Part shown: positions 1 through 64,000 of the stretch, one piece after another
Layout of the letters: the number at the start of each line of letters is the position of its first letter
How positions within the stretch are numbered: the stretch's first letter is position 1
IMG/VR virus record: IMGVR_UViG_3300036770_003326
Span: 25,530-89,529 of that record
Direction: 5' to 3' (one strand)
Length of the DNA stretch: 64,000 nucleotides
DNA from: a virus
Position numbers and translations under genes: made by a program
Notes under the pieces: model-generated
The model's database searches: none
What the model saw: only the letters and a program-made list of their open reading frames with translations
Told to the model about the DNA's origin: nothing

Positions 1-529
1 TTACAAAAACCCCTCTACCTAACCCAATAGAATTAGTAAATGTTCCTTGAGTAAAACCATCACCAATTATTGTATTTCCATTTCCTTGTAGAATAGCACC
101 ACTTCCTCTACCAATAACAACACAGTTTGAACTTGTTGTTGATAATGAAGCTACATTATAACCCAAAAATATTCCTTGATTTGTATTATTTGTACCTGTT
201 AAATAAGCTGCATGTCTAAATGGTACTGATTGTATCCATTCAGAACCATCTCCTCTAAATGATACTAAATCAGCTGTATCAGCACTGTTTCTAACTCTAA
301 AAGCCACATCTGTTGACAAAGCTCCTTGAGCTCTTACATCAAGTCTAACATTTGAAGCTGGCGTTGCACCTACTCCTAATCTCTTATTAGTGTTATCCCA
401 AAAGAATGCAGAATCTTGCTGAACTACTCCACCTGCTTGAAAGAATACTCTACCATCTGTTCCTGATGTTACAGCTGTTGTTCCTACTGTAATATCTGAT
501 GAAGGTGCTATATTTATTCCTGTACTCAT
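1..529 (-). CDS. Tail fibre/spike-like protein, 3'-partial (runs off window start)
   Basis: Not in the ORF track. ATG at 529-527 reads MSTGINIAPSSDITVGTTAVTSGTDGRVFFQAGGVVQQDSAFFWDNTNKRLGVGATP; the FFWDNTNKRLGVG motif is typical of tail fibre proteins. Confidence 0.65.
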   Translation of the reverse strand, partial: MSTGINIAPSSDITVGTTAVTSGTDGRVFFQAGGVVQQDSAFFWDNTNKRLGVGATPASNVRLDVRAQGALSTDVAFRVRNSADTADLVSFRGDGSEWIQSVPFRHAAYLTGTNNTNQGIFLGYNVASLSTTSSNCVVIGRGSGAILQGNGNTIIGDGFTQGTFTNSIGLGRGVFV

Positions 530-530
530 C

Positions 531-1088
531 TTAATATATTTTTGTTAAAATAAATGTTTCACTATAAATGCTATTTCCTAAATCTGCTGTAGCCCATTCT
601 GCTGTTATATCTAATGTGTTGCTTATAGTAGTGTCAAAAGTAGTGTTGTTTACCGTAGTAAATCCAAATCCTTGTAAACTAGCATTACTTGTTTTTAAAT
701 AAGTAAATCTTCCTGATGCTGATATTTCTGCAACACCTGCTGTTCCTATTTGCCTAATAGTAAAATAAATACTTAATGTCCATACATCATTTATTACACT
801 ACTACCTAAGTCTTGTAGTCCGCTATCTAGTAAAACAACTGAACCAGATTTTATCCTTATAGTTATATCCTCATTGTTTACAGCATTCATGATACCACTC
901 ATCTCTGCTTTAAAACTATCTCCTACTTTAAAGAAATTAGCAGGTACAGATAAACCACCTACTCCACCATCTATTAATGTTGTTTCAGTAGTAGTATTGG
1001 TAATAGAAGTACTATTTGCTGTCTGAGCAAATAAACCTCCTATAATAGTGAAAGAGTTAGCATTTAATATGTTTATCTGTGTACTCAT
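531..1088 (-). CDS. Putative virion/tail-associated protein
   Basis: 185 aa, T/S/G-rich beta-type composition, within tail gene cluster. Confidence 0.5.
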   Translation of the reverse strand: MSTQINILNANSFTIIGGLFAQTANSTSITNTTTETTLIDGGVGGLSVPANFFKVGDSFKAEMSGIMNAVNNEDITIRIKSGSVVLLDSGLQDLGSSVINDVWTLSIYFTIRQIGTAGVAEISASGRFTYLKTSNASLQGFGFTTVNNTTFDTTISNTLDITAEWATADLGNSIYSETFILTKIY

Positions 1089-1315
1089 TCTTCTGTTGTT
1101 ACTTCAAATTGTGTTGGTTCTCCTAATATTACTCTAATTGACTCATCAAAGACAATATACCAAAATATAGGTGTATCAAGTTCTGCTGTTTCATAGTCAA
1201 CCCAATATTGAGTGACATCATCAGGTTTAACAGGTAAGCCATAATAATCAGCACATTGTTTACGTGCGTTTATTGCCTCTTGTTCATTCGTGTATTTGTA
1301 GCCATCAATAAGCAT
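1085..1315 (-). CDS. Hypothetical protein (possible tail fibre accessory)
   Basis: 76-aa ORF overlapping both neighbours (translational coupling). Confidence 0.55.
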   Translation of the reverse strand: MLIDGYKYTNEQEAINARKQCADYYGLPVKPDDVTQYWVDYETAELDTPIFWYIVFDESIRVILGEPTQFEVTTEE

Positions 1316-2156
1316 CCCAATAAGTATTTATGTTATCTTCTATTCCTGTTCTATTTGCACTTTGTTCTGAATCCCAGTATATGTATTCTTGGTATTGACC
1401 TGAAGTGTATTGATTTGTTGAAACTTGACCAAATGTAGTAAGTGTTACAGCAACAGGTGCTTGTGTTGCTGTATTTGTTAATTGAACCCCATTACGATAA
1501 GCAACTTTTAAATCTGCAGAATCTCTTAATGAAGTCATAATACATCTTCCTGTCGTAGATATATTATCATAACTTAATAAAGTTGACATATAACTAACAA
1601 CTTGATATGAAGCTGCTGAATTTCTCCACCATAAAACACAAGGGGCATTCCCTGTTGAATTACCTAAATGAATCAAATTGTCTGTTGTTGTAGCACCCCT
1701 TCTCCACATTGAAACAGATAAGTATTTTGTGTTTGTACTTATTCCACTTGTTAACGCATATCTATCAGAAGCCCAAGTTGTTGTTATTTTACTTGTATCA
1801 GCATCCAAAATTAAACTACCACTTGAAACAATTTGACATTGGTTAGCTGCTGTTGCCTGTGTTGAATTATTAGCATTACCGCTTTGGTCGTACCAAGTTG
1901 TTATAAATCCATTACCAGCACCACAAAATGTAAGCAAAGATGCCGTATCTAAATTACCACCTACAAAGTTAATATCCTGCTCTGCATTATCACTTGAACG
2001 TCTTACTCTTATTGCTGCCCCTGTGTATGCTGTTCTTAATTGTCTTAATGAATAAGCAACCGCTGCTCCTGTATAGGTGTCAAGTAGTAAAGGACTAGCT
2101 GGAGGAGCTAGTGAAGCTAAATAAATACCAGTATTTCCGCCTAAGATAACAGGCAT
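1305..2156 (-). CDS. Tail-associated lectin/LamG-like protein (arabinofuranosidase-B catalytic-like N-terminus)
   Basis: Motifs AYSLRQL..YTGAAIRVRRSSDNAEQDI and TWYDQSGN, typical of ConA-like phage receptor-binding proteins. Confidence 0.6.
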   Translation of the reverse strand: MPVILGGNTGIYLASLAPPASPLLLDTYTGAAVAYSLRQLRTAYTGAAIRVRRSSDNAEQDINFVGGNLDTASLLTFCGAGNGFITTWYDQSGNANNSTQATAANQCQIVSSGSLILDADTSKITTTWASDRYALTSGISTNTKYLSVSMWRRGATTTDNLIHLGNSTGNAPCVLWWRNSAASYQVVSYMSTLLSYDNISTTGRCIMTSLRDSADLKVAYRNGVQLTNTATQAPVAVTLTTFGQVSTNQYTSGQYQEYIYWDSEQSANRTGIEDNINTYWDAY

Positions 2157-2158
2157 GA

Positions 2159-2578
2159 TTAATAAACAAAAATGATTATAAACTCAGTTCCTGTTGCATC
2201 ATAAGCAAAGGAAGTAAAGTAATTGTTTACAGCATCAGCAGAGAAGTTTAATACTTCTCCTGGTTTAATTGTAGTACCACTTAGTACAGTTCCATTAGCA
2301 GCACCTACGTTAGCTACAGATACAGAATAGAAAGTGGCAGCAGAAGAACTAACATTACCAGAAGCAGTAGGTCTAATGATACCAGGAGTTCTAGCTATCC
2401 CTAATTGATCACTAGCCAAAGTAACAGCTACTGAATCTTGCATTAATTGCTGTCCAATAGGAGATACTATATTTGCATCAATTGTATCGTTTACTTTGAC
2501 TAATAATTCTTGTTGTCCTGTAACAAATGCGGAGGTATTATTAGGACCCCCTTTTATAACGACTTCTCTTTGTGACAT
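2159..2578 (-). CDS. Putative structural protein
   Basis: 139-aa ORF in structural operon. Confidence 0.5.
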   Translation of the reverse strand: MSQREVVIKGGPNNTSAFVTGQQELLVKVNDTIDANIVSPIGQQLMQDSVAVTLASDQLGIARTPGIIRPTASGNVSSSAATFYSVSVANVGAANGTVLSGTTIKPGEVLNFSADAVNNYFTSFAYDATGTEFIIIFVY

Positions 2579-2601
2579 TGTTTTAAATTTTATCTAAATT
2601 A

Positions 2602-3795
2602 CTATTTATTTATTAATTTTTTTATTGTATTATACTCTAAATTATTATATAATACAGTATTTTCTTCTATATCTCTAGAATCGTAGCAGTTTAAAATTTC
2701 TAAAACTCTTCTTTGTAGTTTTAAATTTTCTAAAGCATGACAATCTACGTTACCAAACATTAGCCCATGAATATAATCTAATACACATTTAGAAAACTCA
2801 CATTGTTTTTCCCATACTAATAATTCAAAACAATTATTTTCTACAGGAGGACATATTCTCAAACATAAGTCTCCTGTTATTTCATAAGTTTCTGTACTAT
2901 ATCTAGTAGTTTCTCCTTCAAATTTTGAAAAGAAAGTTCCTGTAGGAACATCAGTAGATGGATCGAAATTAAATCCTTGATAGGTTCCGCTTGCTACATC
3001 TTGTAATATCCAACATGATATTCCAAAAGGAGCTTCTGCAGCTACAGGTGCTGGAGCCCAATAAATAGTAGAAAATGCTCCAATAAAATTATTATAGAAA
3101 GTAAAAGATTTTCTATTATTTACTGTAGTATAATCCCATACTATTTGGTTATCCAAACTTCCTAATACTAAGAAATTTAAACCTTGATATTCTATTATAG
3201 TATTAGTAGCAGCATCTCTAAGTATAACTCCTAAAAAACTTCTATTAGGACCAGGTTGTGTATATAAAGTGCTATTATCGTTAGATATATATACAACTGA
3301 TTGTATAATAGGTTGTTGATATTGAGCTATTGGAAAAGGCGATGTAAGAGAATCTAAATAAATTCCTGGTGCAATGTATTCTTCTATTGCAGGATCTAAT
3401 TTAAAAACATAATTTCCTAAAGTTCCAGGAAGTCCTAAAGTATCTTCATTAGACCAAGGAGAACATACTTGTCCTAAAATAAATTCTCCCGTAGTTAAAT
3501 TTACTATATATTTAGTAGTTAGTTTCCAATCTCCTTCAGGACAAGAACTAGAAATATCTAAAGTTCCTACTTCTTGAGGGTCATAACCAGGAATAGTTTC
3601 AACTAAACTCCAATAAAAAACTTTTCCTTCTATAAAAAGTATTGTATAATCTACAAGTACAGGTTCTCCACCAGGATTAGTATCTATAGAAAAACTATAA
3701 TTATAATTTACTCCGTTAAATACTCCTTCAACTATTATTACAGTTGGACTTTCTGCTCCAGTTAATAAATATGATATTTGTATAGTAGGACACAT
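2602..3795 (-). CDS. Putative structural protein with Cys-rich helical C-terminus
   Basis: 397-aa ORF, coupled to upstream gene (TAATG overlap). Confidence 0.5.
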   Translation of the reverse strand: MCPTIQISYLLTGAESPTVIIVEGVFNGVNYNYSFSIDTNPGGEPVLVDYTILFIEGKVFYWSLVETIPGYDPQEVGTLDISSSCPEGDWKLTTKYIVNLTTGEFILGQVCSPWSNEDTLGLPGTLGNYVFKLDPAIEEYIAPGIYLDSLTSPFPIAQYQQPIIQSVVYISNDNSTLYTQPGPNRSFLGVILRDAATNTIIEYQGLNFLVLGSLDNQIVWDYTTVNNRKSFTFYNNFIGAFSTIYWAPAPVAAEAPFGISCWILQDVASGTYQGFNFDPSTDVPTGTFFSKFEGETTRYSTETYEITGDLCLRICPPVENNCFELLVWEKQCEFSKCVLDYIHGLMFGNVDCHALENLKLQRRVLEILNCYDSRDIEENTVLYNNLEYNTIKKLINK

Positions 3796-4259
3796 TAAGC
3801 TATTATAACAATTCTAACAAAAACGTTTAATCCTGTTCCTCCTAAATTTACTGTTAAATCTCCTGAAATAGTATCTATAGATGTATTAGCATTATTTGCT
3901 AGTATCCAAGAATTTCCTGGAGTAGGAGGTTCATTTGTTCTAAACCAAACTTGTACATGAAAATCTCCAAAAGGTGTTGCACTTGTTTCTCCTAGAAAGC
4001 ATCCTGAAGGCAAAGTTCCGCAAGATGTTAATAGTGCATTACTAATTACAAAATCGGTATCATCTGCTCCACTACTTTCTAATACAGCTTTAAATGTTCC
4101 TTCTCCTGGAGCACCTGTAAAATCAGGTGTAGTAAAAGTAGAACCATTAGTTAAAAATATAGTAAAGGTACCGTCATTATTATTAGTAATAACTTGTATT
4201 CCTACACCGTCACTGCCTTTAAAAAGCGTAACATCTTTGCAATCTTTACATCCACACAT
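3795..4259 (-). CDS. Putative structural protein
   Basis: 154 aa; GSDGVGIQ..NNDGTFTIFLTNGSTFTTP motif seen in fibre proteins. Confidence 0.5.
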   Translation of the reverse strand: MCGCKDCKDVTLFKGSDGVGIQVITNNNDGTFTIFLTNGSTFTTPDFTGAPGEGTFKAVLESSGADDTDFVISNALLTSCGTLPSGCFLGETSATPFGDFHVQVWFRTNEPPTPGNSWILANNANTSIDTISGDLTVNLGGTGLNVFVRIVIIA

Positions 4260-4263
4260 AGTA

Positions 4264-5103
4264 TTAACAATTTTTTCCGCAGCCGCATCCTATACAGCCT
4301 AGAATAGTTTCACAAAAAGTTGTTGCTGCTGTTATTATTGCATCTGCTGTATCAAAATCTCCGCAAGCAAATGCTGTTTTAATTCCGTAGATAAACATTT
4401 CCATTTGATCTACTTGTTCTTTTAATTTTTTTGTAGCAATCATATCGCAAGCTTCAACTAGTTTTACTACTAGATTGTCTTTACAATTGCATAAATTGCA
4501 TATAAATAAAACATGTTGTTTTTCATTAGTATATGAATTACCGTCAGTGTCTATAATATTATATACTAATTGATAAATTCCGTCTGGATTAGACCATGAA
4601 GCTTCTGATATTGCTAAAAAACTTCCTGGAGTTGGAGCTGAAACTACGCCAGAATAAACATCTGTAGTTCCATCATACATAATGTAATTAGATGTAAGAA
4701 CTGTTCCATAAATTGTAGTTCCTGCAGGAATTACTTGTGGAATGTTTATTTCGTAAGTTCCTCCATCATTACTTCCTGTACCTGTAATTACATCTGTAAT
4801 TACTGTTCCAGGAGCTATGCCTGTACCTATTAATGTTTGGCCTATAGCAAAAGAACCTGTAAAATGTGTAGTGTCAGTAAATGTTGTGCCTGAAATTTCT
4901 CCTGAACCTGAAGCAAGTATTCCAGGAGTCTGTTCTAAATTATAGAACTGTACATCTGCATAGGCAATTTGCGCTGTATCTATATTACCATTTCCCCATC
5001 CTGTCTCATTAGTGCATTCAACATAAGGACCAGTTTCTTCAGTTAAACTGATTTTGTTACATTTATTATTTAAACTAGCTGATATTTTTGGAAGAAGAGC
5101 CAT
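4264..5103 (-). CDS. crAss-like structural protein (capsid/neck module)
   Basis: 279 aa; syntenic position downstream of MCP block; Cys-rich C-terminus. Confidence 0.5.
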   Translation of the reverse strand: MALLPKISASLNNKCNKISLTEETGPYVECTNETGWGNGNIDTAQIAYADVQFYNLEQTPGILASGSGEISGTTFTDTTHFTGSFAIGQTLIGTGIAPGTVITDVITGTGSNDGGTYEINIPQVIPAGTTIYGTVLTSNYIMYDGTTDVYSGVVSAPTPGSFLAISEASWSNPDGIYQLVYNIIDTDGNSYTNEKQHVLFICNLCNCKDNLVVKLVEACDMIATKKLKEQVDQMEMFIYGIKTAFACGDFDTADAIITAATTFCETILGCIGCGCGKNC

Positions 5104-5134
5104 AATTATTTATTTCAAAAATACTTAAAAATAT

Positions 5135-5184
5135 AGTAGCCCGCCATAGAATAGACAGCAAATTTTTTCTATGACGGGACTACT
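5135..5184 (-). terminator. Intergenic hairpin (terminator/processing site)
   Basis: Arms agtagcccgccatagaa / ttctatgacgggactact; followed on minus strand by ATATTTTT. Confidence 0.55.
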
Positions 5185-5196
5185 TTGGGCGGAGAA

Positions 5197-6492
5197 TTAC
5201 TCGTTTAAGTCAGATGCAGTAACACCTAATGCCGTAGCAAGAGTTTCACCAGTGTTATCAGGAGTAGTTGCTAAAATTCCTGAACCTGCATTGTCTGCAA
5301 GGTTTAACCAAAGAATAGCACTTCCTTTACCACCAGCCATAGATACTAGACCTGAGATACCTTCTTCCCATGCAAGTGTAATTGCAGAGTACTTAGTAGT
5401 CAATGCTGTATTACCGCCTACACCAGGGATTTTAACTTCTTGATCACGGAAACGTGGAGGAACAGCCAACATATCGTTTTGTCCTTCATAACCGTAGCTC
5501 ATATACTCATCCATTGCAACTTGTTGCCACATACCGTTACCGTTACGTGCACCTTGTACATGTGTAACAAGAGTAGTAGAGTCAGAGAAAGTTACAGTGA
5601 ATCTGTTTGCGTAGTAATCTCTAAATGCATTAACATCAAATGGAGCTTGAGCACCTGTAAGTCTAACACCGAAATTAGCTGTAGCAGCAACAGCAGCTGT
5701 AATTCTTCTAACATTAGCAACAGCAATAGTAGCAGTTCCACCTTGGTAAGCCCAAGCTAATGTAATTGTATTTGGAGAATCTACTGCTTCTACTTTATAA
5801 ACAGCTGTAGTTGTAGAAGTACCACCTAGTTTAATAAAGTCACCTGCAGCTACGTTAGTTACAGTACCATCTAATGTAACTACTTTAGAATTATAAGTAA
5901 CTCCAAAATTAGCTACAGTACCTGTAATTGCAGCATCTGTTCCTGAAGAAATAATTTCAAAACGTAAGTAACCATTAGCTGGCTCGTCAGAGAAATTCTT
6001 AACTCCGTTTGTAGCTAACAATTCTGCTAGTTCTGCTTGAGTACCTGTAGCGTCAGTTTTAACTGGCCCTGCAAATAAACTCATAGGTTGAGAACGGTTA
6101 GCAGCATCGTTATCATTTTTACGGATTTTAATCCAGAAATCTGTGTTGTTAGCTACTGGAAGAGCTCCTGTTGTACCGTTATATCCTACTACAGTAACTT
6201 GTTGTACTGCTGGACGGAATTTAGCGATAGAAATTTTTACTTTTCCTTTAGTTAATACAGGAGTTTTCATTAAAGGATTTCCAACACCTTTACCTTGTAC
6301 AATAAAGAATTGCTCACCATCAGCTAAACCTGAAAGGGCGTTAATTCTTCTTAAACCTACATCAGTAAGTACTACAGCACCGATAGCTAGGTTAGCATCA
6401 GTAACAACTGTACCTACAGCAGGCAATCCAGTAGTTGCTTGATTTACATCACTCAAGATTACTGAAAACACATTGTTTGCTTTACGTAACAT
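5197..6492 (-). CDS. Abundant structural protein (auxiliary capsid protein-like)
   Basis: 431 aa, A/T/G/V-rich, syntenic with crAss-like capsid block. Confidence 0.55.
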   Translation of the reverse strand: MLRKANNVFSVILSDVNQATTGLPAVGTVVTDANLAIGAVVLTDVGLRRINALSGLADGEQFFIVQGKGVGNPLMKTPVLTKGKVKISIAKFRPAVQQVTVVGYNGTTGALPVANNTDFWIKIRKNDNDAANRSQPMSLFAGPVKTDATGTQAELAELLATNGVKNFSDEPANGYLRFEIISSGTDAAITGTVANFGVTYNSKVVTLDGTVTNVAAGDFIKLGGTSTTTAVYKVEAVDSPNTITLAWAYQGGTATIAVANVRRITAAVAATANFGVRLTGAQAPFDVNAFRDYYANRFTVTFSDSTTLVTHVQGARNGNGMWQQVAMDEYMSYGYEGQNDMLAVPPRFRDQEVKIPGVGGNTALTTKYSAITLAWEEGISGLVSMAGGKGSAILWLNLADNAGSGILATTPDNTGETLATALGVTASDLNE

Positions 6493-6524
6493 TTTATTTT
6501 AATTTAAAGTTAATATTTAATAAT

Positions 6525-7289
6525 TTATTCTAAATCTTTAAAGCCTTCTATTATAGGGACTTTTTGATCTTTTGTTCTTTGCATCATTAAATCTGTTGCT
6601 ATATCTACTACTACTACATGAGTGGAAGTATCTAATTCACAGTTTCTCTGATTTGCAGGAGTATCTCTGTCTACTACTATGTCTTGTGGATTTTTAAGAT
6701 AACGCATATAATAATTTGTTATGTTAAAAGTTCCGTCTGTAAATAGTTCGTGGCGTTTTGAAGTAGCTGGGTTACTAGGATTTATTCCTGTAACTTCTCT
6801 TTCATATTCAGAACGCCATACTCTACAATCACCATTCTCTTTATAAAAAGGTCTTTTGTATTTACTCCAATTAAACCTTTGCATTTCGTTATGGGCGATA
6901 GGTACTATATACCCTACAATAAATTTATCTGTTCCACATTCTTTTTTATCTATTACGCATTCTTCATATATAGTATACATATGATCGGATGGTAAATCAA
7001 AGAACTTTCCTACTACATTATTATTCACAATCACGCCTGCTTGTGAAGCTGAAACTGTTAGAGCGTTGGCATTTTTAATTAATGCCGCTAATCCTTGGTT
7101 TCTTATTTCAATTTCTTGGAAGCCTTTTTGTTTTCTATTGTTGACTTCATCAAAAAACTTTTTTACATATAACTGCTGGGCTTCTGTTAATACGGAAGAT
7201 AAATCAAAATCTTCGTATCCTGGGGAACCAAAACTAGAAACTCTATCTAGTTTTTCTTCCAACAAATCTGCCATTTGGTTTGCAGTCAT
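6525..7289 (-). CDS. Head-tail ring/adaptor-like protein
   Basis: 254 aa; LTEAQ..YVK N-terminus and Y.MRYLKNP...CEL...H..VVDIA C-terminus resemble crAss ring proteins. Confidence 0.55.
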   Translation of the reverse strand: MTANQMADLLEEKLDRVSSFGSPGYEDFDLSSVLTEAQQLYVKKFFDEVNNRKQKGFQEIEIRNQGLAALIKNANALTVSASQAGVIVNNNVVGKFFDLPSDHMYTIYEECVIDKKECGTDKFIVGYIVPIAHNEMQRFNWSKYKRPFYKENGDCRVWRSEYEREVTGINPSNPATSKRHELFTDGTFNITNYYMRYLKNPQDIVVDRDTPANQRNCELDTSTHVVVVDIATDLMMQRTKDQKVPIIEGFKDLE

Positions 7290-7290
7290 T

Positions 7291-8229
7291 TTATGCTCGT
7301 TTTGTTAATTCAATTTTAGCTTTAATTCTTAATTTAACTTCTTGGTTTTCAGGATCAGTAAGATAATTAATTGTATCTGTTAAATCACCTAATTCCACTC
7401 CGTTATCTAATACATATCGCTTTTCACCTTTGCGTATAATAGCTCCTGCTTCAATTGCCTCCTGTACAAAAATTCTATCATTGTACTGAGGATGATTAAC
7501 TATTTCTAAGAAATACTTAGGGTTATTATCTACCACATTAAGTACTTCTCCTTTTAGCCAATCTTCTGTAGCTGATGCAGGAATTGTTCTACCTAAAGAT
7601 TTAATAAATCCAATGATTGCTTTTTTGCTGTTTGTAATTTCTGCAAACTTAACAAATGCTTGAGCTTTAATATTTGCTTCTTCTAATTTTTGAGAAGTAA
7701 CTTTAGACTCATCTACAACCATGAATTCATATGTAGCTTTTAAATTACGTTCATCATATGATGGACATATTAAAAGTTTATTTGACATTAATATCAAATA
7801 TTTCAACATATCTAAAGGATGATTTAAATTTAGAGTAGTTCCTTCTTTTGTAAGTATTACTCTACCTCTTCTATCACTTCTCCAGAAATTTTTTTCTGTT
7901 TGAAGTGTAGGATTTAAATCAACTCCTAATTCTTTTTCAAAGAACTCTTTTTGTGTCATCCCGTTAGGGAAGCTCTCCATGTATTTTTGGATTTTAACTC
8001 TACGTTGGTCATCCAAAATTACTTTTACTCCTCCTCCTTTAATTTCGCTATTAAGTGGAACTTGATAGCTACGTTTTGTTTTGTTGTACATGAAAGGATC
8101 TTTTTTTCTATCCTGTCCTGCTACTAATAAAGTACTCCATTTTCCAGAAGATTCTACAGGTTTAATACTGATTATTCTATCTTGTAAAAATGTTCCGTAA
8201 ATTACTTTTTCTTTTTCTTTTGTTTCCAT
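7291..8229 (-). CDS. Conserved crAss-like protein downstream of MCP (gene 75-like)
   Basis: 312 aa; synteny with the crAss capsid module. Confidence 0.55.
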   Translation of the reverse strand: METKEKEKVIYGTFLQDRIISIKPVESSGKWSTLLVAGQDRKKDPFMYNKTKRSYQVPLNSEIKGGGVKVILDDQRRVKIQKYMESFPNGMTQKEFFEKELGVDLNPTLQTEKNFWRSDRRGRVILTKEGTTLNLNHPLDMLKYLILMSNKLLICPSYDERNLKATYEFMVVDESKVTSQKLEEANIKAQAFVKFAEITNSKKAIIGFIKSLGRTIPASATEDWLKGEVLNVVDNNPKYFLEIVNHPQYNDRIFVQEAIEAGAIIRKGEKRYVLDNGVELGDLTDTINYLTDPENQEVKLRIKAKIELTKRA

Positions 8230-8271
8230 TTTGCTGTCTTTAATTTTAATTTTCTCCGTTGTTTACTAAAA

Positions 8272-8306
8272 CGCTCTCCCCAGGCTTTCACCTCTGGGGA
8301 TGAGCG
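8272..8306 (-). terminator. Hairpin terminator after MCP
   Basis: cgctc-tccccag / ctgggga-t-gagcg stem followed by TTTT on minus strand. Confidence 0.6.
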
Positions 8307-8322
8307 ATTCTAGTTTGGTTTA

Positions 8323-9834
8323 TCATCTTTCAACCAAAAGTCGTAAGTCAACAACTTTAGTTGGGTCTTCAATCATCATTCCACCCCATTTTTGGAAATG
8401 TACTTCATAACCATCTACACGAGAAGCTACCATTTTAGGTGAACCTTTTCCTGCAGGAGAGAAAGGATCTCTCATACCTGGGATATAAGCCCAATTGTAT
8501 TCAGGAACTCCTTTTGGTTTAACTCGGTAAATACCTGCGTTATCTCCGTAGTCAAGAGCAAGGATTCTGTGAGATTCTACAATACCTTTTCCATCTGGGT
8601 GTCTTTGTGGAAAGTAAACATCATCATCAAAGAAATCTAGGATTTCTACCATGATAGTTACTCCGTTATACCACTCATAAACATTCCATTGTGGCTCCAT
8701 TAAACCTTTAGTGTTTTTACCACCTAAGTTTCCTGGATTAGTATTAGAAGTCAAGAATTTATCAGAGATAACTGTAAATTTACCTGAACCTGATTTAGCA
8801 TTGATTTGCTTAGAAATCTCGATAGCACCAAATTCACCTGTTAACAAGTGGATAGTACGTTTTCCACGCTCTAATTTACCAACACCCATATCCAACAATA
8901 ATTCTAAATGCCAATCAAGGTCATAAGTATTATAGTAGTGTACGTTAGAAGGAGCGATTTGCTCAAAGAAACCAGAACCAGATTCGATAGCATATTTAGT
9001 CTTATCATCTTTGTTCAAGTACTTGTGGTCAGCTGTCCAGTTTTTCTTACCGTATACAAGCATTCTTGCAAACATTTCTTCACATTGGTGATGAGCAACT
9101 AAATCTTGGTAGTTAATCCAAATAGACTCAGTTTGTCCTTTGTAATTAAATCCAAATTCTAATGGCTCGTTTTTACCTTTGTTAATAGTATTACCTGCTA
9201 CTTCATATTCCATTCTCATAGTTGCAGGACGGTTTTCCATTCTCCAAGGAGAAGTGAAATACGGCTTAGAACCTTGGTAAGAAAGAGTTGAAGGAGAAAG
9301 TGAATAATACTTAGACCAACGAGTACCGATAGCAAGCTCTTCAGATGGTACAGATTTAGTAGCATTGTCTGTTACTAATTCTACTTCGTATTTATAACGA
9401 GAACCAGCATCCATAGCTTTTTTAACTAATAGATGATAATCATCAACTTCTCCACGAAGAACGTTAGTTTCTTCAAATAGAGGTTCGTCAAAGATTAAGT
9501 AAAAACGCTCACCGTTAGCACCTACGTTAGCAGGGAAAGTACCTGCAGAAATAGTAAGGCCGTTGATTGTTTCAGCATCAACTAGAGGTAGGTTTTTGTC
9601 ATGTTGTCCTTGCAACATCCAGTTGTAGAAACCATTTTCTTGTTCTACTTCTTTAACAGGAAAACGATCTACGAATTCACGAAGTTTACCTTGTAGATTA
9701 GTTTTGTAGATTTGTTTAATCACATTGCTAATCAATTGTGGTTTTTGTTGGTACAATGAGTAAAAGTGATTATCAGTCACTAACCCGTTGTAATCTTTAG
9801 CTTCGTACTTTTGTAATGGAAGTAATTGAGCCAT
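8323..9834 (-). CDS. Major capsid protein (crAss-like)
   Basis: 503 aa; gene order TerL-portal-gene77-MCP; C-terminal YIPGMRDPF...DGYEVH..GMMIEDP resembles crAss-family MCPs; followed by a terminator. Confidence 0.85.
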   Translation of the reverse strand: MAQLLPLQKYEAKDYNGLVTDNHFYSLYQQKPQLISNVIKQIYKTNLQGKLREFVDRFPVKEVEQENGFYNWMLQGQHDKNLPLVDAETINGLTISAGTFPANVGANGERFYLIFDEPLFEETNVLRGEVDDYHLLVKKAMDAGSRYKYEVELVTDNATKSVPSEELAIGTRWSKYYSLSPSTLSYQGSKPYFTSPWRMENRPATMRMEYEVAGNTINKGKNEPLEFGFNYKGQTESIWINYQDLVAHHQCEEMFARMLVYGKKNWTADHKYLNKDDKTKYAIESGSGFFEQIAPSNVHYYNTYDLDWHLELLLDMGVGKLERGKRTIHLLTGEFGAIEISKQINAKSGSGKFTVISDKFLTSNTNPGNLGGKNTKGLMEPQWNVYEWYNGVTIMVEILDFFDDDVYFPQRHPDGKGIVESHRILALDYGDNAGIYRVKPKGVPEYNWAYIPGMRDPFSPAGKGSPKMVASRVDGYEVHFQKWGGMMIEDPTKVVDLRLLVER

Positions 9835-9873
9835 TGTTTTTTAATTTTTAAATTGTTAAACGGTATAAATTAA

Positions 9874-11031
9874 TTATTTTTTAAATGCATTTTCTAGCAT
9901 ATTTAAAATACTATCTGTTTTTTGAGAAGTCTCTACAGATGTATTTCTTCCTACGCCTCTTTGTTCTTCAGCTGCAATGATTTTATCTAAATCATTAATA
10001 GCTGCAGTTTTTGCGACAGTTTTAAGCTTGCTAATATCTGGCTTAAACTTGCCGTCTTTATCTAGATTAAATAAACCTAAAGTATCATAGTAGTTAATCA
10101 ACATTTCAAACTCTACAGGATTTCTTTGTTGCTTATACATTAAAGAGTTAAATTCTCTTCCTGTTTGTGGGTCTTTATAAACTGGATTTAAGATATTACT
10201 TTTTAGTTTATCTCTTGTCGGTTTATTAAGATTTAATCCATCTATGAAACTTTCTCTACTATCTATATGATTTATTAAATTTTCAAATGCTTTTTCTTGC
10301 GCTTTTATCTGTGCTTGAGTCTTTTCTTGTTTTACAGCCTTAGCTTGTTCAACATAACTATTAGCCTCTGCACGTAACTCAGGAATTGCTTTTAACGCTT
10401 TATCTTTTAACTTTCCTACTGATACAGCATCTTCTATAGCATCTATAGCATCTTGATCAGAAAAGTTTTTAGATTTTAATAAATCAAAATAAACTTGTTT
10501 CTGAAGATTTTCATCTTCTGATAAGGTTTGTTCATCTATACTATCAAAGAACTCTAATCGTTGAGCCATCATAATAGCTTGGTCAGTTTCGTCAAATGCA
10601 TCTTCGATTTCTAAGAATCTTTTCTTTGCAGCTGGCATGTTAGCTTTCCAAGCTTTTTCTGCAGATTGAAATTTATGTTTAACTGTTTTATCTACTAAAT
10701 CTTTTATAGTATCTAAATTTCCAGGTAACTTATCAAGTTCTTCTACTTGTGCTGCAGTTAAAATTCCTGCATCTAGAAGTTCTTTCATCAATCCTTTATA
10801 AATAGCTTCGTTTTTTGTAAGGTCTACATTTGGTTTTGTAGGTTCCGTACTAGGGTTTTGGTTAACTCCCTCACCTGTTTCCGTTGAAACAGGCTTAAAT
10901 ATTTCACCATCATCTTCTCCTTGACTAGGTGTTTTATCTTCAGATTCTTCATTGTTGGCTACTGCAGAATTTAATTCTTCAGGAGACATGATTTCTAAAC
11001 CCTCAAATAAGTTTTCATTCTCTGTATTCAT
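9874..11031 (-). CDS. Putative scaffolding protein (crAss gene 77-like)
   Basis: 385 aa, acidic N-terminus, helical; lies between portal and MCP. Confidence 0.65.
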   Translation of the reverse strand: MNTENENLFEGLEIMSPEELNSAVANNEESEDKTPSQGEDDGEIFKPVSTETGEGVNQNPSTEPTKPNVDLTKNEAIYKGLMKELLDAGILTAAQVEELDKLPGNLDTIKDLVDKTVKHKFQSAEKAWKANMPAAKKRFLEIEDAFDETDQAIMMAQRLEFFDSIDEQTLSEDENLQKQVYFDLLKSKNFSDQDAIDAIEDAVSVGKLKDKALKAIPELRAEANSYVEQAKAVKQEKTQAQIKAQEKAFENLINHIDSRESFIDGLNLNKPTRDKLKSNILNPVYKDPQTGREFNSLMYKQQRNPVEFEMLINYYDTLGLFNLDKDGKFKPDISKLKTVAKTAAINDLDKIIAAEEQRGVGRNTSVETSQKTDSILNMLENAFKK

Positions 11032-11118
11032 TTTGCTGTCGTTATTAAGTTACAATATTAAAATTTTTTTAATAAATTAAATTATTAATTTTTATAAATT
11101 CTCTATAATTCTATAGCT

Positions 11119-13563
11119 TTATCTTTTAGCTACAGGTCTGTTTTTCTGAATCTCTAATGCTTTAGCTTTTAATTCTTCGTTAGCTTTATTAGAACGTTCT
11201 GTCTCTGCCAGTTTATCTCTTTGTAAAGAAATATTTTCGTTTTTATAATTTTCTTCTACTTCAGTGCGTCTTAAATCTAACTCATCTGCAATGCCATTAC
11301 TATCTGAATCTAGTAAGCCAGATTCTGTGCGATAATTATTTCCTTCTTCTCTTAAAGCTGCTATAGCAATGTTTGCTTGTATTTGCTCACGTTTAACTGC
11401 TATTTCATCTTCATGTTTTTTCATTTCAAACTCTTGTTTCATCTTAGCTTGTTGATCAGCAAGTTGCGCAGCTTGTTGTTGTTGCTGTAATTGTTGTTGT
11501 TGCATTTGCTGATTCTCTTCTCTAATTTTTCTAGCAGAGTCTTCTAGTTTTCTAGCAATTTCTTGTACAGATTCTGATTGTGAAATAGTAATTAAATCTG
11601 CAATAGTTGCTTGGCCATTTTGAATAGCTGCTTGTGAAAGAGAACGCAAGTCGTTAAACAATTGCTGGTCAGCAGAAGAGTTAGAAAGATGTAAGTCATA
11701 TTCTGTAGAGCAGAACTCATCAAAGTGGGTAATTAATTGCTGCCCTAAATCGTCTAGTAAATACTGTCCTTTTTTAGGATTAGTCTTATAAGCAAACTTA
11801 CAGCATTCTAAGAATTTAGTAAGAACTCTTTTTCTAAAGTTATTATCTATAGCAAACCATTTTTCTGTAATATGAGATGTTTGTGCTACTTCTCTTTCTA
11901 CATTATTTACTGCTTCTCTATTTTGTATTTGTCCTTCGCGCGCGCCTGATACTCCTGCAAGTTTACCTAATGTGTTTTCTATATCTAACATTAAGTTAGT
12001 ATACATTGATATTTCATTAGGATCACCTACTTGTATTTGTTGTGCTGTTAAAGTATTAAAACTTCCTGCAGATTTACCTTGAGACGGTCCTTTAAGTATT
12101 TCATTAGTAGGGTCTAACCAAGCAAATTTGTTGATAGTCACATATCTCACCCATTCTTTTGGATCCCAGCCTGAAGGAACAAGTGATGCATTGAGTGCAG
12201 TAAAGGACCCCTTATATGTGGCTATTGCAAGTTCCCTTTTATAATAAGCAATATCATAAGAATACGCCAAGGGTTTCATAACATCCATAAGAGATTGGAC
12301 CTTATAATCATTAGTAGAATTAACAGAACCTACATATGGAGGGGTCCCTTTAGATTTATTAACTAAAGATTTACTTGCAAATGGTACAGGACGCATTACA
12401 GTGTAAATATGGTCGGCTATCTTTGTACCTTCCATCCACTCATTGACCCATATCCACCTAACTGTTTCCCCTAAAGTTTTATTAGGTTTGTAATCTTCTG
12501 GCACATAATCTTTTTGTTGATTGCCGTCTTCGTCTATATATGTTAATTCTCCTATTTTACGTCTTGATCTCCAACATACTTTTAAAACTCTTACGTTTCC
12601 ATAAGTATCAAAAGCTCCTGCAAAAGTTCTAACTCCCATCTCATTAGGATGGAAAATATTTAGAGCTCCTTGTTCGCCATAATAATCATATACTGATATA
12701 TCTCTATTAAGCCCTATTCCTCCGCCTGAACCCATAGAAGCATCTACTTTTCCTCTTTCTAGAAAATCTATATCTTCAGGTTTAAGAGTATCCCAATAAT
12801 CATCTATTACTTGTCCAATAGATTTATAACCGTATTCTACAATAATATCTGCGTCTTCAATAAACATTGAGTTTCCACCCATTGTATATAAATTCATAGG
12901 ATTTACTCGACGCATTACTGGATTGCCTCCAAGTACTCCACAGTACATTATTTCTTCGCCTCCAACAAGTAAATCTTCAAAAGTGCGAAGGAAAACAAAA
13001 TCAAAATCTCCTTCTTTATATTCTTTCTTTAGAATTTTATTAGCTACTATTTCTGCAACATCTTGAAATTCATAAGAATTAAATTTTTGTAATTTCTGTA
13101 ATCTCTCTTGTATTTCCTGCTCGCTAACAGAAGTGCCCATAACTATCTGAGCCATTTCTGATTTAATACTTTGCATTATTTGCTGTTCTTTGCGAGATAT
13201 ACCATCAGGATCATTAGAGGAAATATAAGCTCTGAACTCTTTACGTCTCTTAGCATATTCTCCTAGTAATAAATTTACTTTAGAGTTTTCTATGCCGACA
13301 TGTTGGAAACTAGCAGGTAAAGATTCTAAATCTAGATTATCAGGATTAATAAATTTTTCAAAATCTTTAGAGCTTATAATATTAGCTCGTAGATTATAAT
13401 TAACCTTTTTGTTTTTAAAATTAGAGCGAAGATTTACATCAGAGGTAAGCAAATGCTCTGCAAAGTCTATGTTTTTCTTATACCAGTGGTCAGTTTTTTC
13501 AGAGTCTGATAGTTTTTGTCTAGGGAAACTTATATATCCTTGAATCTTTACAGGCTGGCTCAT
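11119..13563 (-). CDS. Portal protein
   Basis: 814 aa, immediately downstream of TerL; Q-rich coiled-coil C-terminus; GVSGAREGQI motif. Confidence 0.85.
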   Translation of the reverse strand: MSQPVKIQGYISFPRQKLSDSEKTDHWYKKNIDFAEHLLTSDVNLRSNFKNKKVNYNLRANIISSKDFEKFINPDNLDLESLPASFQHVGIENSKVNLLLGEYAKRRKEFRAYISSNDPDGISRKEQQIMQSIKSEMAQIVMGTSVSEQEIQERLQKLQKFNSYEFQDVAEIVANKILKKEYKEGDFDFVFLRTFEDLLVGGEEIMYCGVLGGNPVMRRVNPMNLYTMGGNSMFIEDADIIVEYGYKSIGQVIDDYWDTLKPEDIDFLERGKVDASMGSGGGIGLNRDISVYDYYGEQGALNIFHPNEMGVRTFAGAFDTYGNVRVLKVCWRSRRKIGELTYIDEDGNQQKDYVPEDYKPNKTLGETVRWIWVNEWMEGTKIADHIYTVMRPVPFASKSLVNKSKGTPPYVGSVNSTNDYKVQSLMDVMKPLAYSYDIAYYKRELAIATYKGSFTALNASLVPSGWDPKEWVRYVTINKFAWLDPTNEILKGPSQGKSAGSFNTLTAQQIQVGDPNEISMYTNLMLDIENTLGKLAGVSGAREGQIQNREAVNNVEREVAQTSHITEKWFAIDNNFRKRVLTKFLECCKFAYKTNPKKGQYLLDDLGQQLITHFDEFCSTEYDLHLSNSSADQQLFNDLRSLSQAAIQNGQATIADLITISQSESVQEIARKLEDSARKIREENQQMQQQQLQQQQQAAQLADQQAKMKQEFEMKKHEDEIAVKREQIQANIAIAALREEGNNYRTESGLLDSDSNGIADELDLRRTEVEENYKNENISLQRDKLAETERSNKANEELKAKALEIQKNRPVAKR

Positions 13564-13584
13564 AATAAATATTTATTTAAAAAA

Positions 13585-13592
13585 CAAATCTA
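13585..13592 (-). promoter_or_regulatory. Bacteroidota-type -7 promoter element TAGATTTG upstream of portal
   Basis: Matches TAnnTTTG, overlaps the TerL stop codon, ~20 bp before the portal ATG. Confidence 0.4.
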
Positions 13593-15761
13593 TGAATAAA
13601 AATTAGAATCTAAAGTATTTGGTACTCTCTTTTTTAAAACTCCCATTTCTTCAAAATAAGGGTTATCTAAAAATGTTTTTATTTTAGTTACTTCTTGTGT
13701 TATTTGTTTATACATAGTAGAGTCTAGCCATAACAGCATAATTAGCGCACTAACCCTATCAAAGTTTCCATCAGGATTCCACATAATTAATTCTGTTAAT
13801 AAAGCAGGAGAATAAATAGTTTCATAAACTCTTAGCTCTGAATTCAAAGATATTTTTTCTTGTAACCAGGATTTTACCATATTTCTTCCTTCTGCATTAA
13901 CTGCATTAGAAGCGTTAATACCTTTAGCTGTATTAGTTCCAGATTTATAAGTATCAGAAGATCTTAGCTGATAAGGCGTTTCTGCTAATAAATAAGTACA
14001 CTTGTTTTGATCAAAGTAATTATATAAACCAATAAGGTTTTTCTCATACATACCTATGGCGTTGTAGTATAATAACAATTTTCTACATATCTCATAAAAA
14101 TCTTTAGCTTCAGAGGTTCTTCCTGTATATTCAGCAACTAACTGTCTAGTTAGTCTATTCATTATAAATATACTAGGCAGTGAGTCAGTAGTAGATTTGT
14201 CCTTATCTACGACGTCGATTCCAGCTATGTAAACTCCTTTAGGAATTACTCCTTCAGGATTTTTTTGAGGCTTAACCCATATTTCTATACAGCCTTGCTT
14301 CTCATCATTTTTATTTAATGGAAATTTCCTTATAGGTCTCAAATCTTGTATAGTAACAAAATCTAATGTATTATCTTGATTAAATACTAAATGCCCTTTA
14401 AAAGAAGCATCTGTGTATTTTACATATTTTCCTCCTTCTACTTCAGCTAGTTGTTCTTTTAATTGTAGAGTAGGAAAGAATGCACCTTCAAGAACTAGAA
14501 AAGCTTCTGAAGGAACCATAGGACCGTTAATAATTTCTGTCTGGTATACAGTAGGATCTGGTGATTTTTTAGCTTCTTGTCGTTTATTTTCTATAAACAT
14601 TTTTGCTAATATCTCATCTGTGTCTTTATTTACCCCTGTTTTAAATTCATTAAGAGTTTTAGAATACGGCACAAAATATCCTATCTTGCCTCTATGCTCA
14701 AATATATCTTCAAACTCTATGCAGTTATAATCTTGTGGATTTCTGAAAATACTTTCTGCATATAAAGCTGCTCTACCCGATACTAGTCCGCCTGTTCCTA
14801 GGGCCCATATAACCAAACTTTTCTTTGCTTTAGATGCTTGAGTGGCTTCAATGGCTCCCCATGATTCTTTTATATTATACATGAAGCCAACTTCATCAAG
14901 TGCAACTAAGTTAGGTCTAGTACCGTTAGCTGCTAGTGGATTATCTTTAAAAGTTCTATGTCTTACTACAGATCCTGATTTACTAGTAGCCTCTCTGTTA
15001 GGCGCAAGAGTTCCTGAATAATTAATCATTAATGGAGATGGATAATATTCTTCTCCTAACTGATAAGCTCCTGCAAGTAATTCTAAAGCAGTAGTAGATT
15101 TTTTTAATAACGGTATAGTGTATTTAGTATCAATTGCTCCTACAACAGTATCTGATGCTAAGTATTGTTTTAATTTACGTCTTTCTAAATAATCATCATA
15201 ATCTGTGGCTCCGTCAAATAAAAAATTATGATTAATAATAGCAGAGGTAGAGTAACTCTTACCTGATCCCCTAGCTTGAATACTCATAAAATGTTTAGCA
15301 GAGTTTTTATATAAAGGTTTGCCTAATGATTTACCGTGGTTTTTGCGTAGATACTCTCTAGCAGGTATGTAAGTAAACTTTTTTAAATCATCTTCTGTGA
15401 TACGTTTAAGTTTTAAACTTAATTCTTTTTCAGGTCCGTATTTTCTATCACAAGTATATTGTTTATCTAGTTCAAATCCTGAAAAGCCTCGACACTCTTC
15501 ATATAATAAAAACAATTCCCAATCTATGTCTCGCAAAAATGGCAAGCCAAAAGCTTGTGCAACTGACGAATCATCTTCAAACTGTATATTATGAAAATTA
15601 GTATAGTAATATAGCGGCCCTGGCATCCATTTTCCTGAAGACCAGTAGCCTTCTATACACTTTCGTTTTTCTTCTTTCCAAAAATTTACTCTTTCATAGT
15701 GCTCTAATACAGGATGAAAGTTAGGAATAGAAGTTAATTTAAAATTAGCGTTATTAACCAT
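13590..15761 (-). CDS. terL: Terminase large subunit
   Basis: Walker A ARGSGKS, Walker B LDEVG, RNase-H nuclease motifs GIDVVD and NFDRVSA; adjacent to portal. Confidence 0.9.
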   Translation of the reverse strand: MVNNANFKLTSIPNFHPVLEHYERVNFWKEEKRKCIEGYWSSGKWMPGPLYYYTNFHNIQFEDDSSVAQAFGLPFLRDIDWELFLLYEECRGFSGFELDKQYTCDRKYGPEKELSLKLKRITEDDLKKFTYIPAREYLRKNHGKSLGKPLYKNSAKHFMSIQARGSGKSYSTSAIINHNFLFDGATDYDDYLERRKLKQYLASDTVVGAIDTKYTIPLLKKSTTALELLAGAYQLGEEYYPSPLMINYSGTLAPNREATSKSGSVVRHRTFKDNPLAANGTRPNLVALDEVGFMYNIKESWGAIEATQASKAKKSLVIWALGTGGLVSGRAALYAESIFRNPQDYNCIEFEDIFEHRGKIGYFVPYSKTLNEFKTGVNKDTDEILAKMFIENKRQEAKKSPDPTVYQTEIINGPMVPSEAFLVLEGAFFPTLQLKEQLAEVEGGKYVKYTDASFKGHLVFNQDNTLDFVTIQDLRPIRKFPLNKNDEKQGCIEIWVKPQKNPEGVIPKGVYIAGIDVVDKDKSTTDSLPSIFIMNRLTRQLVAEYTGRTSEAKDFYEICRKLLLYYNAIGMYEKNLIGLYNYFDQNKCTYLLAETPYQLRSSDTYKSGTNTAKGINASNAVNAEGRNMVKSWLQEKISLNSELRVYETIYSPALLTELIMWNPDGNFDRVSALIMLLWLDSTMYKQITQEVTKIKTFLDNPYFEEMGVLKKRVPNTLDSNFYS

Positions 15762-16005
15762 TTTTTATACTAGGCCATTTATTTATTGGACATGAGGAAC
15801 TTAGTGATTTGGTTTTAAAACTTAAAGAACATCCACAGATTTTACAACAAGTACTAACTAATGCTACACAATTTGTAGAATAATTACTACAAGCTTTGCA
15901 TATCTTTAATCTATCTGCTGCAATAGAATCTACATAAGAGTTTTTAACTAGACTATTCTTAATGCCTTCAAGAATCTTTTCTTTATTTTTCCAAATACTA
16001 TCCAT
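15754..16005 (-). CDS. Small Cys-rich (Zn-binding) protein
   Basis: RLKICKAC...CKICGC..KT...SCPINKW. Confidence 0.65.
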   Translation of the reverse strand: MDSIWKNKEKILEGIKNSLVKNSYVDSIAADRLKICKACSNYSTNCVALVSTCCKICGCSLSFKTKSLSSSCPINKWPSIKNG

Positions 16006-16526
16006 TATATTTCTCCTGATTCAGTTAAAGAATTTATATGTTTACCTTTTTTAGTTACTTTTTCTTCTTCGTAATCTTTTTTGATTTTTTTATAATCTTC
16101 AAATAATTTAGGTGTGTTACTTAACATTTTATCTAGTTTTACTAACTCATCTGTGTCTTTAGCTTGTATAGCTTGTTTATAAAGTAACTTAATAGATTCA
16201 TCACGCATTGTAATTATTTCTCCCCAAGTAACTAATGCTCTTTCTGCGTCAGTTAGAACAGAGTTTTTATAAATATCTATTATATTTTTTATACTAGCAA
16301 ATTTAAATTTAGGATCTTTAATAAAATCTCTTGTAAGTATATCTAGTTTATCAGGTATATTATAAAACCTAGACTCAGGATTATATGCAAAATATACTGC
16401 CCAAAGTATTTTAGAACTGTATTGTTTGTCCTTACTAGTATCTTTAGTATAATAATCTTTAAACTCTGTAATTAATAAATACTCAGGATGTACTTCCCAA
16501 AAGTTTTTATCATATAGATTTTTCAT
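16005..16526 (-). CDS. Hypothetical protein (terminase small subunit candidate by position only)
   Basis: 173 aa helical protein upstream of TerL. Confidence 0.4.
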   Translation of the reverse strand: MKNLYDKNFWEVHPEYLLITEFKDYYTKDTSKDKQYSSKILWAVYFAYNPESRFYNIPDKLDILTRDFIKDPKFKFASIKNIIDIYKNSVLTDAERALVTWGEIITMRDESIKLLYKQAIQAKDTDELVKLDKMLSNTPKLFEDYKKIKKDYEEEKVTKKGKHINSLTESGEI

Positions 16527-16728
16527 AATGTTTTAATTTATCCCAAACTTCTTCAAAACTTAATGTGCATAAATACTGGGTTCCGTTAGTATGTATAAAG
16601 CATTGATTATTATATGCAGGGGATAGTGCATATATCTTATAAAAAGTAATAAATTCAGGATCATGATTTTCGTTTACTTTAATGGGCAGTGTGATATTCA
16701 TTTGTCTATGTTTTTCTTTGTTAAACAA
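16510..16728 (-). CDS. Hypothetical protein
   Basis: Short ORF coupled to neighbours; true start probably ATG at 16701. Confidence 0.45.
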   Translation of the reverse strand: MFNKEKHRQMNITLPIKVNENHDPEFITFYKIYALSPAYNNQCFIHTNGTQYLCTLSFEEVWDKLKHYEKSI

Positions 16729-16952
16729 TAATTAGCGTGACGTATTTTGCGTTGATTAGGAATAAACTTGCCAAAATTATCTATATGTATAGTTCTAAAT
16801 TTTTCTGGATTAAATAAGTTTCCTTCTTTTTTATCACTAGATATTTCTTCTTGTATAAAAGTATTAAATAATCTAAATACTTCTTCTGCTTGAGCAATAG
16901 TTAAGCTATGTTTTCTAGCTAAAGAAATTAATATATCTCTTTGATTATTCAT
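16698..16952 (-). CDS. HU/IHF-like DNA-binding protein
   Basis: Two helices followed by IHIDNFGKF, matching the HU V.I.GFG.F motif; IHF-like genes are usual in crAss-like phages. Confidence 0.6.
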   Translation of the reverse strand: MNNQRDILISLARKHSLTIAQAEEVFRLFNTFIQEEISSDKKEGNLFNPEKFRTIHIDNFGKFIPNQRKIRHANYCLTKKNIDK

Positions 16953-17505
16953 CAGGTAAGTTTATTTCTATATCAAATTCTTCTTCCTCAAGTATAGGAG
17001 CCTTAGATGCATCGTGTTTATACTCTACAGGAGGTTCTGGAATAGTAGTAGTAGTATTTAAATATTCTTGCGGTTCTTGTGGTTCTTGCGGTTCTGAAAT
17101 AACAGTACTCACAACACTAGGCTTACTAGTCATAACTAGATTAACTTCTATTTTAAATCCATCTGAATCAGGTAAATAACATAATTCAGGATGTAAAAAA
17201 TTATTGTCGTCCAGTAATGGCTTATTAAATAATAGTTTCTTTTTTAATCTAGATATAATAACATTAAATTGTTTCTCTTCTATCTTAACCAACTCTCTTA
17301 TTTCTTTTCTCATATCTTTAGATAAAATAAACTTAGCGCGCTTTTCTAACGGCAGTGCTGAGTATTCATTATTTAATCTAATAATCTCTGCTAATACATC
17401 TCTCTCTTGTGGAGTTATGTTTAACATGAAATTCATAAAAGCAAGAATTTGTCTATATATCTTACTCTGGTTGGTCGGAAGTGAAATTACTTTGCGCTGT
17501 CTCAT
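16945..17505 (-). CDS. Putative winged-HTH protein with low-complexity acidic tail
   Basis: ITPQERDVLAEII...IRELVKI..KQFNVIISRLKKK; EPQ repeats. Confidence 0.45.
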   Translation of the reverse strand: MRQRKVISLPTNQSKIYRQILAFMNFMLNITPQERDVLAEIIRLNNEYSALPLEKRAKFILSKDMRKEIRELVKIEEKQFNVIISRLKKKLLFNKPLLDDNNFLHPELCYLPDSDGFKIEVNLVMTSKPSVVSTVISEPQEPQEPQEYLNTTTTIPEPPVEYKHDASKAPILEEEEFDIEINLPDE

Positions 17506-17875
17506 GTATAATTTCTTTTTGCATTTCTTTATCTGTATTTAGAATCTTAGCTACCTCATAATAAGTAAGTAATGATGTTTGTGTTAAGCTAGCTATAACT
17601 TCTATTAACACATGGTACTCCATATGTTTTGCGTCTATGTTGTTAGGCCTAGGAAATTTAAACTGTTGTACAGTGTGTTCACCGTAGCCTAGTTCCTTAA
17701 CTATAATATCAAAATGCCAAGCTTTAAATTCAGGGTTATTTTCACTAGCTGGTACGTCTACTGGGTAAGACTTGTAAGTAAAACTAATTCCGCTGCCCAT
17801 AGATTTTTCTGTAGCTAACATAAAGCTAGTGGCTATTATCTCTTTTAATACATTAACTCTTTCTGTTGTTGTCAT
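17462..17875 (-). CDS. Hypothetical protein
   Basis: 137-aa ORF in operon. Confidence 0.55.
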   Translation of the reverse strand: MTTTERVNVLKEIIATSFMLATEKSMGSGISFTYKSYPVDVPASENNPEFKAWHFDIIVKELGYGEHTVQQFKFPRPNNIDAKHMEYHVLIEVIASLTQTSLLTYYEVAKILNTDKEMQKEIIHETAQSNFTSDQPE

Positions 17876-18050
17876 TTTGTGTTATTTTAAACTTTAATAT
17901 AAATACTAATTTATTTTTTGCACTAACCTCATAAGACGTAGTAAGAACCTTACTGTGCTGTCTGCAGTAAGGCTCAAACCTTGTCTTGACTATCTCTTCT
18001 CTAGTAAATAATTCTTCTAGTTCTGTTGATATAAATTCTCCAATAATCAC
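17853..18050 (-). CDS. Hypothetical protein
   Basis: 65-aa ORF filling the gap in the operon. Confidence 0.4.
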   Translation of the reverse strand: MIIGEFISTELEELFTREEIVKTRFEPYCRQHSKVLTTSYEVSAKNKLVFILKFKITQNDNNRKS

Positions 18051-18051
18051 C

Positions 18052-18327
18052 CTAGTAGTCCTGAGTTAATGTTTCTGATATTTTATACTTACCTCTTGCT
18101 GCAGATATAATTAACTCTCTTGTTTTTAGAGAATAAATTATTTTTTCTAAACTAGAACTGGTTAAGTTTAGCTTATCGCAAATATGTTTTTTATTAATCT
18201 TATCTGCATGCCATATATTATTTTCTCTATCTACCTGTAATAAAATATAATACAATGCATTAAATCCTGTATCGGTAGATTTTAGTAAAATACTATCTGA
18301 AACATCTAAGCTTGTGTAAAATACCAT
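18052..18327 (-). CDS. RepL-like winged-HTH protein
   Basis: ICDKLNLT.SSLEKIIYSLKTRELI...RGKYKI wHTH pattern. Confidence 0.55.
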   Translation of the reverse strand: MVFYTSLDVSDSILLKSTDTGFNALYYILLQVDRENNIWHADKINKKHICDKLNLTSSSLEKIIYSLKTRELIISAARGKYKISETLTQDY

Positions 18328-18331
18328 AGGG

Positions 18332-18358
18332 CAAATATAATAATTTTACAATAACTAA
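18332..18358 (-). promoter_or_regulatory. Promoter TATATTTG with upstream TAGTTATTGTAA box
   Basis: TAnnTTTG 4 nt before the ATG; the 12-bp box recurs upstream of the 18377..18892 gene. Confidence 0.55.
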
Positions 18359-18376
18359 CTAATTATTATAATATAT

Positions 18377-18892
18377 TTATAATAAAAAAGGTTGAAATAC
18401 TTCAAATACTTCCTTATCTATGGTTTTTCTTTTACGAGCTATATAAGGATTTAACATATATATAACTCTAACCTCATTAGATATCCTGCCTTTAATCTGA
18501 TATAATACTCCTAACTCTATAAGCCTTTTTAATAACTTTAAAAACATAGCCTTAGAAGAATAGCCTAAAAATTTTTGCAGTGTGTCGTTGGTGTGTGGCC
18601 TAGGGCCATTATAAACTAAATTAAGTGGAGTTTTTAAATCAGTAGTCATCATAAGTAAGTTATGCATTTCTGTTCTAGATAACTCTGTAGATAAATACCT
18701 AACAGTCTTAGAATCTAATACTACAAAATCATCAGAAGTAATAATAACATAATTACCTTCTGAAGTAATTTTATAATTTAATTCTTGTTTAATCTCTGAA
18801 GATAGTAACTCACCAGTATCTGTGTTTACATATCTTTCTAAATCTAGTTTTATATTCTTACTAGATTTAATATTTTTTATACTATTCCCCAT
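18377..18892 (-). CDS. RepL-like replication/regulatory protein
   Basis: YVNTDTGE N-terminus, wHTH, YMLNPYIARK C-terminus typical of the RepL family. Confidence 0.6.
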   Translation of the reverse strand: MGNSIKNIKSSKNIKLDLERYVNTDTGELLSSEIKQELNYKITSEGNYVIITSDDFVVLDSKTVRYLSTELSRTEMHNLLMMTTDLKTPLNLVYNGPRPHTNDTLQKFLGYSSKAMFLKLLKRLIELGVLYQIKGRISNEVRVIYMLNPYIARKRKTIDKEVFEVFQPFLL

Positions 18893-18897
18893 AACTA

Positions 18898-18929
18898 CAA
18901 AGTTATTGTAAAAATATTACAATAACTAA
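18898..18929 (-). promoter_or_regulatory. Promoter TAACTTTG overlapped by inverted repeat AGTTATTGTAA-N5-TTACAATAACT
   Basis: Perfect 11-bp inverted repeat at 18901-18927 overlapping the -7 element. Confidence 0.6.
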
Positions 18930-18934
18930 TCTCC

Positions 18935-18986
18935 AGGTACTAAAAATAGTACCTATAACGCCTGTGAGGTACTAAAAATAGTACCT
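18935..18986. repeat. Two identical 20-bp palindromes AGGTACTA-AAAA-TAGTACCT
   Basis: Copies at 18935-18954 and 18967-18986, 32-bp period. Confidence 0.85.
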
Positions 18987-19287
18987 GACTAAAAGCTCTG
19001 TAAGTCAATAGTAGTATGGTCTAGACTATGATTTTTTGTCATTTCACGCTTTATTATAATTATTTGGGAATTTTTTTTGACCTAAAATATACTACCCTAT
19101 ATAAACTATCCCCCCTGTTTTCTCTGCTTAAATAGTAGTCCCCCCTAACAAAACTACCTATGGAAAATATTTCTAAAATATAAAATACAAAATATTTCTA
19201 AAATGTATAGAAGTGGGTACCAGCACCGTCACCGACCCCTTCTATGTTTGGGGTGGGAAGGAATCCGCCCCGTAAAAATTGTAAGAT

Positions 19288-19536
19288 ATGAAATATACTG
19301 TAGAATTTAGCAAGGAAGTAACCAAGGATTGGGGTACTAGTTTTATTAGCAAGCTCGTGTTGCCTGTAGTTGATAACGTATTAGGATGCGGTCGCAAGAC
19401 TACATACTACGTATGGGGCACCAAACAGCTCGAGGGTACCGTAGAACTCAACATCGACGAGTGGAATGTCGTGGAGAAGGAAGCGGTGATCAACGGAGAG
19501 ACGATGATGCTGAAGTACATCACGGGGCCACGGTAG
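19288..19536 (+). CDS. Hypothetical protein, GC-richer than the rest of the genome
   Basis: 82 aa; first ORF after the strand switch; followed by a cUUCGg hairpin. Confidence 0.6.
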   Translation: MKYTVEFSKEVTKDWGTSFISKLVLPVVDNVLGCGRKTTYYVWGTKQLEGTVELNIDEWNVVEKEAVINGETMMLKYITGPR

Positions 19537-19537
19537 T

Positions 19538-19557
19538 GGTCCCCCTTCGGGGGTCGA
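19538..19557 (+). other. Stable hairpin CCCC-TTCG-GGGG
   Basis: cUUCGg tetraloop directly after the stop codon; no U-tract. Confidence 0.6.
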
Positions 19558-20237
19558 TCTCAATGAGTAAAGCTATAAAGTCCTGTATAAAGAGGCCGTG
19601 ATACTGCGTAAACGTACAACAAAGTGAACAACGTAAAGTATTGACAATGAGATACATAGTCATATATGGTGTGGTTACTAACTCATCCTGGGCCGTAAAC
19701 CCTAACGCATAACTATGCGTGATTAGCCTATCATTATATATGTTATGGCTAAATGTATAATAAACAATTGTAGTAATAGAAGATACATCGTTTGTGTTGA
19801 GTATATCTCATGTAAATCTACCTATCTTTAAAAACCCCATGCTGAAATATAAGAACCAGTTGAATGTGGCTTTATTACAATTGTTTATATACTCTCATCC
19901 AATTGCAGGTAATGTGAGACTACCAGAAATGGGGTCCTGCTATAAATGTATCACATACTTCAAGGGTTGCAACCTTGTGAGAGTACAATATTGCAGGACA
20001 CAGCACTTTACAGGTGGGCAGTGTCCAACAAGAACTAATCAATTCTTGTATGGAAAAACTCTGTATTTGGTGAGTTATATTACTGTAAATAGTATAACAA
20101 ATCCAATATTTAAGCTTGATAAGCTACACAGTATATTGTGGTTTGAGTAAAAAGACAATAAGCCCTTTGTGGTGAACAGTATAACAAGGACTCTGAACAA
20201 ACCCTTGTAATCCTACTAATATACTAGTAGGTAGTAA

Positions 20238-20361
20238 TGCACCATTCCTGATTCCCAAGGTCAGGCAGTTGTAAGAACAAGATAGACCTATTTATAGGTA
20301 GAAGAGCTACAGTGATGTGGCAAGAATTAACTCTTAAGTCTTACAACTGAGTGCAGAGGGG
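20238..20361 (+). ncRNA. Candidate structured RNA (three-way junction with possible pseudoknot)
   Basis: Stems TGCAC/GTGCA, CCTGA/TCAGG and CAGTTGTAAGA/TCTTACAACTG, the last enclosing three hairpins; 3' GAGGGG complementary to loop TTCCC. Confidence 0.5.
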
Positions 20362-20406
20362 TATTTAACTTATAGAAACTTTACTTATTTATTTAAACAT
20401 AAACTT

Positions 20407-20631
20407 ATGACAAGAGCAGAAGCACTTAAAAAAACTAGAGAAAAATTTACTAATCTATTAGACGGTAAAGTTCTTCCTAATGCTACTATTACAGAAATTA
20501 TTTTATACTATGAAACATTAGTAGTAAAGAATATTGCACCAATAGTTAAATCAAACTCTGGTATAATAGATAATTTCCGTGAAGCAGAAATTCAACAATA
20601 TCAAGAAGATAACGATGAGTGGTATCATTAA
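20407..20631 (+). CDS. Hypothetical protein
   Basis: 74-aa ORF with AT-rich leader. Confidence 0.55.
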   Translation: MTRAEALKKTREKFTNLLDGKVLPNATITEIILYYETLVVKNIAPIVKSNSGIIDNFREAEIQQYQEDNDEWYH

Positions 20632-20859
20632 AATACCACTCTATTAAAACTATATAACTTATGAAATACTCTAAACTATTTATGTACATTACTATACTAG
20701 GTATAGTATCAGGATTATTATCAGCTTATCTAATGCTAGTAAAAAACAACCCTTCAATAAGTGCTTTACTAGCTACAACATCTTTTACTTTATTATTCAC
20801 AGGATCTATGCTAGACAATAAATCTAAATATAAAAATTAATTTACTAAATCTTATCTAA

Positions 20860-21051
20860 ATGAAAACTTTAATTGAATTTTGTATAGTACTAGTAATCAC
20901 ACTATTAACTTTTGGTATAGCTAGTTACACTAGTTTTAAATTTTCTAATAATCTCTTTATAATACTTTTTATTTCTTTTACAGTATCCTTTATAACTTCT
21001 ATAATATCTACTGAAATAATTATTAACTTAAAATATATAAATCATGATTAG
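20860..21051 (+). CDS. Small membrane protein
   Basis: Two hydrophobic segments. Confidence 0.5.
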   Translation: MKTLIEFCIVLVITLLTFGIASYTSFKFSNNLFIILFISFTVSFITSIISTEIIINLKYINHD

Positions 21052-21301
21052 TACTTTAAATCAAAACTCAACAGCAAAATCAAATGCTAACTTATTATTT
21101 CCTGAGCATATAGAAATCTCAGAGCGTGAGTTTTCTGATTATTATAATGCATTCTTATGCATGGACAGTAAATTTATTAGAGATAACATGTCTGTAATAA
21201 ATGAATCTGTATGGACTTTTAACTTTCATTATACTTTTTTCTGCGTTATACTAAATCCTGGATTATATAACGAAGAACTTTACATGGGTGTAATAAAATA
21301 A
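21044..21301 (+). CDS. Hypothetical protein
   Basis: 85-aa ORF followed by a hairpin. Confidence 0.55.
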   Translation: MISTLNQNSTAKSNANLLFPEHIEISEREFSDYYNAFLCMDSKFIRDNMSVINESVWTFNFHYTFFCVILNPGLYNEELYMGVIK

Positions 21302-21307
21302 GTCAGA

Positions 21308-21333
21308 AGAGCCCTGTAACAAGGGCTCTATTT
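21308..21333 (+). terminator. Intrinsic terminator-like hairpin
   Basis: agagccct / agggctct, then ATTT. Confidence 0.5.
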
Positions 21334-21397
21334 GATTAAGCTATAATAGGCTTAAAATAAATATATATTATATCATTTAATTTATTATATTTATATC

Positions 21398-21646
21398 ATG
21401 TTTGAAACTGTTAATATATTTACAATAAATATTAGTATAACTAAAACTAAGAATATACTATTAATAATATTTGCCGAGAATCTTACATCAATAGATGAAG
21501 TTAAAAGCTTTTATTTCAATAAATACAAACACTTACAAAAAGATCCTGATAAATTTAGTTTTATTCACAAAGGCAAATACTCTACTGACAGTAAGTATTT
21601 TGATCTAGCATGTGAAGGATTAAATTATTCCTGTACATTTTCTTAA
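21398..21646 (+). CDS. Hypothetical protein
   Basis: 82-aa ORF. Confidence 0.45.
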   Translation: MFETVNIFTINISITKTKNILLIIFAENLTSIDEVKSFYFNKYKHLQKDPDKFSFIHKGKYSTDSKYFDLACEGLNYSCTFS

Positions 21647-21651
21647 TCTTT

Positions 21652-21720
21652 GGTTTCTTAGTAAACTATTCTTTTTACTTACAATTTTTAGGATAGTTTA
21701 TTAAGAAACCTTTCTTTTTT
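21652..21720 (+). terminator. Long hairpin plus U-tract
   Basis: 21-bp arms (19/21 complementary) at 21652-21672 and 21690-21710, then TTTCTTTTTT. Confidence 0.65.
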
Positions 21721-21874
21721 ATTTACACGCTAATATTATTCTGCATCGTCGCAAAAAGAATAATGGGCACTGGATATAATATGCTTTAGTTATATCTAGT
21801 ATAGACTTTATAAGTCTGATCTATAAAGCACCTTAATTAATTTAATTTATAAACTTTTAAAAAATTTAAAAATC

Positions 21875-22390
21875 ATGGAAAAAAGAATCATTTTAGAATC
21901 AGCAAAAGGTGTTAAGAATAACAAAGTTCAATTGTGTTTTTCTCAAATAGTAGAAAGCTCTAAAACAAACACTAATGTATTAGGACTATTAAACGCATCT
22001 GATGAGCGTTTTACACAGTCTAAACCTCGTTATGCTTGGGTTACAGCAGAACCTAAAGATGTTAAAGCACAATTTGGTATTGATGTAGATAGTCTTAAAC
22101 AAGGTGATGTATTGGAAATAGGAGCTGTAGATCCAAGAATGGCATCATTCCCAGAAACAGCACTTAACATTCAAATTACCGAGACAACAGAAGGTAGTGA
22201 CTATGATGTACAAAACTTCGAGACTCGTGCTAAGAGAGCAGGTAAAGATGGTGATTTCATTATGAAAGACGGTTTGTATATCTATGTGAATACTACTGTT
22301 GTACCAGGTGAGCCTAAGCATGTTATCATTACTGATACTGAACGAGTATCTGCTAATGGATCTTCTTTGGCAAACTCTTTAGGAGTATAA
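21875..22390 (+). CDS. Hypothetical protein (likely highly expressed; possible ssDNA-binding)
   Basis: 171 aa, beta-rich, with its own terminator. Confidence 0.6.
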   Translation: MEKRIILESAKGVKNNKVQLCFSQIVESSKTNTNVLGLLNASDERFTQSKPRYAWVTAEPKDVKAQFGIDVDSLKQGDVLEIGAVDPRMASFPETALNIQITETTEGSDYDVQNFETRAKRAGKDGDFIMKDGLYIYVNTTVVPGEPKHVIITDTERVSANGSSLANSLGV

Positions 22391-22400
22391 TCTAACTATA

Positions 22401-22432
22401 AAACCAGGGTAAGTTGATTCTTGCCCTGGTTT
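22401..22432 (+). terminator. Terminator hairpin
   Basis: aaaccagggtaag / cttgccctggttt. Confidence 0.65.
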
Positions 22433-22462
22433 CTAATTATCTAACCTTTAAATCAGAATAAA

Positions 22463-22729
22463 ATGGAACAGAAACAGACAGCAGTAGAATGGTTGGTCCA
22501 ACAACTAAGAAATGGTAAGGAATTTAATGATGAATTAATCCAACAAGCCAAAGCAATGGAGAAAGAAGAAATAATGTATAGTGAGGAAGAAGTTTTAGAA
22601 ATACTACAAAAATGGTCAATGTATCAAGTTGACATAGAGTTGAATAAATTAAATATAAAAGAACTAAATGATGTGTTGAAAAAAACATTGTCATATAAAG
22701 AATGGTTTGGTCAAATCAAAAAGAAGTAA
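22463..22729 (+). CDS. TAVEWL-family small protein (chimeric C-terminus)
   Basis: QTAVEWL..QAKAMEKEE, then MYSEEEV...WFGQIKKK. Confidence 0.7.
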   Translation: MEQKQTAVEWLVQQLRNGKEFNDELIQQAKAMEKEEIMYSEEEVLEILQKWSMYQVDIELNKLNIKELNDVLKKTLSYKEWFGQIKKK

Positions 22730-22730
22730 T

Positions 22731-22793
22731 ATGGGAAAAGGATTAGACGTAGAAAAGTTTATGAAAGAAAAAGAAACCTTTAAATCAGAATAA
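22731..22793 (+). CDS. 20-aa micro-ORF ending TFKSE
   Basis: MGKGLDVEKFMKEKETFKSE*. Confidence 0.4.
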   Translation: MGKGLDVEKFMKEKETFKSE

Positions 22794-22794
22794 A

Positions 22795-23019
22795 ATGAAA
22801 ACAGCAGTAGAATGGTTGGTTGAAGAAATAAATAAACTAACTGGATTAACGATTCAAATGGATGAGCCAATAATTGAACAAGCTAAAGAAATGGAAAAAG
22901 AGCAGATAAAAAGTGCATTCACACAAGGTGATTTATTTGCAGAAGATTATTTTAACCCTGAAAAATCTAACATCGATTGTTCAGAAAATTACTACAACAA
23001 AACCTTTAAATCAGAATAA
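22795..23019 (+). CDS. TAVEWL-family small protein
   Basis: MKTAVEWL..QAKEMEKEQI..YYNKTFKSE. Confidence 0.75.
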   Translation: MKTAVEWLVEEINKLTGLTIQMDEPIIEQAKEMEKEQIKSAFTQGDLFAEDYFNPEKSNIDCSENYYNKTFKSE

Positions 23020-23107
23020 CGGTTTGCGGCTTTGCAATAGCCGCCAAAGAAGAATTTAATTATTAACCGAGAATTGTCAGGCGGCTATTGCAAAACCGCT
23101 GTTAGCC
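23014..23107 (+). mobile_element. attC-like site 1
   Basis: GAATAAC ... 20-bp arms (19/20) at 23026-45 and 23080-99 ... GTTAGCC. Confidence 0.6.
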
Positions 23108-23134
23108 GCTGGCCTTTCTCACAACTTTAAAACA

Positions 23135-23365
23135 ATGACAGCAAAAGAACAAGCAAGTAGTTTAGTTGAGTATTTTTGGACAGATGTTGAAGAGTTTAAA
23201 CAATACGAAACTATTAAAATGACAAAAGAAATGGCTAAAGATTGTGCCATAAAAGTAGCTGAAGAAGCTAAAATAGAAATAGGAAATTTTGATAGAACTG
23301 ATGGATTTGTCAAAACTCGTGAAGATTTTTGGGATGCTGTCATTGTCGAAATACGGTCTATGTAG
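23135..23365 (+). CDS. MTAKE-family small protein inside cassette 1
   Basis: Paralog of 25584..25793 (AKDCAIKVAEE / AKQCALVAVNE; FW..V..EI). Confidence 0.7.
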   Translation: MTAKEQASSLVEYFWTDVEEFKQYETIKMTKEMAKDCAIKVAEEAKIEIGNFDRTDGFVKTREDFWDAVIVEIRSM

Positions 23366-23371
23366 GCTTGC

Positions 23372-23494
23372 GGCTAACGTTCCGAGTATTTGCGTAGTGC
23401 CTATACTGAACTATATTGTAAAATACAAAACTTAAAAATATGCAGAAAAGATTATTAGAATTACGAAAGGCATTACGCAAATACTGTGTTATGT
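23372..23494 (+). mobile_element. attC-like site 2
   Basis: GGCTAAC ... 18-bp arms (17/18) at 23385-402 and 23468-85 ... GTTATGT. Confidence 0.65.
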
Positions 23495-23512
23495 GCCGTT
23501 TTTATTCAGATT

Positions 23513-23854
23513 ATGACAACGAAAGAGAAGATAATAAATCAAAGCATTGAGCAAGTTGAAAAGCAACTCAAAGAAATCAATTTGATACTTGAAGCTAATC
23601 CTTTAAGCGAGATATGTAAAATTAGACAAGAAGCACAAAAATTGCTCGATGAAAACAAAACTGTTGAGCAAAGAACGAGTGATGATTTTATTGCTAAAAT
23701 AGAAGCATTGTCTAAACGTGAAAAAGAGCAATTTGCATTAGCTGAAAAAGGCAAGGATAGTATAAAATTGATTGACGAAAAAGTCAAATTAGAGTTTGAG
23801 TTGTCAGACTTGCGAAATGAACTGTATCATATTGAACGTAGGCGCGTGTCTTAA
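23513..23854 (+). CDS. Coiled-coil protein inside cassette 2
   Basis: Start moved to ATG 23513 (MTTKEK) because the track start lies inside the attC-like site. Confidence 0.65.
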   Translation: MTTKEKIINQSIEQVEKQLKEINLILEANPLSEICKIRQEAQKLLDENKTVEQRTSDDFIAKIEALSKREKEQFALAEKGKDSIKLIDEKVKLEFELSDLRNELYHIERRRVS

Positions 23855-23860
23855 AATGGC

Positions 23861-23911
23861 ACATAACACCAAAGCAGGTGAAGTTTTAATTTCACTTGCT
23901 GACTGTTATCC
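23861..23911 (+). mobile_element. attC-like site 3 (short)
   Basis: ACATAAC ... agcaggtgaagtt / aatttcacttgct ... GTTATCC. Confidence 0.55.
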
Positions 23912-23955
23912 GCAGTTTTAATTGCGAAAGTTATTAACCTTTAAATCAGAATAAA

Positions 23956-24177
23956 ATGAAACAGACAGCCGTAGAATGGTTAGTTGAAAAATTTTCAACT
24001 CAAGGAACATTACATAGTTCAGATATATCACAAGCCAAAGCAATGGAGAAGGAGCAGATAATGGATGCAAGAGAAGATGGTCATTTATCTACATATGCAG
24101 AATATGGTTCAACTCCTAAATGTTACTTAGACGGAGGACATGAACAATACTACAACGAAACATTTAAATCAGAATAA
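23956..24177 (+). CDS. TAVEWL-family small protein
   Basis: MKQTAVEWL..QAKAMEKEQI..EQYYNETFKSE. Confidence 0.75.
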   Translation: MKQTAVEWLVEKFSTQGTLHSSDISQAKAMEKEQIMDAREDGHLSTYAEYGSTPKCYLDGGHEQYYNETFKSE

Positions 24178-24178
24178 G

Positions 24179-24376
24179 ATGGAACTATTTAAAAGTAAAT
24201 GGGGTCAATGGACAGACCTATCAACTACGGGGTATATGGGGTATAAATATTTACTTCAAGCAAGAAGGCATAAAGACGGAAGAATACAATACAGAGTAGA
24301 AAAAAGTAAGGATTGCTATACTTGCAACATTCCAACACTTGAACAATTAGAAAAAGTAACCTTTAAATCAGAATAA
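24179..24376 (+). CDS. Array hypothetical protein ending TFKSE
   Basis: Start placed at the repeat ATG 24179. Confidence 0.65.
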   Translation: MELFKSKWGQWTDLSTTGYMGYKYLLQARRHKDGRIQYRVEKSKDCYTCNIPTLEQLEKVTFKSE

Positions 24377-24377
24377 G

Positions 24378-24563
24378 ATGAAAACAATAAATGACTTTAT
24401 TAAAGAACTTCAAATGATTAGTGAAGAAAAAAGAAAATTACCATTGGTTGTTCAATGTCCAAATGGGGAAATAACATCACCAACAATTAAGATGATGTGG
24501 GATGAACCATTAATGATGTTTGAAAAAGAACCTGATAAAATGATTATTAGTTGGAGAGATTAA
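24378..24563 (+). CDS. Array hypothetical protein
   Basis: Runs from a repeat ATG to a stop overlapping the next repeat. Confidence 0.65.
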   Translation: MKTINDFIKELQMISEEKRKLPLVVQCPNGEITSPTIKMMWDEPLMMFEKEPDKMIISWRD

Positions 24564-24581
24564 CCTTTAAATCAGAATAGA

Positions 24582-24980
24582 ATGATAATACAAACAAGAA
24601 GGACTTATGATTTTATTGAAATAAAAGTTGATGAAATTAAAACTACAATTTTTAAAAGTGACATTAAGGAAATAAATGACACAATTGAAAATTTATTACA
24701 AGTAGTTGATGAATTAAAAACACTAAAAGAAAGACAAAAAAACAGAACTATGAAACAAACAGCAGTAGAATGGTTGGTTAACGAACTTAAAAACAATCAC
24801 GGTATAGATTTAAAATTATACAATGAGTTTGACAAAGCCAAAGAAATGGAGAAAAAGCAGAGAAAAAAAGACTTTGTTAATGGCTATAAATCAAGAGCCA
24901 AAGAAAGCAATTTAATTTTTGATGAAACCTCTGAAATGTATGCAATTAAATTATTTAACGAAACCTTTAAATCAGAATAG
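24582..24980 (+). CDS. Fusion of an unrelated ORF with a TAVEWL-family unit
   Basis: Internal MKQTAVEWL at ATG 24750. Confidence 0.65.
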   Translation: MIIQTRRTYDFIEIKVDEIKTTIFKSDIKEINDTIENLLQVVDELKTLKERQKNRTMKQTAVEWLVNELKNNHGIDLKLYNEFDKAKEMEKKQRKKDFVNGYKSRAKESNLIFDETSEMYAIKLFNETFKSE

Positions 24981-24981
24981 A

Positions 24982-25368
24982 ATGAAAGCAAATGAATTAA
25001 GAATAGGAAATTATGTTTATGATACTTTAGGTAAAGTAAATACCTATATTGTAAAAGAACCACATAATCAAGTTAAACCAATCCCGCTAACAGAAGAATG
25101 GTTGTTGAAGTTTGGATTTAAAAAATACCCTGACATTAGAGATACATTTCAACAAGTATATTATGATTCCTATCAACTTGAAATTGATAGATTTACTATT
25201 ATTTCATTTTCTATCCAACAAAACAATAAAAATTTGATTAAGTGTAATTATGATAGAGGTTATAGGTCAGAAGATAATAAAAAAAATTATTACATCAAAT
25301 ATCTTCATCAACTTCAAAACCTATACTTTGCACTTACAGGAGAAGAATTAACCTTTAAATCAGAATAG
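24982..25368 (+). CDS. YopX-like phage protein ending TFKSE
   Basis: MKANELRIGN...PIPLTEEWLLKFGF...HQLQNLYFALTGEEL; start at repeat ATG 24982. Confidence 0.65.
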   Translation: MKANELRIGNYVYDTLGKVNTYIVKEPHNQVKPIPLTEEWLLKFGFKKYPDIRDTFQQVYYDSYQLEIDRFTIISFSIQQNNKNLIKCNYDRGYRSEDNKKNYYIKYLHQLQNLYFALTGEELTFKSE

Positions 25369-25369
25369 A

Positions 25370-25582
25370 ATGAAAACAATAACAAAATCAGTAATTAAGT
25401 TGTCGGATATTCCACAGCATTTACAACAAAATGTAGCATTACAAGGACATAAAATACATACTTATGCAGAGTTTCACATTGATAATTCAGAACAAGATGA
25501 TTTAACATTGTGGCTATTAAATAAACATCCTACATTAAAAAGGAAAATAAGTTTTTTAATTCATATTGATAAATCAGAATAG
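25370..25582 (+). CDS. Array hypothetical protein ending KSE
   Basis: Bounded by junction repeats. Confidence 0.65.
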   Translation: MKTITKSVIKLSDIPQHLQQNVALQGHKIHTYAEFHIDNSEQDDLTLWLLNKHPTLKRKISFLIHIDKSE

Positions 25583-25583
25583 A

Positions 25584-25793
25584 ATGACAGCAAAAGAAAA
25601 AGCAAATAGATTGTGCATTGATTTTTTAATGAACATTGATACAGATGATTGTGATTTTGGAATGAATAAAGAAATGGCAAAACAATGTGCATTGGTTGCA
25701 GTGAATGAAATACTTGAAAGTTTTATAATAACTATCCCTAAACATCAAACTGAGTTTTGGGAGCAAGTTAAACAAGAAATAATTAACCTTTAA
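25584..25793 (+). CDS. MTAKE-family small protein
   Basis: Start at repeat ATG 25584; paralog of 23135..23365. Confidence 0.7.
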   Translation: MTAKEKANRLCIDFLMNIDTDDCDFGMNKEMAKQCALVAVNEILESFIITIPKHQTEFWEQVKQEIINL

Positions 25794-25804
25794 ATTAGAA
25801 TAAG

Positions 25805-26047
25805 ATGACAGCAGTAGAAGAATTAATACATTTTATTAAAAATGATAGAATGCAAAGTACATACACAAAAGAACAAATATTGGAACTACTTAAATTTAAG
25901 TTAGAAAAAGAGAAAGAGCAGATGATTGAATTTGCTAAGTACACAGAATTTATTGATACAGATAAAAGTGATATGAACAAAGTAATAGACTTTTACTTAA
26001 CACTTGACGGAGAAGAATTTGTTGAAGAAACCTTTAAATCAGAATAA
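25805..26047 (+). CDS. Divergent TAVE-family protein ending TFKSE
   Basis: MTAVEEL...EKEKEQM...ETFKSE. Confidence 0.7.
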   Translation: MTAVEELIHFIKNDRMQSTYTKEQILELLKFKLEKEKEQMIEFAKYTEFIDTDKSDMNKVIDFYLTLDGEEFVEETFKSE

Positions 26048-26048
26048 G

Positions 26049-26250
26049 ATGGAAAACAGCAGTAGAATGGTTTCAAGAACAGTTTAATAAGTATTATGCT
26101 TTTTCAAAGGAAGAAATGCAAACATTTGATTGGATGTTTAACAAAGCCAAAGAAATGGAGAAAGAGCAGATAATAGATGCTTGTAAACAATGTTCTTATA
26201 GTTATGAAGAAGCAGAACAATACTACAACGAAACCTTTAAATCAGAATAA
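26049..26250 (+). pseudogene. Frameshifted TAVEWL-family unit
   Basis: ATG-G-AAAACAGCAGTAGAATGG has one extra G relative to the 22795 copy; the shifted frame reads KTAVEWF..KAKEMEKEQI..EQYYNETFKSE*. Confidence 0.7.
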
Positions 26251-26251
26251 G

Positions 26252-26329
26252 ATGATGATTGCAATTGTATTTTTCTTAATAGGAATAGTTGTTGGACTTA
26301 TAATGGGTTACAACATAATGAAAAAATAA
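26252..26329 (+). CDS. 25-aa single-TM micro-protein
   Basis: MMIAIVFFLIGIVVGLIMGYNIMKK*, exactly between two repeats. Confidence 0.55.
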   Translation: MMIAIVFFLIGIVVGLIMGYNIMKK

Positions 26330-26401
26330 TTAAATCAGAATAAGATGAAAGTAACATATAAATTTTCTTATTATACTTTAAACGCTTTAAACTAAAATAA
26401 A

Positions 26402-26596
26402 ATGAAACAATTTCTTTTATATACACTCTCCTGGATAAGCCAAAACTTGGCTGTACCATTTTGGGTAGTAGGACACGTTCATTTGAGTATTAATGTATAT
26501 GAAGATATTTACGAACTGCTAGCGTCATTTGGCATGAACGCAATTGTCCTAGCAGGATTTATTTACGATTATTTAAAACAAATAAAAAAATTATAG
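26402..26596 (+). CDS. Small membrane protein
   Basis: Hydrophobic 64-aa ORF. Confidence 0.55.
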   Translation: MKQFLLYTLSWISQNLAVPFWVVGHVHLSINVYEDIYELLASFGMNAIVLAGFIYDYLKQIKKL

Positions 26597-26736
26597 CATA
26601 TGAAATATGAATTTAGAATAATAAAATGGGATACACATTTTATGTTAATACCCACAATAGCAATAGTAAGAGAAGAAAATGGTGGTATAGGGATATCTTT
26701 AGTATGGTTTAATAGGGCAATAGAATTTATTGTGGG

Positions 26737-26976
26737 ATGACAGAAGAATTTGTAAATAGAGCCATTGATAAATTATTTATTATAAATAATAATTCTTTAG
26801 TCATACAAGAATTTAGTATTTATTTAGAATATAAGACTTGGTTTATAAAAACCCTTAAAAAACATAATAGTACTTATACTAAAAGAGATTTACTAAGAAT
26901 TTGGAGTGAATTTGAAGAAAAATATATTATAATCCTTAAAATTAAAAATCATGAATATACCTATGAACAAGAATAG
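26737..26976 (+). CDS. Hypothetical protein
   Basis: 79-aa ORF. Confidence 0.45.
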   Translation: MTEEFVNRAIDKLFIINNNSLVIQEFSIYLEYKTWFIKTLKKHNSTYTKRDLLRIWSEFEEKYIIILKIKNHEYTYEQE

Positions 26977-27089
26977 TTCCCCTAAAACCTTACCTGAAAT
27001 AATATCCTATTGGAAAGGATTTAAAGGGAATAGTTTTAATATTGATTTATACATAAAAATATGCTTGGCTAAAGCTAAATTAATAAATC

Positions 27090-27356
27090 ATGAAAAAAAC
27101 TGAACAGCTTACTAGAGTAAGATTAGACGAACTAAGTTTATATCTACAAACAATATATCAGCAGTATGGCAAAAAAACTAATCAAGAATATGCTGATTTA
27201 GTGCAGCATCATTTTAAAGTAGAATGTAGTACTCAAGATATAGAATTTATAGAAGACTTAGAGCACCACAAAAAACAATTAGATTATGAACTAATATCCA
27301 GAAGAGAAGAATATTTTAGATCTCAAGGATTATCAAACTTTTTAGATTATGAGTAA
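27090..27356 (+). CDS. Hypothetical protein
   Basis: 88-aa ORF coupled to the next gene. Confidence 0.55.
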   Translation: MKKTEQLTRVRLDELSLYLQTIYQQYGKKTNQEYADLVQHHFKVECSTQDIEFIEDLEHHKKQLDYELISRREEYFRSQGLSNFLDYE

Positions 27357-27597
27357 TAGTGTAATACAAGAAATTATCACAAGATTAGAAACAGAGTATG
27401 ATAAAGCTCACAGTGTTGAATCTAAAAGTATATTAGCATATCTAACAGGGCTGTTAAAAAATAATTATGTTATTAAAGAAAAAAATCTTTTAGAAAAATT
27501 TTACATTAAAGGCATAATGCAGAGTATAGATAGTTTTGAAAATGATACTATTTTAAAATCTTTTGACGATCTTTATAATCAAGAAAACTTAACATGA
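27349..27597 (+). CDS. Hypothetical protein
   Basis: 82-aa ORF. Confidence 0.55.
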   Translation: MSNSVIQEIITRLETEYDKAHSVESKSILAYLTGLLKNNYVIKEKNLLEKFYIKGIMQSIDSFENDTILKSFDDLYNQENLT

Positions 27598-27809
27598 TGA
27601 AAGATAGTTTATTATTATTAGCAGCCGTAGCTATATGGACATACATGGGTATGTATGGCTATATTTATTGGACACAAAAAACCAATGATTATTTACACAG
27701 AAAATGGAGAAGGGATGAGATAAAATTAATACCTATAATGGGAATTTTAGGTATTTTTTCTTATGTAGTGGGGCATATTATTTTTAATAACAACAAATAT
27801 AAAAACTAA
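27594..27809 (+). CDS. Small membrane protein
   Basis: Two hydrophobic segments. Confidence 0.5.
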   Translation: MMKDSLLLLAAVAIWTYMGMYGYIYWTQKTNDYLHRKWRRDEIKLIPIMGILGIFSYVVGHIIFNNNKYKN

Positions 27810-28022
27810 AAAAAAAAATTATGGAGAATTACAAAATAGTAGAAAATGCACATGGTTCTTTTAACATTAAAAAAAGAACATTATTATTCTTTTGGAAATA
27901 TTTACCGCATCCAAAATATTCTAACGTAATATGGCATAGTAAGACTCGTAGAGGCGCACAAGCTTATATTAACTTACTAGTTAAAAAATAGATAATTATT
28001 ATCTGTAAAATCTTAAATTAAT

Positions 28023-29777
28023 ATGATTTATTTAGTAACTAACCAACGGAGTTTATTTAATTCCGTTGGTTATATTATATGTGATGTAGAAGAATCTTTA
28101 AAATATTTAAATAACCTTGATATAATAGCAGTCGATACAGAAACTATGGGTATGGATCCCTATACTTGTAATTTAGTTTCTTTGCAATTAGGCGATAACG
28201 ACAAGCAATATGTAATAGATGTTAATACAGTAGATATCAAAGTATATAAAGAATTACTTGAGAGTAAAACACTAATATTTCATAATGCAAAATTTGATTT
28301 AAGGTTTTTATATCATCATAATATAGTACCAAAGAAAATATTTGATACTTTTTTAGTAGAAAGAATATTGTTTACGGGCATAGACTCTGCAAGAAAATCT
28401 TTAGATGCTGTAGTGCATAAATACTGCAAAATAGAACTTGATAAAACTGTTCGCGGTGCCATTCACAGAGAAGGTTTGAGTACAAGAGTAATAAAATATG
28501 CTGCTTACGATGTAAAGTTTCTTCATGAAGTAATGAGAAAACAACAAGTATTTCTACAAGAACATAACTTAACTCGTACTGCTAGTTTAGACAATGAATT
28601 TGTTAAAGTTCTAGCTTATATAGAGTATTGTGGTTTTTATCTAAATCCTAAAGATTGGCAAAAAAAGTGCGAAGAAGACTTGAAAGATCTAAACGTCATA
28701 AAAGCACAATTGGATCAATTTATTCTAGATAATCCTGAAAAATATAGCAAGTATATAGACAATCAATTAAGTTTATTTGACGAAGGAACAAAATGTAAAT
28801 TAAACTGGGCTTCTTCTCATCAAGTAATTCCTTTTATGCAAAGTCTAGGTGTTGATACTCTTACTAAAGATAAACAAACAGGCTTATCTAAACATTCTGT
28901 AGATAAAAAAGTAATAGGGCCACAAAAGAAAAAACATCCTATTATTAAAACTTATATAGAATTTACTGAGCATCAAAAAGTTGTAAGTACTTATGGTGAA
29001 AATTGGTTTAATTATATTAATCCTGTTACTAAACGTGTACATAGCAATTATCAGCAAATTATGAATACTGGTAGATTATCTAGTGGTCAAAAAGGAGATA
29101 GAAAGAAAAACTTACCACAATTGCCTAATATGCAAAATATACCTAGTGATTCTAGAACTAGATCATGTTTTCAAGCACAAAAAGGTAACAAACTTATAGT
29201 GAGTGACTATTCTGGCCAAGAACAAATAGTATTGGCTAATAAGAGTTTGGATCCTGACTTGTTATATTTTTATTCTCAAGGTCTTGGAGATATGCATAGT
29301 TTTGTTGCAAGTAAAATATTTCCTGAGCTTAGTAATTTAACTCTTGATGAGATTAAAAACAACCACAAAGACAAACGACAGATTGCTAAAGGTGCTGGTT
29401 TTGCGATAAATTATGGTGGTACTGGAATTACTATTTCTCAAAATCTTTCTATTTCTATGGAAGAAGGCGAAAAAGTATATCAAGAATATTTTAAAGCATT
29501 TCCTGGATTAGCTAATTATTTTAAACAAGAAAAACAAAAGGCTTTAAAACTAGGCTATATAGAGTTTAATAATATTAGCAACCGTAAATGTTTTATAGAT
29601 TATTTTCAAGACTTTACTAGATTGCACAATGATATTTATAATACAGAAGGTTTTTGGGAAAATTACAAACACGAAAAAGAAAATAATACTGAAAAATTTA
29701 AATTGTTCTATAAACCCAAAGTACGTGAATATTTTATGAAAAAAGGTGATATTGAACGTATGTCACTTAATTATCCT
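28023..29777 (+). CDS. polA: DNA polymerase family A, exon 1
   Basis: 3'-5' exonuclease motifs DTET, HNAKFD, YAAYD; TGRLSS; motif A DYSGQE; motif B RQIAKGAGFAINYG; ends at NYP. Confidence 0.93.
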
Positions 29778-30619
29778 AAATGAATGGGACCTTACTCAGT
29801 GATGAGTATTGCAAACTCCGTGAATTGCTGGAAGGCTAAGGGCACGTCCGCCTATGCTAATCAGCAGCCAAGACTACTAGGAATAGTAGTAAGGTTCAGA
29901 GACTAGGTTATGGAGACCAGAACGGTCGGTAAAAACCCACGAGTGCGGAGCATCTTTAATTAATTATCCAAATAAACTATTAGGATAATTAAAACAATTT
30001 AAGTATTTTTGCTAAAATATTAAAACTATGATAGCAAAAAAATGTAGTAAATGCCAAAAAGTACTTCCTATAGAAGAATTTTATAAATATGCCAAAAGTA
30101 AAGACGGGTTAACACATCATTGTCAGCATTGTTATAGAAAATATAGGAAAGAAAAACAAGAACATTATCGTCAATATATGGAAAATCGTAGAAAAACTGA
30201 TAATGAACGTGTCAAACAAATGAAAAATAAGTCTTGGCAAAATTTAGATCCTAGGAAAAAAATGTTACAACAAGTTAAAAATCGTTGTAATAGAAAAAAC
30301 TTAGAATTTAATTTAGAATTAGAAGATATTATTTTACCGCCAGTATGTCCATTATTAGAAATACCTTTTGTTGTAGGTACTAGAGATAATTATGAACACA
30401 CATATAGTTTAGATAGGATAGACTCTTCTAAAGGATATATTAAAGGTAATGTTTGGGTAATTACAAAGTTGGCAAATTCTATGAAAAACTCTGCTTCTAA
30501 AGAAGAGTTAGTAGTTTTTGCTAAAAACATATTTAAATATTTTAAAGATGATGATATAGTCCGAACTGTATAGAAATATACAGAAATATGAGATAAAGAG
30601 CTCATATAGTAACAAATTG
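29778..30619 (+). mobile_element. Group I self-splicing intron in polA
   Basis: Exon ends in U and intron ends in G; splicing restores NYP|IQG; core elements AATTGCTGGAA, AATCAGCAGC, GTTCAGAGACTA, GATATAGTCC; TGAAT pairs with 3' exon ATTCA (P10) and GGGA pairs with 5' exon TCCT (P1). Confidence 0.93.
30028..30573 (+). CDS. Intron-encoded homing endonuclease (Zn-finger plus HNH-like)
   Basis: CSKC...CQHC; CPLL; SLDRIDSSKGYIKGNVWVIT..AN.MKN. Confidence 0.85.
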   Translation: MIAKKCSKCQKVLPIEEFYKYAKSKDGLTHHCQHCYRKYRKEKQEHYRQYMENRRKTDNERVKQMKNKSWQNLDPRKKMLQQVKNRCNRKNLEFNLELEDIILPPVCPLLEIPFVVGTRDNYEHTYSLDRIDSSKGYIKGNVWVITKLANSMKNSASKEELVVFAKNIFKYFKDDDIVRTV

Positions 30620-30874
30620 ATTCAAGGATCTTCTGCTGACATTACAAAACTTGCAGGTATATATTTCTTTAGGTATTTAGAAGAAAATAATTTAGTATTT
30701 AAAGTGCTTATGCCTAATGTAGTTCATGACGAATGGATTGTAGAAAGTCCTGAAAACATGGCTGAAGAAATAAGTAAAGTCTTAAAACAATGTATGGAAG
30801 ATGCTGGTAAATTATTTTGCCCTGTTGTAAAATTATCTGCTGATCCACATATCACTGATTATTGGGAGCATTAA
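30620..30874 (+). CDS. polA: DNA polymerase family A, exon 2
   Basis: IQGSSADITK and motif C VHDE. Confidence 0.93.
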   Translation: MQGSSADITKLAGIYFFRYLEENNLVFKVLMPNVVHDEWIVESPENMAEEISKVLKQCMEDAGKLFCPVVKLSADPHITDYWEH

Positions 30875-30884
30875 AAAATAAAAT

Positions 30885-31277
30885 ATGGAAAAAGATATAA
30901 ATTTTAACGAGTTTGATGTATTAATAAATAACTACGAGAAGAAAATAGAAATATTGAAAAAATGTAAATACTATTACAATTATTTTAAAAAAGTAAAAAA
31001 TTCTAAAAATAGTTACTTAGTAGAATTGCGCACTAAAATAGGTAAAGAATTATATGATATGGGTGCTAGTCTTACTGAAGTAGGCAAAGCAATTGGAAGA
31101 AATCATTGTACTGTAATACATAATAGAAAAACAAGTGCTCATAGGTATATAGAAGATATAGTAGAAGAAAATGCTCATTACTGGATAGAAAATAATTTGT
31201 ATCCAAGTACTTTAAGTGTGAAAAAATACAATCAACCTTATAAAGTAACTTTTAAATTAGTAAAAAAAGATGACTAG
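30885..31277 (+). CDS. DnaA C-terminal-like HTH protein
   Basis: SLTEVGKAIGRNHCTVIH resembles DnaA domain IV SL..IG..FG.RDHTTV.H. Confidence 0.6.
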   Translation: MEKDINFNEFDVLINNYEKKIEILKKCKYYYNYFKKVKNSKNSYLVELRTKIGKELYDMGASLTEVGKAIGRNHCTVIHNRKTSAHRYIEDIVEENAHYWIENNLYPSTLSVKKYNQPYKVTFKLVKKDD

Positions 31278-32523
31278 AACAGAAAGACAAATAGAAGTTC
31301 TAAAGCGTTGGCGATTAAATAATTATAGTGGCATATTTCAAGCAGCTACAGGTTTTGGTAAAACTTATACTGCTATTATGGCTATAAAAGGCATGGTGCC
31401 AAGAGCTGGAATACAATCATGTTTGATTGTAGTTCCTACAATTGCCTTAAAAAATCAATGGGAAAAAGAATTAGAGGTTCATAAAGTAAATTTTGCTGAA
31501 GTATTAGTAATTAATACTGCTATCAAACAAAATAGAAATTATGATTTTTTAATTCTTGACGAGTGCCATAGATACGCTGCAGAAAGCTTCAGAAAAATAT
31601 TTGAATTAGTAGAATTTAAATATATTTTAGGCCTAACTGCTACTTTAGAACGTGAAGATAACCTTCATGAAATAATTTTAGAGTATCTACAAGTAATAGA
31701 TAAAATTACTGTTGATGAAGCATTAGAAAATAATTGGATATCTCCTTACACAGTTTATAATATTGCTGTGCCTCTTAGTGCTGCTGAACAAATAGATTAT
31801 AATAAATCTGACAATGCTTTTAAACATTTTGCTGCTAAACTTGGCTATGGTGGTCAAGCTTTTAAAAATGCAGGAGCATTCTTAAAATCTAGTGATAAAG
31901 CTTTACAAGGCCAAGCAGGTGCTTATTATAATGCAATGAGAAAGCGCAAAAATATTTGTTTAAATAACTCAAATAAAATAGACGCAGTAGACAAGATTAT
32001 AAAGAATACGGGAAAACGTAATGGCTTGATATTTAGTGCGACTACAGAATTTGCAGAAAGTTTGCAAGATAAACTTGGGGATATTTGTATGACTTTTCAT
32101 AGCAAAATAACAAAAAAGGTGCAAAAAGAAATAGTAGCGAGGTTCAAAGACAAAAGGACTAAAGTACGCTATTTAAGTACTGTACAAGCTCTAAACGAGG
32201 GCTTTAATGTGCCTGATTGTTCTTTGGCTATTATTGCGGGCAGTAACTCAACAAAACGCACATTTATACAGCAATTAGGGCGGGTAGTTCGTATGCAACC
32301 AGACAAACAAGCAGTTATCATAAACCTTTATAGTCCAGGTACTCAAGATGAAGTTTGGATGAGAAAAAGGCTAGATGGAATTGATAAAAATCGAGTATTT
32401 TTTTGTAACTTAGATGAGTTTTTAAATCAATTTATTTATGGAGATAACCTTGAGTTTGGCGCTGATGAAGCGGTCCAACCTAACCCCGAATCAATTGGTG
32501 TTACTGAAATTACTATATCATAA
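31270..32523 (+). CDS. SF2 DExH helicase
   Basis: ATGFGKT, DECH, GLTAT, LNEGFNVP, QQLGRVVR. Confidence 0.9.
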   Translation: MTRTERQIEVLKRWRLNNYSGIFQAATGFGKTYTAIMAIKGMVPRAGIQSCLIVVPTIALKNQWEKELEVHKVNFAEVLVINTAIKQNRNYDFLILDECHRYAAESFRKIFELVEFKYILGLTATLEREDNLHEIILEYLQVIDKITVDEALENNWISPYTVYNIAVPLSAAEQIDYNKSDNAFKHFAAKLGYGGQAFKNAGAFLKSSDKALQGQAGAYYNAMRKRKNICLNNSNKIDAVDKIIKNTGKRNGLIFSATTEFAESLQDKLGDICMTFHSKITKKVQKEIVARFKDKRTKVRYLSTVQALNEGFNVPDCSLAIIAGSNSTKRTFIQQLGRVVRMQPDKQAVIINLYSPGTQDEVWMRKRLDGIDKNRVFFCNLDEFLNQFIYGDNLEFGADEAVQPNPESIGVTEITIS

Positions 32524-32998
32524 TGATATAGAAAGTATAGTAGCAATATTTGGTAAATCTGAAGCGCTAATTATTAGAAATAGTTTAATTGGATCTAATT
32601 ATATTTTATCAGGAAATACAAAATTTACTGATACTATATTAAGCAAGAAAAATATTGAAAAATTACTTGATATAAGATCTGATGAAATTAATTTTTGGGA
32701 GTTTTATAATTGCTATCCTATTAAAGTGGGTCCTAGAGTATTAAGAGCTGCGGGACCTACTTCACAAATAGCATTAAAACACGAAAAAAAGTATTTAGCG
32801 AGAGTTAGAACTATTGAAGCACACCAACAAGCTGTAAGTGCTATACAATCTTTTGTAGCTAAACAAAAACAAGCTGGAAAATTAAATTTTCTTCCTAACA
32901 TGGAAACTGTTTTAAATAATTCTATGTGGGAACAGTGGTTTATATTTATTCAAGAGACGGGTATAGAAGAACAAGAATGGAATAATGATCAAATATAG
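32438..32998 (+). CDS. Putative replication initiator/helicase loader
   Basis: FWEFYNCYP.K and LNN..WE motifs; directly upstream of the DnaB-like gene. Confidence 0.45.
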   Translation: MEITLSLALMKRSNLTPNQLVLLKLLYHNDIESIVAIFGKSEALIIRNSLIGSNYILSGNTKFTDTILSKKNIEKLLDIRSDEINFWEFYNCYPIKVGPRVLRAAGPTSQIALKHEKKYLARVRTIEAHQQAVSAIQSFVAKQKQAGKLNFLPNMETVLNNSMWEQWFIFIQETGIEEQEWNNDQI

Positions 32999-33001
32999 TA
33001 T

Positions 33002-34081
33002 ATGGCAAAAATTAAATATTGGGACAAGTTAAAAAATAATATAGAAAGAGGCAAACAGGGATTAAATAAAGGCATCCCGTTTCAAGGCTTTACTACTTTA
33101 AGTAATCACATTAAAAATATTCAACCAGGTCGTTATGATTTAATTTTTGCAGGTACTAGTGTAGGTAAGACAGCTTTTGTTAATAGTACCTATGTGTATG
33201 GAGCTATAGATTTTATTCAAGCAAACCCTAATTATGTACATGATGTAGAGATTATTTACTATTCTCTAGAAATTCCTCCTGAGCATCAAATTGCCAAGCA
33301 TATTGCTAATTTAATTTGGAGAGAACATGGCATATTAACAAGTTTAAATGAAATACTATCTATAGGTGGGGAGATATTAAGACCAGAAGTAGAAGAGTTG
33401 ATTCCTTTATATGAATCTAGGATGCAAGAAATACAAGATAAATATTTACATTATCGAAGTACTTTGAGTCCTGAGTATTTATATAAAGATGTGATGGGGT
33501 ATGCTGAGAGCAGGGGTGAGATTATAAGAAATGAAGATGGTTTAATAGTAAACTATATTCCTAAAAATCCAGGGTTAATTACTCTTATTGTGATAGATCA
33601 TATTGGTTTGATTAATTATAACAATCATAAAGATCTTAAAGAAGCAATAGACAAAGTATCAAGAACTTTAGTGTTTTTTAGAAATATGTTTAATTACAGC
33701 CCTGTAGTAATTTCTCAAATTAATCGTGGGTCTGAAAATATGGAACGTAGAGAAAATGACAACTGGATGCCTATGTTAAGCGATATAAAAAACACTGGTA
33801 ATATTGCAGAGGATGCTAATACCGTTATAGGTATAGCAAGTCCATTTTATTATGGAGTGGATAAGTGTTTGGGGTATGATATTACTAAATATAAAAATCG
33901 CTACAGGCTAGCAAAAATTTGCAAGAACCGTGATGGTGATGTAAATAAAATAGCTAGTTTTTTATTTATTGGAGAAATCGGTGGTTATTACCAATTACCG
34001 AAAGCAGAAGAACTTCAGGGAAATAAACCTGAAGAATTAGCAAAAATTGATAAATACTATTTTAATCAAAAAACAAAGTAA
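33002..34081 (+). CDS. DnaB-like replicative helicase
   Basis: AGTSVGKT, YSLE, VIDHIG, ISQINR, IAEDAN, KNRDG. Confidence 0.85.
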   Translation: MAKIKYWDKLKNNIERGKQGLNKGIPFQGFTTLSNHIKNIQPGRYDLIFAGTSVGKTAFVNSTYVYGAIDFIQANPNYVHDVEIIYYSLEIPPEHQIAKHIANLIWREHGILTSLNEILSIGGEILRPEVEELIPLYESRMQEIQDKYLHYRSTLSPEYLYKDVMGYAESRGEIIRNEDGLIVNYIPKNPGLITLIVIDHIGLINYNNHKDLKEAIDKVSRTLVFFRNMFNYSPVVISQINRGSENMERRENDNWMPMLSDIKNTGNIAEDANTVIGIASPFYYGVDKCLGYDITKYKNRYRLAKICKNRDGDVNKIASFLFIGEIGGYYQLPKAEELQGNKPEELAKIDKYYFNQKTK

Positions 34082-34082
34082 A

Positions 34083-34526
34083 ATGCCTATTGTAAAAAGA
34101 GTAAAAAGTAGTAATGTTTTAGAAACATTGCAACAAAATGGAAGTATTAAACTTCTAGCATTAAATTTAAATTGTGTAAAAAGCCAGGAGGCTCATCAAG
34201 AATTGTTTACTCAATTTCCTGAATTAAAATATATAGATGATAACTTTGAGTTACCAGCATTATATAGATTAGGAGATTATAGTGTAGCTACAACAGAATC
34301 TGGATTAGCATTTTTATTGTTTTATACACAACTAGACAAAACTGGGGAAATGGAAATTTCAGCTTTAAAATCTTGTCTAAAAAAATTAAGTGGCGAAGCT
34401 ATTAATAGTGGTAATTATATTTCATTTGCTATGATAAAACCTAGCGATGCAAAAACATGGGATATAGTACAAAAACTATTAAGTTTTCAGGAATATTTAC
34501 TAATAACTATTATTGAAAATGATTAA
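34083..34526 (+). CDS. Degenerate macrodomain-like protein
   Basis: Motif order NC..FPE..LGDYSVA..YTQ..ALKSCLKKL..W.IV matches phage macro/Poa1-like proteins, but the Gly-rich loops are absent. Confidence 0.5.
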   Translation: MPIVKRVKSSNVLETLQQNGSIKLLALNLNCVKSQEAHQELFTQFPELKYIDDNFELPALYRLGDYSVATTESGLAFLLFYTQLDKTGEMEISALKSCLKKLSGEAINSGNYISFAMIKPSDAKTWDIVQKLLSFQEYLLITIIEND

Positions 34527-34809
34527 AGATAAGTATGATTGGGTAAAAGATAAGCTTACTCTTTATCCTGTACTTAGAGATTCTACTGAAAGATTGTATT
34601 ACATATATCTTCTGGAAATAGATTACGATGTGAACAAACCTTTTAAACAAGTTCTAAAAGATATGGAAGCTAGGATAATTCCTTATATAGATTCTTTTGG
34701 TAGAGCTTCTCGTAAAGTACAAGAAGAGCATCCTCATCTTAGAGGTAAATTGTACAATAAACGCAAAAGAAAGCAAGAAGAAGTAAAGCAAGAAATTAAA
34801 GATATTTAA
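34513..34809 (+). CDS. Hypothetical protein
   Basis: RASRKVQEEHPHLRG motif. Confidence 0.6.
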   Translation: MKMIKDKYDWVKDKLTLYPVLRDSTERLYYIYLLEIDYDVNKPFKQVLKDMEARIIPYIDSFGRASRKVQEEHPHLRGKLYNKRKRKQEEVKQEIKDI

Positions 34810-34874
34810 GCTCTAAAAGCCTTGTGTATTCTAGAAAAAATTCGTAAATTTATTAAATAATCTAAAACAATTTT

Positions 34875-35549
34875 ATGGCACAATTAGTATTCCTGGTTGG
34901 AAAATCGGGTATGGGTAAATCTACCTCATTGAGAAACCTAAACCCTGATGAAACTGTAATTATCAACACTGATCAAAAAGCGTTGCCTTTCAAACAGTTT
35001 AATCTAAAATATAATGAGGAAAGAAAGAATTACAAAAAGACTTCTGATGCTGTAGAAGTCTATAAAGTACTGAACAAAGTAAACAGCATGGAAAATGTTA
35101 AAACTGTTGTAATAGATACTTGGTCAAGAATTATGACTGACGCTATTATGTCACAAAGTTTTCGTGCAGAAAAAGGCTTTGATAAATGGTCTAAGATGGC
35201 CGCTAATCAATATGATTTAATTAATTATATTAACGACGGTATGAGAGATGATATAATAGTATATCTAATGGCTCATCCTGAAACTCATTTTGATGAAAAC
35301 GGCTTTTCTACTGAACGTATTGGCGTACAAGGTAAAATGCTTGAGCGTTTTGTGCCAGAAAGTTTTAGTACCATAGTACTTTATGCAGAAATTATCAAAC
35401 AGCCTGGACAAGCTAACAAACATGTATTTAGAACTGTATCTTCAGGTTCTGATACTTGTAAAACGCCTTTAGAAATGTTTGAAACAGACAGTGTAGAAAA
35501 TGATTTATTACTTGTAAATCAAAAAATTAGAGAATATTATTCAATTTAA
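34875..35549 (+). CDS. AAA-type P-loop ATPase (Sak4/AAA_24-like)
   Basis: GKSGMGKSTS, VVIDT, C-terminal KTP..MF. Confidence 0.8.
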   Translation: MAQLVFLVGKSGMGKSTSLRNLNPDETVIINTDQKALPFKQFNLKYNEERKNYKKTSDAVEVYKVLNKVNSMENVKTVVIDTWSRIMTDAIMSQSFRAEKGFDKWSKMAANQYDLINYINDGMRDDIIVYLMAHPETHFDENGFSTERIGVQGKMLERFVPESFSTIVLYAEIIKQPGQANKHVFRTVSSGSDTCKTPLEMFETDSVENDLLLVNQKIREYYSI

Positions 35550-35566
35550 AAATAAAATAAAAACAA

Positions 35567-36160
35567 ATGGAAGATTTAATTTGGGACGGAGTACCCGCAC
35601 AAAGAAAGAAAAGAGAAGAGAAATTTTCATTTCCTGTAATAACATTGGCAGCATTGGATAAGCCAGGAGCGGGGAGAAAATTTATATTTAATAAGGCTGC
35701 ACAAGAATTATTAAATATTCAAGGTGAAGAAAGAGTTTCTTTTGGATTTAGCGCTGATAGAAGTATTATTGCGGTTCGTAAAGCTACTGATATAAATTCT
35801 GGTATTCAGCTTACTAAAACTTGTACTATTAGTGATAAGAAAACTTATGAGTTTATTGCTAAAATTCTTAATCTAGATACTAGTGTAGAAAATAATTTTG
35901 AAATAGTATCTAACGGGTCTTTAAATACTTTAAAATTGCACACAAATATTGGTGTAATAGACGAAGTTGTAATAGAAGAATCTCAAGATAATTTTGAAGT
36001 AACTCAAGAGCAAGCAGTAATGCCTGAGCCTGAAGCTATTGAAGAAGAAGAAATAGAAGAAGATTTTTCTGATGTAGAAGTAAATATAGACGATATGCCA
36101 TTTGCTTTAGATCCAGAGTTTTCTAAAGGAACAGAAGATAATACAGAAGAAGGTTGGTAA
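35567..36160 (+). CDS. Hypothetical protein with acidic tail
   Basis: 197-aa ORF. Confidence 0.6.
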   Translation: MEDLIWDGVPAQRKKREEKFSFPVITLAALDKPGAGRKFIFNKAAQELLNIQGEERVSFGFSADRSIIAVRKATDINSGIQLTKTCTISDKKTYEFIAKILNLDTSVENNFEIVSNGSLNTLKLHTNIGVIDEVVIEESQDNFEVTQEQAVMPEPEAIEEEEIEEDFSDVEVNIDDMPFALDPEFSKGTEDNTEEGW

Positions 36161-36181
36161 TTAATAATTAAATAAATAAAT

Positions 36182-36790
36182 ATGTATAATTTAAATGATT
36201 CGAGTTTTGACTCAAAAGGTAGTGTAATTATTTTTAACGATGGTAAAGCAGGTCTAGTAGAAAATGTAACTATGACTGTTTCTAAAAAGAAACCTGAAGA
36301 TAAAGAAAACGCTCCTGATTACAAAGTAATATTTACTGACGCAAACGGTGGCGAATGTTCTACTTCTTATTGGTATGTTACTAAAGCTACTGAGTATGCT
36401 ACTATTGAAGACCAAGTTAAAAAACAAGGTACAGCAATGAAGCATATTATTCATGCTATTTACGGAAAAGATTTTCAAATTCCTGTAAATGCTACAACTC
36501 CGCAACAGTTACTTGATCAGTCTATGAAAGTTATTCGTGACGGTCTTGCATCTGGTGCTAAGTTTAGAATATTTGCTACTTATGGTACTCTAAATTCTAC
36601 AAAAAATTATATTCAACCTCGTAGTTGGGTTCCTTTTGTAGAAAATATGAGCCATCCTGTTACAGAGACAGCGTTGAAATTATCTTCTAATGTTGACGCA
36701 ATGGAGCGTCTTACAGAAGATAATGTAGCTCCTACAAAATCTAATGAGAGTCTTGCTAATAGCATTATCTCTGATGGAGACGATTGGTAA
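36182..36790 (+). CDS. Putative single-stranded DNA-binding protein
   Basis: Near the Sak4-like ATPase; acidic C-terminus ending DDW; own terminator. Confidence 0.5.
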   Translation: MYNLNDSSFDSKGSVIIFNDGKAGLVENVTMTVSKKKPEDKENAPDYKVIFTDANGGECSTSYWYVTKATEYATIEDQVKKQGTAMKHIIHAIYGKDFQIPVNATTPQQLLDQSMKVIRDGLASGAKFRIFATYGTLNSTKNYIQPRSWVPFVENMSHPVTETALKLSSNVDAMERLTEDNVAPTKSNESLANSIISDGDDW

Positions 36791-36809
36791 AAAGTGGTTT
36801 AATTAAAAT

Positions 36810-36842
36810 AAAGGGAAGTAGGAATTAACTACTTCCCTTTTC
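36810..36842 (+). terminator. Intrinsic terminator
   Basis: aaagggaagtag / ctacttcccttt. Confidence 0.7.
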
Positions 36843-36847
36843 TTGTT

Positions 36848-37849
36848 ATGGAAAAGATAGACTTAAATTCATTAATGTTTAATGCTCTTATTACAAGAGA
36901 AGATATTCTTAAACATGTAACACAAGAAGAAATATATGGGTTTTATATGGGTGAAAATATTAAGAATTTAGGTGTGTATCATAGTCCGTTACGGGAAGAT
37001 AATATACCTTCTTTTGCTTTGTATTTTCATAAAATACATCATAATACTCTTATGTTCAAAGATTTTGCAACTAATGATTGCGGTGATTTTGTTGTATTAG
37101 TTATGAAGTTATTTAATCTAAATTATTCTAATGCATTATTTAAGATAGCATATGATTTTGGGCTATCTAGTTTAAATATTTCTAGCAATAAGGTTAATAT
37201 AAATTATACTAAGTTAGAACACAAAGAACGTGTAAATCTAGCTGTAAAGCTTAGACAATGGGAAAAACATGATAAAGATTATTGGACTAGCTTTAATATT
37301 AGAAAGAGCACTCTACATAAATTTAGTGTATTTCCAATTAGTCATGTGTTTTATAATTCTAATGCTGTCAAAACTCATAAATATGCTTATGTATATGTAG
37401 AAGAAAAAGATGGAATAGTAACTTATAAAATATACCAACCTTTTGAAAACAAGCAGAAAAAGTGGATTAATAACGCTAATTATACTGTACACCAGGGTTA
37501 TAAACAACTGCCAAATACAGGAGAATTATTGATAATAACTAAATCTTTAAAAGATGTTATGAGTATTCACGATACTTTAAACATTGCTGCTATAGGTTTA
37601 CAATCTGAATCTGTGATGATGAAGGAAAGTGTAATGGAAGAATATAAATCTAGATTTAAAAGAGTAGTATGTCTATTTGACAATGATGAAGCAGGTAGAA
37701 AGTTATCTGTAGGTTTTACAGAAAGGTACGATGTTCCACACATATTTGTACCTGAGTTACCTAAAGTAACAGACTTTAGTGACTTAGTAAAAGTAGTAGG
37801 ACAGCAAGAAGCTGTTGAAATTTTAAAAAAATTAATTAAAGAAATATGA
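36848..37849 (+). CDS. DnaG-type primase
   Basis: SPLREDNIPSF, KDFA, TOPRIM motifs IITKSLKDVM and FDNDEAG, TDFSD. Confidence 0.85.
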   Translation: MEKIDLNSLMFNALITREDILKHVTQEEIYGFYMGENIKNLGVYHSPLREDNIPSFALYFHKIHHNTLMFKDFATNDCGDFVVLVMKLFNLNYSNALFKIAYDFGLSSLNISSNKVNINYTKLEHKERVNLAVKLRQWEKHDKDYWTSFNIRKSTLHKFSVFPISHVFYNSNAVKTHKYAYVYVEEKDGIVTYKIYQPFENKQKKWINNANYTVHQGYKQLPNTGELLIITKSLKDVMSIHDTLNIAAIGLQSESVMMKESVMEEYKSRFKRVVCLFDNDEAGRKLSVGFTERYDVPHIFVPELPKVTDFSDLVKVVGQQEAVEILKKLIKEI

Positions 37850-40239
37850 AATTAGAAACAAAAAAACAAATTGATTTTACTTCTAATGCTTCTTTTGAGG
37901 GTTACGATGCTACTATTAGCAAACATGACATGCATAAACTGTGGGATATGCTACAAAATCCTTACAAAAATCCTATCGGTGCAGTTGTAAGAGAATATGT
38001 TAGTAATAGTTTTGACAGTCATGCAGAAGCTAAATTTATTAAAGAGCACTCGATAGAAGAAATTAAAAACGAATATTCTATTTATCAAACTGCTCCAATG
38101 GAAGAGTTAGTAGCTTTAAAACAAGCTGTAGAAATCTTTAATGATGATGCTGTAATTGTTACTATTGACAAAGACGATACAGGTTGGTTTTGGGCAACTG
38201 AAGATTTTGGTGTAGGTTTATCTCCTAGTAGAATTAAAGATGTATTTGTAAATTATTTGAAATCTACTAAGGAAACAAGTAATACGATGATAGGTGCGTT
38301 TGGTATGGGCTCAAAAAGCGGTTTAAGTTATGCTGATGTAGTTTTTATTCGTACTAGATATAATAGCATAGAGTATAGTTATATGCTAAGAAAAGGTGAG
38401 AATGGTCCTAGACTAGATATTATTGGAGAAGCAGCAACAACAGAAAGAAACGGCACGGAGATTAAAGTTTATATAGAAATAGAAGATGTAGCAAAGTTCA
38501 GAAGCAGTTGTAAAGAACAGTTAGCTTATTTTGACAATGTTTACTTTTCTTATTACTGTGAGATTCCTAATAACTTTCAGATTATTAAAGGCAATACGTG
38601 GATAGCTACTACTGGAGAAACTCCTCAAAACGACTTACATATTTGTTTAGGTAAAGTATCTTATCCAATAGATTGGAAGATACTTGAAATACCTAGAATA
38701 GATTTTCCTGTAGCACTTCAATTTGAAATAGGTGAACTAGATGTTATTCAAACAAGAGAAGATGTTAAGTATACTCCTAGAACTAAAGAAGCTATTTACA
38801 AAAAGCTAATAGAATTTGAAACAGAGTTAAGAAAAAGATGGGCAGAAAGTTCTAAAGAATGTAGTACAATTGAAGAGTTTTATGCAAAAAGAAATGAAGT
38901 TCCTACTTTATACTTTGCTCAAAATCAAATTGAGTTAAACTTAAAACAGAATGGATTATTTTGTATTGAAGAGAATGGCTATTATTATAAACCTTTTCAA
39001 GATGCAGGCTTAGCAGTATTTATGTTGCCTAAAGATTACACCAGTTTATTCTTTGACTATTATACTAGCGGTCAGTTTTCTGCTAGATTTCAAAAGTATA
39101 ATGCTGATGCAGGTGCGTTGTTAACAAAAGCAAATAGGAATCCTTATCAACTAATAATGAGAATTTCTCAAGAACACGAACCTCGTAAAAGTAAGTTTAT
39201 TAAACACACTTTTAAGAAAGATGTTTTGTTTTTTATTAGAAAAAAAACTAGGTTATACTTAAAGTATTATGTAAGCACGTTAAAACTTAAAACTGTATCA
39301 AAAGACAAGTGGAGAGGTATTATTACTGCTTATCAAAAAATAATACAGAAAGAAGTTATTGATAAGACTACTAGTTATGATAAAGTAGTACCTACTAAAG
39401 AATGGTTAGAATCTCAAAAAAAGACAAAAGCAAAAAGAGATACTACAGAAATTCAAGTAAAAACTTCTACGTTTTATTTTAATACTTCAGATTCTAAAAA
39501 TACAGAAAAAAGAAAAGTATCTGATTTTTTAGGTAATAATAGAACCTTATTTTTCCTTAACTCTAATGATGCTACGCCTGAAGTTGATAGAAATATGAGG
39601 CTTGTATATCTTACTTATAAAACTTTTACAAAAACTCCAGATAAGTTTATGCAGTATTGTGAAGTAGCTCCTACTAATTTAAAAAAGTTAAAAAATGTAA
39701 AAAATCAAGTTACAATGGAAAGTTTCTTATCAGAAGAAAATAAAGTTTTTCGCAGAATGGTTAGTATGGTTAAACTATACAAAAATCATGCAGACGCATT
39801 TAGTAAATTAAAAAGAATGCTAGCAGATGTTAATAAAATAAAGTTGCTTAAAGTATTAAGTCCTACTGTTTCTTCAGACTTAACAATATTAACAAATACT
39901 TTTTTAAATTTTACTAAACTAATAGAAGCAGAAAATAGACTATATGGGAGTGAAAAGTTTTTACAAGACACTTGTTATAAACTAGCTGTACAAAATAATA
40001 GTTTTGATAAAAAGTTAGAAGAAGATTTCTTTAAAATATTAAAATATTCTGAGCAGTTAGATATTATAGATTTTATTGACACTTCTACATACAGGTTTAA
40101 CAAAAACATAGGAAGTATTGTAGAATTTATTGCAGAGGCTATTTATTTACAAAACAAGTTTAAAACTAAACATAAGTTTCCTTTAAACATTCATTATAAA
40201 ATCTATTTCAATAGTAAATTTAAACACTATAAATGCTAA
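37846..40239 (+). CDS. rIIA-like protein with N-terminal GHKL ATPase
   Basis: REYVSNSFDSH, DFGVGLS, STK, IGAFGMGSKS, NGT; upstream of an rIIB-like gene. Confidence 0.8.
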   Translation: MKLETKKQIDFTSNASFEGYDATISKHDMHKLWDMLQNPYKNPIGAVVREYVSNSFDSHAEAKFIKEHSIEEIKNEYSIYQTAPMEELVALKQAVEIFNDDAVIVTIDKDDTGWFWATEDFGVGLSPSRIKDVFVNYLKSTKETSNTMIGAFGMGSKSGLSYADVVFIRTRYNSIEYSYMLRKGENGPRLDIIGEAATTERNGTEIKVYIEIEDVAKFRSSCKEQLAYFDNVYFSYYCEIPNNFQIIKGNTWIATTGETPQNDLHICLGKVSYPIDWKILEIPRIDFPVALQFEIGELDVIQTREDVKYTPRTKEAIYKKLIEFETELRKRWAESSKECSTIEEFYAKRNEVPTLYFAQNQIELNLKQNGLFCIEENGYYYKPFQDAGLAVFMLPKDYTSLFFDYYTSGQFSARFQKYNADAGALLTKANRNPYQLIMRISQEHEPRKSKFIKHTFKKDVLFFIRKKTRLYLKYYVSTLKLKTVSKDKWRGIITAYQKIIQKEVIDKTTSYDKVVPTKEWLESQKKTKAKRDTTEIQVKTSTFYFNTSDSKNTEKRKVSDFLGNNRTLFFLNSNDATPEVDRNMRLVYLTYKTFTKTPDKFMQYCEVAPTNLKKLKNVKNQVTMESFLSEENKVFRRMVSMVKLYKNHADAFSKLKRMLADVNKIKLLKVLSPTVSSDLTILTNTFLNFTKLIEAENRLYGSEKFLQDTCYKLAVQNNSFDKKLEEDFFKILKYSEQLDIIDFIDTSTYRFNKNIGSIVEFIAEAIYLQNKFKTKHKFPLNIHYKIYFNSKFKHYKC

Positions 40240-40243
40240 AAAT

Positions 40244-40483
40244 ATGAATGTAGAACATTATGAAGAAGTAGGCGACACTATTCTTAGACCTATATGGACA
40301 AGATTGCGAGAAGAAAAGGTAGTAAAGATAACAGAAAAAGGTATTTATGTAGATGCTTGGCAATATGTGTATAATCACTCATTAAAAAAAGTAGAAACAT
40401 TGCCTCACGTAAAAAGAATATGTGCAGAGAGTTATTTACCAAAAGAGAACTTTATTAATGTAACAAAACTAAACAATAATTAA
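40244..40483 (+). CDS. Hypothetical protein
   Basis: 79-aa ORF between rIIA and rIIB. Confidence 0.5.
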   Translation: MNVEHYEEVGDTILRPIWTRLREEKVVKITEKGIYVDAWQYVYNHSLKKVETLPHVKRICAESYLPKENFINVTKLNNN

Positions 40484-40493
40484 AACAAAAAGT

Positions 40494-41822
40494 ATGATTA
40501 AAGCAATGAGAGTAGGTAACACTATAGTTTGTACTATAGGCTCTAAAATGTACCAAAAAGTTTGTAACAGCAATGAAGACATTCTTAATCTGTATGAGAA
40601 AGCGTTAAACACTAATGAATCAGATTATGACGAAGTAAAAAGTTTAATAGCTTGTTTTGAAGTTTCTAAAACTAAAGACGAAGAAAGATTAGAAGAGCAA
40701 GAAAAAGATGCTCTTAATCAAAAAAGTCTTATTGACTGGATGGATAGTATTAGGAATTTAGGAGATGAGCATTTTGAAGTAATAGGCATTAAGTTGTATA
40801 TGAAAGGCATCAATATTACTGTGCCTGAGTTCTTAGCATTAGAGTTTGCAAAGCGTAGAGATAACCAAGAAGATTTATCAGCTATGATGAATTTTTGGAG
40901 ACTATGTGCGTTAAACCCTGATCCAAAATGTAGAGAAGATTTGTATAAATTCTTAATTAACAACGATTTGACTTTAACTCCTAGCGGTTACTTTGTAGCT
41001 TATAGAAATGTTAATGTTAAAAACGAAGGTTTACGAGAAAGAAACGAATTTGTTGCAGAACAATGGTTAAAAATTAAAACTCAGAAAAGAGGTCCTAAAA
41101 ACTTTGTAGTAGTATGGAATAACGAAGACAAAGAATTTGAGTTAATGCACGAAGATAAATGGGAAGTTCTTAAAGACAAAACTTACGAAATAGACAACGG
41201 TTACGAAGACGAAGATGGTGAATGGATAGAAGAATGGGAAGAAGAAAATTTGTATAAGTATCAAGGCAACTTACAAGAGTTGTACGTAGAGTTTGTAAAC
41301 TTAGAAGCAAGTGAACAAACTGTTTACACAGATGGCTATACAGGTCGTATGGAAATTATTTTAGGACAGCCTGTTAAGATTGACCGTAAACAATGTGATG
41401 CAAACCCAGATAGAACTTGTTCTAGAGGTTTACACGCAGCCAATAGTAGTTGGTTAACATCAGGGTATTTTGGCTCGGTAGGCTTAGCAGTATTAATTAA
41501 TCCAATGCATGTAATTGCCGTTCCTTATACAGACGGAGGCAAACTAAGATGTTGTGAGTATTTACCAATTGCTACTATTGAGTACGATAGTGAAGGCAAA
41601 GTAATTCCTATTGATACTAATACTTTTGAGTTAGAGTATGCAGAGTATACACAAGAAGAGTTGGAAGACTTAATTGAAAATACTCCACTAGAATCTTTAA
41701 AAGAACACGAAATTATTCCTAAAGAAATTAGTTTGTATGCTTTTAGAAAAACTATTCAAGATTTAAGAAATACTTTATGTCAATTGACAGAAGTAGTATC
41801 TAACAGAGTTAAAAACGTATAA
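40494..41822 (+). CDS. rIIB-like protein
   Basis: NFW....NP....LYKFL, G.FVAYR, CD.NP..TCSRGLH, NP.HVIAVP, KLRCCEY. Confidence 0.8.
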   Translation: MIKAMRVGNTIVCTIGSKMYQKVCNSNEDILNLYEKALNTNESDYDEVKSLIACFEVSKTKDEERLEEQEKDALNQKSLIDWMDSIRNLGDEHFEVIGIKLYMKGINITVPEFLALEFAKRRDNQEDLSAMMNFWRLCALNPDPKCREDLYKFLINNDLTLTPSGYFVAYRNVNVKNEGLRERNEFVAEQWLKIKTQKRGPKNFVVVWNNEDKEFELMHEDKWEVLKDKTYEIDNGYEDEDGEWIEEWEEENLYKYQGNLQELYVEFVNLEASEQTVYTDGYTGRMEIILGQPVKIDRKQCDANPDRTCSRGLHAANSSWLTSGYFGSVGLAVLINPMHVIAVPYTDGGKLRCCEYLPIATIEYDSEGKVIPIDTNTFELEYAEYTQEELEDLIENTPLESLKEHEIIPKEISLYAFRKTIQDLRNTLCQLTEVVSNRVKNV

Positions 41823-41824
41823 CA

Positions 41825-42319
41825 ATGGTGAGTGAGATAAAACTAGAGTTTCCCGAATTTATCACGCATATACCACAAAGTAAAAACGTATGGGTTAAAA
41901 TAGGTTATAATAAAATTCATGCTTCTGTGCATTATACAACTAGAGCGGCTCTTGTGGCCGCTATGCACGGTTATATTGAAAAAAATATTCCTGAAAATCT
42001 TAGTATTCAAGCACCAATTGAAACTAAGCTAACTGTATATGCGCCTATAAACTTTGGTAGTATGAAAATGGTAAAAGATAAAACTACTGGTAAGAGAAGA
42101 ACGAGTTGGACTCCTGCAGCTCCTGGGTATAAACCTAATTGGGATATAGGAAATTTAGCATTAATATGGATTAAAGCTTTAGACGACGTATTAATTAAAA
42201 AAGGAATACTTCCAGATGATACTGTTGAATTTCTAAGAAGAACTACTTATGAGTTTATTCCTGTAAGTAATTTTAAAGATAGAAAATTAGTCTACAAATT
42301 AAAAAGTATAAAAAGATGA
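41825..42319 (+). CDS. RusA-like Holliday junction resolvase
   Basis: WDIGN...KALDDVL..GILPDD. Confidence 0.65.
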   Translation: MVSEIKLEFPEFITHIPQSKNVWVKIGYNKIHASVHYTTRAALVAAMHGYIEKNIPENLSIQAPIETKLTVYAPINFGSMKMVKDKTTGKRRTSWTPAAPGYKPNWDIGNLALIWIKALDDVLIKKGILPDDTVEFLRRTTYEFIPVSNFKDRKLVYKLKSIKR

Positions 42320-43353
42320 GTAATTATAAAGACATACAAGCGCTCAATCAGAGTATCTTAAAGAAAATATTATACAGTCCTGCAGAATTTAAAAAAGCTC
42401 AAGAACGACAAAACAACGAAGAATCTAGCCAAGATCATTTTGTATTTGGTACAATGGTAGATATAATGTTAACAGGTACTCGAGCAGAATTTGATGAAAA
42501 ATTTATTAAAATATCCGAAGATTCTTATCCTAGTGAAACTATTGAAAAAATAGTAAGAGGTGTTTTTGATGAAATTCTAACAGAGCATCAAGAAGATATT
42601 AATTTTTTTCCTTTTAGTGCTTATACTGATAAGATTTTACAGCATTGCAAATATCAAAATTATTATAATAATTATAAAGATGAGACTAGAGTAAGCAAGA
42701 TACTTACTACTGGCACAGATTATTTTGAGTTATTACAAAATTCTGTAGGTAAAACTATAGTTACTGATATTGAGTATGCTAAAGCTGTAAATTGTGTAAT
42801 GGCCTTAAAATCTGATGATTTTACTAAAAAATATTCTGATAAAAATTATCCAAAACATTCTCCAGATGATTTAGAGTATTTAGATAAAGTAGTCATTATG
42901 TTTGAATATGAAGGCTTGCAATTTAAAGGTGAGTTAGATAGAGTTATGTTAGACCATGATAGAAAAGTAATTACTCCAATAGACTTTAAAACTACTAGTA
43001 AAAGTATTATTAGTTTTAAACATGAGTTTTGGAAATATCGTTATGATTTTCAAGCAGCAGTATATCGTTACGGGCTTACAAAACAAGATTTTATAGTGGA
43101 ACTAATGAAAAAAGGTTATGTAATGGATAATTTTCTATATATTGTAGTAGAAAAAGAATTGACTAACCCGCCAATGTGTTTTGAGGTAACTAAAGATATT
43201 ATTCATATAGGTCTTGCAGGTGGCAAAATAGAAAATACTTTTTATGAAGGATTTACACAAGCAGTAGAGAGATATATTTATGCTGAAAATAACAACAAAT
43301 GGCAGTATCCAAAAGAATATTATGTAAATAACGGCAGAATGAGTTTATTATGA
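42316..43353 (+). CDS. PD-(D/E)XK exonuclease (RecE/ExoVIII-like)
   Basis: FGT.VD, KGELD, IDFKTT, YDFQAAVY. Confidence 0.8.
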   Translation: MSNYKDIQALNQSILKKILYSPAEFKKAQERQNNEESSQDHFVFGTMVDIMLTGTRAEFDEKFIKISEDSYPSETIEKIVRGVFDEILTEHQEDINFFPFSAYTDKILQHCKYQNYYNNYKDETRVSKILTTGTDYFELLQNSVGKTIVTDIEYAKAVNCVMALKSDDFTKKYSDKNYPKHSPDDLEYLDKVVIMFEYEGLQFKGELDRVMLDHDRKVITPIDFKTTSKSIISFKHEFWKYRYDFQAAVYRYGLTKQDFIVELMKKGYVMDNFLYIVVEKELTNPPMCFEVTKDIIHIGLAGGKIENTFYEGFTQAVERYIYAENNNKWQYPKEYYVNNGRMSLL

Positions 43354-43970
43354 GAGAGATAAAATTTACTAAAACTGCTACTTTTATATTTCCTTTATTA
43401 AACATTAGTAAAAACTTATTTGATTGTAATATACTAGACCCTTGGGGCAGGATAAAATTTAATTCTAGATTTTTAAATGCTTATTTACAAGATCAAAATA
43501 TTGAAAAATATAATAATCAAAACTATGTATTTATTCTTGTTAGAGGTTATAGAGATGCAGAATTTGATAAATTTTATTCTACTATCCAAGCTTTTCCAAA
43601 TTATGTAGATGATTATGAAATACAAGACTGTATAGTATTAGTATTTAGTATTCCTACTAATTATCAAAAAGATTATGAGCTAATACTTAACGGTATTTAT
43701 TCTGAAATTAGCCCTGAAGCAAAAAAATTGATCCTAACAAATAATTATTTTTCTGGCAAGATATTTACTTTGCCTTTAATTTTAACTAAAGCTACTGTGC
43801 TTAAACAGAGTTGGGAAGAAAGATTGAGCAATCCTGGGTCTATTGCAGATTTAAAAGATCAAGAAGTATGGCCTATAATTACTTTTGAGAAAGAAATTTT
43901 GGATAAAAATATTATTTCTAGATATTCTGCAAACAACAAACATTTTGAACCATCAGGGGAGTTTTTCTAG
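43350..43970 (+). CDS. Hypothetical protein
   Basis: 206-aa ORF. Confidence 0.6.
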   Translation: MREIKFTKTATFIFPLLNISKNLFDCNILDPWGRIKFNSRFLNAYLQDQNIEKYNNQNYVFILVRGYRDAEFDKFYSTIQAFPNYVDDYEIQDCIVLVFSIPTNYQKDYELILNGIYSEISPEAKKLILTNNYFSGKIFTLPLILTKATVLKQSWEERLSNPGSIADLKDQEVWPIITFEKEILDKNIISRYSANNKHFEPSGEFF

Positions 43971-43991
43971 CTCCCCTTAAATTATTAACAA

Positions 43992-44471
43992 ATGGATTTT
44001 GATAATTTTTATAAATCCGATAAACTAAGATTTTATAAATTTTTTTTGAAAAGAGTTTTTGATAATGTAATAGCTGAAGATTTAACTCAAGATTTTTTTA
44101 TAAAAGTCTATTTAAATCTAGATAAATTTGATGATAATAAAGCTTTATGGGATGCCTGGTTATTTGTTATTGCTAGAAATATTTTAATAGATTACTATAG
44201 AAAAAATAAGTATTTATATAATTCTGTAAAAATAGATATAACTAGTATAGACTATCCTGTAGAGAATCATTTTAATGAAATGCTCGATGTATATAATAAA
44301 GAAATTAATAAAATAAGTAAGAAAAAAATAGATTGTTTTATTATGTTGTACGAAGGCTATAGTATAAAAGAAATTCAAAAAGCTTTTAATATATCAGAAG
44401 GAACTGTAAAAAGTAGAATATTTAAGTCTAGAGAAATTTTAAAAGAAAAACTAAAAGAATTTATAATATGA
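43992..44471 (+). CDS. ECF-type sigma-70 factor
   Basis: AEDLTQDFFIKV, WLFVIARNILIDYYRK, EGYSIKEI...ISEGTVKSRIFKSR. Confidence 0.85.
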   Translation: MDFDNFYKSDKLRFYKFFLKRVFDNVIAEDLTQDFFIKVYLNLDKFDDNKALWDAWLFVIARNILIDYYRKNKYLYNSVKIDITSIDYPVENHFNEMLDVYNKEINKISKKKIDCFIMLYEGYSIKEIQKAFNISEGTVKSRIFKSREILKEKLKEFII

Positions 44472-44564
44472 AAGATTGTGGAAAAACTTTTATTAAAGCA
44501 AGCATAATAGGTATTCTTGCAGGTATTGCAATTGGCTATTTTATGTTTTGTTAAAAAAATTAAC

Positions 44565-45464
44565 ATGAAAAAAATAAAAACATTTTATTCACCAAAACAA
44601 GTATGTCATAAAATGGACTCATCATTTTCTAAAAGTCCATTAAAACCATATCTTTTGATGAAAAAAATTAAAGAAAAAAATTATGATAAATATTTTGATC
44701 TACAAGAAAATTTTGAGCCTATAAAAAAAGAAGATTTTTTAATTGCACATACAGAAGAGTATGTAGATAATGTATTTAATAAAAAAGGTAATTATAGTAA
44801 TAATGGATTGCCTTGGAGTAACGAGTTAGTTAAAAGTTTACATTATACTACAGGATCATTATTAGCAGCTAAAAGATGGGCAATAGAATATCCTGAAGAA
44901 TTATGTTTTGCTCCTGTATCAGGTATGCATCATGCAAAGCCTCATACAGGATCAGGATATTGTACATTTTCAGGACAAGTTATATCTGCTATAAAGATTT
45001 ATCAAGAAACAGGTTTATCAGGAGCATATCTTGATTTAGATTGTCATTTTGGAAATAGTATTGAAGATACTTATGATTTTAATCCTTTACTAGAAAAAGC
45101 AATACCAAAAGGTTTTAATATAAATCCAGAAGGTTATAATGAAACTTACATTAAAAATTTTAAATCTAAGCTTGAATTATTAAAAAAAGAAATTTTAAAA
45201 AATAAAATACATTATGTAGTATTTGCTCATGGTGCAGATAGTCATACTGAAGATGATTTAGGAGGAAGATTAGATACTGAACATTGGATAAAAGCGGCAG
45301 AAGTTTTTGCTAATTGGGTAAATGATATATCAAAAGATTTAGGTAAGTCTTTGCCAGTAGTAATGTGTTTATTTGGGGGATATAGAAGAAATAATTATGA
45401 TTTTGTACTAGACTTACATATTATATCTTTATTAACTTGTAGAAGAATAATTTATAACTTATAA
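44565..45464 (+). CDS. Histone-deacetylase-family (Zn-dependent) amidohydrolase
   Basis: HT.EY, GMHHA...SGYC, DLDCHFGN, GADSH..D.LG, GGY; start adjusted to ATG 44565. Confidence 0.85.
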   Translation: MKKIKTFYSPKQVCHKMDSSFSKSPLKPYLLMKKIKEKNYDKYFDLQENFEPIKKEDFLIAHTEEYVDNVFNKKGNYSNNGLPWSNELVKSLHYTTGSLLAAKRWAIEYPEELCFAPVSGMHHAKPHTGSGYCTFSGQVISAIKIYQETGLSGAYLDLDCHFGNSIEDTYDFNPLLEKAIPKGFNINPEGYNETYIKNFKSKLELLKKEILKNKIHYVVFAHGADSHTEDDLGGRLDTEHWIKAAEVFANWVNDISKDLGKSLPVVMCLFGGYRRNNYDFVLDLHIISLLTCRRIIYNL

Positions 45465-45579
45465 TATTAAAAAATGAGTAAAGAAGAACTAATAGAATGG
45501 ATATATAGTTTATATACCCAAACTCTAACCGATGAATTAAAAGATAGTATTGTAGAAAAAATTCAAGAATTAGATTAAA

Positions 45580-46452
45580 ATGAGTTTAGTAAAAGTATTA
45601 AATAGAAAAAGTATGTTGATCAGACCTTCAGGTAGAAGTACTGATTTTATTAGTCCAAGTTTTGGTTTTGGCTGTTTGTATGACTGTTCTTACTGCTATA
45701 TGAAACGCCATAAACCTACTGGTTTAGACATAGCTACTAATACTGGAGATATTCTAACAGCTATAAATAATCATGCTTATTTTACTCCTGTAGATAAGCC
45801 TAATCAAACTCATGAGGTACTTACTACTTATGATATTTCTTGTAATGAAGATTTTGCTTTACATGCTAAACATCATGATTGGGAAAGAATTTTTGAATTT
45901 TTCAAAAAACATCCTCTTGCTATGGGTACCTTTGCTACTAAGTATGTAAATAAAAATCTTTTAAATTATAATCCTGAGCAAAAGATAAGAATTAGATTTA
46001 GTCTAATGCCTCAATCTTATGCAGATTTATTAGAACCAAATACTAGTAAAATAAATGAAAGATTAAAAGCAGTAAAAATGTTTCAAGCTGCTGGTTATGA
46101 AGTGCACTTAAATTTTAGCCCTGTAATTGTATGTTTTAATTGGTTACAAGAATATGAACAATTGTTTAAAGATGTCAGAGAGTACGCTATAACATATGAT
46201 TGGGATAATGATAGTGTCAAAGCTGAGGTAATATTTCTTACCCATAATAAATCTAAACATGAATATAATTTAGATAATAATATCTCAGGTGAAGAATTAA
46301 TATGGCGCCCTGACATTCAGGAAAATAAAACATCTCAGTATGGCGGAGAAAATCTTAGGTATGAACATAATTTAAAATCTCAGTATATAAAAGAATTTAC
46401 TGCACTTCATGATAAGATAATACCTTGGAATACAATTAGATATATATTTTAA
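45580..46452 (+). CDS. Spore photoproduct lyase-like radical SAM protein
   Basis: GCLYDCSYCY, TK, RFSL.P, EP.TS...R, NFSPVI. Confidence 0.8.
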   Translation: MSLVKVLNRKSMLIRPSGRSTDFISPSFGFGCLYDCSYCYMKRHKPTGLDIATNTGDILTAINNHAYFTPVDKPNQTHEVLTTYDISCNEDFALHAKHHDWERIFEFFKKHPLAMGTFATKYVNKNLLNYNPEQKIRIRFSLMPQSYADLLEPNTSKINERLKAVKMFQAAGYEVHLNFSPVIVCFNWLQEYEQLFKDVREYAITYDWDNDSVKAEVIFLTHNKSKHEYNLDNNISGEELIWRPDIQENKTSQYGGENLRYEHNLKSQYIKEFTALHDKIIPWNTIRYIF

Positions 46453-46462
46453 ATTAAATATT

Positions 46463-46687
46463 ATGGACAAAAAATTATATATACTTAGTAAAATATTAAT
46501 AGACAATGGAAATAAAGTAAATGATGTAGTATTTGAATCATACCCTTATGATGTTCAATTTCATATGTTGCCTTATTTATGGCGCCATTTTGAATATTGT
46601 GGACTTTATAATAATAATGAAGAAGAACTACAAAATGATTTATTATCCTGGGTATATAAATATGAAAATATAACTATTAAGTTTTAA
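46463..46687 (+). CDS. Hypothetical protein
   Basis: 74-aa ORF. Confidence 0.5.
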   Translation: MDKKLYILSKILIDNGNKVNDVVFESYPYDVQFHMLPYLWRHFEYCGLYNNNEEELQNDLLSWVYKYENITIKF

Positions 46688-47385
46688 TGAGAAACAAACA
46701 ATATTGGGTAAATGAGCTCGGTTTTGGCTGGGCTCTTGCTTTAAAAGAAACTTTAAAATCTGATTACATAGAAAAACTGTTTAATTATTTAACAGTGCAA
46801 AAGGCTTTTAATACTGTAAGCCCTAGTGAAAAAGATATATTTAGGTATTTTAAACTTACTCCTAGAGAAAATCTTAAAGCAGTAGTAATTATAAAAGAAT
46901 ACGGCATAGACATAAATATGTATCCTGTAAAAGATGCTTGTAATTATATAAATTCTTCTTATGATGTAGGCTTAGAAAAAATATCTGAATGTATTTACAG
47001 AGAATATTATTTAGATAATCCTAGTAAAGTTTTATATACTAAATTATTTGATTTTGATGATTGGGCCAAACAAGGCATATTAATATTGCCGCTAGCATTA
47101 ACTATCAGTAGTAAAGGATCTGGAGAGCATATTAAACCTTGGCGTAAATTTGTAGAAGCAGTATTACAAGATATTGTGAAGTATTCTCCAGGGACTATAT
47201 TTTTGTTGCTAGACGAACAAGCTAAACAATATAGTGAATTTTTATCTCAAAATCAACATGTATTTTCATGTGGTAGCCCTGCAATTGCAGCAAAAGAATC
47301 TAAAGATTGGCATTGCAAAATGTTTAAGCAAATTGATTTACTTACAGATAATATTTATGGACCAGGATATAGATTTGCGTGGTAG
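46687..47385 (+). CDS. Uracil-DNA glycosylase family-1-like protein, catalytic motifs degenerate
   Basis: W...L.....Y, P...DIFR.F..TP, WAKQGIL, H...W..F, FLL; GQDPY and HPS motifs absent. Confidence 0.7.
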   Translation: MRNKQYWVNELGFGWALALKETLKSDYIEKLFNYLTVQKAFNTVSPSEKDIFRYFKLTPRENLKAVVIIKEYGIDINMYPVKDACNYINSSYDVGLEKISECIYREYYLDNPSKVLYTKLFDFDDWAKQGILILPLALTISSKGSGEHIKPWRKFVEAVLQDIVKYSPGTIFLLLDEQAKQYSEFLSQNQHVFSCGSPAIAAKESKDWHCKMFKQIDLLTDNIYGPGYRFAW

Positions 47386-47728
47386 TGCTTATTTTAATAA
47401 TAAGACTAAATATAAATTTACTGCAGAGGAAGTGCTAAATATAAAAAAAGATATTTTAGCAGGCATTCCTGTAGAAGTACTTGCTAAAAAATATAATCTT
47501 TCAGAGCCTAGAATATCTACTTTAATTAATAAATTTATATTTAAAAACTATGATAATAATAAAATATTAGGTAGAAAAATAGAACCTTATTATAATTCTG
47601 AAAAAGAATTATTTAATATAGGAAATAATAATTATACTTGGGAAAGTTTAACTGAACATGAAAAAAAATTTTATTTAGAATATGAAGCAAAAGAGCGCAA
47701 TAGTAAAATTAATAGAGCACTGGAGTAG
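47357..47728 (+). CDS. HTH-containing protein
   Basis: PVEVLAKKYNLSEPRISTL; likely start at MDQDID (approximate). Confidence 0.5.
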   Translation: MDQDIDLRGSAYFNNKTKYKFTAEEVLNIKKDILAGIPVEVLAKKYNLSEPRISTLINKFIFKNYDNNKILGRKIEPYYNSEKELFNIGNNNYTWESLTEHEKKFYLEYEAKERNSKINRALE

Positions 47729-48128
47729 TACTTTTAATTTGCCTGTAAATACTGAGGAAAAATTTCCTGCAAAAGAGAGAATAGATTTAGCATTAAAATT
47801 AATTAGAGAAGAATTAACAGAAACAGAAGAAGCTATAGATAATAAAAACTTTTTAGAAACAAAAGATGGTTTAGGAGATTTACTATGGGTAGTAATTAGA
47901 GCTATGATGGAATTAGGAATAGATCCTGATGAAACTATAGAAGCTATATTTATTTCAAATATGTCTAAAGCTGACGATAATGAAGAAGATGCTGGAGTAA
48001 CTTATAACTATTATAAAGAAAAAGGTATAATTACCTACTGCAAAGTAGTAAACAACTTATTTATAACTTATAATGTTTCTGACCATAAAGTATTAAAAAG
48101 TCATAAATTTCAAAAACCAAACTTATGA
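47682..48128 (+). CDS. MazG-like nucleotide pyrophosphohydrolase
   Basis: LIREELTE, DGLGDL, SNMSK, KVLK. Confidence 0.75.
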   Translation: MKQKSAIVKLIEHWSSTFNLPVNTEEKFPAKERIDLALKLIREELTETEEAIDNKNFLETKDGLGDLLWVVIRAMMELGIDPDETIEAIFISNMSKADDNEEDAGVTYNYYKEKGIITYCKVVNNLFITYNVSDHKVLKSHKFQKPNL

Positions 48129-48451
48129 AAGTAGGAGATAGGGTAATATGTGTAGATGATAGTGTAAAAACTGGATTATTAGAATTTGTAGGGTATGCTT
48201 ACCCTAATTGGATTAAGAAAGATGAAATATATACAGTGCGTGAAATATTACCTAATGATGATATAGTGCCAGGTATTTTACTAGAAGAAGTAAGCAATCC
48301 TGAGATATATATACATTTGTTAGGCAAAGAACAAGAACCTGCATTTAGGTTAAGTAGATTTGCTCCTATAAATTACCAAGAAAAATCTATAGAAAATGAA
48401 ATAGAAGAGGTATTAGAGGAGCTCGAAATATTTGACCCTTTAGCATTTTAA
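48125..48451 (+). CDS. Hypothetical protein
   Basis: MKVGDRVICVD...YTVRE...LEEV.N...F...RF. Confidence 0.6.
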   Translation: MKVGDRVICVDDSVKTGLLEFVGYAYPNWIKKDEIYTVREILPNDDIVPGILLEEVSNPEIYIHLLGKEQEPAFRLSRFAPINYQEKSIENEIEEVLEELEIFDPLAF

Positions 48452-48452
48452 C

Positions 48453-48490
48453 AAGAACCCCCTTGATTAGGGGGTTTCTTTAAAAAAAAA
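48453..48490. terminator. Bidirectional terminator between convergent modules
   Basis: aagaaccccct / agggggtttctt hairpin with T- and A-tracts. Confidence 0.75.
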
Positions 48491-48503
48491 TTTGGCGGTT
48501 TCT

Positions 48504-51500
48504 TTACTCGTTATAATTTTCTGAAAAATCGTAATTTATTTCACTTGCAGTCTTTTTTTCAGATTCACTTCCATAACCTCCTAAAATATTACTAGGCAAT
48601 AACCAATCAAAAATCCACCTAGTTGCTGTCAAAGATTCTTTTTCAGGATCTTCAGGCTTCATAGTTTCGTAGTAAGTAGAATTTACTGTAGTTTTTACGT
48701 ATTGATTTTTTAGTTCTGGATAACGAAGCTCATAAATATTTTTAAATCCTGGTATTTTTCTCATTCTCCATCTTTGAGCATGAGTATATCCTTCATACAT
48801 ACCTGATTCATATACATCACCATTAAATATTTCCTTTATATCAGTAAGTTCTTGTAAAAATCTAGCACCTACTACAGGCTCTTTAATCATTTGAATTAAT
48901 TCTGCTGGGCTAAATCCTGCTCCTTGTTCTAATAATAAACGATTTAATTGATATGCAGTATATTGTGTTGTAAAATCATCATCGTCATCATCGTCTGCTC
49001 TAATATTTGCAAGAGCTGCTAGAATAGCTATAATATTTAAATACACTAAATCTAATGCTGTACGTAATACACCTTTTTGCTGTACAGGATCTAAAGAGTT
49101 ATATACTGCTAACGCAGAACGAGTATATTCTTTGCCTCTTAATTGCAAAAATACTTTAGATAAATAATCTGCAGTAGCATTAAAGTTACCCCACTCTTCT
49201 TCTTCTGTTACATAATTAACTCCTCTTTTTTTCAGCCTTGTGTCTACTAGATTTAAAAACCATCCACGGTGAATTAATAGAAAATCTCCCATCCAACTTC
49301 TAGATAATTTACCTTTATCTGTAGGTGCCATAGTACCATCAACATAATGAGTAACATAATCTATTTTATGTTTAGCGGCTGCTAGAACTCCAGGAGTCAC
49401 ATCTTTACTAAATTCTGGTTTTATTTTTAAATTTCCGTCTACAACTTCATGGGCGTTATATAAACTTTTTTCTCTCAAACTTTCCCATTTTTCTTGCATA
49501 GCTTTTTTATGGGCTTTATTATTTTGAGTATTATTTTCTTTGGCAGTTTTTTCTAAAAATTTAGATTTAGTAAGGAACTGGCCGTTATAAAATCTAATAT
49601 TATCTAGTACTGCTAAAGTAATTCTGCCTTTTAATGCAAAATCTGCTTGAGTATATCCTGTATACCATATATCAGAACTTGTTAAAGATCTTGTAGCTCT
49701 ATCACCAGTAGTTTGAAAAAGTATTTTTTGTAAATCAATAATGCCATTTTCTTGCATTATTAAATGCATCTTATTAGTTTTTTTGGCTTTACCTGCTTGT
49801 CCTAAAATCTCTCCCATATTTTTCATAAACTCAATACGGGACCAATTTTTACTTTCAGTAGTAGTATATTGGCCTAAAGTATCTTCTATAATACTATCAC
49901 CTGAACCTTTTAAATATCCTGATACAATAGTAGCATAGTTACCCGCTAAGTTTAGCTTTCTTACTGCTCCTGCAAGATTTCTAGATATTTTATCAAAAGA
50001 AAGTTCTTTGCCTTGCATTTTCTCAGGTAAAATAGCTCCTAAAAACTGTCCCATAAGACTATCTTTATTTCCTATAGTTACTCCAAGAGATGATTTTCTT
50101 TCTATATTATATACATAAGAATCCACTAAAGTTTCTAATGCTTGATATTCATTAGATTCTAGTCTTGATTTTCTTTTTTTACTGTCTAAATATTCTCCTG
50201 CAGCTAAAGTTCTTTGAATATTTCCTAACGGGCCCGCTATCTTATTCATTTCTTTAAAATTATCTGCCATTTCCGCAAAAATTGTAAAGGTTTTAGCTAC
50301 ATCTAAAGAAATTTGAGACATGTCTGTAGCAGTTTTTGTAAAATAAATAGGTACCATTTTATTATTCAAACTACTTACTTCTCCATATTCTGTATCATCT
50401 GGATCAAGAAATAACATATCGTGACCGACATCAGATACTCTACCAAAAAAACTTTTATCTCTATTTACTAGTTTTTCTATGTTGTTTTTTCTGATGTTTG
50501 GTAAAGAATAAATTAATCTTTCTGTTCGATATTGTACAGGAAGTTTATTAACTGCTTCTTTTTTAGTCTCTACTAGTTTATTATAATACTGAGCAAATGT
50601 AGGATTGCTCATAAGTTTTTCAAACTGTGGGTTTATATATTTATCTGCAGGAACAGAAATAGTATTACCGTCTTCATCAGTAGTTTGTTTAGTATTCTCT
50701 GCTCTAAATTTTTTCCAAGCATTATAGTAAACCTTTCTATCTTCTTCGTTTAATAATTCTACGCTTATTAGCGCATAACTTTCATATCCTAAATCTTTTG
50801 CCATTTGAGCTTTAGCAGCTTCCATAGCTTGGTAGTATTTATAATAATTATGCTTGCGAATTAAAAATCCAGTATTATTATTTTTATCATCTTTCTCAAA
50901 TAAATCATCTATTTTATGGTTAGATTTTAAAAATATTTCTTGAGAAGTTAAAATATTATTAGCTGTTTGAACAGAGAATTTTAATACTTTATCTTTGGCA
51001 TCTACTATTATTTTATGTGCAGCTTTTAATAATTTAGAACTAGCGTTTTTATAGTTACCTACCCAAAGCCTCCAACCACTTGTAACATCTTCTTGAATAG
51101 ATTCAAATTCTTTTTCAGCATTAAAATCAGGATCTATAACTTCACCATATTCGTTTCTATTAGTATCTTCTAAAAATTTAATTCCTATTACTTTACTAAT
51201 GGCATTATTAATTGCACGAGCTTCGCTAAGTAAACTTAGACTAGAATTTATTATTTCATAGTATTCTTTTTTATTTTCTGTTTCTAGTCCAGAAATTAGA
51301 ATATCTTCTTTAAACTTAGCAAATAAATCTTCGTACATTTTTACGAAGTCATTAATCATATTAGCATTATGAGCATCGTAGTTTTTATCTTTTTGTACTT
51401 TATTTAAATACTTAATAATACTTTCTATTTCTCCATTTGCTAGATTAGTAAAAGAAGCTATGCCTAGATCAAATTGGCCATTTTTTACCGTGTTTCTAAT

Positions 51501-52802
51501 TTTATTTAAATCTGTTCTAAGTCTAGTAATATCTGATTGAGATTTAGCAGAACGTTTAAATATTTCTATTCTATCTTCTAAAGTTTTAATAGCATTTTCT
51601 AAAAATTTTGCTTTTTGTTTCTCACTTTCAGGGACTGCTCTTGTTTCTTCATCATGCTCATCTATTTGCATCATGATGGCATTTTTATCTAATGCTTCAT
51701 AAGGAGTAGTATTCATTACTCCTAATGTTTCTTCATTTAAAATACTATTAGCTAATGGAATAATAGTTTTTTCTAGATCTATTCTTGCCGCACTATTTTT
51801 TCTAAAGTTACTAGCTACCCAATTAAAAAACTTAGCTCCTAAATCATATAGTTGGGTCCAAATATTTTTACCGTCTCTATTTTTTTGAGAGTTTTTAAAC
51901 TGCGTTACTATTTCCATAGCAAGCATTTTTGCTAATGCTTCTTTTCTAAAATCTATTTCTTCGTCGTAAATATCTTTATACTCTTGCTTTACTTTAGCAT
52001 AAATGTCAGTAGTAGCTATGTTCTGTAAGGCTCTTGCTACAGAAGGATCTGACTCTAGCATTTCGATAGCAAAGTGAGAAACTTCTTCTGCTAATGTATC
52101 TATACGGGCTCCATCTGCAATAGCAATTAAATTTTTTGCAAAGTCAGCAATACCTAAAGCACTTTCATCATAACGATCTGGAAATTTTTCCATTACAGTT
52201 TTTAGAGCTTGTACAGATATTCCATGTTTTCTTGCCCAAGACATTAATTTTTTATCTAACTCTTCTACTCTTGACTCTAATGTTTGTGGATTTTTTTGTC
52301 GAAACATTCCTCCTGCATAAGGAGAATAATAATTGTCTAATGTTACAGGAGCATTTTTATATCCTGCTACATAATAATTTCCAGTATTATTACTTTTACG
52401 TAATTCCCAAGTAGCGTCTCCAATTTCATCAGAAAGTTTTCGCAATTCTTTATTTATATTAGATATGTCTTCAGCAGAAAGATTCTTACCTGCTACTTTT
52501 TTAAAGAAAATATCTCTAGCTTTTTGTTGGTATAATTTAGCTTGTTCTCTTTGATAAAAAATAGTGCTAGTAGCTTGCTCTTTTTTTATTTCTACTTCAT
52601 TCCAAGTATTACCGTATTCATCTTTTAAAGTTGCATTGATGGTACCTGGAGCAATATTTAATTGTTCTAGAGTAGGAAAATCAGTGGTATTGTTTTCTTC
52701 CATCCATACAGACATTTTTGCTTTTAAAATAGCAGGTTTTAAATCTGATTGTTGTAATAGATTTAAGTATTCAGGATGGTTAATATTTATACAATAAGAC
52801 AT
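48504..52802 (-). CDS. Large virion cargo/ejection protein with degenerate zincin-like motif
   Basis: About 1430 aa (likely start MSYC); TLAEEVSHF motif; adjacent to the virion RNAP gene. Confidence 0.6.
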   Translation of the reverse strand: MSYCININHPEYLNLLQQSDLKPAILKAKMSVWMEENNTTDFPTLEQLNIAPGTINATLKDEYGNTWNEVEIKKEQATSTIFYQREQAKLYQQKARDIFFKKVAGKNLSAEDISNINKELRKLSDEIGDATWELRKSNNTGNYYVAGYKNAPVTLDNYYSPYAGGMFRQKNPQTLESRVEELDKKLMSWARKHGISVQALKTVMEKFPDRYDESALGIADFAKNLIAIADGARIDTLAEEVSHFAIEMLESDPSVARALQNIATTDIYAKVKQEYKDIYDEEIDFRKEALAKMLAMEIVTQFKNSQKNRDGKNIWTQLYDLGAKFFNWVASNFRKNSAARIDLEKTIIPLANSILNEETLGVMNTTPYEALDKNAIMMQIDEHDEETRAVPESEKQKAKFLENAIKTLEDRIEIFKRSAKSQSDITRLRTDLNKIRNTVKNGQFDLGIASFTNLANGEIESIIKYLNKVQKDKNYDAHNANMINDFVKMYEDLFAKFKEDILISGLETENKKEYYEIINSSLSLLSEARAINNAISKVIGIKFLEDTNRNEYGEVIDPDFNAEKEFESIQEDVTSGWRLWVGNYKNASSKLLKAAHKIIVDAKDKVLKFSVQTANNILTSQEIFLKSNHKIDDLFEKDDKNNNTGFLIRKHNYYKYYQAMEAAKAQMAKDLGYESYALISVELLNEEDRKVYYNAWKKFRAENTKQTTDEDGNTISVPADKYINPQFEKLMSNPTFAQYYNKLVETKKEAVNKLPVQYRTERLIYSLPNIRKNNIEKLVNRDKSFFGRVSDVGHDMLFLDPDDTEYGEVSSLNNKMVPIYFTKTATDMSQISLDVAKTFTIFAEMADNFKEMNKIAGPLGNIQRTLAAGEYLDSKKRKSRLESNEYQALETLVDSYVYNIERKSSLGVTIGNKDSLMGQFLGAILPEKMQGKELSFDKISRNLAGAVRKLNLAGNYATIVSGYLKGSGDSIIEDTLGQYTTTESKNWSRIEFMKNMGEILGQAGKAKKTNKMHLIMQENGIIDLQKILFQTTGDRATRSLTSSDIWYTGYTQADFALKGRITLAVLDNIRFYNGQFLTKSKFLEKTAKENNTQNNKAHKKAMQEKWESLREKSLYNAHEVVDGNLKIKPEFSKDVTPGVLAAAKHKIDYVTHYVDGTMAPTDKGKLSRSWMGDFLLIHRGWFLNLVDTRLKKRGVNYVTEEEEWGNFNATADYLSKVFLQLRGKEYTRSALAVYNSLDPVQQKGVLRTALDLVYLNIIAILAALANIRADDDDDDDFTTQYTAYQLNRLLLEQGAGFSPAELIQMIKEPVVGARFLQELTDIKEIFNGDVYESGMYEGYTHAQRWRMRKIPGFKNIYELRYPELKNQYVKTTVNSTYYETMKPEDPEKESLTATRWIFDWLLPSNILGGYGSESEKKTASEINYDFSENYNE

Positions 52803-52813
52803 AATTATAAACT

Positions 52814-55800
52814 TTAATAACAATTTTTAGCTTGCCAAATAGCAGCTTTTTGTTCTTTCTCTGATAAAGATAAAAATTCTTCTTGAGAAAGTAATCCTAA
52901 TTCTATAGCACCTTCTTTATTAATTTTCATAAGGTCATTCATAGCTTTTCTATAATCTTCCCAATTATTTGTAGCACTACCTTGTTGTTGAGATGTAGTA
53001 GGTTGAATAGATAAATAAGCATCATTAAGAGCTTCAATAAACCAATTCTGGCCACCAGTTTCCCAAACTGTATTTGCTTTAGTAGGTTGGTGAGTAGAAG
53101 CTAGTATCCAAGCAGAACCTCCTTGTTTAGTTATTTCTGAAACTAATCCAGGATGCTGTTGTAGTTTAGCTGTTATCAAATCTACCATTAGTTTATAGTT
53201 TTTGCTATTTTCTTTAGTAGGTTTTGTTTGAGATTCAGATTTATCTTTTAATGATTGGTAAGCTGATTCAACATCTTTATAAGTTTTACCATTAAATTCT
53301 ATAGGATAAGATTGAGTAAGATTATCCTTAGATTTAGCTAACTCTGTTGGGTTAGTAAGTGCTGCTGCTAAACCTTTAGCATTAGAACTTATTTCTATTC
53401 CTCTTAGTGCAGCAGCTCCAGACATTAAATCAGCAAGATTTTGACTAGGCATTTCATTAGGATCTAGTATAACTCCAAATGGATTTTCTTTTTCTGTTTT
53501 AATAGACTCAACATTTTTTGTTATTTCTTCTATATCTACAGGTAAGCTAGGCATTCCTGAAAGTCCTAGAATATCTCCTTTATCAGTTTTTGGATCATTT
53601 GGATCTTTTTTAACAGGAGCTACAGTAGTAGGCATAAATTCCATAGCGCCTTCTATAGCCATTAAGTCCATTAAATCAGGTGCAGATTCTATTAGAGCAT
53701 TTTCTACTGCTAACATTTGGTCTCCTAATTTTTTAGGGGCTCCTTTTACAGCATCATTATAATCAAAGGCTATGTCAATAACAACTGGTTTAATTATATC
53801 ATTATAATAATCATATTCTAAAATAAAATTAGTGTATCCAGAAGTATTTACAGGTTGATAAACTACTACATCAGGAGCAGAAAAAGTTCCATATTCTAAA
53901 GGATTTTGGAATCTTCTTTCTACATATTTATATAGTTTAACTTCTCCTTTTTTGTTTGTTTCTTTTATATAAGGAACTGGTGGATTATTTTCACCAAATG
54001 GAAAATACTCTTTGTTAGAGTTAATCAACATTACTATAGCACCTTTAGAAGTTTTTACACTACCTTTTTCTCTAGCTAATTTTACAATAGCAGTTTCTCT
54101 ATCTTCATCAGTAAGTAATTCTTTTTCTTGATTCTTATCTAAATACTTACCTATTTCAATAGTAGGTACAAAAGTCTCTCTACCTGCATTATTTTTAATA
54201 AATTGATCAATAAACCTATTTGTTATTATTCCTTCGTCAGCTATTAATTTTTCATTAGGTACATTAGATTTTTTAGGCGCAATTGTATTACTATCTAAGA
54301 AAGATCTTAAAAATCTATTAAAAGTTGTTCCTTCTTTAGATAAAATATTATTTTCTCTTTGAAATTTATCAGTCCAAAATTCTAACGGAATTAATTTAGC
54401 AAATGAATAAGGACTAAATCCAAAACCTTGAGCAAAATAAGTATATTTTATTAAATCTAATCCTAGAGTTTTTACATCTGGATCAGAGTCTTTAATCATT
54501 CTTTCCCACAAGTATTTAATAGCTTCGATCTCTGCAGGAGTTTTACCTGTATTATAAAATTCTATGCGCTTTAATTTAAAAGTATTGTCAGCTTCTTTTA
54601 TATATAACTGATCCACAAAATCTCTTAATGGACTATCAGCAGGTAAACTTTTCTTAAATGCTTGTAGTCTTTCAGGAACTTTTTGTAAAATATCTTTAGC
54701 TTGAGAATAATTAAAAAATGGAAACGCACTAGCTATAAAATCTAAAAATTGAGTGTCTACCATCTTAGCCTCTTTTTCTGTTAAGCCAGATTTAAGTTTG
54801 TTGTTTCCTATAATTCTTTTAATATTTCCTAAAACACTATAAATTAGTTTTTTATTACTTTCATTATATACTCCGATAGACGGAAATATTTGATTCATAA
54901 TATTTATAGGCTTAATAATACCATATAAATTACTAGCAGGATTCATTAATTGATTGCTTTTTGTTTCAAGCATTTCATCTAATCCTTCTATTAAATTATC
55001 TCCACTACTAATTTTATCATAAATAGCCTGTTGTTTCTGTATAAGTACAAAGTTTGCTGAAGAATTTATTCCTAGTCCTGTTACATCTATTTTAGATGCC
55101 ATAATTCCTTCATTAAGTTCTAGAGCTATTTTATTAATAGCATCAAAAGCATTTAACATTTGTAGCTGAAACTCATAATATTCTTTAGTATTTTGTGGAG
55201 TAATATTTTTTTCTAAGTCTTCTAGATTTAAAGTACTATCCCATGCAGTTTTTAATTCCCCTCCATATCTTTTTTTAGCAGCAGTTGTCCATCTTTTTCT
55301 GATCTCTGCCATCATATTTTTTTCTGACATTGACCCTTTATTTATATAGTACAATTTGGTCAATGCTATTATAGAAGGTTGGTTTATAAATGCAAATACT
55401 GTGTCTTCATCTATTCCCAAACGTTCTAGTAATGCAATAGTATTAGCAGTATAAGTGTTCATGTTTAAGAAAGATGCAATAGGATCCTTTGCGTTATCTA
55501 CAACAGCTGCTAAATCTGTTGCTAAAATTCTAGAAATCCTTTTGCCATCTACATAAGCATTGTTAAGTGCTTGGTAGTTTTTATTATTAACTTTTAAAGG
55601 ATTTTTCAATCTTAAATTAGTATATTGAGCCTTAGCATGATGCACATTATGATTAGCAAAAATACCAATAAGCTTTTTACCCATCATATTACGATTAAAT
55701 AATTCTAATTGAGTACTTGGGTAATTAAAATCTAAGTCTTGAGTAACATCTAATTTTTCTGCAGCTTGTCTTAAAGCATCTCCTTTTAATCTAGCCTCTT

Positions 55801-58800
55801 CTATTTTTCCTGCTTTTAATAACCTAATTTTTGCTGCTCTATCTTTTAAGCTTTCAAAATTACCAGGGTTTAAAATAGCTGTTGCAGTATTTTTATTTGA
55901 TAGAATACTTTGAATAATATCTATTTTTAAATTATCTCTAGATTTTTTAGTGCTGTATTCAGTAGCATTAAATTCTTTACTTTCTAAAATATCTGCTATT
56001 AATTCTAAATTTGGTTTAGATAGTTTAAGAATATTTCCTTTAGTTAAATCAAAAGAAGCAACTTCTTCATTAAAATATTCATAAAGATCATCTATTATTT
56101 CTTGTTGCTGTTGGTATAAATAATTATCAGCTAAATCAGTTTTAAGTTTTTTAATTTCATCTCTAACTTCTTTAGCTTTAGAAATGTCTTGTTTGATTCC
56201 TTCTATTTCTTTACTAGTTTTTTCATTATTTATTTGAGCTTCAGTTGCTTGTCTTCTGCTGTCAAGAATTTTTTCTATAGTTTTTTTGTCTTTTACATAT
56301 AATTCTAAAAATCTTTTTAAGTCTTTAAAACTAGAGTAAATATTTTCTGCATAAGATAAAGCTTCTTCTCTATTACTAGGTTTTTTAACGTATTCAATTA
56401 CTTTAGGAATTCCCTTAGAGTTTACATAAAACTCCCTAGCCATAAAATATAATTTGTCAATGTCAAAGTCAAGTCCTGCAATAGTAGTAATCTCTCTAGG
56501 CAAAATTACTGTACCTCCCATAGATGGAGGAGTAAACCCTACTATTTCTATATTAAACATAGAGTATTTATCTTCTGTAGGAATTCTATAGCCTATTATT
56601 CTTAAAAGATCTGGAGCTTTTTCCTTAATAAATTCTATATCTACTTTACCATCTGGGGTTAGAGGAAAATATTTTTTAGAACTATGAGGCAATAAAGCTT
56701 GATAAGTAACAGTTCCTGTAACAGGGTCTACTATTGTTTTTAGTTTATTACTAACTCCAAATGAAGTAGTGTTAATTAAGTTACCTCCTTTAATCTTTTG
56801 TTTAGTAATTCTATTTCTAAATATAGAATTCATTAAAGATTCTACTGTATATAATAACATAGGGTGATACAAAGGCATTTTTGTTTCATATCCTATTTGT
56901 TCACCATTTGCTAGTACAGGAATTGCCTGTATAGCATCTAAATAATCTTGTCCTAATTCTCTTGCAATTACTTCTCTGCGGAGTTCTGCTGTAATTTTTG
57001 GCCAGTTTAATTTATTGTCACTATCTAGAAATATTTTTTCTACTTCTTTATAACTTTCTTTTAAGTCTTGTACTATAGTATTTTGATATATTCTAGCAAT
57101 ATCTCTTCCTTTATAAGTTTTTCCTAAAAGATTATAATCACCATCTAGATTTAAATCTCCTAAAATTAATTGTTTAATTTGAGTACCAAATCCAGCACGC
57201 TCATCTATATAGTGAGAAGGAGTCTCTTGTTGTAATCTCCAATCTTCTGTAGGTAATTCGTGAATATAAGTATTGTCTGATAAAACATATTTATCATCTT
57301 TTAAATTATATTCTCCAAATCTTACTTTGCCTTTAGCGTTTACAGAGTTACCTACTCCACCTACTTTTACTGCAGACTCAAACATTGCTACAGTAAACTT
57401 ACCTGCTTCCATGTCGTTATATAAAGCCATTAATTCAGGGGAAGTTTCTGCAAATGATCTTGTTAATACAGTCTCTGCGTTTTTAATTTGGATAGGTATT
57501 TGTTTTCCTGCTACAGTAATTTGAGTATATATAAAAGGTTTTTCTGGCTTAAATGGAGGATTAATTAGCATTAAATCTTCTATAGTTTCTTTTCCTGCTA
57601 AAATTCTTTGATGAGCAAGCTCATGTTCAGGTGTCCATCTATTTAACGATTCTAGCTGTTCTTTTCTCCTATTTGGGTGAATATAAGTAGCACCGTCTGT
57701 TTCGTTGTTACCGTCGCTTTTTTCAGTCTTAGCTGTCCAAAATACAGACAACTCTTTCTTTTCCTGCGGAGTTAAATTAGTACTAGAATTTATAATACTC
57801 AAAATATGATCTGCAGTTTGTTTTTCTGTAGGCTGAATACTATCGTTTAGTATTATTGCTTTATAATAAGTAGGCAAATTACTAGTATCTCCGTAGGTTC
57901 CTGGTGAAACTACTTGAGCAAAACGTTTTTGAATATCTCCTAAATTTTTATAGAAACTAGGATCACCAGCAAGTAAAGTACTTAGCTGAGTGTTCATATA
58001 ATAAGTGTTTACTAGATAGTCTTTAAAGAAAGTAGTCCTGTCATCTTTTTTAATATTAGTATCTATAAATCTTTCTACAAAACTAAACTCACCAGTTGCC
58101 TCGTTTATTCCAGTTATTATACCTGCATCTTTATATTTTTCAATTTGTTTAGCAAGGAAGCCATTTGTATTTACATCATAAGATAAAAACTCATCTATGA
58201 TAGCCCTTACTTCATTACGATTAAAAGCAGCAGTTGTGCTTACTTTGCCATTTAAAAATCCTAATATCTTAAATTCAGTACTGTTTTTAAAATAATTTGG
58301 AATTAATCTTAATAAAGAAGACTTGTTTAGTTTTTTATTAGTAATTATTCTGTTAAATTCTAATGCTGCAACATCAGTAAGTTTATCTACTACTTCTTCT
58401 CTTGTATATTTTTTGGCTTTAACATATGGCAAAGTAGATTTATCTGCAGGTATAGGAAGTTTATAGTAAGCAGATTCTCTAGCATTACTATTTGAGTACA
58501 TTGCTAAATTACATGTTTCTAATTCAATGTCACTCATATCTGTATACCCTGCAGATTTTCTTTTTCCTTTTCTAGTAAACCCATCTAAAATAACTACATC
58601 TAAATCTTTTTGTAAATTATTAGTAGTATCTTGAAGATCTTTTATAAATGGCATTTCTGACATTAATTGGTCAGCTCCTATTTTTTCTAAGTAAGCATTT
58701 AATTTATCAGAATCTTTATAAGTTTCAAAGTGTTTATTAATAAAACCAGAAGCAATTAAGTTATGTACAGTCTCGTTATCAATATTTCTAAAACTAGAAA

Positions 58801-61800
58801 CTACTTCTTTTTCTGCTGCAGGTTGTAGAATATTAGCTAATTTTTCTACTAAAGATTTTGCATTTTCTTTATCTCTTAAATTAGTTCCAATTACTTCATC
58901 ACTGCTAGGTTTTAAGAAAGTAAATGGATTAGAATTTTGTGTAAGTGCAATTGCTATATTTTCTACAGCTGTTAAAAATTGACCTATGTTTCTCCAATTT
59001 CCAGTTTCTCCTCTTGGTATCCAAATATTATGTAACTGATCTTCTGTAATAGAAATATTGTAATCACTTAAAACTTTTTCTATGTCTTTAAATAACTCCT
59101 CTTTCTTACCTGGAGTTTGCCATAAACCTGAATTTTGAGAAGCCGTTCTCATTGCTGCGACATCTTGATAAAATTTATTAGCCTCTTCTAAATTTATTAT
59201 TTCAGGATTGTATTTACCATCAGTTACAAATATTTTATTACTTGGATCCAAAAATTCACTAATTAAAACGTCACGAATCATACTATCAAGAGTACGTCTG
59301 TTGGATCTAAATACTTTCATAACTCCATTATCTTCTTGGATAGTCATAAAAGTTGCGTAATTTTTCTGCCCCATTGCTACCCAAAAGTCAGTAGCTAATT
59401 TTGGATTTTGATCTATTGCTGCTAAAATATCTTTTATGTAAGGACGGTTAAGTTCTTTTAACTTATCCATCATATCTTTCATAGTATAGCTATTAGAAAG
59501 CTTAGAGATCAAATAACTATATACTACATTAGCTTTTTCGTATTCTTCTACTCCTAAGCTGTTAATAACCTTACTTGCATTTTTTCTATTAGACTTATAT
59601 TTAGGCAATCTAGAAAGCAAGTTTTTTAATTGATGGCTAAGACTTTCTCTTGCATTTACTGTTATATAAGATTTATCATAAGATTGTTCTTCAGTAGTAG
59701 TACCTTCATTTAAGTCATCAAAAATGGTAGTATTTTCTTCTTCTCTTGTTTTAGAAATGCCATTATAATTTTTGGCTTCATTGTCAAGAGTAATGTAAAT
59801 ATTTCTTTCTCTTAAAGTATTATTAAATAATTCTAACAGTATAGTATTTCCTGTAAAAGCATAAAAAGTAGTGTCCCCTTCTTTGATCTTAGTGCTTTTG
59901 CTACCACCCTCTGTTAATATTTGATATAGTTTATATAATCTTTTTGCTATATCAGGTTTAGTACTTTGTGTTTTAGCAATTGTACCAGCAAGTCTTGTTA
60001 ATAATAAACTATAAAATTTATCTACACCAATTTTATTAATAATTTCTGCTTCACTCATTATGCTATCTGGATCTATTTTAGATCTTTCATTATCTAAAAT
60101 TTTTTCCATTGAACGTTTTAAATAAGTAAATGCATGTTCTCTTTCTATAGGATTTTCATATCTATAAATATTTTCTGCATCTTTTAAAGATGTTCTTGCT
60201 TTAAAACTAGTATTTTTAAATTTAATCTTATTGGCATAAGTACCTAGATTTATATTCTCAAATAAATCATCTATGTTAGGACTGTTTTTAGTATAAAAGC
60301 CTTTTAACATTTTATACATACCAACAAATTGTTTAGCTATTGCATCTTTAGATTTTACAGTGCCTTTAGTTATTCCTACTAAAATATCTAGAGGAGTTAC
60401 CATACTTTTTTGTACTTCACTTCTAAAATCTAAATACCCATAACTTTTTTGTTTTCCTTCTAATTCTTTAGCAGCTATAGTAAAGTCTACAAATTTATCT
60501 GCGAGTAATTCTTCTACAACTTTATAATTAGCTAATTGTTTATACTCTTTGCCATTTTTAACTATTGTTTCTAATGGCAATTCATCTTTATATTTTTCGT
60601 ATGCCTCATTAATTAATTGCATACGAGTTTTTAAAGGCAATGCTAAATTAAACACAACGTGAAAAGCTTCGTGGTAAGTAGTGCCTTCTTCAGTATTTTC
60701 CCATAAATACATTGCTGCTTCAGTAAATAGTCCATGAAGAACTTTACCCTGGCGCCTAGCTTCTACAAGCATTTCCCAAGTTTCTTTAGGTAAATAGTTT
60801 TTAAGATTTTCAAAATCTCTAAACATTCTTACATTTCCTTTTACTCTATCTGTCTTTTCAGTTTTATTTTTTCTTCGAGTATAGTTTTCTCCAAATACTT
60901 TTTTCAAGTATTCTACAGCTTTTTCTTTATCTAATTTTATTTCTTCTGGAGTATCTCTAGGCTCTGCTAGTTTTGTTCTTATATTGTCATCTTGAAATGA
61001 ATCAGCATCATCTCCAAACTCATCTACATCATCAAATAAACCTGTAGGTACATCTTCTTCATTAGCAATAATGTCTCCAGAAACTGCCATTAAATCTTCT
61101 AAAGTTTGACCACTTGGTATTCCTAAAATATTGTCTACAGTTTCTTCTACTTCTGATTCTGCAGTTTGAGTTAAATATTCTTCTGCAGCTGCTGTAATAA
61201 TACTAGTTTTAGGTTTAGCTGATGATATTTCAAAAGTATTTTTAATATCTTCTAATTGAGATTCTATATCTGCTCTTAGTTCTTCTGTTAAATCTGCTGA
61301 TAAATCAAATTCATAATTACCTACTACTGAATTATATTCTTCTATAGTAGGATTAGGATTATTTAAAAGAGCTTGCGCATCTTTAGAAAAATCTGTAATA
61401 GGATTTTTTAATTTAATTCTTTTTTTAGTAATAGTTTTATTTATAGTAGAACTAGTAGTTGGAGTACCTTCTAAAGCAGCTAGTTCTGCATTAACATTCT
61501 TTATTTTGTTATCAAAGAATGATGTATCATTACTAGTAAAAGTACCTGTAGATGGGTCAAATTTTCCTTTAAACTTATCATACAAGTCAAGCTGTTGTTG
61601 CTTCTTCGTCTGATAAGATTTTTTTAGATTCTCTAAATCCTCTTTGGTTACATTACTCCAAAACTTATCAAAATCAACATTTTCTATTGTATCTCTTGTC
61701 CCAACTATAGAGTCTGCATTTGTTATTCCTTGTTTAGCTAATCTATCCCAAACAATGTCAATAACCTCTTGACCTAGAGCTATCTTAGCTTCTACATCAG

Positions 61801-63121
61801 AAACAGGAGTTGCTGAAACTGTTATACCTTCTAATTCTGCTTGTTTTTTCTTTACATCAGAATCGTTAAAAAAATTATTGATAGCTTCTTGCCCTACCGT
61901 ACTACTAGTAGTATGAGTAGCGAAAACTATTTCCGCATCTTTTCCTTGTATTACTTGCTTAATAGATTGTATTTCTAAAGTAGGTTTGCCTTTAAAATCA
62001 ACTACTTTAGCAATTATTCTAATTTTATGACTAGAATCTTTAGGAAAATTTTTTGATGTAAAATATTTTACTATAGTATTAGGGTCACTTAAACTTTCAT
62101 TTAGTTCGTTAATAGGAGTATTGAAGATAGGGTTTTCATCCGTCTTATCTGCAGTATTTGTTATAGGACTATTGCCTGTAGTTTTACTAGCAGTAGTGTC
62201 AGGAATTTTTACTGTTAGTATATTATTTATTGCTTGTTTTTCTGCAGGGCTTAATTTATAAGCTTCTAATACAAACGAACTAGAATTAAATAAATTTCCA
62301 TCTTCTGCAAATAAATCTGTTGTTACTGCGCCTGCATTAGATATAAAAGTATTATAGTCTTCTTTATTAATTTTTAAATAGTCTACTCTAAATACTTGTT
62401 CTCCTAAAAATTCTAAGACATCAGCATAATTATCATAAGTTGCCGTAATGTTTTCAGCTATTTCAGGACTGTATTTAGAAACTATATATTTATTGTTTTT
62501 AAACTCTACAGTAATTCTATAAAAATTAGACTCTATTCTTTTACGTATTTCTTTTATCTTATCTACGTTAGTCTCATTTCTTAAATTATCTAATTCAGTT
62601 CCTAAAGCATTAATTATACTAGTATTTTTAACTAAGTTATTAAATAACCTAACTGGATATAAACCATAAGCAGAAGGTACTAACATGTACGGGATACCTT
62701 CAGTAAGATTTTCTTTTACTTTAATTCCTAATTCAGAATTTAATAAATCTTCTTTTATTTTTTGGTTTTCAGTTCCTTGTCCTGTATAAAGTTCTCCGTT
62801 TACTTTAATTACTAGTTTAAAAGGTTGACCTATTCTTTGTAATAATGTTTGCGGATTTTGTTTTAAAGCTATTTCAGGTTGTCCTGGTTGTTTGCCATTA
62901 TTTAAATTCCTTTGAATTTTTTGTAGAATTCTTACAGTAACAGGAGATTTTTGTATAGTTTGTTTATTAAAACTGGCTAGTTTTTCTTGGGATATTTCAA
63001 ACTTATCTTTAAGATTAATATTATTTTTAGAAAGTAATTCATCTAGTAAACCATTTTCTAATATTTGTTTGAATTCTTCTTCTGTACGAAATTTTCCATC
63101 GTACCAATACTGACAAGCCAT
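52814..63121 (-). CDS. Giant virion RNA polymerase (crAss-like) with zincin-like and NADAR-like domains
   Basis: Catalytic AGLDFDIDK, GYRIPT, VDNAKDP; YHEAFH; 3435 aa. Confidence 0.88.
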   Translation of the reverse strand: MACQYWYDGKFRTEEEFKQILENGLLDELLSKNNINLKDKFEISQEKLASFNKQTIQKSPVTVRILQKIQRNLNNGKQPGQPEIALKQNPQTLLQRIGQPFKLVIKVNGELYTGQGTENQKIKEDLLNSELGIKVKENLTEGIPYMLVPSAYGLYPVRLFNNLVKNTSIINALGTELDNLRNETNVDKIKEIRKRIESNFYRITVEFKNNKYIVSKYSPEIAENITATYDNYADVLEFLGEQVFRVDYLKINKEDYNTFISNAGAVTTDLFAEDGNLFNSSSFVLEAYKLSPAEKQAINNILTVKIPDTTASKTTGNSPITNTADKTDENPIFNTPINELNESLSDPNTIVKYFTSKNFPKDSSHKIRIIAKVVDFKGKPTLEIQSIKQVIQGKDAEIVFATHTTSSTVGQEAINNFFNDSDVKKKQAELEGITVSATPVSDVEAKIALGQEVIDIVWDRLAKQGITNADSIVGTRDTIENVDFDKFWSNVTKEDLENLKKSYQTKKQQQLDLYDKFKGKFDPSTGTFTSNDTSFFDNKIKNVNAELAALEGTPTTSSTINKTITKKRIKLKNPITDFSKDAQALLNNPNPTIEEYNSVVGNYEFDLSADLTEELRADIESQLEDIKNTFEISSAKPKTSIITAAAEEYLTQTAESEVEETVDNILGIPSGQTLEDLMAVSGDIIANEEDVPTGLFDDVDEFGDDADSFQDDNIRTKLAEPRDTPEEIKLDKEKAVEYLKKVFGENYTRRKNKTEKTDRVKGNVRMFRDFENLKNYLPKETWEMLVEARRQGKVLHGLFTEAAMYLWENTEEGTTYHEAFHVVFNLALPLKTRMQLINEAYEKYKDELPLETIVKNGKEYKQLANYKVVEELLADKFVDFTIAAKELEGKQKSYGYLDFRSEVQKSMVTPLDILVGITKGTVKSKDAIAKQFVGMYKMLKGFYTKNSPNIDDLFENINLGTYANKIKFKNTSFKARTSLKDAENIYRYENPIEREHAFTYLKRSMEKILDNERSKIDPDSIMSEAEIINKIGVDKFYSLLLTRLAGTIAKTQSTKPDIAKRLYKLYQILTEGGSKSTKIKEGDTTFYAFTGNTILLELFNNTLRERNIYITLDNEAKNYNGISKTREEENTTIFDDLNEGTTTEEQSYDKSYITVNARESLSHQLKNLLSRLPKYKSNRKNASKVINSLGVEEYEKANVVYSYLISKLSNSYTMKDMMDKLKELNRPYIKDILAAIDQNPKLATDFWVAMGQKNYATFMTIQEDNGVMKVFRSNRRTLDSMIRDVLISEFLDPSNKIFVTDGKYNPEIINLEEANKFYQDVAAMRTASQNSGLWQTPGKKEELFKDIEKVLSDYNISITEDQLHNIWIPRGETGNWRNIGQFLTAVENIAIALTQNSNPFTFLKPSSDEVIGTNLRDKENAKSLVEKLANILQPAAEKEVVSSFRNIDNETVHNLIASGFINKHFETYKDSDKLNAYLEKIGADQLMSEMPFIKDLQDTTNNLQKDLDVVILDGFTRKGKRKSAGYTDMSDIELETCNLAMYSNSNARESAYYKLPIPADKSTLPYVKAKKYTREEVVDKLTDVAALEFNRIITNKKLNKSSLLRLIPNYFKNSTEFKILGFLNGKVSTTAAFNRNEVRAIIDEFLSYDVNTNGFLAKQIEKYKDAGIITGINEATGEFSFVERFIDTNIKKDDRTTFFKDYLVNTYYMNTQLSTLLAGDPSFYKNLGDIQKRFAQVVSPGTYGDTSNLPTYYKAIILNDSIQPTEKQTADHILSIINSSTNLTPQEKKELSVFWTAKTEKSDGNNETDGATYIHPNRRKEQLESLNRWTPEHELAHQRILAGKETIEDLMLINPPFKPEKPFIYTQITVAGKQIPIQIKNAETVLTRSFAETSPELMALYNDMEAGKFTVAMFESAVKVGGVGNSVNAKGKVRFGEYNLKDDKYVLSDNTYIHELPTEDWRLQQETPSHYIDERAGFGTQIKQLILGDLNLDGDYNLLGKTYKGRDIARIYQNTIVQDLKESYKEVEKIFLDSDNKLNWPKITAELRREVIARELGQDYLDAIQAIPVLANGEQIGYETKMPLYHPMLLYTVESLMNSIFRNRITKQKIKGGNLINTTSFGVSNKLKTIVDPVTGTVTYQALLPHSSKKYFPLTPDGKVDIEFIKEKAPDLLRIIGYRIPTEDKYSMFNIEIVGFTPPSMGGTVILPREITTIAGLDFDIDKLYFMAREFYVNSKGIPKVIEYVKKPSNREEALSYAENIYSSFKDLKRFLELYVKDKKTIEKILDSRRQATEAQINNEKTSKEIEGIKQDISKAKEVRDEIKKLKTDLADNYLYQQQQEIIDDLYEYFNEEVASFDLTKGNILKLSKPNLELIADILESKEFNATEYSTKKSRDNLKIDIIQSILSNKNTATAILNPGNFESLKDRAAKIRLLKAGKIEEARLKGDALRQAAEKLDVTQDLDFNYPSTQLELFNRNMMGKKLIGIFANHNVHHAKAQYTNLRLKNPLKVNNKNYQALNNAYVDGKRISRILATDLAAVVDNAKDPIASFLNMNTYTANTIALLERLGIDEDTVFAFINQPSIIALTKLYYINKGSMSEKNMMAEIRKRWTTAAKKRYGGELKTAWDSTLNLEDLEKNITPQNTKEYYEFQLQMLNAFDAINKIALELNEGIMASKIDVTGLGINSSANFVLIQKQQAIYDKISSGDNLIEGLDEMLETKSNQLMNPASNLYGIIKPINIMNQIFPSIGVYNESNKKLIYSVLGNIKRIIGNNKLKSGLTEKEAKMVDTQFLDFIASAFPFFNYSQAKDILQKVPERLQAFKKSLPADSPLRDFVDQLYIKEADNTFKLKRIEFYNTGKTPAEIEAIKYLWERMIKDSDPDVKTLGLDLIKYTYFAQGFGFSPYSFAKLIPLEFWTDKFQRENNILSKEGTTFNRFLRSFLDSNTIAPKKSNVPNEKLIADEGIITNRFIDQFIKNNAGRETFVPTIEIGKYLDKNQEKELLTDEDRETAIVKLAREKGSVKTSKGAIVMLINSNKEYFPFGENNPPVPYIKETNKKGEVKLYKYVERRFQNPLEYGTFSAPDVVVYQPVNTSGYTNFILEYDYYNDIIKPVVIDIAFDYNDAVKGAPKKLGDQMLAVENALIESAPDLMDLMAIEGAMEFMPTTVAPVKKDPNDPKTDKGDILGLSGMPSLPVDIEEITKNVESIKTEKENPFGVILDPNEMPSQNLADLMSGAAALRGIEISSNAKGLAAALTNPTELAKSKDNLTQSYPIEFNGKTYKDVESAYQSLKDKSESQTKPTKENSKNYKLMVDLITAKLQQHPGLVSEITKQGGSAWILASTHQPTKANTVWETGGQNWFIEALNDAYLSIQPTTSQQQGSATNNWEDYRKAMNDLMKINKEGAIELGLLSQEEFLSLSEKEQKAAIWQAKNCY

Positions 63122-63128
63122 AACTAAA

Positions 63129-63611
63129 TTATTTACCTAGTTCTTGATCGAACAATAACATATTATCTGTAAGAGCTAACCTAGCAATAAGATCTAAATA
63201 CTCTCCAACTGCACCTACTTGATGCGTAGTAAACTCTTGTAACAAAAGTACCACTTTTAAAGATAAATCTTCTCTTTTTGCACTAGTTTCGTAAGCAATC
63301 ATTAAATCTTTTTCCATTTGGTAAGCCATTTCTAAAGCAGATTTAATGTCTTGACAATCACAATCTGGAGCTCCAAGAGGTTCTACAGAAATTTCACAAT
63401 TTAAATCATTCATGAATTTTCCAATTTTTCTATAATGATCTCTTTCTCCATTAGACTCATTCATAAAAAAACTTTCTGCACCAAAATAACCCAACATTTT
63501 CATTCTATTTGCTAGCTTTAAATAAGCTTGGGAAGCAGTAAGTTCTAGTTTTCCAAACTTATTTAACTCTTTACATTCTATATCGGTAAGTAATTTTTCC
63601 ATTATTAACAC
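63129..63611 (-). CDS. Ferritin-like protein
   Basis: ELTASQAY, G...FF..ES..ERDH, E, Q ferroxidase-like pattern. Confidence 0.75.
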   Translation of the reverse strand: MLIMEKLLTDIECKELNKFGKLELTASQAYLKLANRMKMLGYFGAESFFMNESNGERDHYRKIGKFMNDLNCEISVEPLGAPDCDCQDIKSALEMAYQMEKDLMIAYETSAKREDLSLKVVLLLQEFTTHQVGAVGEYLDLIARLALTDNMLLFDQELGK

Positions 63612-64000
63612 TTTTTAAATACATTATCTTCATTAGTAAACATTTCAAAATCTGGATTTCCAGGAATTGTAGTTGCTGCTACTAATTCTCCTACAATATT
63701 ATCAAAATTTTCTTGAATAAACTGATTTCTAGATACAAAGTTTTCTGGAAGTATTGCTTCTTTAATTATAGTTGTAATCTCTTCTTTTGTCAATTTATCT
63801 ATAATAGAATTTTTATAACCCATTTGATTTAGTTGAGTTCTTAATTCTGGATTAATTACTGCCCCAACACTTATAGTAGTTGTTTCTACTTCAGTATCTA
63901 CTTCTGATTTTACAATAGCATTTCTTAGTTCACGTAAATGATTAGGCATTCCTGGTTTCCATGACGGGAGTCTTCCTATAAATACATCATTATGATAAAC
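63605..64000 (-). CDS. C-terminal part of a larger protein (5'-partial)
   Basis: Reading frame is open from the window end through the track ATG at 63949. Confidence 0.6.
   Translation of the reverse strand, partial: VYHNDVFIGRLPSWKPGMPNHLRELRNAIVKSEVDTEVETTTISVGAVINPELRTQLNQMGYKNSIIDKLTKEEITTIIKEAILPENFVSRNQFIQENFDNIVGELVAATTIPGNPDFEMFTNEDNVFKKC

Follow-up and report, generated by a model that had tools for sequence, protein, structure and literature searches.

The closest described analogues of the repeat reported here are the PeSLs of phage T4 and the start-associated sequences of mycobacteriophages. In Flavobacterium johnsoniae, A at positions -3, -6, -12 and -13 is a published positive determinant of start sites (PMC6847099). 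A repeat array was identified in a crAss-like phage of Bacteroidota, within a window of 64,000 nucleotides (positions 25,530 to 89,529 of IMG/VR record IMGVR_UViG_3300036770_003326; coordinates below are those of the window). The array contains 15 same-strand copies of AACCTTTAAATCAGAATA-RR-ATG at 22443-26404, of which 12 are full and three are partial or degenerate. Judged from the sequences compared, the repeat is probably a portable all-frame stop joined to a start without a Shine-Dalgarno sequence, the identical copies of which double as homology for recombinational exchange of cassettes.

A search for the 23-mer with three or fewer mismatches gave 12 matches, all on the plus strand at 22443-26347, whereas 0.01 were expected from shuffles and 12 were reached in none of 100 shuffles. 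The array noticed in a preliminary description of this DNA is real. A further copy (23001-23018) is an exact 18-mer without ATG, followed by a GC-rich palindrome, and direct reading of the sequence gave a copy consisting of the tail only (TAAATCAGAATAGAATG, exact at 25570-25586) and a degenerate copy (26382-26404). The total is thus 15, compared with 14 in the preliminary description. No further copies with three or fewer mismatches are present in the rest of the 89,529-base record. The copies are 57-1161 bp apart (200-450 bp for most), have one orientation and occur in the early region only.

The left anchor gene (21875-22390, plus strand), encoding a 171-aa protein without family match, is conserved in L228, L229 and 22 related viral loci (46-72% amino-acid identity). 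Just 5' of copy 1 lies a terminator-like hairpin with a weak T-run (22401-22432, plus strand; z -6.68 for a DNA fold of -11.3 kcal/mol), which L228 and L229 share without change, in agreement with the earlier remark that the array starts after a terminator. Copy 1 (22443-22465, exact) is the left array breakpoint and precedes an 88-aa ORF of the family designated TAVEWL (22463-22729), the own stop of which lies 45 nt 5' of copy 2 (22775-22797, exact). A second TAVEWL ORF of 74 aa (22795-23019) ends in TFKSE and a stop, provided by copy 3 (23001-23018), after which a non-motif block begins. This block includes P1, a GC-rich inverted repeat (23026-23099) with 20-nt arms at 23026-23045 and 23080-23099 that are 95% complementary (fold z -3.78); a 76-aa PHROG 21441-like ORF (23135-23365), a paralog of that at 25584-25793; the inverted repeat P2 (23385-23485; 18-nt arms, 94% complementary); and a 113-aa ORF without family (23513-23854). 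Both ORFs are on the plus strand, and neither has an upstream motif. The non-coding 72-nt hairpin element P3 (23864-23935, plus strand) follows. P3 is 98.6% identical to positions 2190-2261 of L111, with a motif copy on either side there, and is also present in L051 and L037; in other phages it thus forms a motif-flanked non-coding cassette, and a tRNA-like element is another cassette of this kind.

The site following copy 3 had been called attC-like and the array integron-like. An integron-type array, with the repeats or the GC-rich palindromes at 23020-23935 as attC-like sites of a tyrosine recombinase, would agree with the single orientation of the cassettes and with the GC-rich inverted repeats flanking the ORF at 23135-23365 (9-nt inverted GTTAGCCGC/GCGGCTAAC). 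However, no Phage_integrase-family match was obtained in the 89.5-kb record (about 70% complete), although 14 of 14 control genomes were positive; inverted-repeat structure is absent from the 23-mer, the arm sequence of P1 was not found in other viral contigs, and breakpoints occur at the 23-mer, not at the palindromes. This origin, already disfavoured, is scarcely credible: the integron serves as an analogy only, and what had been called attC-like is an inverted repeat rich in GC, in a record without an integrase.

The remainder of the array lies on the plus strand. Copies 4 (23936-23958, exact), 5 (24159-24181, one mismatch) and 6 (24358-24380, exact) precede a 73-aa TAVEWL ORF (23956-24177) and a 65-aa ORF (24179-24376; 74% amino-acid identity to an L038 homologue), both ending in TFKSE and a stop, and a 61-aa ORF (24378-24563) with the TAA of TTAACC as third-frame stop, respectively. 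The exact copies 7 (24562-24584), 8 (24962-24984) and 9 (25350-25372) precede ORFs of 132 aa (24582-24980; C-terminal half TAVEWL), 128 aa (24982-25368) and 70 aa (25370-25582), of which the first two end in TFKSE and the third in KSE. The earlier description of the 128-aa protein as YopX-like is unsupported: its only match is PHROG 10066 (unknown function), and a Pfam search with E up to 0.01 gave none; downstream neighbours of this family differ in other loci. Copy 10 (25564-25586), with an exact 17-nt tail and a diverged head, precedes a 69-aa PHROG 21441 ORF (25584-25793) that stops at a TAA within copy 11 (25785-25807, one mismatch). An 80-aa ORF with TFKSE end (25805-26047) leads to copy 12 (26029-26051, exact). 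Thirteen ATGs had been reported to open the next ORF; that of copy 12 opens 12 codons only, at the start of a frameshifted TAVEWL paralog (26049-26250) that continues as a 44-aa ORF with TFKSE end (26116-26250). The paralog is shifted by one base and has 82% DNA identity to an intact L013 homologue. Copy 13 (26232-26254, exact) precedes a hydrophobic 25-aa ORF (26252-26329), and copy 14 (26325-26347) has three mismatches. The degenerate copy 15 (26382-26404) is the right array breakpoint, as judged by comparison with L158, and is followed by the first conserved right-flank gene (26402-26596, plus strand; 64 aa, 97% amino-acid identity to L158).

The motif contains stop codons at positions 6-8 (TAA) and 16-18 (TAA or TAG), and a third TAA if T precedes it. 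At 189 of 251 sites these stops are used by upstream ORFs of at least 30 aa, in the three frames by 132, 33 and 24 ORFs. In L229, the third-frame stop is lost through a T-to-C change at -1, which fuses two cassettes. As had been proposed, the repeat is kept at the nucleotide and not the peptide level, all three stop frames being in use; the upstream ORFs of the window end in TFKSE or KSE or, as also noted earlier, stop in one of the two remaining frames (24563, 25793, 26329). Of 230 sites, 189 have the ATG 2 nt 3' of the 18-mer and 14 lack an ATG. GGAGG is absent from the motif. Motif positions 17, 14, 8 and 7 correspond to -3, -6, -12 and -13 of the F. johnsoniae start sites (PMC6847099) and are A in 229, 227, 230 and 229 of 230 sites; all four lie within the seeded core, and the counts are therefore not independent of the seed. 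The median probability of an unpaired 23-mer is 0.030 at the copies versus 0.0013 over all positions. The proposed translational coupling is consistent with this geometry and with the published Flavobacterium start-site rules, and we infer a translational role from the sequence rules of one host species.

Cassette content was compared among related viruses. The left flanks of L228 and L229 are 98.8% identical to the window over 2,115 bp and 93.9% over 1,407 bp, respectively. All three are identical through the 18-mer of copy 1 and diverge from RR-ATG onward, into arrays of eight (L228) and six (L229) copies that are wholly different from that of the window. L158, upstream unrelated to the window, rejoins it at copy 15, where it carries a near-canonical copy, with 95.4% DNA identity over about 3 kb (26385-29410). 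Content thus changes at the first and last copies, as the preliminary description predicted, and since close relatives carry different gene sets between the end copies, the repeat appears to be a shared connector for whole-gene swaps. A 203-bp cassette common to L228 and L229 (99.5%) occupies different array positions, and nine alignments consist of single cassettes, 86-100% identical, with the motif at both ends and unrelated flanks (e.g., 246 bp at 100% in L069/L105 and 229 bp at 95.6% in L028/L107). Alignments break in 87 of 99 encounters with motif junctions (88%), whereas at the remaining tight junctions between small genes of these loci 304 of 534 encounters (57%) are breaks. The cassette at 22795-23019 shows 99.1% DNA identity over 224 bp to the unrelated contig L024; this homology begins at the ATG and includes no shared upstream motif, and exchange therefore does not need the motif.

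The repeat could be an element of translation only, an optimised start or re-initiation region for Bacteroidota ribosomes that travels along with phage genes, whose recombination can use every gene boundary, exchange at the repeat being incidental. The fixed ATG spacing, the presence of all four published A determinants and the accessibility of the copies suit this view, as do motif-like leaders, with four mismatches each, before two core genes of the phage at 6492 (minus strand) and 31270 (plus strand), and the exact 23-mer at a host gene junction in three Flavobacterium species. The mosaic breakpoints common at junctions without the repeat and the L024 cassette also point in this direction. 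However, selection for a start site in general does not hold 20 nucleotides constant, and the leaders of other genes of the window phage are varied. Among 30 orthologues, the host junction is exact in two and has 4-14 mismatches in the remaining 28; because it drifts so freely, translation alone fails to explain the letter-for-letter identity of the motif. Motif-flanked cassettes also include non-coding ones, the higher break frequency at motif junctions is left over, and relatives manage without the motif. Translation as the sole function is accordingly rated unlikely, with a modest chance of being correct.

The wider search suggested by the preliminary description found the exact 16-mer core in at least 120 IMG/VR contigs from uncultured viruses. 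The motif joins unrelated genes, as had been claimed: 208 downstream ORFs fall into 112 unrelated small-gene families. Most loci were gathered by the exact 16-mer seed, and identity of the core is partly by construction; independently gathered loci contain copies with 1-4 mismatches. The motif is spread over phage families. Among five large motif-bearing records (80-224 kb), the capsid protein of the window phage has no match in any and its RNA-polymerase core none in four, whereas these queries match five of five relatives as a control. The same hyperplastic region in relatives (22 loci) lacks the motif in 13 and has 1-3 copies in the others; several other loci are also without it. Relatives without the motif express early genes all the same.

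TAVEWL is the commonest motif-associated family, with 29 of the 208 ORFs downstream of the motif. In the window, six cassettes belong with it, and the paralogs have mutual identity of at most 52%. The protein at 23956-24177 is modeled by AF2 as three helices (pLDDT 75), and no match was found in Pfam, PHROGs or PDB. With these identities, and with one cassette 99.1% identical to the unrelated L024, the earlier picture of an accordion built by local duplication is not borne out; TAVEWL cassettes look like acquisitions rather than tandem duplicates. The frequency of this family is one of the points raised for the repeat as the target of a sequence-specific factor, which might itself be a product of the TAVEWL family: one that represses the translation of early mRNAs or cleaves them as an RNase (cf. 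T4 RegA/RegB), a stoperator-type DNA-binding repressor, or a homing-type nuclease copying cassettes between co-infecting genomes. Letter-for-letter identity beyond that kept by generic start sites, the one orientation in the early region only and an endonuclease VII/HNH gene at 30028-30573 would fit such a site. However, the motif is present in unrelated phages without a demonstrated common candidate factor, no TAVEWL member was seen in several multi-copy loci, and the nuclease has no evident link to the motif. A site of this type is quite improbable.

A promoter has also been considered, from which host RNA polymerase or phage virion RNA polymerase would make a near-leaderless transcript per cassette (cf. 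T4 PeSLs and the intergenic repeats of halovirus HF2). TAAATCAG is similar to TAHHTTTG, the -7 element of Flavobacterium, and the start would fall 1-2 nt 5' of AUG. The only TAHHTTTG on the plus strand of 19500-28100 lies inside an ORF, so that no early promoter was identified there, and the phage encodes a protein homologous to the virion RNA polymerase of phi14:2 (6VR4, E 7e-28). Against this, T-7 and T-6, two of six near-invariant positions of the -7 element, are not matched, and 87% of F. johnsoniae transcripts have leaders longer than 10 nt. The phi14:2 early transcripts are reported to have no common upstream motif (bioRxiv 10.1101/2020.03.07.982082). Of the five large records with the motif, four gave no detectable virion-polymerase homologue, including one that is 95% complete. 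A contig from the X16 RNA library begins in the anchor gene and continues across the hairpin and the motif, which counts weakly, DNA carry-over being possible. Promoter function is thus very unlikely.

The favoured reading, a connector acting in both translation and recombination, would operate at two levels. In the mRNA, the motif would terminate the incoming frame in any phase and offer, 2 nt further, an AUG in an unstructured context without Shine-Dalgarno sequence and with A at -3, -6, -12 and -13; Bacteroidota ribosomes should therefore be able to translate whatever small gene follows, de novo or by re-initiation. In the DNA, the identical copies of 23-45 bp would be the only homology among otherwise unrelated cassettes, and homologous recombination between them could swap, add, delete or reorder whole cassettes. 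Likely agents are phage annealing protein/exonuclease pairs during co-infection. Both drivers named in the preliminary description are encoded on the plus strand, a Sak4-like single-strand annealing protein (34875-35549; PHROG 2872, E 1.1e-64) and an exonuclease VIII/RecE-like protein (42316-43353; PHROG 412, E 4.3e-28); these are candidate drivers, and we infer their link to the array as well as the intermediates of exchange. The interpretation in that description is supported in part, but not for the accordion or a literal integron. The circles or deletions joined at the repeat that it envisaged gave no trustworthy example in contig-level read data.

The repeat might finally be no more than the conserved 3' end of a duplicated TAVEWL family, or an assembly chimera at a shared word. 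About half of all motif sites follow YYNETFKSE and a stop, the TAVEWL-related cassettes number as given above, and Logan unitigs end at several copies. However, the many downstream families, the stops in three frames and the divergence of the window paralogs speak against both, and the independent assemblies L228 and L229 have the same architecture. Unitigs of runs X1 and X3, which may be the source sample, cross 11 of the 15 copies by at least 20 nt on each side at 100% identity, with depth of 34-43 near that of the flanks (37-49). Such origins are highly improbable. A contig of run X4 is 99.5% identical over 24159-24585 and breaks off at copy 7, and the alignment of record 12 of run X16 to the window starts only at 26330, in the region of copy 14.

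With up to three mismatches allowed, the pattern AACCTTTAAATCAGAATARRATG matches the window 12 times, always on the + strand and within 22443-26347, compared with a shuffle expectation of 0.01. These matches represent a 23-nt motif composed of an 18-mer (with a 16-mer core), two purines and an ATG. The copy at 23001 is an exact 18-mer that has no ATG, and further copies include a tail-only one ending at 25586 and a degenerate one at 26382-26404. The preliminary description reported 14 copies of the repeat, which is real, but with the tail-only and degenerate copies counted the total is 15 (numbered from left to right), every one on the + strand. The ATG opens an ORF at 14 of the 15, the exception being the copy at 23001. 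The window covers bases 25530-89529 of an 89.5-kb IMG/VR virus record that is about 70% complete. The rest of the record contains no copy with three or fewer mismatches, so the earlier remark that the repeat was not noticed elsewhere holds at this threshold, and the motif is found in the early region only. The rightward early block opens with the array, which is bordered on the left by a conserved 171-aa gene (21875-22390, +), the left anchor, and on the right by the DNA-polymerase module; the right flank starts at 26402. A hairpin at 22401-22432 precedes copy 1, and hairpins in the array region are present only there and within a nested block.

The portal, terminase and capsid genes of this phage are on the - strand. 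The + strand genes encode DNA polymerase, helicases, primase, RIIA/RIIB, a Sak4-like annealing protein, an exonuclease VIII-like protein and endonuclease VII/HNH. An ORF of 3435 aa (52814-63121, - strand) encodes a protein that aligns over residues 1638-2234 with chain A of 6VR4 (residues 805-1391, E 7e-28), the virion RNA polymerase (gp66) of the crAss-like Cellulophaga phage phi14:2; nothing was found for this protein in Pfam or PHROGs. The neighbouring 1439-aa ORF (48504-52823, - strand) matches a virion structural PHROG. On account of this polymerase match and this structural neighbour, the phage is crAss-like.

The motif supplies both the stop of one gene and the start of the next. With the positions of the 18-mer numbered 0-17 and the ATG at 20-22, frame 1 reads ACC TTT AAA TCA GAA TAR and encodes TFKSE followed by a stop, frame 0 reads AAC CTT TAA and also ends in a stop, and the frame of the ATG has no stop unless the preceding base is T (TTAACC). 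Across 251 sites in the window and in 133 fetched loci, the upstream ORFs of at least 30 aa (the longest at each site) use the three stops 132, 33 and 24 times. The ATG is exactly 2 nt past the 18-mer at 189 of 230 sites. In the viral contig L229 (about 2009-2380 of the reverse complement), a single T-to-C change at -1 abolishes the third-frame stop, and readthrough across the motif joins a 57-aa cassette to the next one as a 123-aa fusion. After the copy at 26029, the ORF has only 12 codons because the gene there, a paralog of TAVEWL (a small-protein family that often follows the motif) at 26049-26250, is shifted by one extra base just past the ATG; its homologue in contig L013, with 82% DNA identity, is intact. 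By reading, the 23-mer shows no self-complementarity beyond TTTAAA. Two inverted repeats, I1 and I19, each touch a copy, with partners at distances of 3.1 kb (73% complementarity) and 5.5 kb (83%), respectively, and none of the listed inverted repeats has a partner arm near any motif copy. The string T_TTA_AAT within the motif was considered as a -1 frameshift heptamer, but no ORF arrangement requires it.

Adenine is present at -3, -6, -12 and -13 from the AUG, each in at least 227 of the 230 sites, although these positions lie inside the core used for seeding. Adenine at the same four positions promotes initiation in F. johnsoniae, in which ribosomes ignore the Shine-Dalgarno (SD) sequence, according to Baez et al. 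2019 (PMC6847099). The motif contains no GGAGG. The predicted probability of being unpaired has a median of 0.030 in the motif copies versus 0.0013 in the surrounding RNA, and predicted accessibility exceeds the regional median at 11 of 12 copies, those 11 having a percentile rank of at least 0.71. Judged by these features, the motif would fit a translation initiation region of the SD-less Bacteroidota type. Other genes of the phage share the adenine preferences with varied leaders. The leaders of two core genes, a 431-aa ORF of the structural region at 6492 (-) and a helicase gene at 31270 (+), are motif-like with four mismatches to the 18-mer, which suggests that this type of leader is common and that the motif is an extreme case of it.

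A role in translation could be thought to account for the motif by itself, but this is unlikely in view of the behaviour of the same sequence in bacteria. The exact 23-mer is present in three Flavobacterium isolates, F. calami, F. limi and F. pectinovorum (loci L132, L137 and L138, in the last at 2349-2372), once per genome, where it joins two 2TM-domain genes arranged in tandem within a chromosomal operon. Two further genes of this operon were read from their ORFs as a putative membrane sensor kinase and as a response regulator of the LytTR type. Only two of 30 orthologous Flavobacterium junctions are exact, and the other 28 differ at 4-14 of the 18 positions. The host junction under ordinary selection drifts, whereas the phage copies do not, and therefore either frequent exchange via the motif or a specific recogniser is needed. 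The idea that the motif is a general host start site was also rejected, since the three isolates have one exact copy each, in the same operon, and it is not conserved in the orthologues.

A promoter function is the less likely reading. The candidate element TAAATCAG agrees with four of the six near-invariant positions of the Flavobacterium -7 element, and a sequence test found no conserved element upstream of it. A promoter at this position would imply leaders of 1-2 nt, whereas 87% of the leaders in the host exceed 10 nt. The early transcripts of phi14:2 reportedly have no common motif, and the motif studied here is also present in phages without a detectable virion polymerase. The Flavobacterium -7 promoter element, TAHHTTTG, has a single match on the + strand of 19500-28100, which is located inside the ORF at 23135-23365. 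A sigma-factor-like ORF is present at 43992-44471.

Comparison of related genomes indicates that gene content changes at the motif. Both anchors are retained in relatives with 90-96% identity in the capsid protein and 73-80% in DNA polymerase. In 12 relatives, the anchors are separated by 2.6-7.9 kb; these relatives have almost no genes in common there and carry 0-6 motif copies; no other repeated junction word was found in them. Most relatives express the early region without the motif, which counts against its acting as a joint. Two closer relatives from one metagenome scan, the contigs L228 and L229, match the window at 20362-22476 (98.8% identity) and 21086-22488 (93.9%), respectively. Neither differs from it in the 18-mer of copy 1, and from the two purines and ATG onward they contain different arrays of eight and six copies. 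At the other end, contig L158 matches the window at 26385-29410 (95.4% identity) and has a near-canonical copy at the position of the degenerate copy 15, upstream of which it is unrelated. The proposal that cassette content would change at the repeat is thus borne out by L228 and L229 at copy 1 and by L158 at copy 15. Queries with the left anchor protein and a 26-mer of the right flank retrieved nothing closer than L158. Among the contigs of run X16, one has 98% identity as far as 22471 and a different sequence beyond it, and a second one can be aligned from 26330 onward only; X16 is an RNA library in which DNA carry-over is possible and whose contigs show neither starts nor strand, so only their breakpoints were used. 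A contig of run X4, from a different study, is 99.5% identical over two window cassettes (24159-24585) and differs beyond the copy at 24562.

Exchange of single units was examined in 303 alignments between motif-bearing loci (at least 85% identity and at least 120 bp). Nine of these are single cassettes with the motif at both ends and unrelated flanks, for example 246 bp at 100% identity (L069 and L105) and 229 bp at 95.6% (L028 and L107). A 203-bp cassette is common to L228 and L229 (99.5%) at different array positions. Internal alignment ends fall inside the motif in 121 of 1368 cases, compared with 7.7 expected from its share of the sequence. Among the loci collected by the motif, motif junctions interrupt the alignments in 87 of 99 encounters, and other tight small-gene junctions do so in 304 of 534; mosaic breaks are thus common without the motif too (57% of encounters), and this counts against the motif as the joint. 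The TAVEWL paralog at 22795-23018 has 99.1% DNA identity to a copy in the unrelated contig L024, where the homology begins at the ATG with no shared upstream motif, which likewise speaks against a joint there. The TAVEWL paralogs of the window are at most 52% identical among themselves, yet one of them is 99.1% identical to that of L024. The array was therefore built by acquisition and not by tandem duplication, and the 'accordion' proposed earlier, if taken as one of local duplications, is not supported.

Four sequencing runs were examined as assembled Logan contigs. The sides of the 15 joints listed (there are 101 more) are 21-35 nt long and fit conserved TAVEWL blocks of other phages sampled together with this one. 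The listed joints were consequently rejected as deletions or circles, and among them no trustworthy deletion or circle joint was found in these contig-level read data. Depthless bins, such as 23138-23371 in run X1, were given no weight, and the run habitats of rows with a small share were left aside.

Assemblies of these phages break at the array region because of the repeated joint there, and the repeat evidently fragments their metagenome assemblies. Several independent assemblies (L047, L092, L038 and L158) have a contig end only a few bases from a motif copy or immediately beyond the array, and Logan unitigs are likewise interrupted at motif copies.

The motif has spread widely among viral contigs. 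A search across phage contigs, as suggested in the preliminary description, detected the exact 16-mer core in at least 120 IMG/VR contigs, where nearly all sites run on into NN-ATG. The 208 downstream ORFs of at least 25 aa form 112 families, the largest being TAVEWL with 29 members. The loci vary in gene order, and the majority of the ORFs terminate within the next motif copy. Exact seeding accounts for part of the identity seen in the core; in loci collected by the anchors, copies with one to four mismatches and variant tails sharing the AACCTTTAAA head were found. The major capsid protein of the window phage had no match in five large motif-bearing records (80-224 kb, two of them at least 95% complete), and its RNA-polymerase core had none in four of the five, whereas the same queries matched five of five true relatives. 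The motif is thus carried by more than one phage group. A blastn search of the array against GenBank phages (50,697 records) gave only three short matches, in Cellulophaga phi10:1 and Tenacibaculum JQ. With a 46-nt motif query, all matches were partial and due to chance, and hence no cultured phage in this collection carries the motif. In bacterial genomes, the exact 21-mer was detected in 13 stretches, mostly of Bacteroidota or in small mis-binned contigs. In the literature searched, the motif string had no relevant occurrence (one unrelated mammalian match), and searches on intergenic motifs of Flavobacterium phages and on hyperplastic-region cassettes retrieved only work on promoter-early stem-loops (PeSLs) and halovirus HF2. 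When 20500-28000 was scanned against Rfam (E up to 1), the four matches obtained were all below threshold and ascribed to chance. The motif array is real, striking and unpublished by the literature and GenBank-phage searches made.

Homologous recombination is the simplest explanation for the exchange. According to three reports, short and diverged homologies can be recombined by phage annealing proteins of the Sak4 kind (PMC5499656, PMC5928155 and PMC3945230). The Sak4-like and RecE-like proteins of the window phage may act on the motif in this manner.

An integron-like array was proposed in the preliminary description. Integron and motif arrays both have one orientation, small and mostly promoterless cassettes, and content that varies between relatives. 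In contrast to attC, the motif is not a folded palindrome, overlaps coding sequence and supplies stop and start codons. A profile search with PF00589 gave no matches in the whole 89.5-kb record, about 70% complete (E up to 0.01), and the control was positive in 14 of 14 genomes. An integron was rejected because there is no tyrosine recombinase in this record, the repeat contains no palindrome and the breakpoints of the relatives lie in the 23-mer. Of the integron features, the variable, one-orientation array of small cassettes is present here, but not the integrase or the attC-type palindrome.

In the modular theory of Susskind and Botstein, short conserved sequences at gene borders were reportedly proposed as the homology for module exchange. 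Boundary sequences of lambdoid phages are few, weakly conserved and debated, whereas the motif is one near-invariant sequence in a dense array with many documented unit exchanges. Phage genomes are mosaic, but to our knowledge there are few clean natural examples of gene exchange guided by linkers, the PeSLs of T4-type phages being the best. PeSLs are repeats at ORFan borders in hyperplastic regions of T4-type phages that mediate modular shuffling (Arbiol et al. 2010, PMC2839356; see also Comeau et al. 2014, PMC4122927). PeSLs resemble the motif as short repeats that border small ORFans from an upstream stop to a downstream start in hyperplastic early regions, and recombination between copies shuffles, deletes and inserts genes among close relatives. 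ORFan borders in a hyperplastic region, with relatives diverging at copies 1 and 15, are likewise observed here. PeSLs combine a sigma70-type promoter, a stem-loop terminator and an SD sequence in about 50 varying copies per genome, whereas the motif has 23 nt and no SD sequence, is near-identical across unrelated phage families, and has neither a recognisable host promoter (in particular no strong host-type early one) nor a stem-loop terminator or attenuator. PeSL mini-circles have reportedly been demonstrated physically, whereas the contig-level data here gave no trustworthy circle joint at the motif.

The start-associated sequence (SAS) of Cluster K mycobacteriophages (5'-GGGATAGGAGCCC) is a 13-bp element with an SD core, located 3-7 bp from the start codon, and a translational function is presumed for it as for the motif (Pope et al. 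2011, PMC3203893). SAS and motif are both short, asymmetric and in one orientation, lie a few nt before the ATG of non-structural genes that belong to different families, have essentially no counterpart in the host and sometimes contain the upstream stop. SAS is confined to one phage cluster, and the paper makes no claim of gene exchange. The motif, in contrast, is SD-less, provides stops in two to three frames, is not restricted to one phage family and coincides with homology breakpoints. Position, orientation and gene families agree with SAS, but the sequence is different, lacks AGGAG and belongs to another host phylum; the motif is thus an analogue of SAS and not a member. The intergenic repeats of halovirus HF2 (58 and 29 bp) are also upstream of many viral genes, and they reportedly carry promoters (PMC8707807), whereas a promoter role is the less likely reading for the motif. 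The motif is a variant of the recombination linker or start-associated repeat kind.

We consider it probable that the motif has a dual role in stop-start coupling and in exchange. A wider reading, which we hold tentatively, is that it is kept identical as a community-wide connector by which unrelated phage families infecting the same freshwater Bacteroidota trade ready-to-express early accessory genes, and even non-coding RNA cassettes, via double crossovers or excised mini-circles, as an integrase-free integron run on phage annealing proteins. It is conceivable that the crAss-like phage of the window, with the largest array so far, is part of such a community. A near-invariant 23-base joint occurs in at least 120 uncultured viral contigs of several phage families, precedes more than 100 unrelated small-gene families and marks where near-identical genomes switch gene sets. 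If the dual role is true, SD-less phages of Bacteroidota would make any incoming gene expressible and exchangeable at once. The crAss-like and other phages of Flavobacteriia would then share an accessory pool, probably of host-takeover or anti-defence genes, and engineers of such phages would have a natural adaptor in the motif.

Some cassettes are not protein-coding. A non-coding hairpin element of 72 nt is present in the window (23864-23935), in L111 (2190-2261), in L051 and in L037, with 86-99% identity across the four contigs, and in L111 it forms its own cassette between two motif copies. A motif-flanked, tRNA-like element of 144 nt is present in L111 (2420-2564), L012 and L087, where it follows an ORF of two codons (ATG AAA TAG). 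Its D-arm is of the class II type, its T-arm is canonical and its acceptor stem measures 7 bp. Neither ARAGORN with default settings nor Rfam detected it, and ARAGORN with introns gave a weak call of tRNA-Phe(aaa) with a 63-nt intron. Within the AT-rich array, GC-rich inverted repeats at 23026-23099 and 23385-23485 flank the ORF at 23135-23365, which is also faced by the 9-nt inverted pair GTTAGCCGC/GCGGCTAAC. The arm sequence of the first of these inverted repeats, P1 (23026-23099), had no matches in other viral contigs.

TAVEWL has no Pfam or PHROG family, and only unnamed viral clusters are listed for it in Atlas. Its AF2 model has three helices (pLDDT 75) and gave no Foldseek matches in the PDB at E up to 10. 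The TAVEWL genes (22463-26250) contain three blocks conserved at the DNA level, at the start, in the middle (...QAKEMEKEQI...) and at the end (...YYNETFKSE*), around variable segments. These blocks may be intragenic exchange points. In L079, a TAVEWL paralog is fused to the following ORF. Record 28 of run X4, from the other study, contains the first and last blocks of a window paralog with a different variable segment.

Follow-up and report, generated by a model that had tools for sequence, protein, structure and literature searches.

Organization of the TAVEW gene array

The window analyzed here is a 64,000-nucleotide stretch of an 89.5-kb virus record, and it contains six small genes within 4 kb that share short blocks of nearly identical DNA. 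The segments between these blocks are unrelated. A profile search of the whole record finds six members of this family, these units only, at the positions given by the initial annotation. They lie on the + strand, as do the other features of the array. Unit 1 (22463..22729, 88 aa) consists of block 1, a first variable segment (V1), block 2, and then a different C-terminal module that lacks ETFKSE, the switch that had been noted. Unit 2 (22795..23019, 74 aa) and unit 3 (23956..24177, 73 aa) have all three blocks, with the second variable segment (V2) between blocks 2 and 3. Block 1 of unit 4 starts at 24750 within a 132-aa ORF (24582..24980), and the unit is preceded in frame by a 56-aa N-terminal extension. 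Unit 5 (25805..26047, 80 aa) is a diverged member (TAVEE..., KLEKEKEQ). The family frame of unit 6 is 26050..26250. One extra G puts the ATG at 26049 out of this frame, so the start of unit 6 is broken, and the first in-frame start is the Met at 26116. An X2 contig, which spans 25349-26173 with 0 differences, repeats the extra-G letters; it comes from the same study as the best holder and is non-independent support.

Block 1 (TAVEW) and block 2 (AKEMEKEQ) occur in all six units, and block 3 (ETFKSE) occurs in five. The near-identity of the block DNA described initially is far above chance. ACAGCAGTAGAATGG with ≤2 mismatches has 5 matches compared to 0.13 expected, the 24-nt block 2 with ≤3 mismatches has 4 compared to 0.00, and TTTAAATCAGAATAA with ≤2 mismatches has 14 compared to 2.27, where the maximum among the shuffles was 5. 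Thirteen of the TTTAAATCAGAATAA matches are on the + strand at 22447-26343, and one with 2 mismatches lies at 6494-6508 on the - strand. The intervening segments are unrelated within the window and essentially unalignable, as had been stated. Pairwise alignment scores compared to shuffles gave z ≤ 2.8 for 15/15 V1 pairs and z ≤ 2.4 for 13/15 V2 pairs. The remaining two V2 pairs, at 3.8 and 4.2, were attributed by eye to semi-conserved ends.

The suggestion of helical proteins of about 70 aa agrees with the structure prediction for unit 3, which has helices at residues 5-16, 21-50, and 62-69. The family fold is predicted to be a three-helix protein with TAVEW on helix 1, AKEMEKEQ on helix 2, and YYNETFKSE, which overlaps the gene joint described below, on helix 3. 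Pfam, PHROGs, PDB sequence, and fold searches gave no function leads for the family proteins.

A 23-nt joint links the genes of the array

Block 3 is the product of reading a 23-nt gene joint in one frame, and it is only secondarily a protein feature. The joint, (A/T)AACCTTTAAATCAGAATARRATG, occurs 14 times within 22.4-26.4 kb. Copy 1 (TAACCTTTAAATCAGAATAAAATG; 22443..22465) is non-coding, lies 3' of a hairpin, and provides the ATG of unit 1. A 20-codon mini-ORF read from the sequence (22731..22793) ends in ...EKETFKSE, overlaps copy 2 (22775-22797), and has the appearance of a remnant. Copy 3 (23001-23019) ends unit 2 and has no ATG downstream. The joint-free insert that follows (23020..23935) contains two ORFs, at 23135-23365 (phrog_21441) and at 23513-23854, as well as inverted repeats of higher GC content. 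Copy 4 (23936..23958) is again non-coding and provides the ATG of unit 3. Copy 5 (24159..24181) encodes block 3 of unit 3, its stop, and the ATG of a 65-aa gene (24179..24376) that is unrelated to the family and ends in VTFKSE, with the joint in the ETFKSE frame. Copy 6 (24358-24380) precedes an unrelated 61-aa gene (24378..24563), and the stop of this gene is the TAA of copy 7 (24562-24584), which has the TTAACC form. Copies 8 (24962-24984) and 9 (25350-25372) lie ahead of and at the end of an unrelated 128-aa gene (24982..25368; phrog_10066, E 7e-23) that ends in LTFKSE. The next gene (25370..25582, 70 aa), also unrelated, ends in IDKSE, and only the core is kept in copy 10 (25564-25586). 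A 69-aa gene (25584..25793; phrog_21441) is a paralogue of 23135-23365 and is stopped by the TAA of TTTAAA in copy 11 (25785-25807; 1 mismatch). Copy 12 (26029..26051) carries the ATG at 26049. Copies 13 (26232-26254) and 14 (26325-26347) flank a hydrophobic 25-codon mini-ORF (26252-26329), and a degenerate 15th copy (26385-26409) contains the ATG of 26402. The (YYN)ETFKSE block of the initial annotation therefore stands in five units, but not as a family-specific protein block, since the joint is also found in unrelated genes, in other frames, and in non-coding DNA.

The same independence is seen outside the window. The exact 18-mer of the joint was found in at least 129 viral contig stretches. 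Of 203 distinct joint copies, 94 follow a family member, 87 follow another gene, and 22 have no upstream ORF. The family is likewise mostly independent of the joint: among 97 units from 80 loci retrieved by protein, a joint stands at the stop of 18 and upstream of 3. The joint is common to unrelated genes and to many unrelated phages, regardless of frame.

The features of the joint suggest that translation may restart there. In the full TTAACC form, each of the three frames contains a TAA, and the stop used in the 203 distinct copies is 4, 14, or 21 nt ahead of the ATG. The stop-to-ATG gap of the joint is one base. There is no Shine-Dalgarno sequence, and an SD-like 4-mer precedes 1/36 long ORFs in the window. 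The joint has A at -3, -6, -12, and -13, positions where A is a positive determinant of initiation in Flavobacterium johnsoniae according to the sections of the report relevant here (PMC6847099). None of the RNA runs checked for the stretch contained it. An unlikely alternative is that the joint is mainly a promoter, read by the virion RNA polymerase, a phage sigma factor, or a host enzyme, or an RNA-processing site. The phage encodes a 3,435-aa ORF with a DFDID motif and a sigma-factor gene, about 20 nt of exact conservation exceeds the needs of an A-rich leader, and no early promoter has been established for the crAss-like virion polymerase. For phi14:2, a preprint (10.1101/2020.03.07.982082) describes no detectable common motif upstream of early transcripts. 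Against a promoter, conservation spans -21 to +5 only; it stops at the ATG with nothing beyond -21, so the transcript would be nearly leaderless, and the spacing from stop to start is fixed at one base regardless of which of the three stops ends the upstream gene. A homologue of this phage's capsid protein was found in 0/10 other large records with the joint or the family (control, 5/5), which makes a lineage-specific polymerase an unlikely reader. A sigma-70 scan showed no enrichment (62 found, 48.5 expected), and no -33/-7 boxes of the Bacteroidota type were visible by eye.

Reassortment of V1 and V2

The initial annotation envisaged a combinatorial library and proposed that homologues would carry incongruent V1/V2 pairings. 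The family is very large, with at least 7,929 matches at E ≤ 0.001 among 8,000 candidates scored, and 5,249 cluster representatives (50% identity) at E ≤ 0.001 or 378 at E ≤ 1e-10. No Pfam or PHROG family was found for the ~70-residue protein. Units carrying all three blocks were clustered by V1 and by V2 at 60% identity with single linkage, which may join V2 types alike only at their framework ends. The 233 distinct units, a sample biased to relatives of the window's own units, gave 139 V1 clusters, 132 V2 clusters, and 224 pairings. More than one partner cluster was found for 32/139 V1 and 29/132 V2 clusters. A single V1 type is found with 14 different V2 types and a single V2 type with 15 different V1 types, and all four V1/V2 combinations are present for 4 pairs of V1 types. 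The window's own segments appear in new pairs: homologue P0011 combines V1 of unit 2 with V2 of unit 4, P0015 combines V1 of unit 2 with V2 of unit 3, and P0035 combines V1 of unit 6 with V2 of unit 5. The variable segments do not align within the window, and the V1/V2 pairings among homologues are incongruent. A combinatorial library is supported, but as a pool common to this very large family across many uncultured phages and not as one made inside this phage.

The homologues all come from metagenome assemblies, and it was considered whether the pairings are chimeric contigs joined across short repeats. Repeats do break assemblies, and the phage's own X2 and X3 contigs end at blocks. This explanation is very improbable. 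At the blocks, assemblers visibly break rather than join, and the 24-nt block 2 should be too short to mislead them, being shorter than reads and the usual final k-mers. The same mosaic proteins recur across several sources and contigs (P0056 on 8, P0091 on 16, and P0006 on 11), and the shared segments are 96-99% identical across 100-220 nt with sharp ends.

Six paralogues on one strand within 4 kb could also suggest tandem duplication and divergence inside the phage without exchange, or hypermutation by a diversity-generating retroelement. These alternatives have almost no probability and are already contradicted by the pairings, the breakpoints, the relatives, and the reverse transcriptase search. 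The V segments differ in length and are unalignable in the window, yet near-identical copies exist elsewhere with other partners. Family genes were found in 0/5 close relatives (capsid protein 84-96% identical) by the search that gave 6 on the window's own record, and these relatives have 1, 0, 0, 0, and 0 joints. No reverse transcriptase was found in the record by a search whose control matched 3/14 genomes, and a template-like repeat of the V segments was not found.

Breakpoints and codons at the blocks

DNA alignments localize the exchanges. Unit 2 is 99% identical to a gene in L104 from the ATG to the joint, whereas V1 is unrelated between unit 2 and L126 and identity is ~96% from block 2 to the joint. 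Unit 4 and L185 are ~96% identical from the ATG to block 2, unrelated in V2, and identical again at the joint. From block 2 onward, unit 6 shares 97% identity with L057 up to its end. A contig of run X4, from a different study, aligns to 23935-24058 and to 24159-24585, each time with 2 differences, and V2 of unit 3 is replaced in it by ~103 other letters. A comparison of 68 distinct family genes gave 23 DNA matches (≥93% identity, ≥60 nt); these pairs may be non-independent, as contigs can share similar samples. The matches covered both V segments in 1, V1 alone in 6, V2 alone in 6, and neither in 10. The inner ends of the partial matches fall within block 2 in 12/12, although block 2 is 11% of the length, and the outer ends fall in the joint, block 1, or block 3 in 10/12. 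These data support the earlier proposal that the internal blocks are crossover points.

The blocks could instead be conserved merely as the folded core, and recombination would occur there as the sole shared sequence, without selection at the DNA level. We regard this as possible but the less probable case. Blocks 1-3 coincide with the three predicted helices, their near-invariant residues are typical of cores and helices, and synonymous variants of the blocks exist. The amino acid conservation is therefore explicable by protein constraint alone. Such constraint alone does not predict the codons fixed in the blocks, which are uncommon in the rest of these genes. In 93 family genes, taken from loci that were retrieved by protein and not by DNA motif, block Ala is GCC in 76/92 (83%, background 7%), Glu is GAG in 74/91 and 69/80 (81-86%, background 15%), and Gln is CAG in 70/88 (80%, background 14%). 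Tyr is TAC in 22/23 and 20/23 (87-96%, background 33%), Thr is ACC in 18/22 (background 14%), and Ser is TCA in 19/20 (background 34%). Nor does a folded core predict that the DNA of block 3 persists in three frames and in non-coding sequence, as it does upstream of units 1 and 3. The frozen codons could also reflect a single version of each block being copied again and again among members, without selection for recombination.

Phage context and proposed mechanism

The best explanation overall, which we consider probable, is that homology-patch blocks and the stop-restart joint shuffle accessory mini-proteins among lake phages. The 22.4-26.4 kb region of this crAss-like phage would hold variable accessory genes at the start of the rightward, replication-side block, its small genes linked by the joint. 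The array of six would be a recent gain or expansion, because the five close relatives lack the family. The three blocks, held constant at the nucleotide level, would serve as patches of homology where V1, V2, or whole genes are swapped between co-infecting phages, and such exchange would result in near-independent assortment of V1 and V2 across the family. The phage encodes a Sak4-like single-strand annealing protein (34875..35549, + strand; phrog_2872, E 1e-64) that may catalyze exchange at short homologies, and an exonuclease (42316..43353, + strand; phrog_412) is its possible partner; together they may carry out annealing recombination. The family proteins may be early binders of host proteins, with the target set by their variable surfaces.

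Comparison with known systems

Crossover blocks within a gene combined with a gene joint represent a variant of conserved-linker shuffling in phages. The gp38 adhesins of T-even phages are virion proteins of ~260 residues, whereas the TAVEW family consists of predicted helical proteins of ~70 residues in an accessory array. The relevant part of Trojet et al. 2011 (PMC3157838) describes gp38 hypervariable segments that are parted by conserved glycine-rich motifs and are independent and easily interchanged. As far as that account goes, both are small proteins built constant-variable-constant-variable with the constant motifs as a structural core. The two have no sequence or fold relation, however; the last constant block of the TAVEW family doubles as a gene joint, and its exchange pool covers phages without a common capsid homologue.

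The promoter-early stem-loop (PeSL) cassettes of T4-type phage hyperplastic regions are, in the portion of Arbiol et al. 2010 drawn on here (PMC2839356), short repeats between the small non-essential genes of a variable region, like the joint, and copy-to-copy recombination shuffles, inserts, and deletes genes. A PeSL as described there combines a sigma-70-like promoter with a terminator stem-loop. The joint has neither and instead is a three-frame stop, an SD-less leader, and an ATG. PeSLs are intergenic in that description, whereas the TAVEW family has two further crossover blocks inside the gene.

Phage annealases of the Sak4 and Rad52-like types carry out relaxed homologous recombination, a source of phage mosaicism in the parts of two reports that treat it (PMC5928155, PMC5499656). 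This phage likewise encodes a Sak4-like annealase and shows exchange at short homologies, and the annealase may be linked to the TAVEW crossovers. Relaxed recombination as described there takes place anywhere along diverged genes, whereas the patches here are 15-45 nt long and lie in defined blocks.

Six paralogues share constant blocks of near-identical DNA

The initial annotation placed six paralogous genes at 22463–26250. A profile search of the whole 89.5-kb record recovered exactly these six and none further: 22463–22729 (unit 1), 22795–23019 (unit 2), 23956–24177 (unit 3), a unit starting at 24750 (unit 4), 25805–26047 (unit 5), and 26050–26250 (unit 6). Unit 4 is an in-frame fusion behind a 56-aa extension (ORF 24582–24980). 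Unit 6 carries one extra G after its ATG that puts the start out of frame; the letters are identical in a contig of metagenome run X2, although this run and the best-matching one stem from a single study and do not count as independent. Five of the six proteins are acidic, with pI values of 4.4–5.1. The units were described as sharing blocks of near-identical DNA, and this held: the DNA of block 1 (TAVEW) occurs five times against 0.13 expected, that of block 2 (AKEMEKEQ) four times against 0.00, and that of block 3 (ETFKSE) 14 times against 2.27. The segments between blocks 1 and 2 (V1) and between blocks 2 and 3 (V2) are unrelated within the window, again as described. The z scores are ≤2.8 in 15 of 15 V1 pairs and ≤2.4 in 13 of 15 V2 pairs; the remaining two V2 pairs score about 4, which was ascribed by eye to semi-conserved ends.

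Block 3 is part of a gene joint

At the DNA level, ETFKSE corresponds to (A/T)AACCTTTAAATCAGAATARRATG, a 23-nt stop-restart element that ends in ATG and is called the joint here. The region 22443–26347 contains fourteen copies, each on the plus strand; one degenerate copy is at 26385, and further copies were not found elsewhere in the 89.5-kb record. Block 3 therefore stands as shared DNA but not as a family-specific protein block, because the same motif closes unrelated genes, is used in other frames, and occurs in non-coding DNA. The joint closes the unrelated genes 24179–24376 and 24982–25368 in the ETFKSE frame. Other frames are used by ORF 24378–24563, which stops at the TAA of TTAACC, and by ORF 25584–25793, which stops at the TAA of TTTAAA. 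Non-coding copies lie upstream of units 1 and 3. In all copies except one, the terminal ATG is the start of the next gene, one base past the stop. The fetched loci contain 203 distinct joint copies: 94 follow a family member, 87 follow another gene, and 22 have no upstream ORF. The stops used in these loci are 4, 14, or 21 nt upstream of the ATG, and conservation is limited to positions −21 to +5 around it.

This anatomy suggests that the joint most likely functions as a termination-reinitiation site, which would be open to any upstream frame. It has A at −3, −6, −12, and −13, matching all four positions reported as measured positive initiation determinants in Flavobacterium johnsoniae (Baez et al. 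2019, PMC6847099). According to that report, the ribosomes of this organism ignore Shine-Dalgarno (SD) sequences, and the SD-less initiation region of Bacteroidia is described there as having those four A's, no SD, and no extra AUG nearby (PMC6847099). An SD-like 4-mer precedes only 1 of the 36 long ORFs of the window. The joint fits the SD-less translation initiation region of Bacteroidia, an activity predicted from its sequence, and is a candidate portable translation-initiation or coupling element for SD-blind Bacteroidota.

At least 129 viral contig stretches contain the exact joint 18-mer. A homologue of the capsid protein of the window phage was found in 0 of 10 large records with the joint or the family, three of them ≥95% complete; the positive control for this search gave 5 of 5. 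The first idea for the repeat was an early promoter for a virion polymerase. The promoter was set aside because the motif runs right up to the ATG and is also present in phages without a related capsid; it stays as a rival to the termination-reinitiation role.

Many of the database proteins are fusions of two family units (e.g. P0003, P0006, P0013, P0017, P0021, P0024, P0029, P0048, and P0072). Several of them (P0003, P0006, and P0072) contain ...LNQNKM..., a read-through of the joint in another frame, which suggests that a single-base change in the joint merges two genes into one.

Other small genes of the array are also framed by joints. ORF 26252–26329 encodes a 25-codon hydrophobic peptide (MMIAIVFFLIGIVVGLIMGYNIMKK), and ORF 26345–26395 has 16 codons. 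A second paralogue pair, 23135–23365 and 25584–25793, encodes proteins with a common MTAKE... start, each with a match to phrog_21441 (E 2.6e-4 and 2.4e-11, respectively). One of the pair lies in a junction-free insert and the other between joints. The insert (23020–23935) is GC-richer and fits exactly between a joint stop at 23019 and the following joint at 23936. Three inverted repeats lie within it, at 23026–23045/23080–23099 (95% complementary), 23385–23402/23468–23485 (94% complementary), and 23486–23502/23853–23869 (94% complementary), the last of which brackets ORF 23513–23854. In a contig of run X4, position 23022 is joined to 23854 and 831 nt are skipped, so this stretch is possibly inserted or mobile DNA.

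V1 and V2 segments reassort with breakpoints in the blocks

Incongruent pairing of V1 and V2 among homologues was the check set beforehand for recombination at the internal blocks. It was applied to 233 distinct three-block units drawn from both protein collections and the ORFs of the fetched loci. The 139 V1 clusters and 132 V2 clusters in these units form 224 different pairings. One V1 type occurs with 14 V2 types, one V2 type occurs with 15 V1 types, and all four combinations are present for four pairs of V1 types. Segments of the window also occur in new partnerships: the database proteins P0011 and P0015 combine the V1 of unit 2 with the V2 of unit 4 and of unit 3, respectively, and P0035 combines the V1 of unit 6 with the V2 of unit 5. 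The incongruence looked for was found.

At the DNA level, common segments are 96–99% identical and end sharply in the blocks. The breakpoints were also located by comparing 68 distinct genes all-against-all at ≥93% identity over ≥60 nt. This gave 23 matches: one spans both V segments, 12 span a single one (V1 in six, V2 in six), and ten span neither. The inner ends of the partial matches lie in block 2 in 12 of 12 cases, and 10 of the 12 outer ends lie in block 1, block 3, or the joint. A replaced V2 is seen in an X4 contig from a different study, where block 1, V1, and block 2 of unit 3 and the two downstream genes are kept with two differences each and a different V2 replaces that of unit 3. 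Together, the reassortment and the breakpoints support recombination at the internal blocks. The original sequence observation is confirmed with block 3 corrected, and its recombination reading is supported.

Codon use in the blocks was measured in 93 family genes and compared with the use elsewhere in the same genes. Because the loci came from a protein-similarity search, no DNA pattern biases the set. In block 2, Ala is GCC in 76/92 cases compared to 7% elsewhere, Glu is GAG in 74/91 and 69/80 compared to 15%, and Gln is CAG in 70/88 compared to 14%. In block 3, Tyr is TAC in 22/23 and 20/23 cases compared to 33% elsewhere, Thr is ACC in 18/22 compared to 14%, and Ser is TCA in 19/20 compared to 34%. 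Fixed rare codons in the blocks are not predicted by protein constraint alone. They reflect either selection on the nucleotide sequence or continual copying between family members, and either origin places the recombination in the blocks. The sharp breakpoints, the four-combination tests, and the synonymous sites frozen in rare codons make this unusually clean evidence that short conserved sequences within a gene and at its border are real crossover points of phage mosaicism.

A wider reading strikes us as possible but rather doubtful. The blocks would be nucleotide-level recombination splints, written in rare G/C-ending codons and kept because they promote exchange. Combined with the three-frame joint, they would form a virome-wide plug-and-play system in which unrelated lake phages share a pool of V1, V2, and whole genes for new early host-targeting binders, a natural DNA-shuffling library. 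If the blocks are selected for exchange, evolvability would be built into the coding sequence; if the community-wide reading of splints and joint is true, the shuffling library would act at the level of the community and not of the genome.

Origin of the array and mechanism of exchange

Five relatives with a capsid protein 84–96% identical to that of the window phage carry 1, 0, 0, 0, and 0 copies of the joint and no family genes. The 22 syntenic loci of relatives have 0–3 joints, and a family ORF is present in 2 of the 22. The small genes of the syntenic loci have looser A-rich leaders, and the joint may be a stricter form of this ordinary leader of the lineage. Two close relatives (L218, 8751–12721; L225, 6936–10372) have such a leader (e.g. 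...CTTAAAACAAATAAAATG) before most small genes instead of the joint. The array region, which lies between the DNA polymerase gene and a conserved 171-aa gene, is variable across relatives. The 80 loci fetched by protein have 0 to 4 units each, and the window, with six in 4 kb, has the highest number seen. These observations indicate that the array was recently gained or expanded in the window phage.

The phage encodes a Sak4-like annealase and an exonuclease. Relative to the unique parts in the same runs, contig depth is 10- to 100-fold over the blocks and over the common V2 types, which means that many family members coexist in one community. The runs listed for the array stretch include no RNA run. 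The most likely mechanism would be annealing-type homologous exchange between co-infecting phages at the 15–45-nt blocks.

Two other systems do not fit the array. For a diversity-generating retroelement, RVT_1 had 0 matches in the 89.5-kb record, which is rated 70% complete (control, matches in 3 of 14 genomes), and no V-like repeat was found. For an integron-like cassette array, Phage_integrase had 0 matches in the record (control, 14 of 14 genomes), and the joint lacks any inverted repeat, unlike the hairpin-forming attC sites.

Comparison with PeSL cassettes and gp38 adhesins

The closest system for shuffling between genes is the PeSL cassette, described in the cited account as a gene-shuffling system of T4-type phages (PMC2839356). 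Like PeSLs, the joint separates small accessory genes in a variable region, and exchanges occur at its copies. Unlike PeSLs, the joint lacks the strong sigma-70-like promoter and the stem-loop terminator. A sigma-70 scan returned 62 sites against 48.5 ± 6.3 expected, and only two weak matches (9/12), at 24560–24589 and 24955–24983, overlap joints. Three terminator-like sites were found in 20.5–28.2 kb, all of them away from joints, and the four Rfam matches in 20.5–28.0 kb are all far under the gathering scores.

The closest system for crossover within a gene is the gp38 adhesin of T-even phages, which is reported to have hypervariable segments between conserved glycine-rich motifs (PMC3157838). 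In both cases, constant motifs part hypervariable segments that are exchanged between phages. The differences are that the family blocks have no glycine, that the genes lie in an accessory array and not in a tail module, and that there is no homology to gp38. None of the 25 most-matched of 87 Pfam families, from a scan of 122 members, is an adhesin or tail-fibre family. The array belongs to neither system, since promoter, stem-loop, glycine motif, and homology are all missing. It acts like PeSLs and gp38 together, and does so across phage lineages that have no common capsid homologue.

A large unnamed family with a predicted three-helix fold

A profile built from the six units matched 5,249 cluster representatives (50% identity) at E ≤ 0.001 among 1.84 billion proteins. 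The other protein collection gave at least 7,929 family matches (7,929 of 8,000 scored candidates). The 402–405-aa ORFs of loci L231, L233, and L237 are single-block regex matches and were excluded from the family. The low-complexity block-2 pattern alone occurs in at least two loci in MAGs and is uninformative on the host. No named family accounts for these proteins. Pfam gave no consistent family, with at most 7 of 122 members per family and none at E ≤ 0.001 in those families; no PHROG is matched by more than 3 of 122; and searches of both with 14 array proteins gave nothing consistent. Among 50,697 GenBank phage records, unit 3 had no tblastn match at E ≤ 0.01, and 22.0–27.0 kb had only three blastn matches of 48–62 nt. 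A sequence search of the PDB had no significant match (best E 0.092), Foldseek against the PDB gave none at E ≤ 0.001, and a VIA wide fold search returned generic helices (best Z 5.8). The BFVD matches are solely uncharacterised proteins from uncultured phages, those in the ESM Atlas are solely unnamed viral clusters, and the block motifs have no match in the paper library searched. With more than 5,000 clusters at 50% identity and no Pfam or PHROG model, the family is among the larger unnamed small-protein families in phages.

An AlphaFold2 model from the 122-homologue alignment has three helices (residues 5–16, 21–50, and 62–69; mean pLDDT 86). Blocks 1–3 map onto the three predicted helices. 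V1 is predicted to form the end of helix 1 and the turn, and V2 the end of helix 2 and the loop ahead of helix 3. The scaffold is a candidate natural binder framework.

Genomic setting and possible role of the array

The window covers bases 25530–89529 of the 89.5-kb virus record. Its genes for capsid, portal, and terminase occupy 1–16 kb of the minus strand and match the PHROGs for major head, portal, and terminase; the best named match of the terminase is Cellulophaga phage phi14:2 (35% identity). The replication genes occupy 28–48 kb on the plus strand. Two giant ORFs follow on the minus strand, one of 1,439 aa (48504–52823) and one of 3,435 aa (52814–63121) with DFDID at residue 2218. A DFDxD-type motif is described as catalytic in the virion RNA polymerase of phi14:2 (preprint 10.1101/2020.03.07.982082). 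These structural gene matches, the phi14:2-like terminase, and the DFDID motif in the 3,435-aa ORF assign the genome, on gene content, to the crAss-like phages. This ORF is much longer than phi14:2 gp66, reported at 2,180 residues.

The array heads the rightward gene block, directly past the strand switch near 21 kb, and is surrounded by small ORFs without family assignment. Our best guess, a tentative one, is that the family proteins are early, non-essential binders of host proteins for takeover or counter-defence. It is based on this position and on features of the proteins, which are small and acidic, combine a conserved scaffold with hypervariable surfaces, occur in multiple copies, and turn over rapidly. 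Further plus-strand genes, at 43992–44471, 37846–41822, and 30028–30573, are for a sigma-factor-like protein (phrog_1740, E 1e-20), proteins like rIIA and rIIB, and a protein like endonuclease VII/HNH.

Follow-up and report, generated by a model that had tools for sequence, protein, structure and literature searches.

The window, a 64,000-nt stretch of a viral contig (G000, 89.5 kb, ~70% complete), most likely carries at 23020-23866 two mobile cassettes of an integron-like recombination system that is specific for hairpin sites, followed by a vestigial third site. We put the probability of this reading at about 0.78. Three TAAC...GTTA hairpin sites bound two small ORFs at 23017-23908 (Table 1). 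Since the contig is without a recombinase whereas related contigs pair such arrays with one, the window holds a small integrase-less cassette cluster that resembles a CALIN. The site system itself is widespread in uncultured viral contigs.

Three hairpin sites bound two small ORFs

The original prediction, made from the letters of the window alone, described three imperfect TAAC...GTTA palindromes, and their arms, stems and positions were confirmed, the third being marginal. The sites measure 45-117 nt from TAAC to GTTA, their stems are backed by covariation, and their DNA folds are better than those of shuffled sequences (z -2.2 to -4.8). No palindrome of this type in the 89.5-kb contig is stronger than sites 1 and 2, and Rfam gave no match at the sites (E<=1). 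The spacers on the two sides of the stem (left/right, 5/1 nt in site 1 and 6/2 nt in site 2) bear out the predicted 4-nt asymmetry, and in site 3 the asymmetry is 1, compared with 3-4 typically. The loop of site 1 contains the motif TTAATTATTAACCGAGAA, and at least 10 viral contigs have near-identical copies of its hairpin, each ahead of a different ORF. It had also been proposed that site 1 starts within a junction repeat; indeed, the TAA of its TAAC is the stop codon of the repeat at 23001-23019, which occurs 12 times in the window (0.28 expected).

Table 1. Features of the cassette block in the window, and further segments shared between other contigs
Feature	Position	Strand	Description
Left flank	23001-23019	+	Junction repeat belonging to the phage's own gene array; its stop codon, 23017-23019, supplies the TAA of the first TAAC
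Site 1, attC-like hairpin	23017-23104	+	TAAC 23017-23020; 5-nt spacer; 20-bp stem, arms 23026-23045 / 23080-23099 (20 nt, 95% complementary); 34-nt loop; 1-nt spacer; GTTA 23101-23104
Cassette A	23020-23377	+	Hairpin 1, leading core GTTAGCCGCTGGCC, 5' leader, ORF A, trailing core GCGGCTAA
ORF A	23135-23365	+	76 aa, no assigned function
Site 2, attC-like hairpin	23375-23491	+	TAAC 23375-23378; 6-nt spacer; 18-bp stem with G.T wobble, arms 23385-23402 / 23468-23485 (18 nt, 94%); 65-nt loop; 2-nt spacer; GTTA 23488-23491
Cassette B	23378-23866	+	Hairpin 2, leading core GTTATGTGCCGTTTT, ORF B, trailing core AAAATGGCACATAA
ORF B	23513-23854	+	113 aa, no assigned function
Site 3, mini-hairpin	23864-23908	+	After last TAAC, end of cassette B; TAAC 23864-23867; 10-bp stem 23873-23882 / 23891-23900; 8-nt loop; GTTA 23905-23908; ORF absent
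Right flank	23936-23954	+	Next junction repeat of the phage gene array
Shared segment G001/L078			992 bp
Shared segment L067/L072			488 bp
Shared segment L017/L030			345 bp
Shared segment L025/L045/L063			~316 bp
Shared segment L017 with L048/L053/L070/L079			287 bp

A covariance model (R1) was built from 31 sites of other contigs and none from the window; it contains 24 pairs, 19 of them with compensatory changes. The three window sites are its three best loci, all on the + strand, with E-values that are rough because the calibration was shortened: 74.2 bits and E 1e-11 for site 2 (25.3 bits on the - strand), 53.9 bits and E 7e-8 for site 1 (19.1 bits on the - strand), and a marginal 23.0 bits and E 0.035 for site 3 (14.8 bits on the - strand), the next unrelated match reaching 17.6 bits (E 0.35). 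The third palindrome stands as a + strand match to the family but not as a full attC-like site, being a mini-site in which the ORF and the closing trailing core are absent; no trailing core complementary to its leading core was found elsewhere on the + strand of the window. We regard site 3 as a marginal, vestigial mini-site, and the two-cassette reading leaves the right end of the block unexplained.

Within each cassette the leading and trailing cores are complementary, in agreement with the original prediction. In cassette A, 23101-23115 pairs with 23364-23378 (15 nt, 87%), and in cassette B, 23486-23502 pairs with 23853-23869 (17 nt, 94%).

Shared segments run from TAAC to TAAC

Comparison with other viral contigs locates the edges of the cassettes. 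Positions 23013-23383 (371 bp, cassette A) are 97% identical to a segment of G001 with TAAC at its left edge and TAACGTTCC at its right, and positions 23472-23867 (396 bp, cassette B) are 87% identical to a segment of G004 that terminates exactly at GGCACATAAC, after which the two contigs carry different hairpins. In an all-vs-all blastp comparison, cassette A is all that G000 has in common with G001, and cassette B all that it has in common with G004. Eight more contig pairs, in five groups, share DNA that is likewise bounded TAAC to TAAC (Table 1). Among the HSPs between contigs, 103/218 have their first base at the T or A of TAAC; exchange points fall sharply at this tetranucleotide and are not scattered through the repeat, and the HSPs end 34-40 nt past GTTA. 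A hairpin termed X is accompanied by several distinct leading cores in L031, L082, and L058, which indicates that exchange is not restricted to TAAC.

Because the segments shared between unrelated contigs span TAAC to TAAC, the hairpin is carried upstream in each cassette. These comparisons show that the mobile unit extends between successive TAACs, its hairpin ahead of the ORF and the ORF on the folding strand. The original prediction had placed a G|TT crossover on the + strand and a hairpin trailing its ORF, and in this respect it has to be revised, as the shared segments begin and end at TAAC and the hairpin leads. An ORF with a downstream hairpin, the canonical polarity, was also considered as the unit and was dropped after comparing segments of L001, L004, G001, and G004.

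L199 has an allele of the left flank that is free of cassettes, which answers the question whether empty-site alleles occur for this flank. There, the upstream 74-aa gene is 99.1% identical to that of the window up to 23018 and then runs on without cassettes, the identity ending at TAA|C of site 1.

Cores also pair across the wider site family. When the 9 nt after GTTA were compared with the reverse-complemented 9 nt that precede the following TAAC (the chain rule), at least 7/9 positions agreed in 31/62 consecutive site pairs, compared with 84/4965 random pairs and 1/116 own-site pairs; half of the consecutive pairs miss the rule partly because the scanner overlooks sites.

The sites are also marked for strand. 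Our scanner found 130 oriented sites in 878,171 bases versus 16 in shuffles, raw counts that are not independent because many sites are homologous copies. The left spacer is longer by 3-4 nt in 98/130 of them. Stem mismatches, counted on one representative per cluster, are predominantly G.T (92), the others being C.A (9), T.G (5), and other types (9), and two G.U pairs are invariant in 31/31 aligned sites. At 71/109 sites an ORF of 40 aa or more begins 10-90 nt past GTT on the same strand; on the opposite strand this is so at 8/109. The ORFs lie on the same strand as the G.T wobbles, and a conserved leader (..GCTTCTCACAA..) connects site and ATG.

A blastn search of the window region against the phage collection returned three tiny matches only. 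In Logan contigs of public runs no piece spans the stretch, and many joints arise from junction-repeat paralogues. One X4 Logan contig links ~23022 to 23854, with what lies between not known, and X1 Logan contigs have other letters before 23487 and after 23869, as would fit other cassettes or hairpins; neither observation was counted as evidence.

A tyrosine recombinase is linked to the arrays in other contigs

An Xer/IntI-like tyrosine recombinase of 264-266 aa is encoded in 4/37 other site-bearing viral records, 37-55 nt after the last TAAC and on the same strand. Same-strand sites lie directly upstream at 58 of the 62 viral recombinase loci with at least 1 kb of upstream sequence, and a downstream site was present at only 3/80 loci. 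Searching 40 recombinase loci with model R1 gave 139 matches (E<=1e-6) from 32/40 loci, all on the integrase strand and 137 of them upstream. A conserved attI-like motif, TAAC + TATTATATATA, terminates the arrays; it is present in 76/80 recombinase loci, the chain rule extends to it in 30/60, and it is absent from the window (<=1 mismatch). A dedicated tyrosine recombinase is thus tightly linked to arrays of such sites, a linkage that falls short of catalysis.

The enzyme aligns to VchIntIA in two pieces (query 14-177 with chain 13-180, and query 215-261 with chain 266-312), and therefore about 48 residues, corresponding to the IntI insertion, are missing from it. It scores 152 bits against TIGR02249 (cut-off 265) and falls under the cut-off of every NCBIfam Xer and IntI model. 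It is colinear with archaeal XerA (4a8e, 129 bits) and with XerD, and it has the size of Xer proteins and the domain set PF13495 + PF00589. The original description of integron-style cassettes holds as regards mobility and a recombinase in trans, but membership of the classical integron family does not, since the linked enzyme is Xer-like and lacks the IntI insertion.

The recombinase is absent from most site carriers. As originally stated, no tyrosine recombinase is visible in the window, and the whole of G000 (~70% complete) contains neither a PF00589 match nor a homologue of the 266-aa protein; PF01797 and PF00239 are both absent from it as well. A tyrosine recombinase was found in 0/6 site-bearing records that are at least 90% complete and is absent from the complete genome of Flavobacterium phage vB_FspS_hattifnatt9-1, a site carrier; all-vs-all ORF clustering of site-bearing loci revealed no common recombinase. 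The original prediction suggested looking in Bacteroidota genomes for cassettes beside tyrosine recombinases. Chromosomal homologues of the enzyme (38-48% identity) occur in 40/81 Flavobacteriaceae genomes, and 30 of these loci with 1.5-kb flanks contained no attI-like motif, no arrays, and at most two scanner matches, on opposite strands.

Putative mechanism

Read along the sense strand, a cassette consists of C, spacer, hairpin, GTTA, leading core, conserved leader, ORF, trailing core, and TAA. In the circular excised form, the trailing core would pair with the leading core, lengthening the hairpin into one long attC-like stem. The sense strand may fold as single-stranded DNA, and the small Xer/IntI-like tyrosine recombinase would then cut inside TAAC on the 5' arm; we infer this catalysis, the exact position of the cut and the single-stranded nature of the substrate. 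Strand exchange would take place with another such site, or with the attI-like TAAC + TATTATATATA just upstream of the recombinase's own gene, and replication would resolve the product, as in integrons. Because there is no recombinase in the contig, the cassettes of this phage would have been gained in trans, from a co-resident element with an integrase, or would have come with the flanking junction repeats.

We also lean, less firmly, towards a wider reading, in which the system is a second kind of integron that is independent of IntI. A ~265-aa Xer-type recombinase with its own attI-like TAAC + TATTATATATA would capture and shuffle cassettes whose attC-like hairpins fold on the coding strand and are marked by invariant G.T wobbles, mostly in phages of Bacteroidota-like hosts. 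Cassettes would circulate among unrelated phage genomes, and therefore most phages, including this one, would hold integrase-less clusters stocked in trans.

Alternative explanations

That the palindromes are classical integron attC sites, with the block a phage CALIN derived from a bacterial integron and its cassettes moved at G|TT by a canonical host IntI, appears improbable. Their ..TAAC and GTTA.. core motifs, which we take to agree with the attC consensus, would speak for it. Our own scanner finds four sites of the window's kind in Flavobacteriaceae phage P12002L, for which the available text of Qi et al. (2023, PMC9892861) describes HattCI/Infernal attC detection and attC x attI1 recombination by IntI1 at one site. 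However, the boundaries we found are at the opposite end of the site relative to the ORF, and the array-linked recombinase lacks the IntI insertion. Integrons are moreover reported rare in complete genomes of Bacteroidetes (available text of PMC9024848), and the loop-motif pattern occurs at just 11 loci in 185,579 species genomes, mostly on short MAG contigs. About equally unlikely in our view is that the hairpins have a regulatory role, as terminators, leaders, or RNA-processing elements, and are moved about like PeSLs by homologous recombination between repeated copies, with no site-specific recombinase. In T4-type phages, PeSLs are mobile regulatory cassettes (Arbiol et al. 2010, PMC2839356; see also Comeau et al. 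2014, PMC4122927), and the former paper reports that they mediate shuffling and form mini-circles. Such hairpins would account for sites that are intergenic and on the sense strand, for the conserved leader up to the ATG together with HSPs ending 34-40 nt past GTTA, and for the lack of a recombinase in most carriers; the sense-strand G.T wobbles, being compatible with G.U, would suit an RNA structure just as well. Homologous exchange fails to predict the sharp left edge exactly at TAAC (103/218 HSPs), the compensating cores paired across each ORF, or the one-sided, co-directional linkage of a tyrosine recombinase with a conserved attI-like motif. A regulatory RNA role could nevertheless exist alongside recombination.

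Single-strand transposition or a rolling-circle-type element, in which an HUH enzyme (IS200/IS605-like Y1) or a serine recombinase recognises the hairpins and cuts next to them, is very unlikely. The sites resemble the ends of IS200/IS605 elements, which are strand-specific and combine subterminal hairpins with a short tetranucleotide, cleaved outside the stem, and the conserved loop motif may resemble a rolling-circle nick-site motif. Across 42 site-bearing records, PF01797 was found in one (G024), as unrelated copies, and PF00239 in none; the arrays show linkage to the tyrosine recombinase but to neither of these enzymes.

Comparison with known systems

Integrons, the textbook gene-capture device of bacteria, depend on a single integrase clade, and where their cassettes originate is unsolved. 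An attC site is an imperfect palindrome of roughly 57-141 bp with an inverse core ..AAC and a core GTT... The window sites share with it the imperfect palindrome and both cores. As in integrons and CALINs, each cassette has one ORF and one imperfect-palindrome site, a site has its outer core from the adjacent cassette, the two ends of a cassette being complementary, and homogeneous sites with strand-specific structural marks accompany diverse ORFs. The arrays adjoin a tyrosine recombinase and a distinct primary site, and integrase-less clusters occur in phages, often with DNA methyltransferases. The closest published case is that of CALINs in virulent phages, P12002L, a Polaribacter phage, among them (available text of Qi et al. 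2023).

The differences concern polarity, structure, and enzyme. In integrons attC follows the ORF and the ORFs lie on the non-folding top strand, whereas here the hairpin precedes the ORF, which lies on the folding strand. The integrase of integrons is divergent at the head of the array; the recombinase described here is downstream and co-directional, ~265 aa long, and devoid of the ~48-aa IntI insertion. Two extrahelical bases mark attC sites, in contrast to the conserved G.T wobbles and the 3-4-nt spacer asymmetry of the present sites. Unlike integrons, the hairpin-cassette system is found mainly on viral contigs.

XerCD acts on the folded single-stranded attachment site of the CTX phage. 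Among the Xer recombinases (XerA, XerC, and XerD), the array-linked enzyme is colinear in alignment with XerA and XerD, and it has the Xer size and domains, but its gene is linked to cassette arrays and not to a dif site or chromosome resolution. With PeSLs the system has in common repeated intergenic stem-loops around small accessory ORFs in plastic phage regions, shuffling, and possibly circles. PeSLs are promoter-terminator units spread by homologous exchange, in contrast to the fixed TAAC boundaries, the cores paired across ORFs, and the linked recombinase found here. A literature search found no description of an Xer-like platform, and PMC7077304 makes no mention of palindrome, hairpin, cassette, inverted repeat, integrase, or stem-loop.

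If our reading is true, cassette capture through hairpin sites evolved or diversified outside the IntI clade, and viruses would harbour a parallel system with a simpler Xer-like enzyme and the opposite gene polarity, which would account for small accessory genes moving between unrelated phages. The idea lends itself to direct testing, given a compact enzyme, well-defined sites, and a carrier phage that is in culture with its host (Flavobacterium phage vB_FspS_hattifnatt9-1).

Cassette genes and their neighbours

Searches of Pfam and PHROGs suggested no function for ORF A, ORF B, or their neighbours. ORF A has a weak match to phrog_21441 (E 2.6e-4) and none in Pfam, and Atlas returned viral hypothetical proteins only; ORF B matched neither Pfam nor PHROG, and Atlas gave nothing above 0.79. 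Whether homologous ORFs elsewhere travel with the palindromes had been put forward as a check on the original prediction, and in L001 and L004 they do. The copy of ORF B in L004 is 92% identical, and a relative at 49% identity in L005 is without hairpins. Around homologues of ORF A in L002 and L003 (33-34% identity) the cores differ, yet they are complementary. DNA methyltransferases are the commonest neighbours, present in 16/47 site-bearing sequences; the other neighbours are ordinary replication and recombination genes.

Layout of the cassette block

The IMG/VR viral contig G000 is 89.5 kb long, about 30% G+C, and estimated to be about 70% complete; its final 64 kb form the window. At window positions 22445-26249, small genes follow in a row on the + strand, linked to one another by a stop/start junction repeat, CCTTTAAATCAGAATA, of which this stretch holds 12 copies against 0.28 expected. 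The cassette block lies exactly between two of these copies, and the junction repeats are a second, different shuffling scaffold. The original prediction described three TAAC...GTTA hairpins (sites 1-3), and re-derivation of their coordinates, arms and cores proved the description correct to the base. Cassette A comprises hairpin 1 and ORF A, and cassette B comprises hairpin 2 and ORF B. The leading core is the stretch after GTTA, and the trailing core is the stretch before the next TAAC. As predicted, the leading core of site 1 pairs with the trailing core before site 2 over 15 nt at 87%, and that of site 2 with the core before site 3 over 17 nt at 94%; the 4-nt asymmetry noted at sites 1 and 2 is a left spacer 4 nt longer than the right. 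The sites fold better than their shuffles (z -2.2 to -4.8), and no other strong G+C-rich palindrome of this form occurs in the whole of G000. Site 3 is a mini-hairpin without an ORF, and no complementary partner was found for its leading core on the + strand of the window; the right end of the block is odd. Viral-contig relatives of the 74-aa gene preceding site 1 are very numerous (453 of 600 pattern matches).

Features of the cassette block (window coordinates)
Feature	Position	Strand	Remark
Flanking junction repeats	23001-23019 and 23936-23954	+	
Site 1	TAAC 23017; GTTA 23101	+	20-bp arms 23026-23045 / 23080-23099
Site 2	TAAC 23375; GTTA 23488	+	18-bp arms 23385-23402 / 23468-23485
Site 3	TAAC 23864; GTTA 23905	+	10-bp stem
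ORF A	23135-23365	+	76 aa, no function assigned
ORF B	23513-23854	+	113 aa, no function assigned

Cassettes move from TAAC to TAAC

ORF A recurs in viral record G001 with 99% amino-acid identity and ORF B in record G004 with 92%, and an all-versus-all blastp found nothing beyond the cassette common to G000 and either record. The cassette A DNA shared with G001 spans 371 bp at 97% identity. Its left edge is the TAAC of site 1, upstream of which G001 carries a different gene, and its right edge is GCGGCTAACGTTCC, followed by a different hairpin. Cassette B is shared with G004 over 396 bp at 87% identity, ending exactly at GGCACATAAC. These sharp borders indicate that an ORF moves with its upstream hairpin, not with the downstream one. 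TAAC-to-TAAC borders were found in 8 more contig pairs (5 groups), over 287 to 992 bp. The ORFs thus travel with their palindromes, as the original prediction anticipated, and the empty-site allele it called for was also found: in the relative L199, the 74-aa gene is 99.1% identical up to 23018 and is then followed by a plain junction repeat and another gene, a left flank without cassettes.

A family of sites across viral contigs

Searching with the loop motif of site 1 yielded 77 viral loci; judged by eye, about 55 of 78 motif matches are genuine TAAC-hairpin-GTTA sites, the others being coding matches. In at least 10 contigs the site-1 hairpin stands upstream of different ORFs, and another, hairpin "X", does so in about 30, including the cultured, complete Flavobacterium phage vB_FspS_hattifnatt9-1. 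Across 878,171 bases, a scanner with thresholds of our own setting counted 130 oriented sites, compared with 16 after shuffling; most of the contigs compared are fragments, and many of the sites are copies of a few hairpin families. The left spacer is longer by 3-4 nt in 98 of these 130. Leading and next trailing cores were complementary (at least 7 of 9 positions) in 31/62 consecutive pairs versus 84/4965 random pairs, and the two cores of one site matched each other at that level in 1/116 comparisons. Of 218 HSPs between contigs, 103 have the start of the conserved element at the T or A of TAAC; the element runs to the start codon, 34-40 nt past GTTA. What stays constant is therefore hairpin, leading core and leader, followed by a variable ORF and a trailing core that matches the leading one. 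Records G002 and G003 each have an ORF A homologue; the two share 92% identity and have unlike core pairs (..AGTGGCT.. / ..ATAGGTA..), each core change being compensated at the opposite end of the ORF.

The hairpin loops are not random. The loop motif, roughly AACTTAAT(N)ATTAACCGAGAA (window 23053-23070), is kept in several otherwise different hairpin families; it may serve in protein binding, as a promoter or as a nick site. The leader after the leading core (window 23105-23134) reads ..GGC/GCTTnTCACAA.., 6-12 nt, ATG, and is conserved irrespective of the ORF behind it, so that a 5' untranslated region belongs to the mobile constant part. By length, the sites form two classes (about 85-92 nt and 122-128 nt), and mini-sites of about 45-57 nt resembling site 3 also occur within arrays (e.g. 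locus L030). At 32/99 sites the upstream ORF stops in the TAA of TAAC itself, and at 28/99 its stop codon lies exactly 12 nt before TAAC (TAG...TAAC).

The sense strand carries the conserved fold

We built a covariance model, R1, from 31 sites of other contigs. Their alignment has 24 consensus pairs, 19 with compensatory changes, and two G.U pairs invariant in 31/31 sequences. With one representative for each of 74 clusters, stem mismatches were G.T 92, C.A 9, T.G 5 and other 9, and the mismatch recurring between cores is likewise G opposite T. An ORF starts after GTTA on the same strand at 71/109 sites and on the other strand at 8/109. The top three R1 loci are the window sites, which score 74.2, 53.9 and 23.0 bits, in each case on the + strand; their - strand scores are 25.3, 19.1 and 14.8 bits, and the next unrelated match reaches 17.6 bits. 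The site 3 match is marginal (E 0.035), R1 E-values being rough because of a shortened calibration. A perfect 11-bp inverted repeat with an 11-nt loop at window 28040-28072 (TAACCAACGGA / TCCGTTGGTTA) may be a terminator, since R1 gives it only 10.9 bits.

A small Xer-like recombinase at the tail of related arrays

The original prediction saw no tyrosine recombinase in the window, and this extends to the whole of G000 as available, where no tyrosine recombinase, Y1 transposase or resolvase was found; nor was a tyrosine recombinase found in G001-G005. PF00589 matched in 5 of 37 further site-bearing records, in 0 of the 6 that are at least 90% complete, and not in the complete hattifnatt9-1 genome. 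Four of the five matches are a distinct small protein, 264-266 aa in length; one copy is truncated at a contig end and another contains an in-frame stop. The fifth is an ordinary integrase of 409 aa, beside which no site was detected. All four small-protein genes start 37-55 nt past the TAAC of the last cassette, on the same strand, with no hairpin between.

The top NCBIfam model for this protein was the XerA-type "tyrosine recombinase/integron integrase" (169-171 bits, below its cut-off of 220), followed by the integron-integrase model (cut-off 265), which matched in two stretches with 152 bits, and then by XerD and XerC. Among solved structures, it aligned colinearly with archaeal XerA (129 bits), and with Vibrio IntI4 in two pieces, skipping about 48 IntI residues. 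Of 8,000 scored candidates, more than 7,900 are relatives at E<=1e-20, named only "XerD" or "integrase" at source.

Of 238 viral loci that encode relatives, we analysed the best 80. Among the 62 that extend 1 kb or more upstream, 58 have oriented sites on that side and on the same strand (as many as 13 in 6 kb), and a downstream site was present in only 3 of the 80. In 76 of these best 80 loci an attI-like motif, TAAC (or CAAC) followed by a conserved TATTATATATAAA, lies no more than 110 nt from the start codon, and the 9 nt preceding that TAAC are complementary to the leading core of the last hairpin at 7 or more positions in 30/60 loci. A scanner-independent search of 40 of these loci with R1 gave 139 matches at E<=1e-6, spread over 32 of the 40, all on the integrase strand and 137 upstream. 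Judged by sequence, array, primary site and integrase together have the architecture of an integron platform; unlike in that platform, the integrase stands at the array tail, co-directional with the array. No such arrays were found beside chromosomal homologues of the recombinase at 30 loci (1.5-kb flanks) from 81 Flavobacteriaceae genomes. The window has neither integrase nor attI-like motif.

In G027, the array-linked recombinase copy (L105, about 1165-1968) has an in-frame stop; this integrase appears decayed beside an intact-looking array. Record G024, rated 100% complete, has Y1 transposase (IS200/IS605-type) matches at 34883-35245, 62197-62376 and 64753-65115, which bear no relation to the cassette arrays.

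Proposed mechanism

The sense strand would fold when single-stranded, and once a cassette is free and circular, its trailing and leading cores would lengthen the stem. The Xer-like enzyme, whose catalytic role is suggested by linkage, would bind the folded structure and may tell the strands apart by the G.T wobbles and the 3-4-nt spacer asymmetry. Sequence places the predicted cut only to within TAAC, on the 5' arm. Strand exchange with an attI-like site or another hairpin would follow, and replication would resolve the product, as is established for integrons. The coding strand would be the counterpart of the recombinogenic "bottom" strand of integrons, so the genes would face the opposite way. 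The two window cassettes may have been installed in trans, or brought with junction repeats by homologous exchange.

Comparison with published systems

We found no published description of the Xer-like recombinase platform, its attI-like motif, the reversed polarity or the TAAC-to-TAAC cassette definition. Integrons are rare in Bacteroidetes according to IntegronFinder 2.0 (PMC9024848). By lifestyle, the PeSL cassettes of T4-type phages (PMC2839356) come closest among phage systems, but they differ from the present cassettes in mechanism. Qi et al. (2023) report 17 CALINs from 10,705 phage genomes screened with IntegronFinder and HattCI. One of these CALINs includes methyltransferases and belongs to the virulent Polaribacter phage P12002L, one site of which recombined in an IntI1-dependent manner (PMC9892861). 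AttC-like sites in an integrase-less phage are therefore already published. Our scanner found four sites of the TAAC-hairpin-GTTA kind in P12002L, and the methyltransferase of this phage has a relative in the G002 array.
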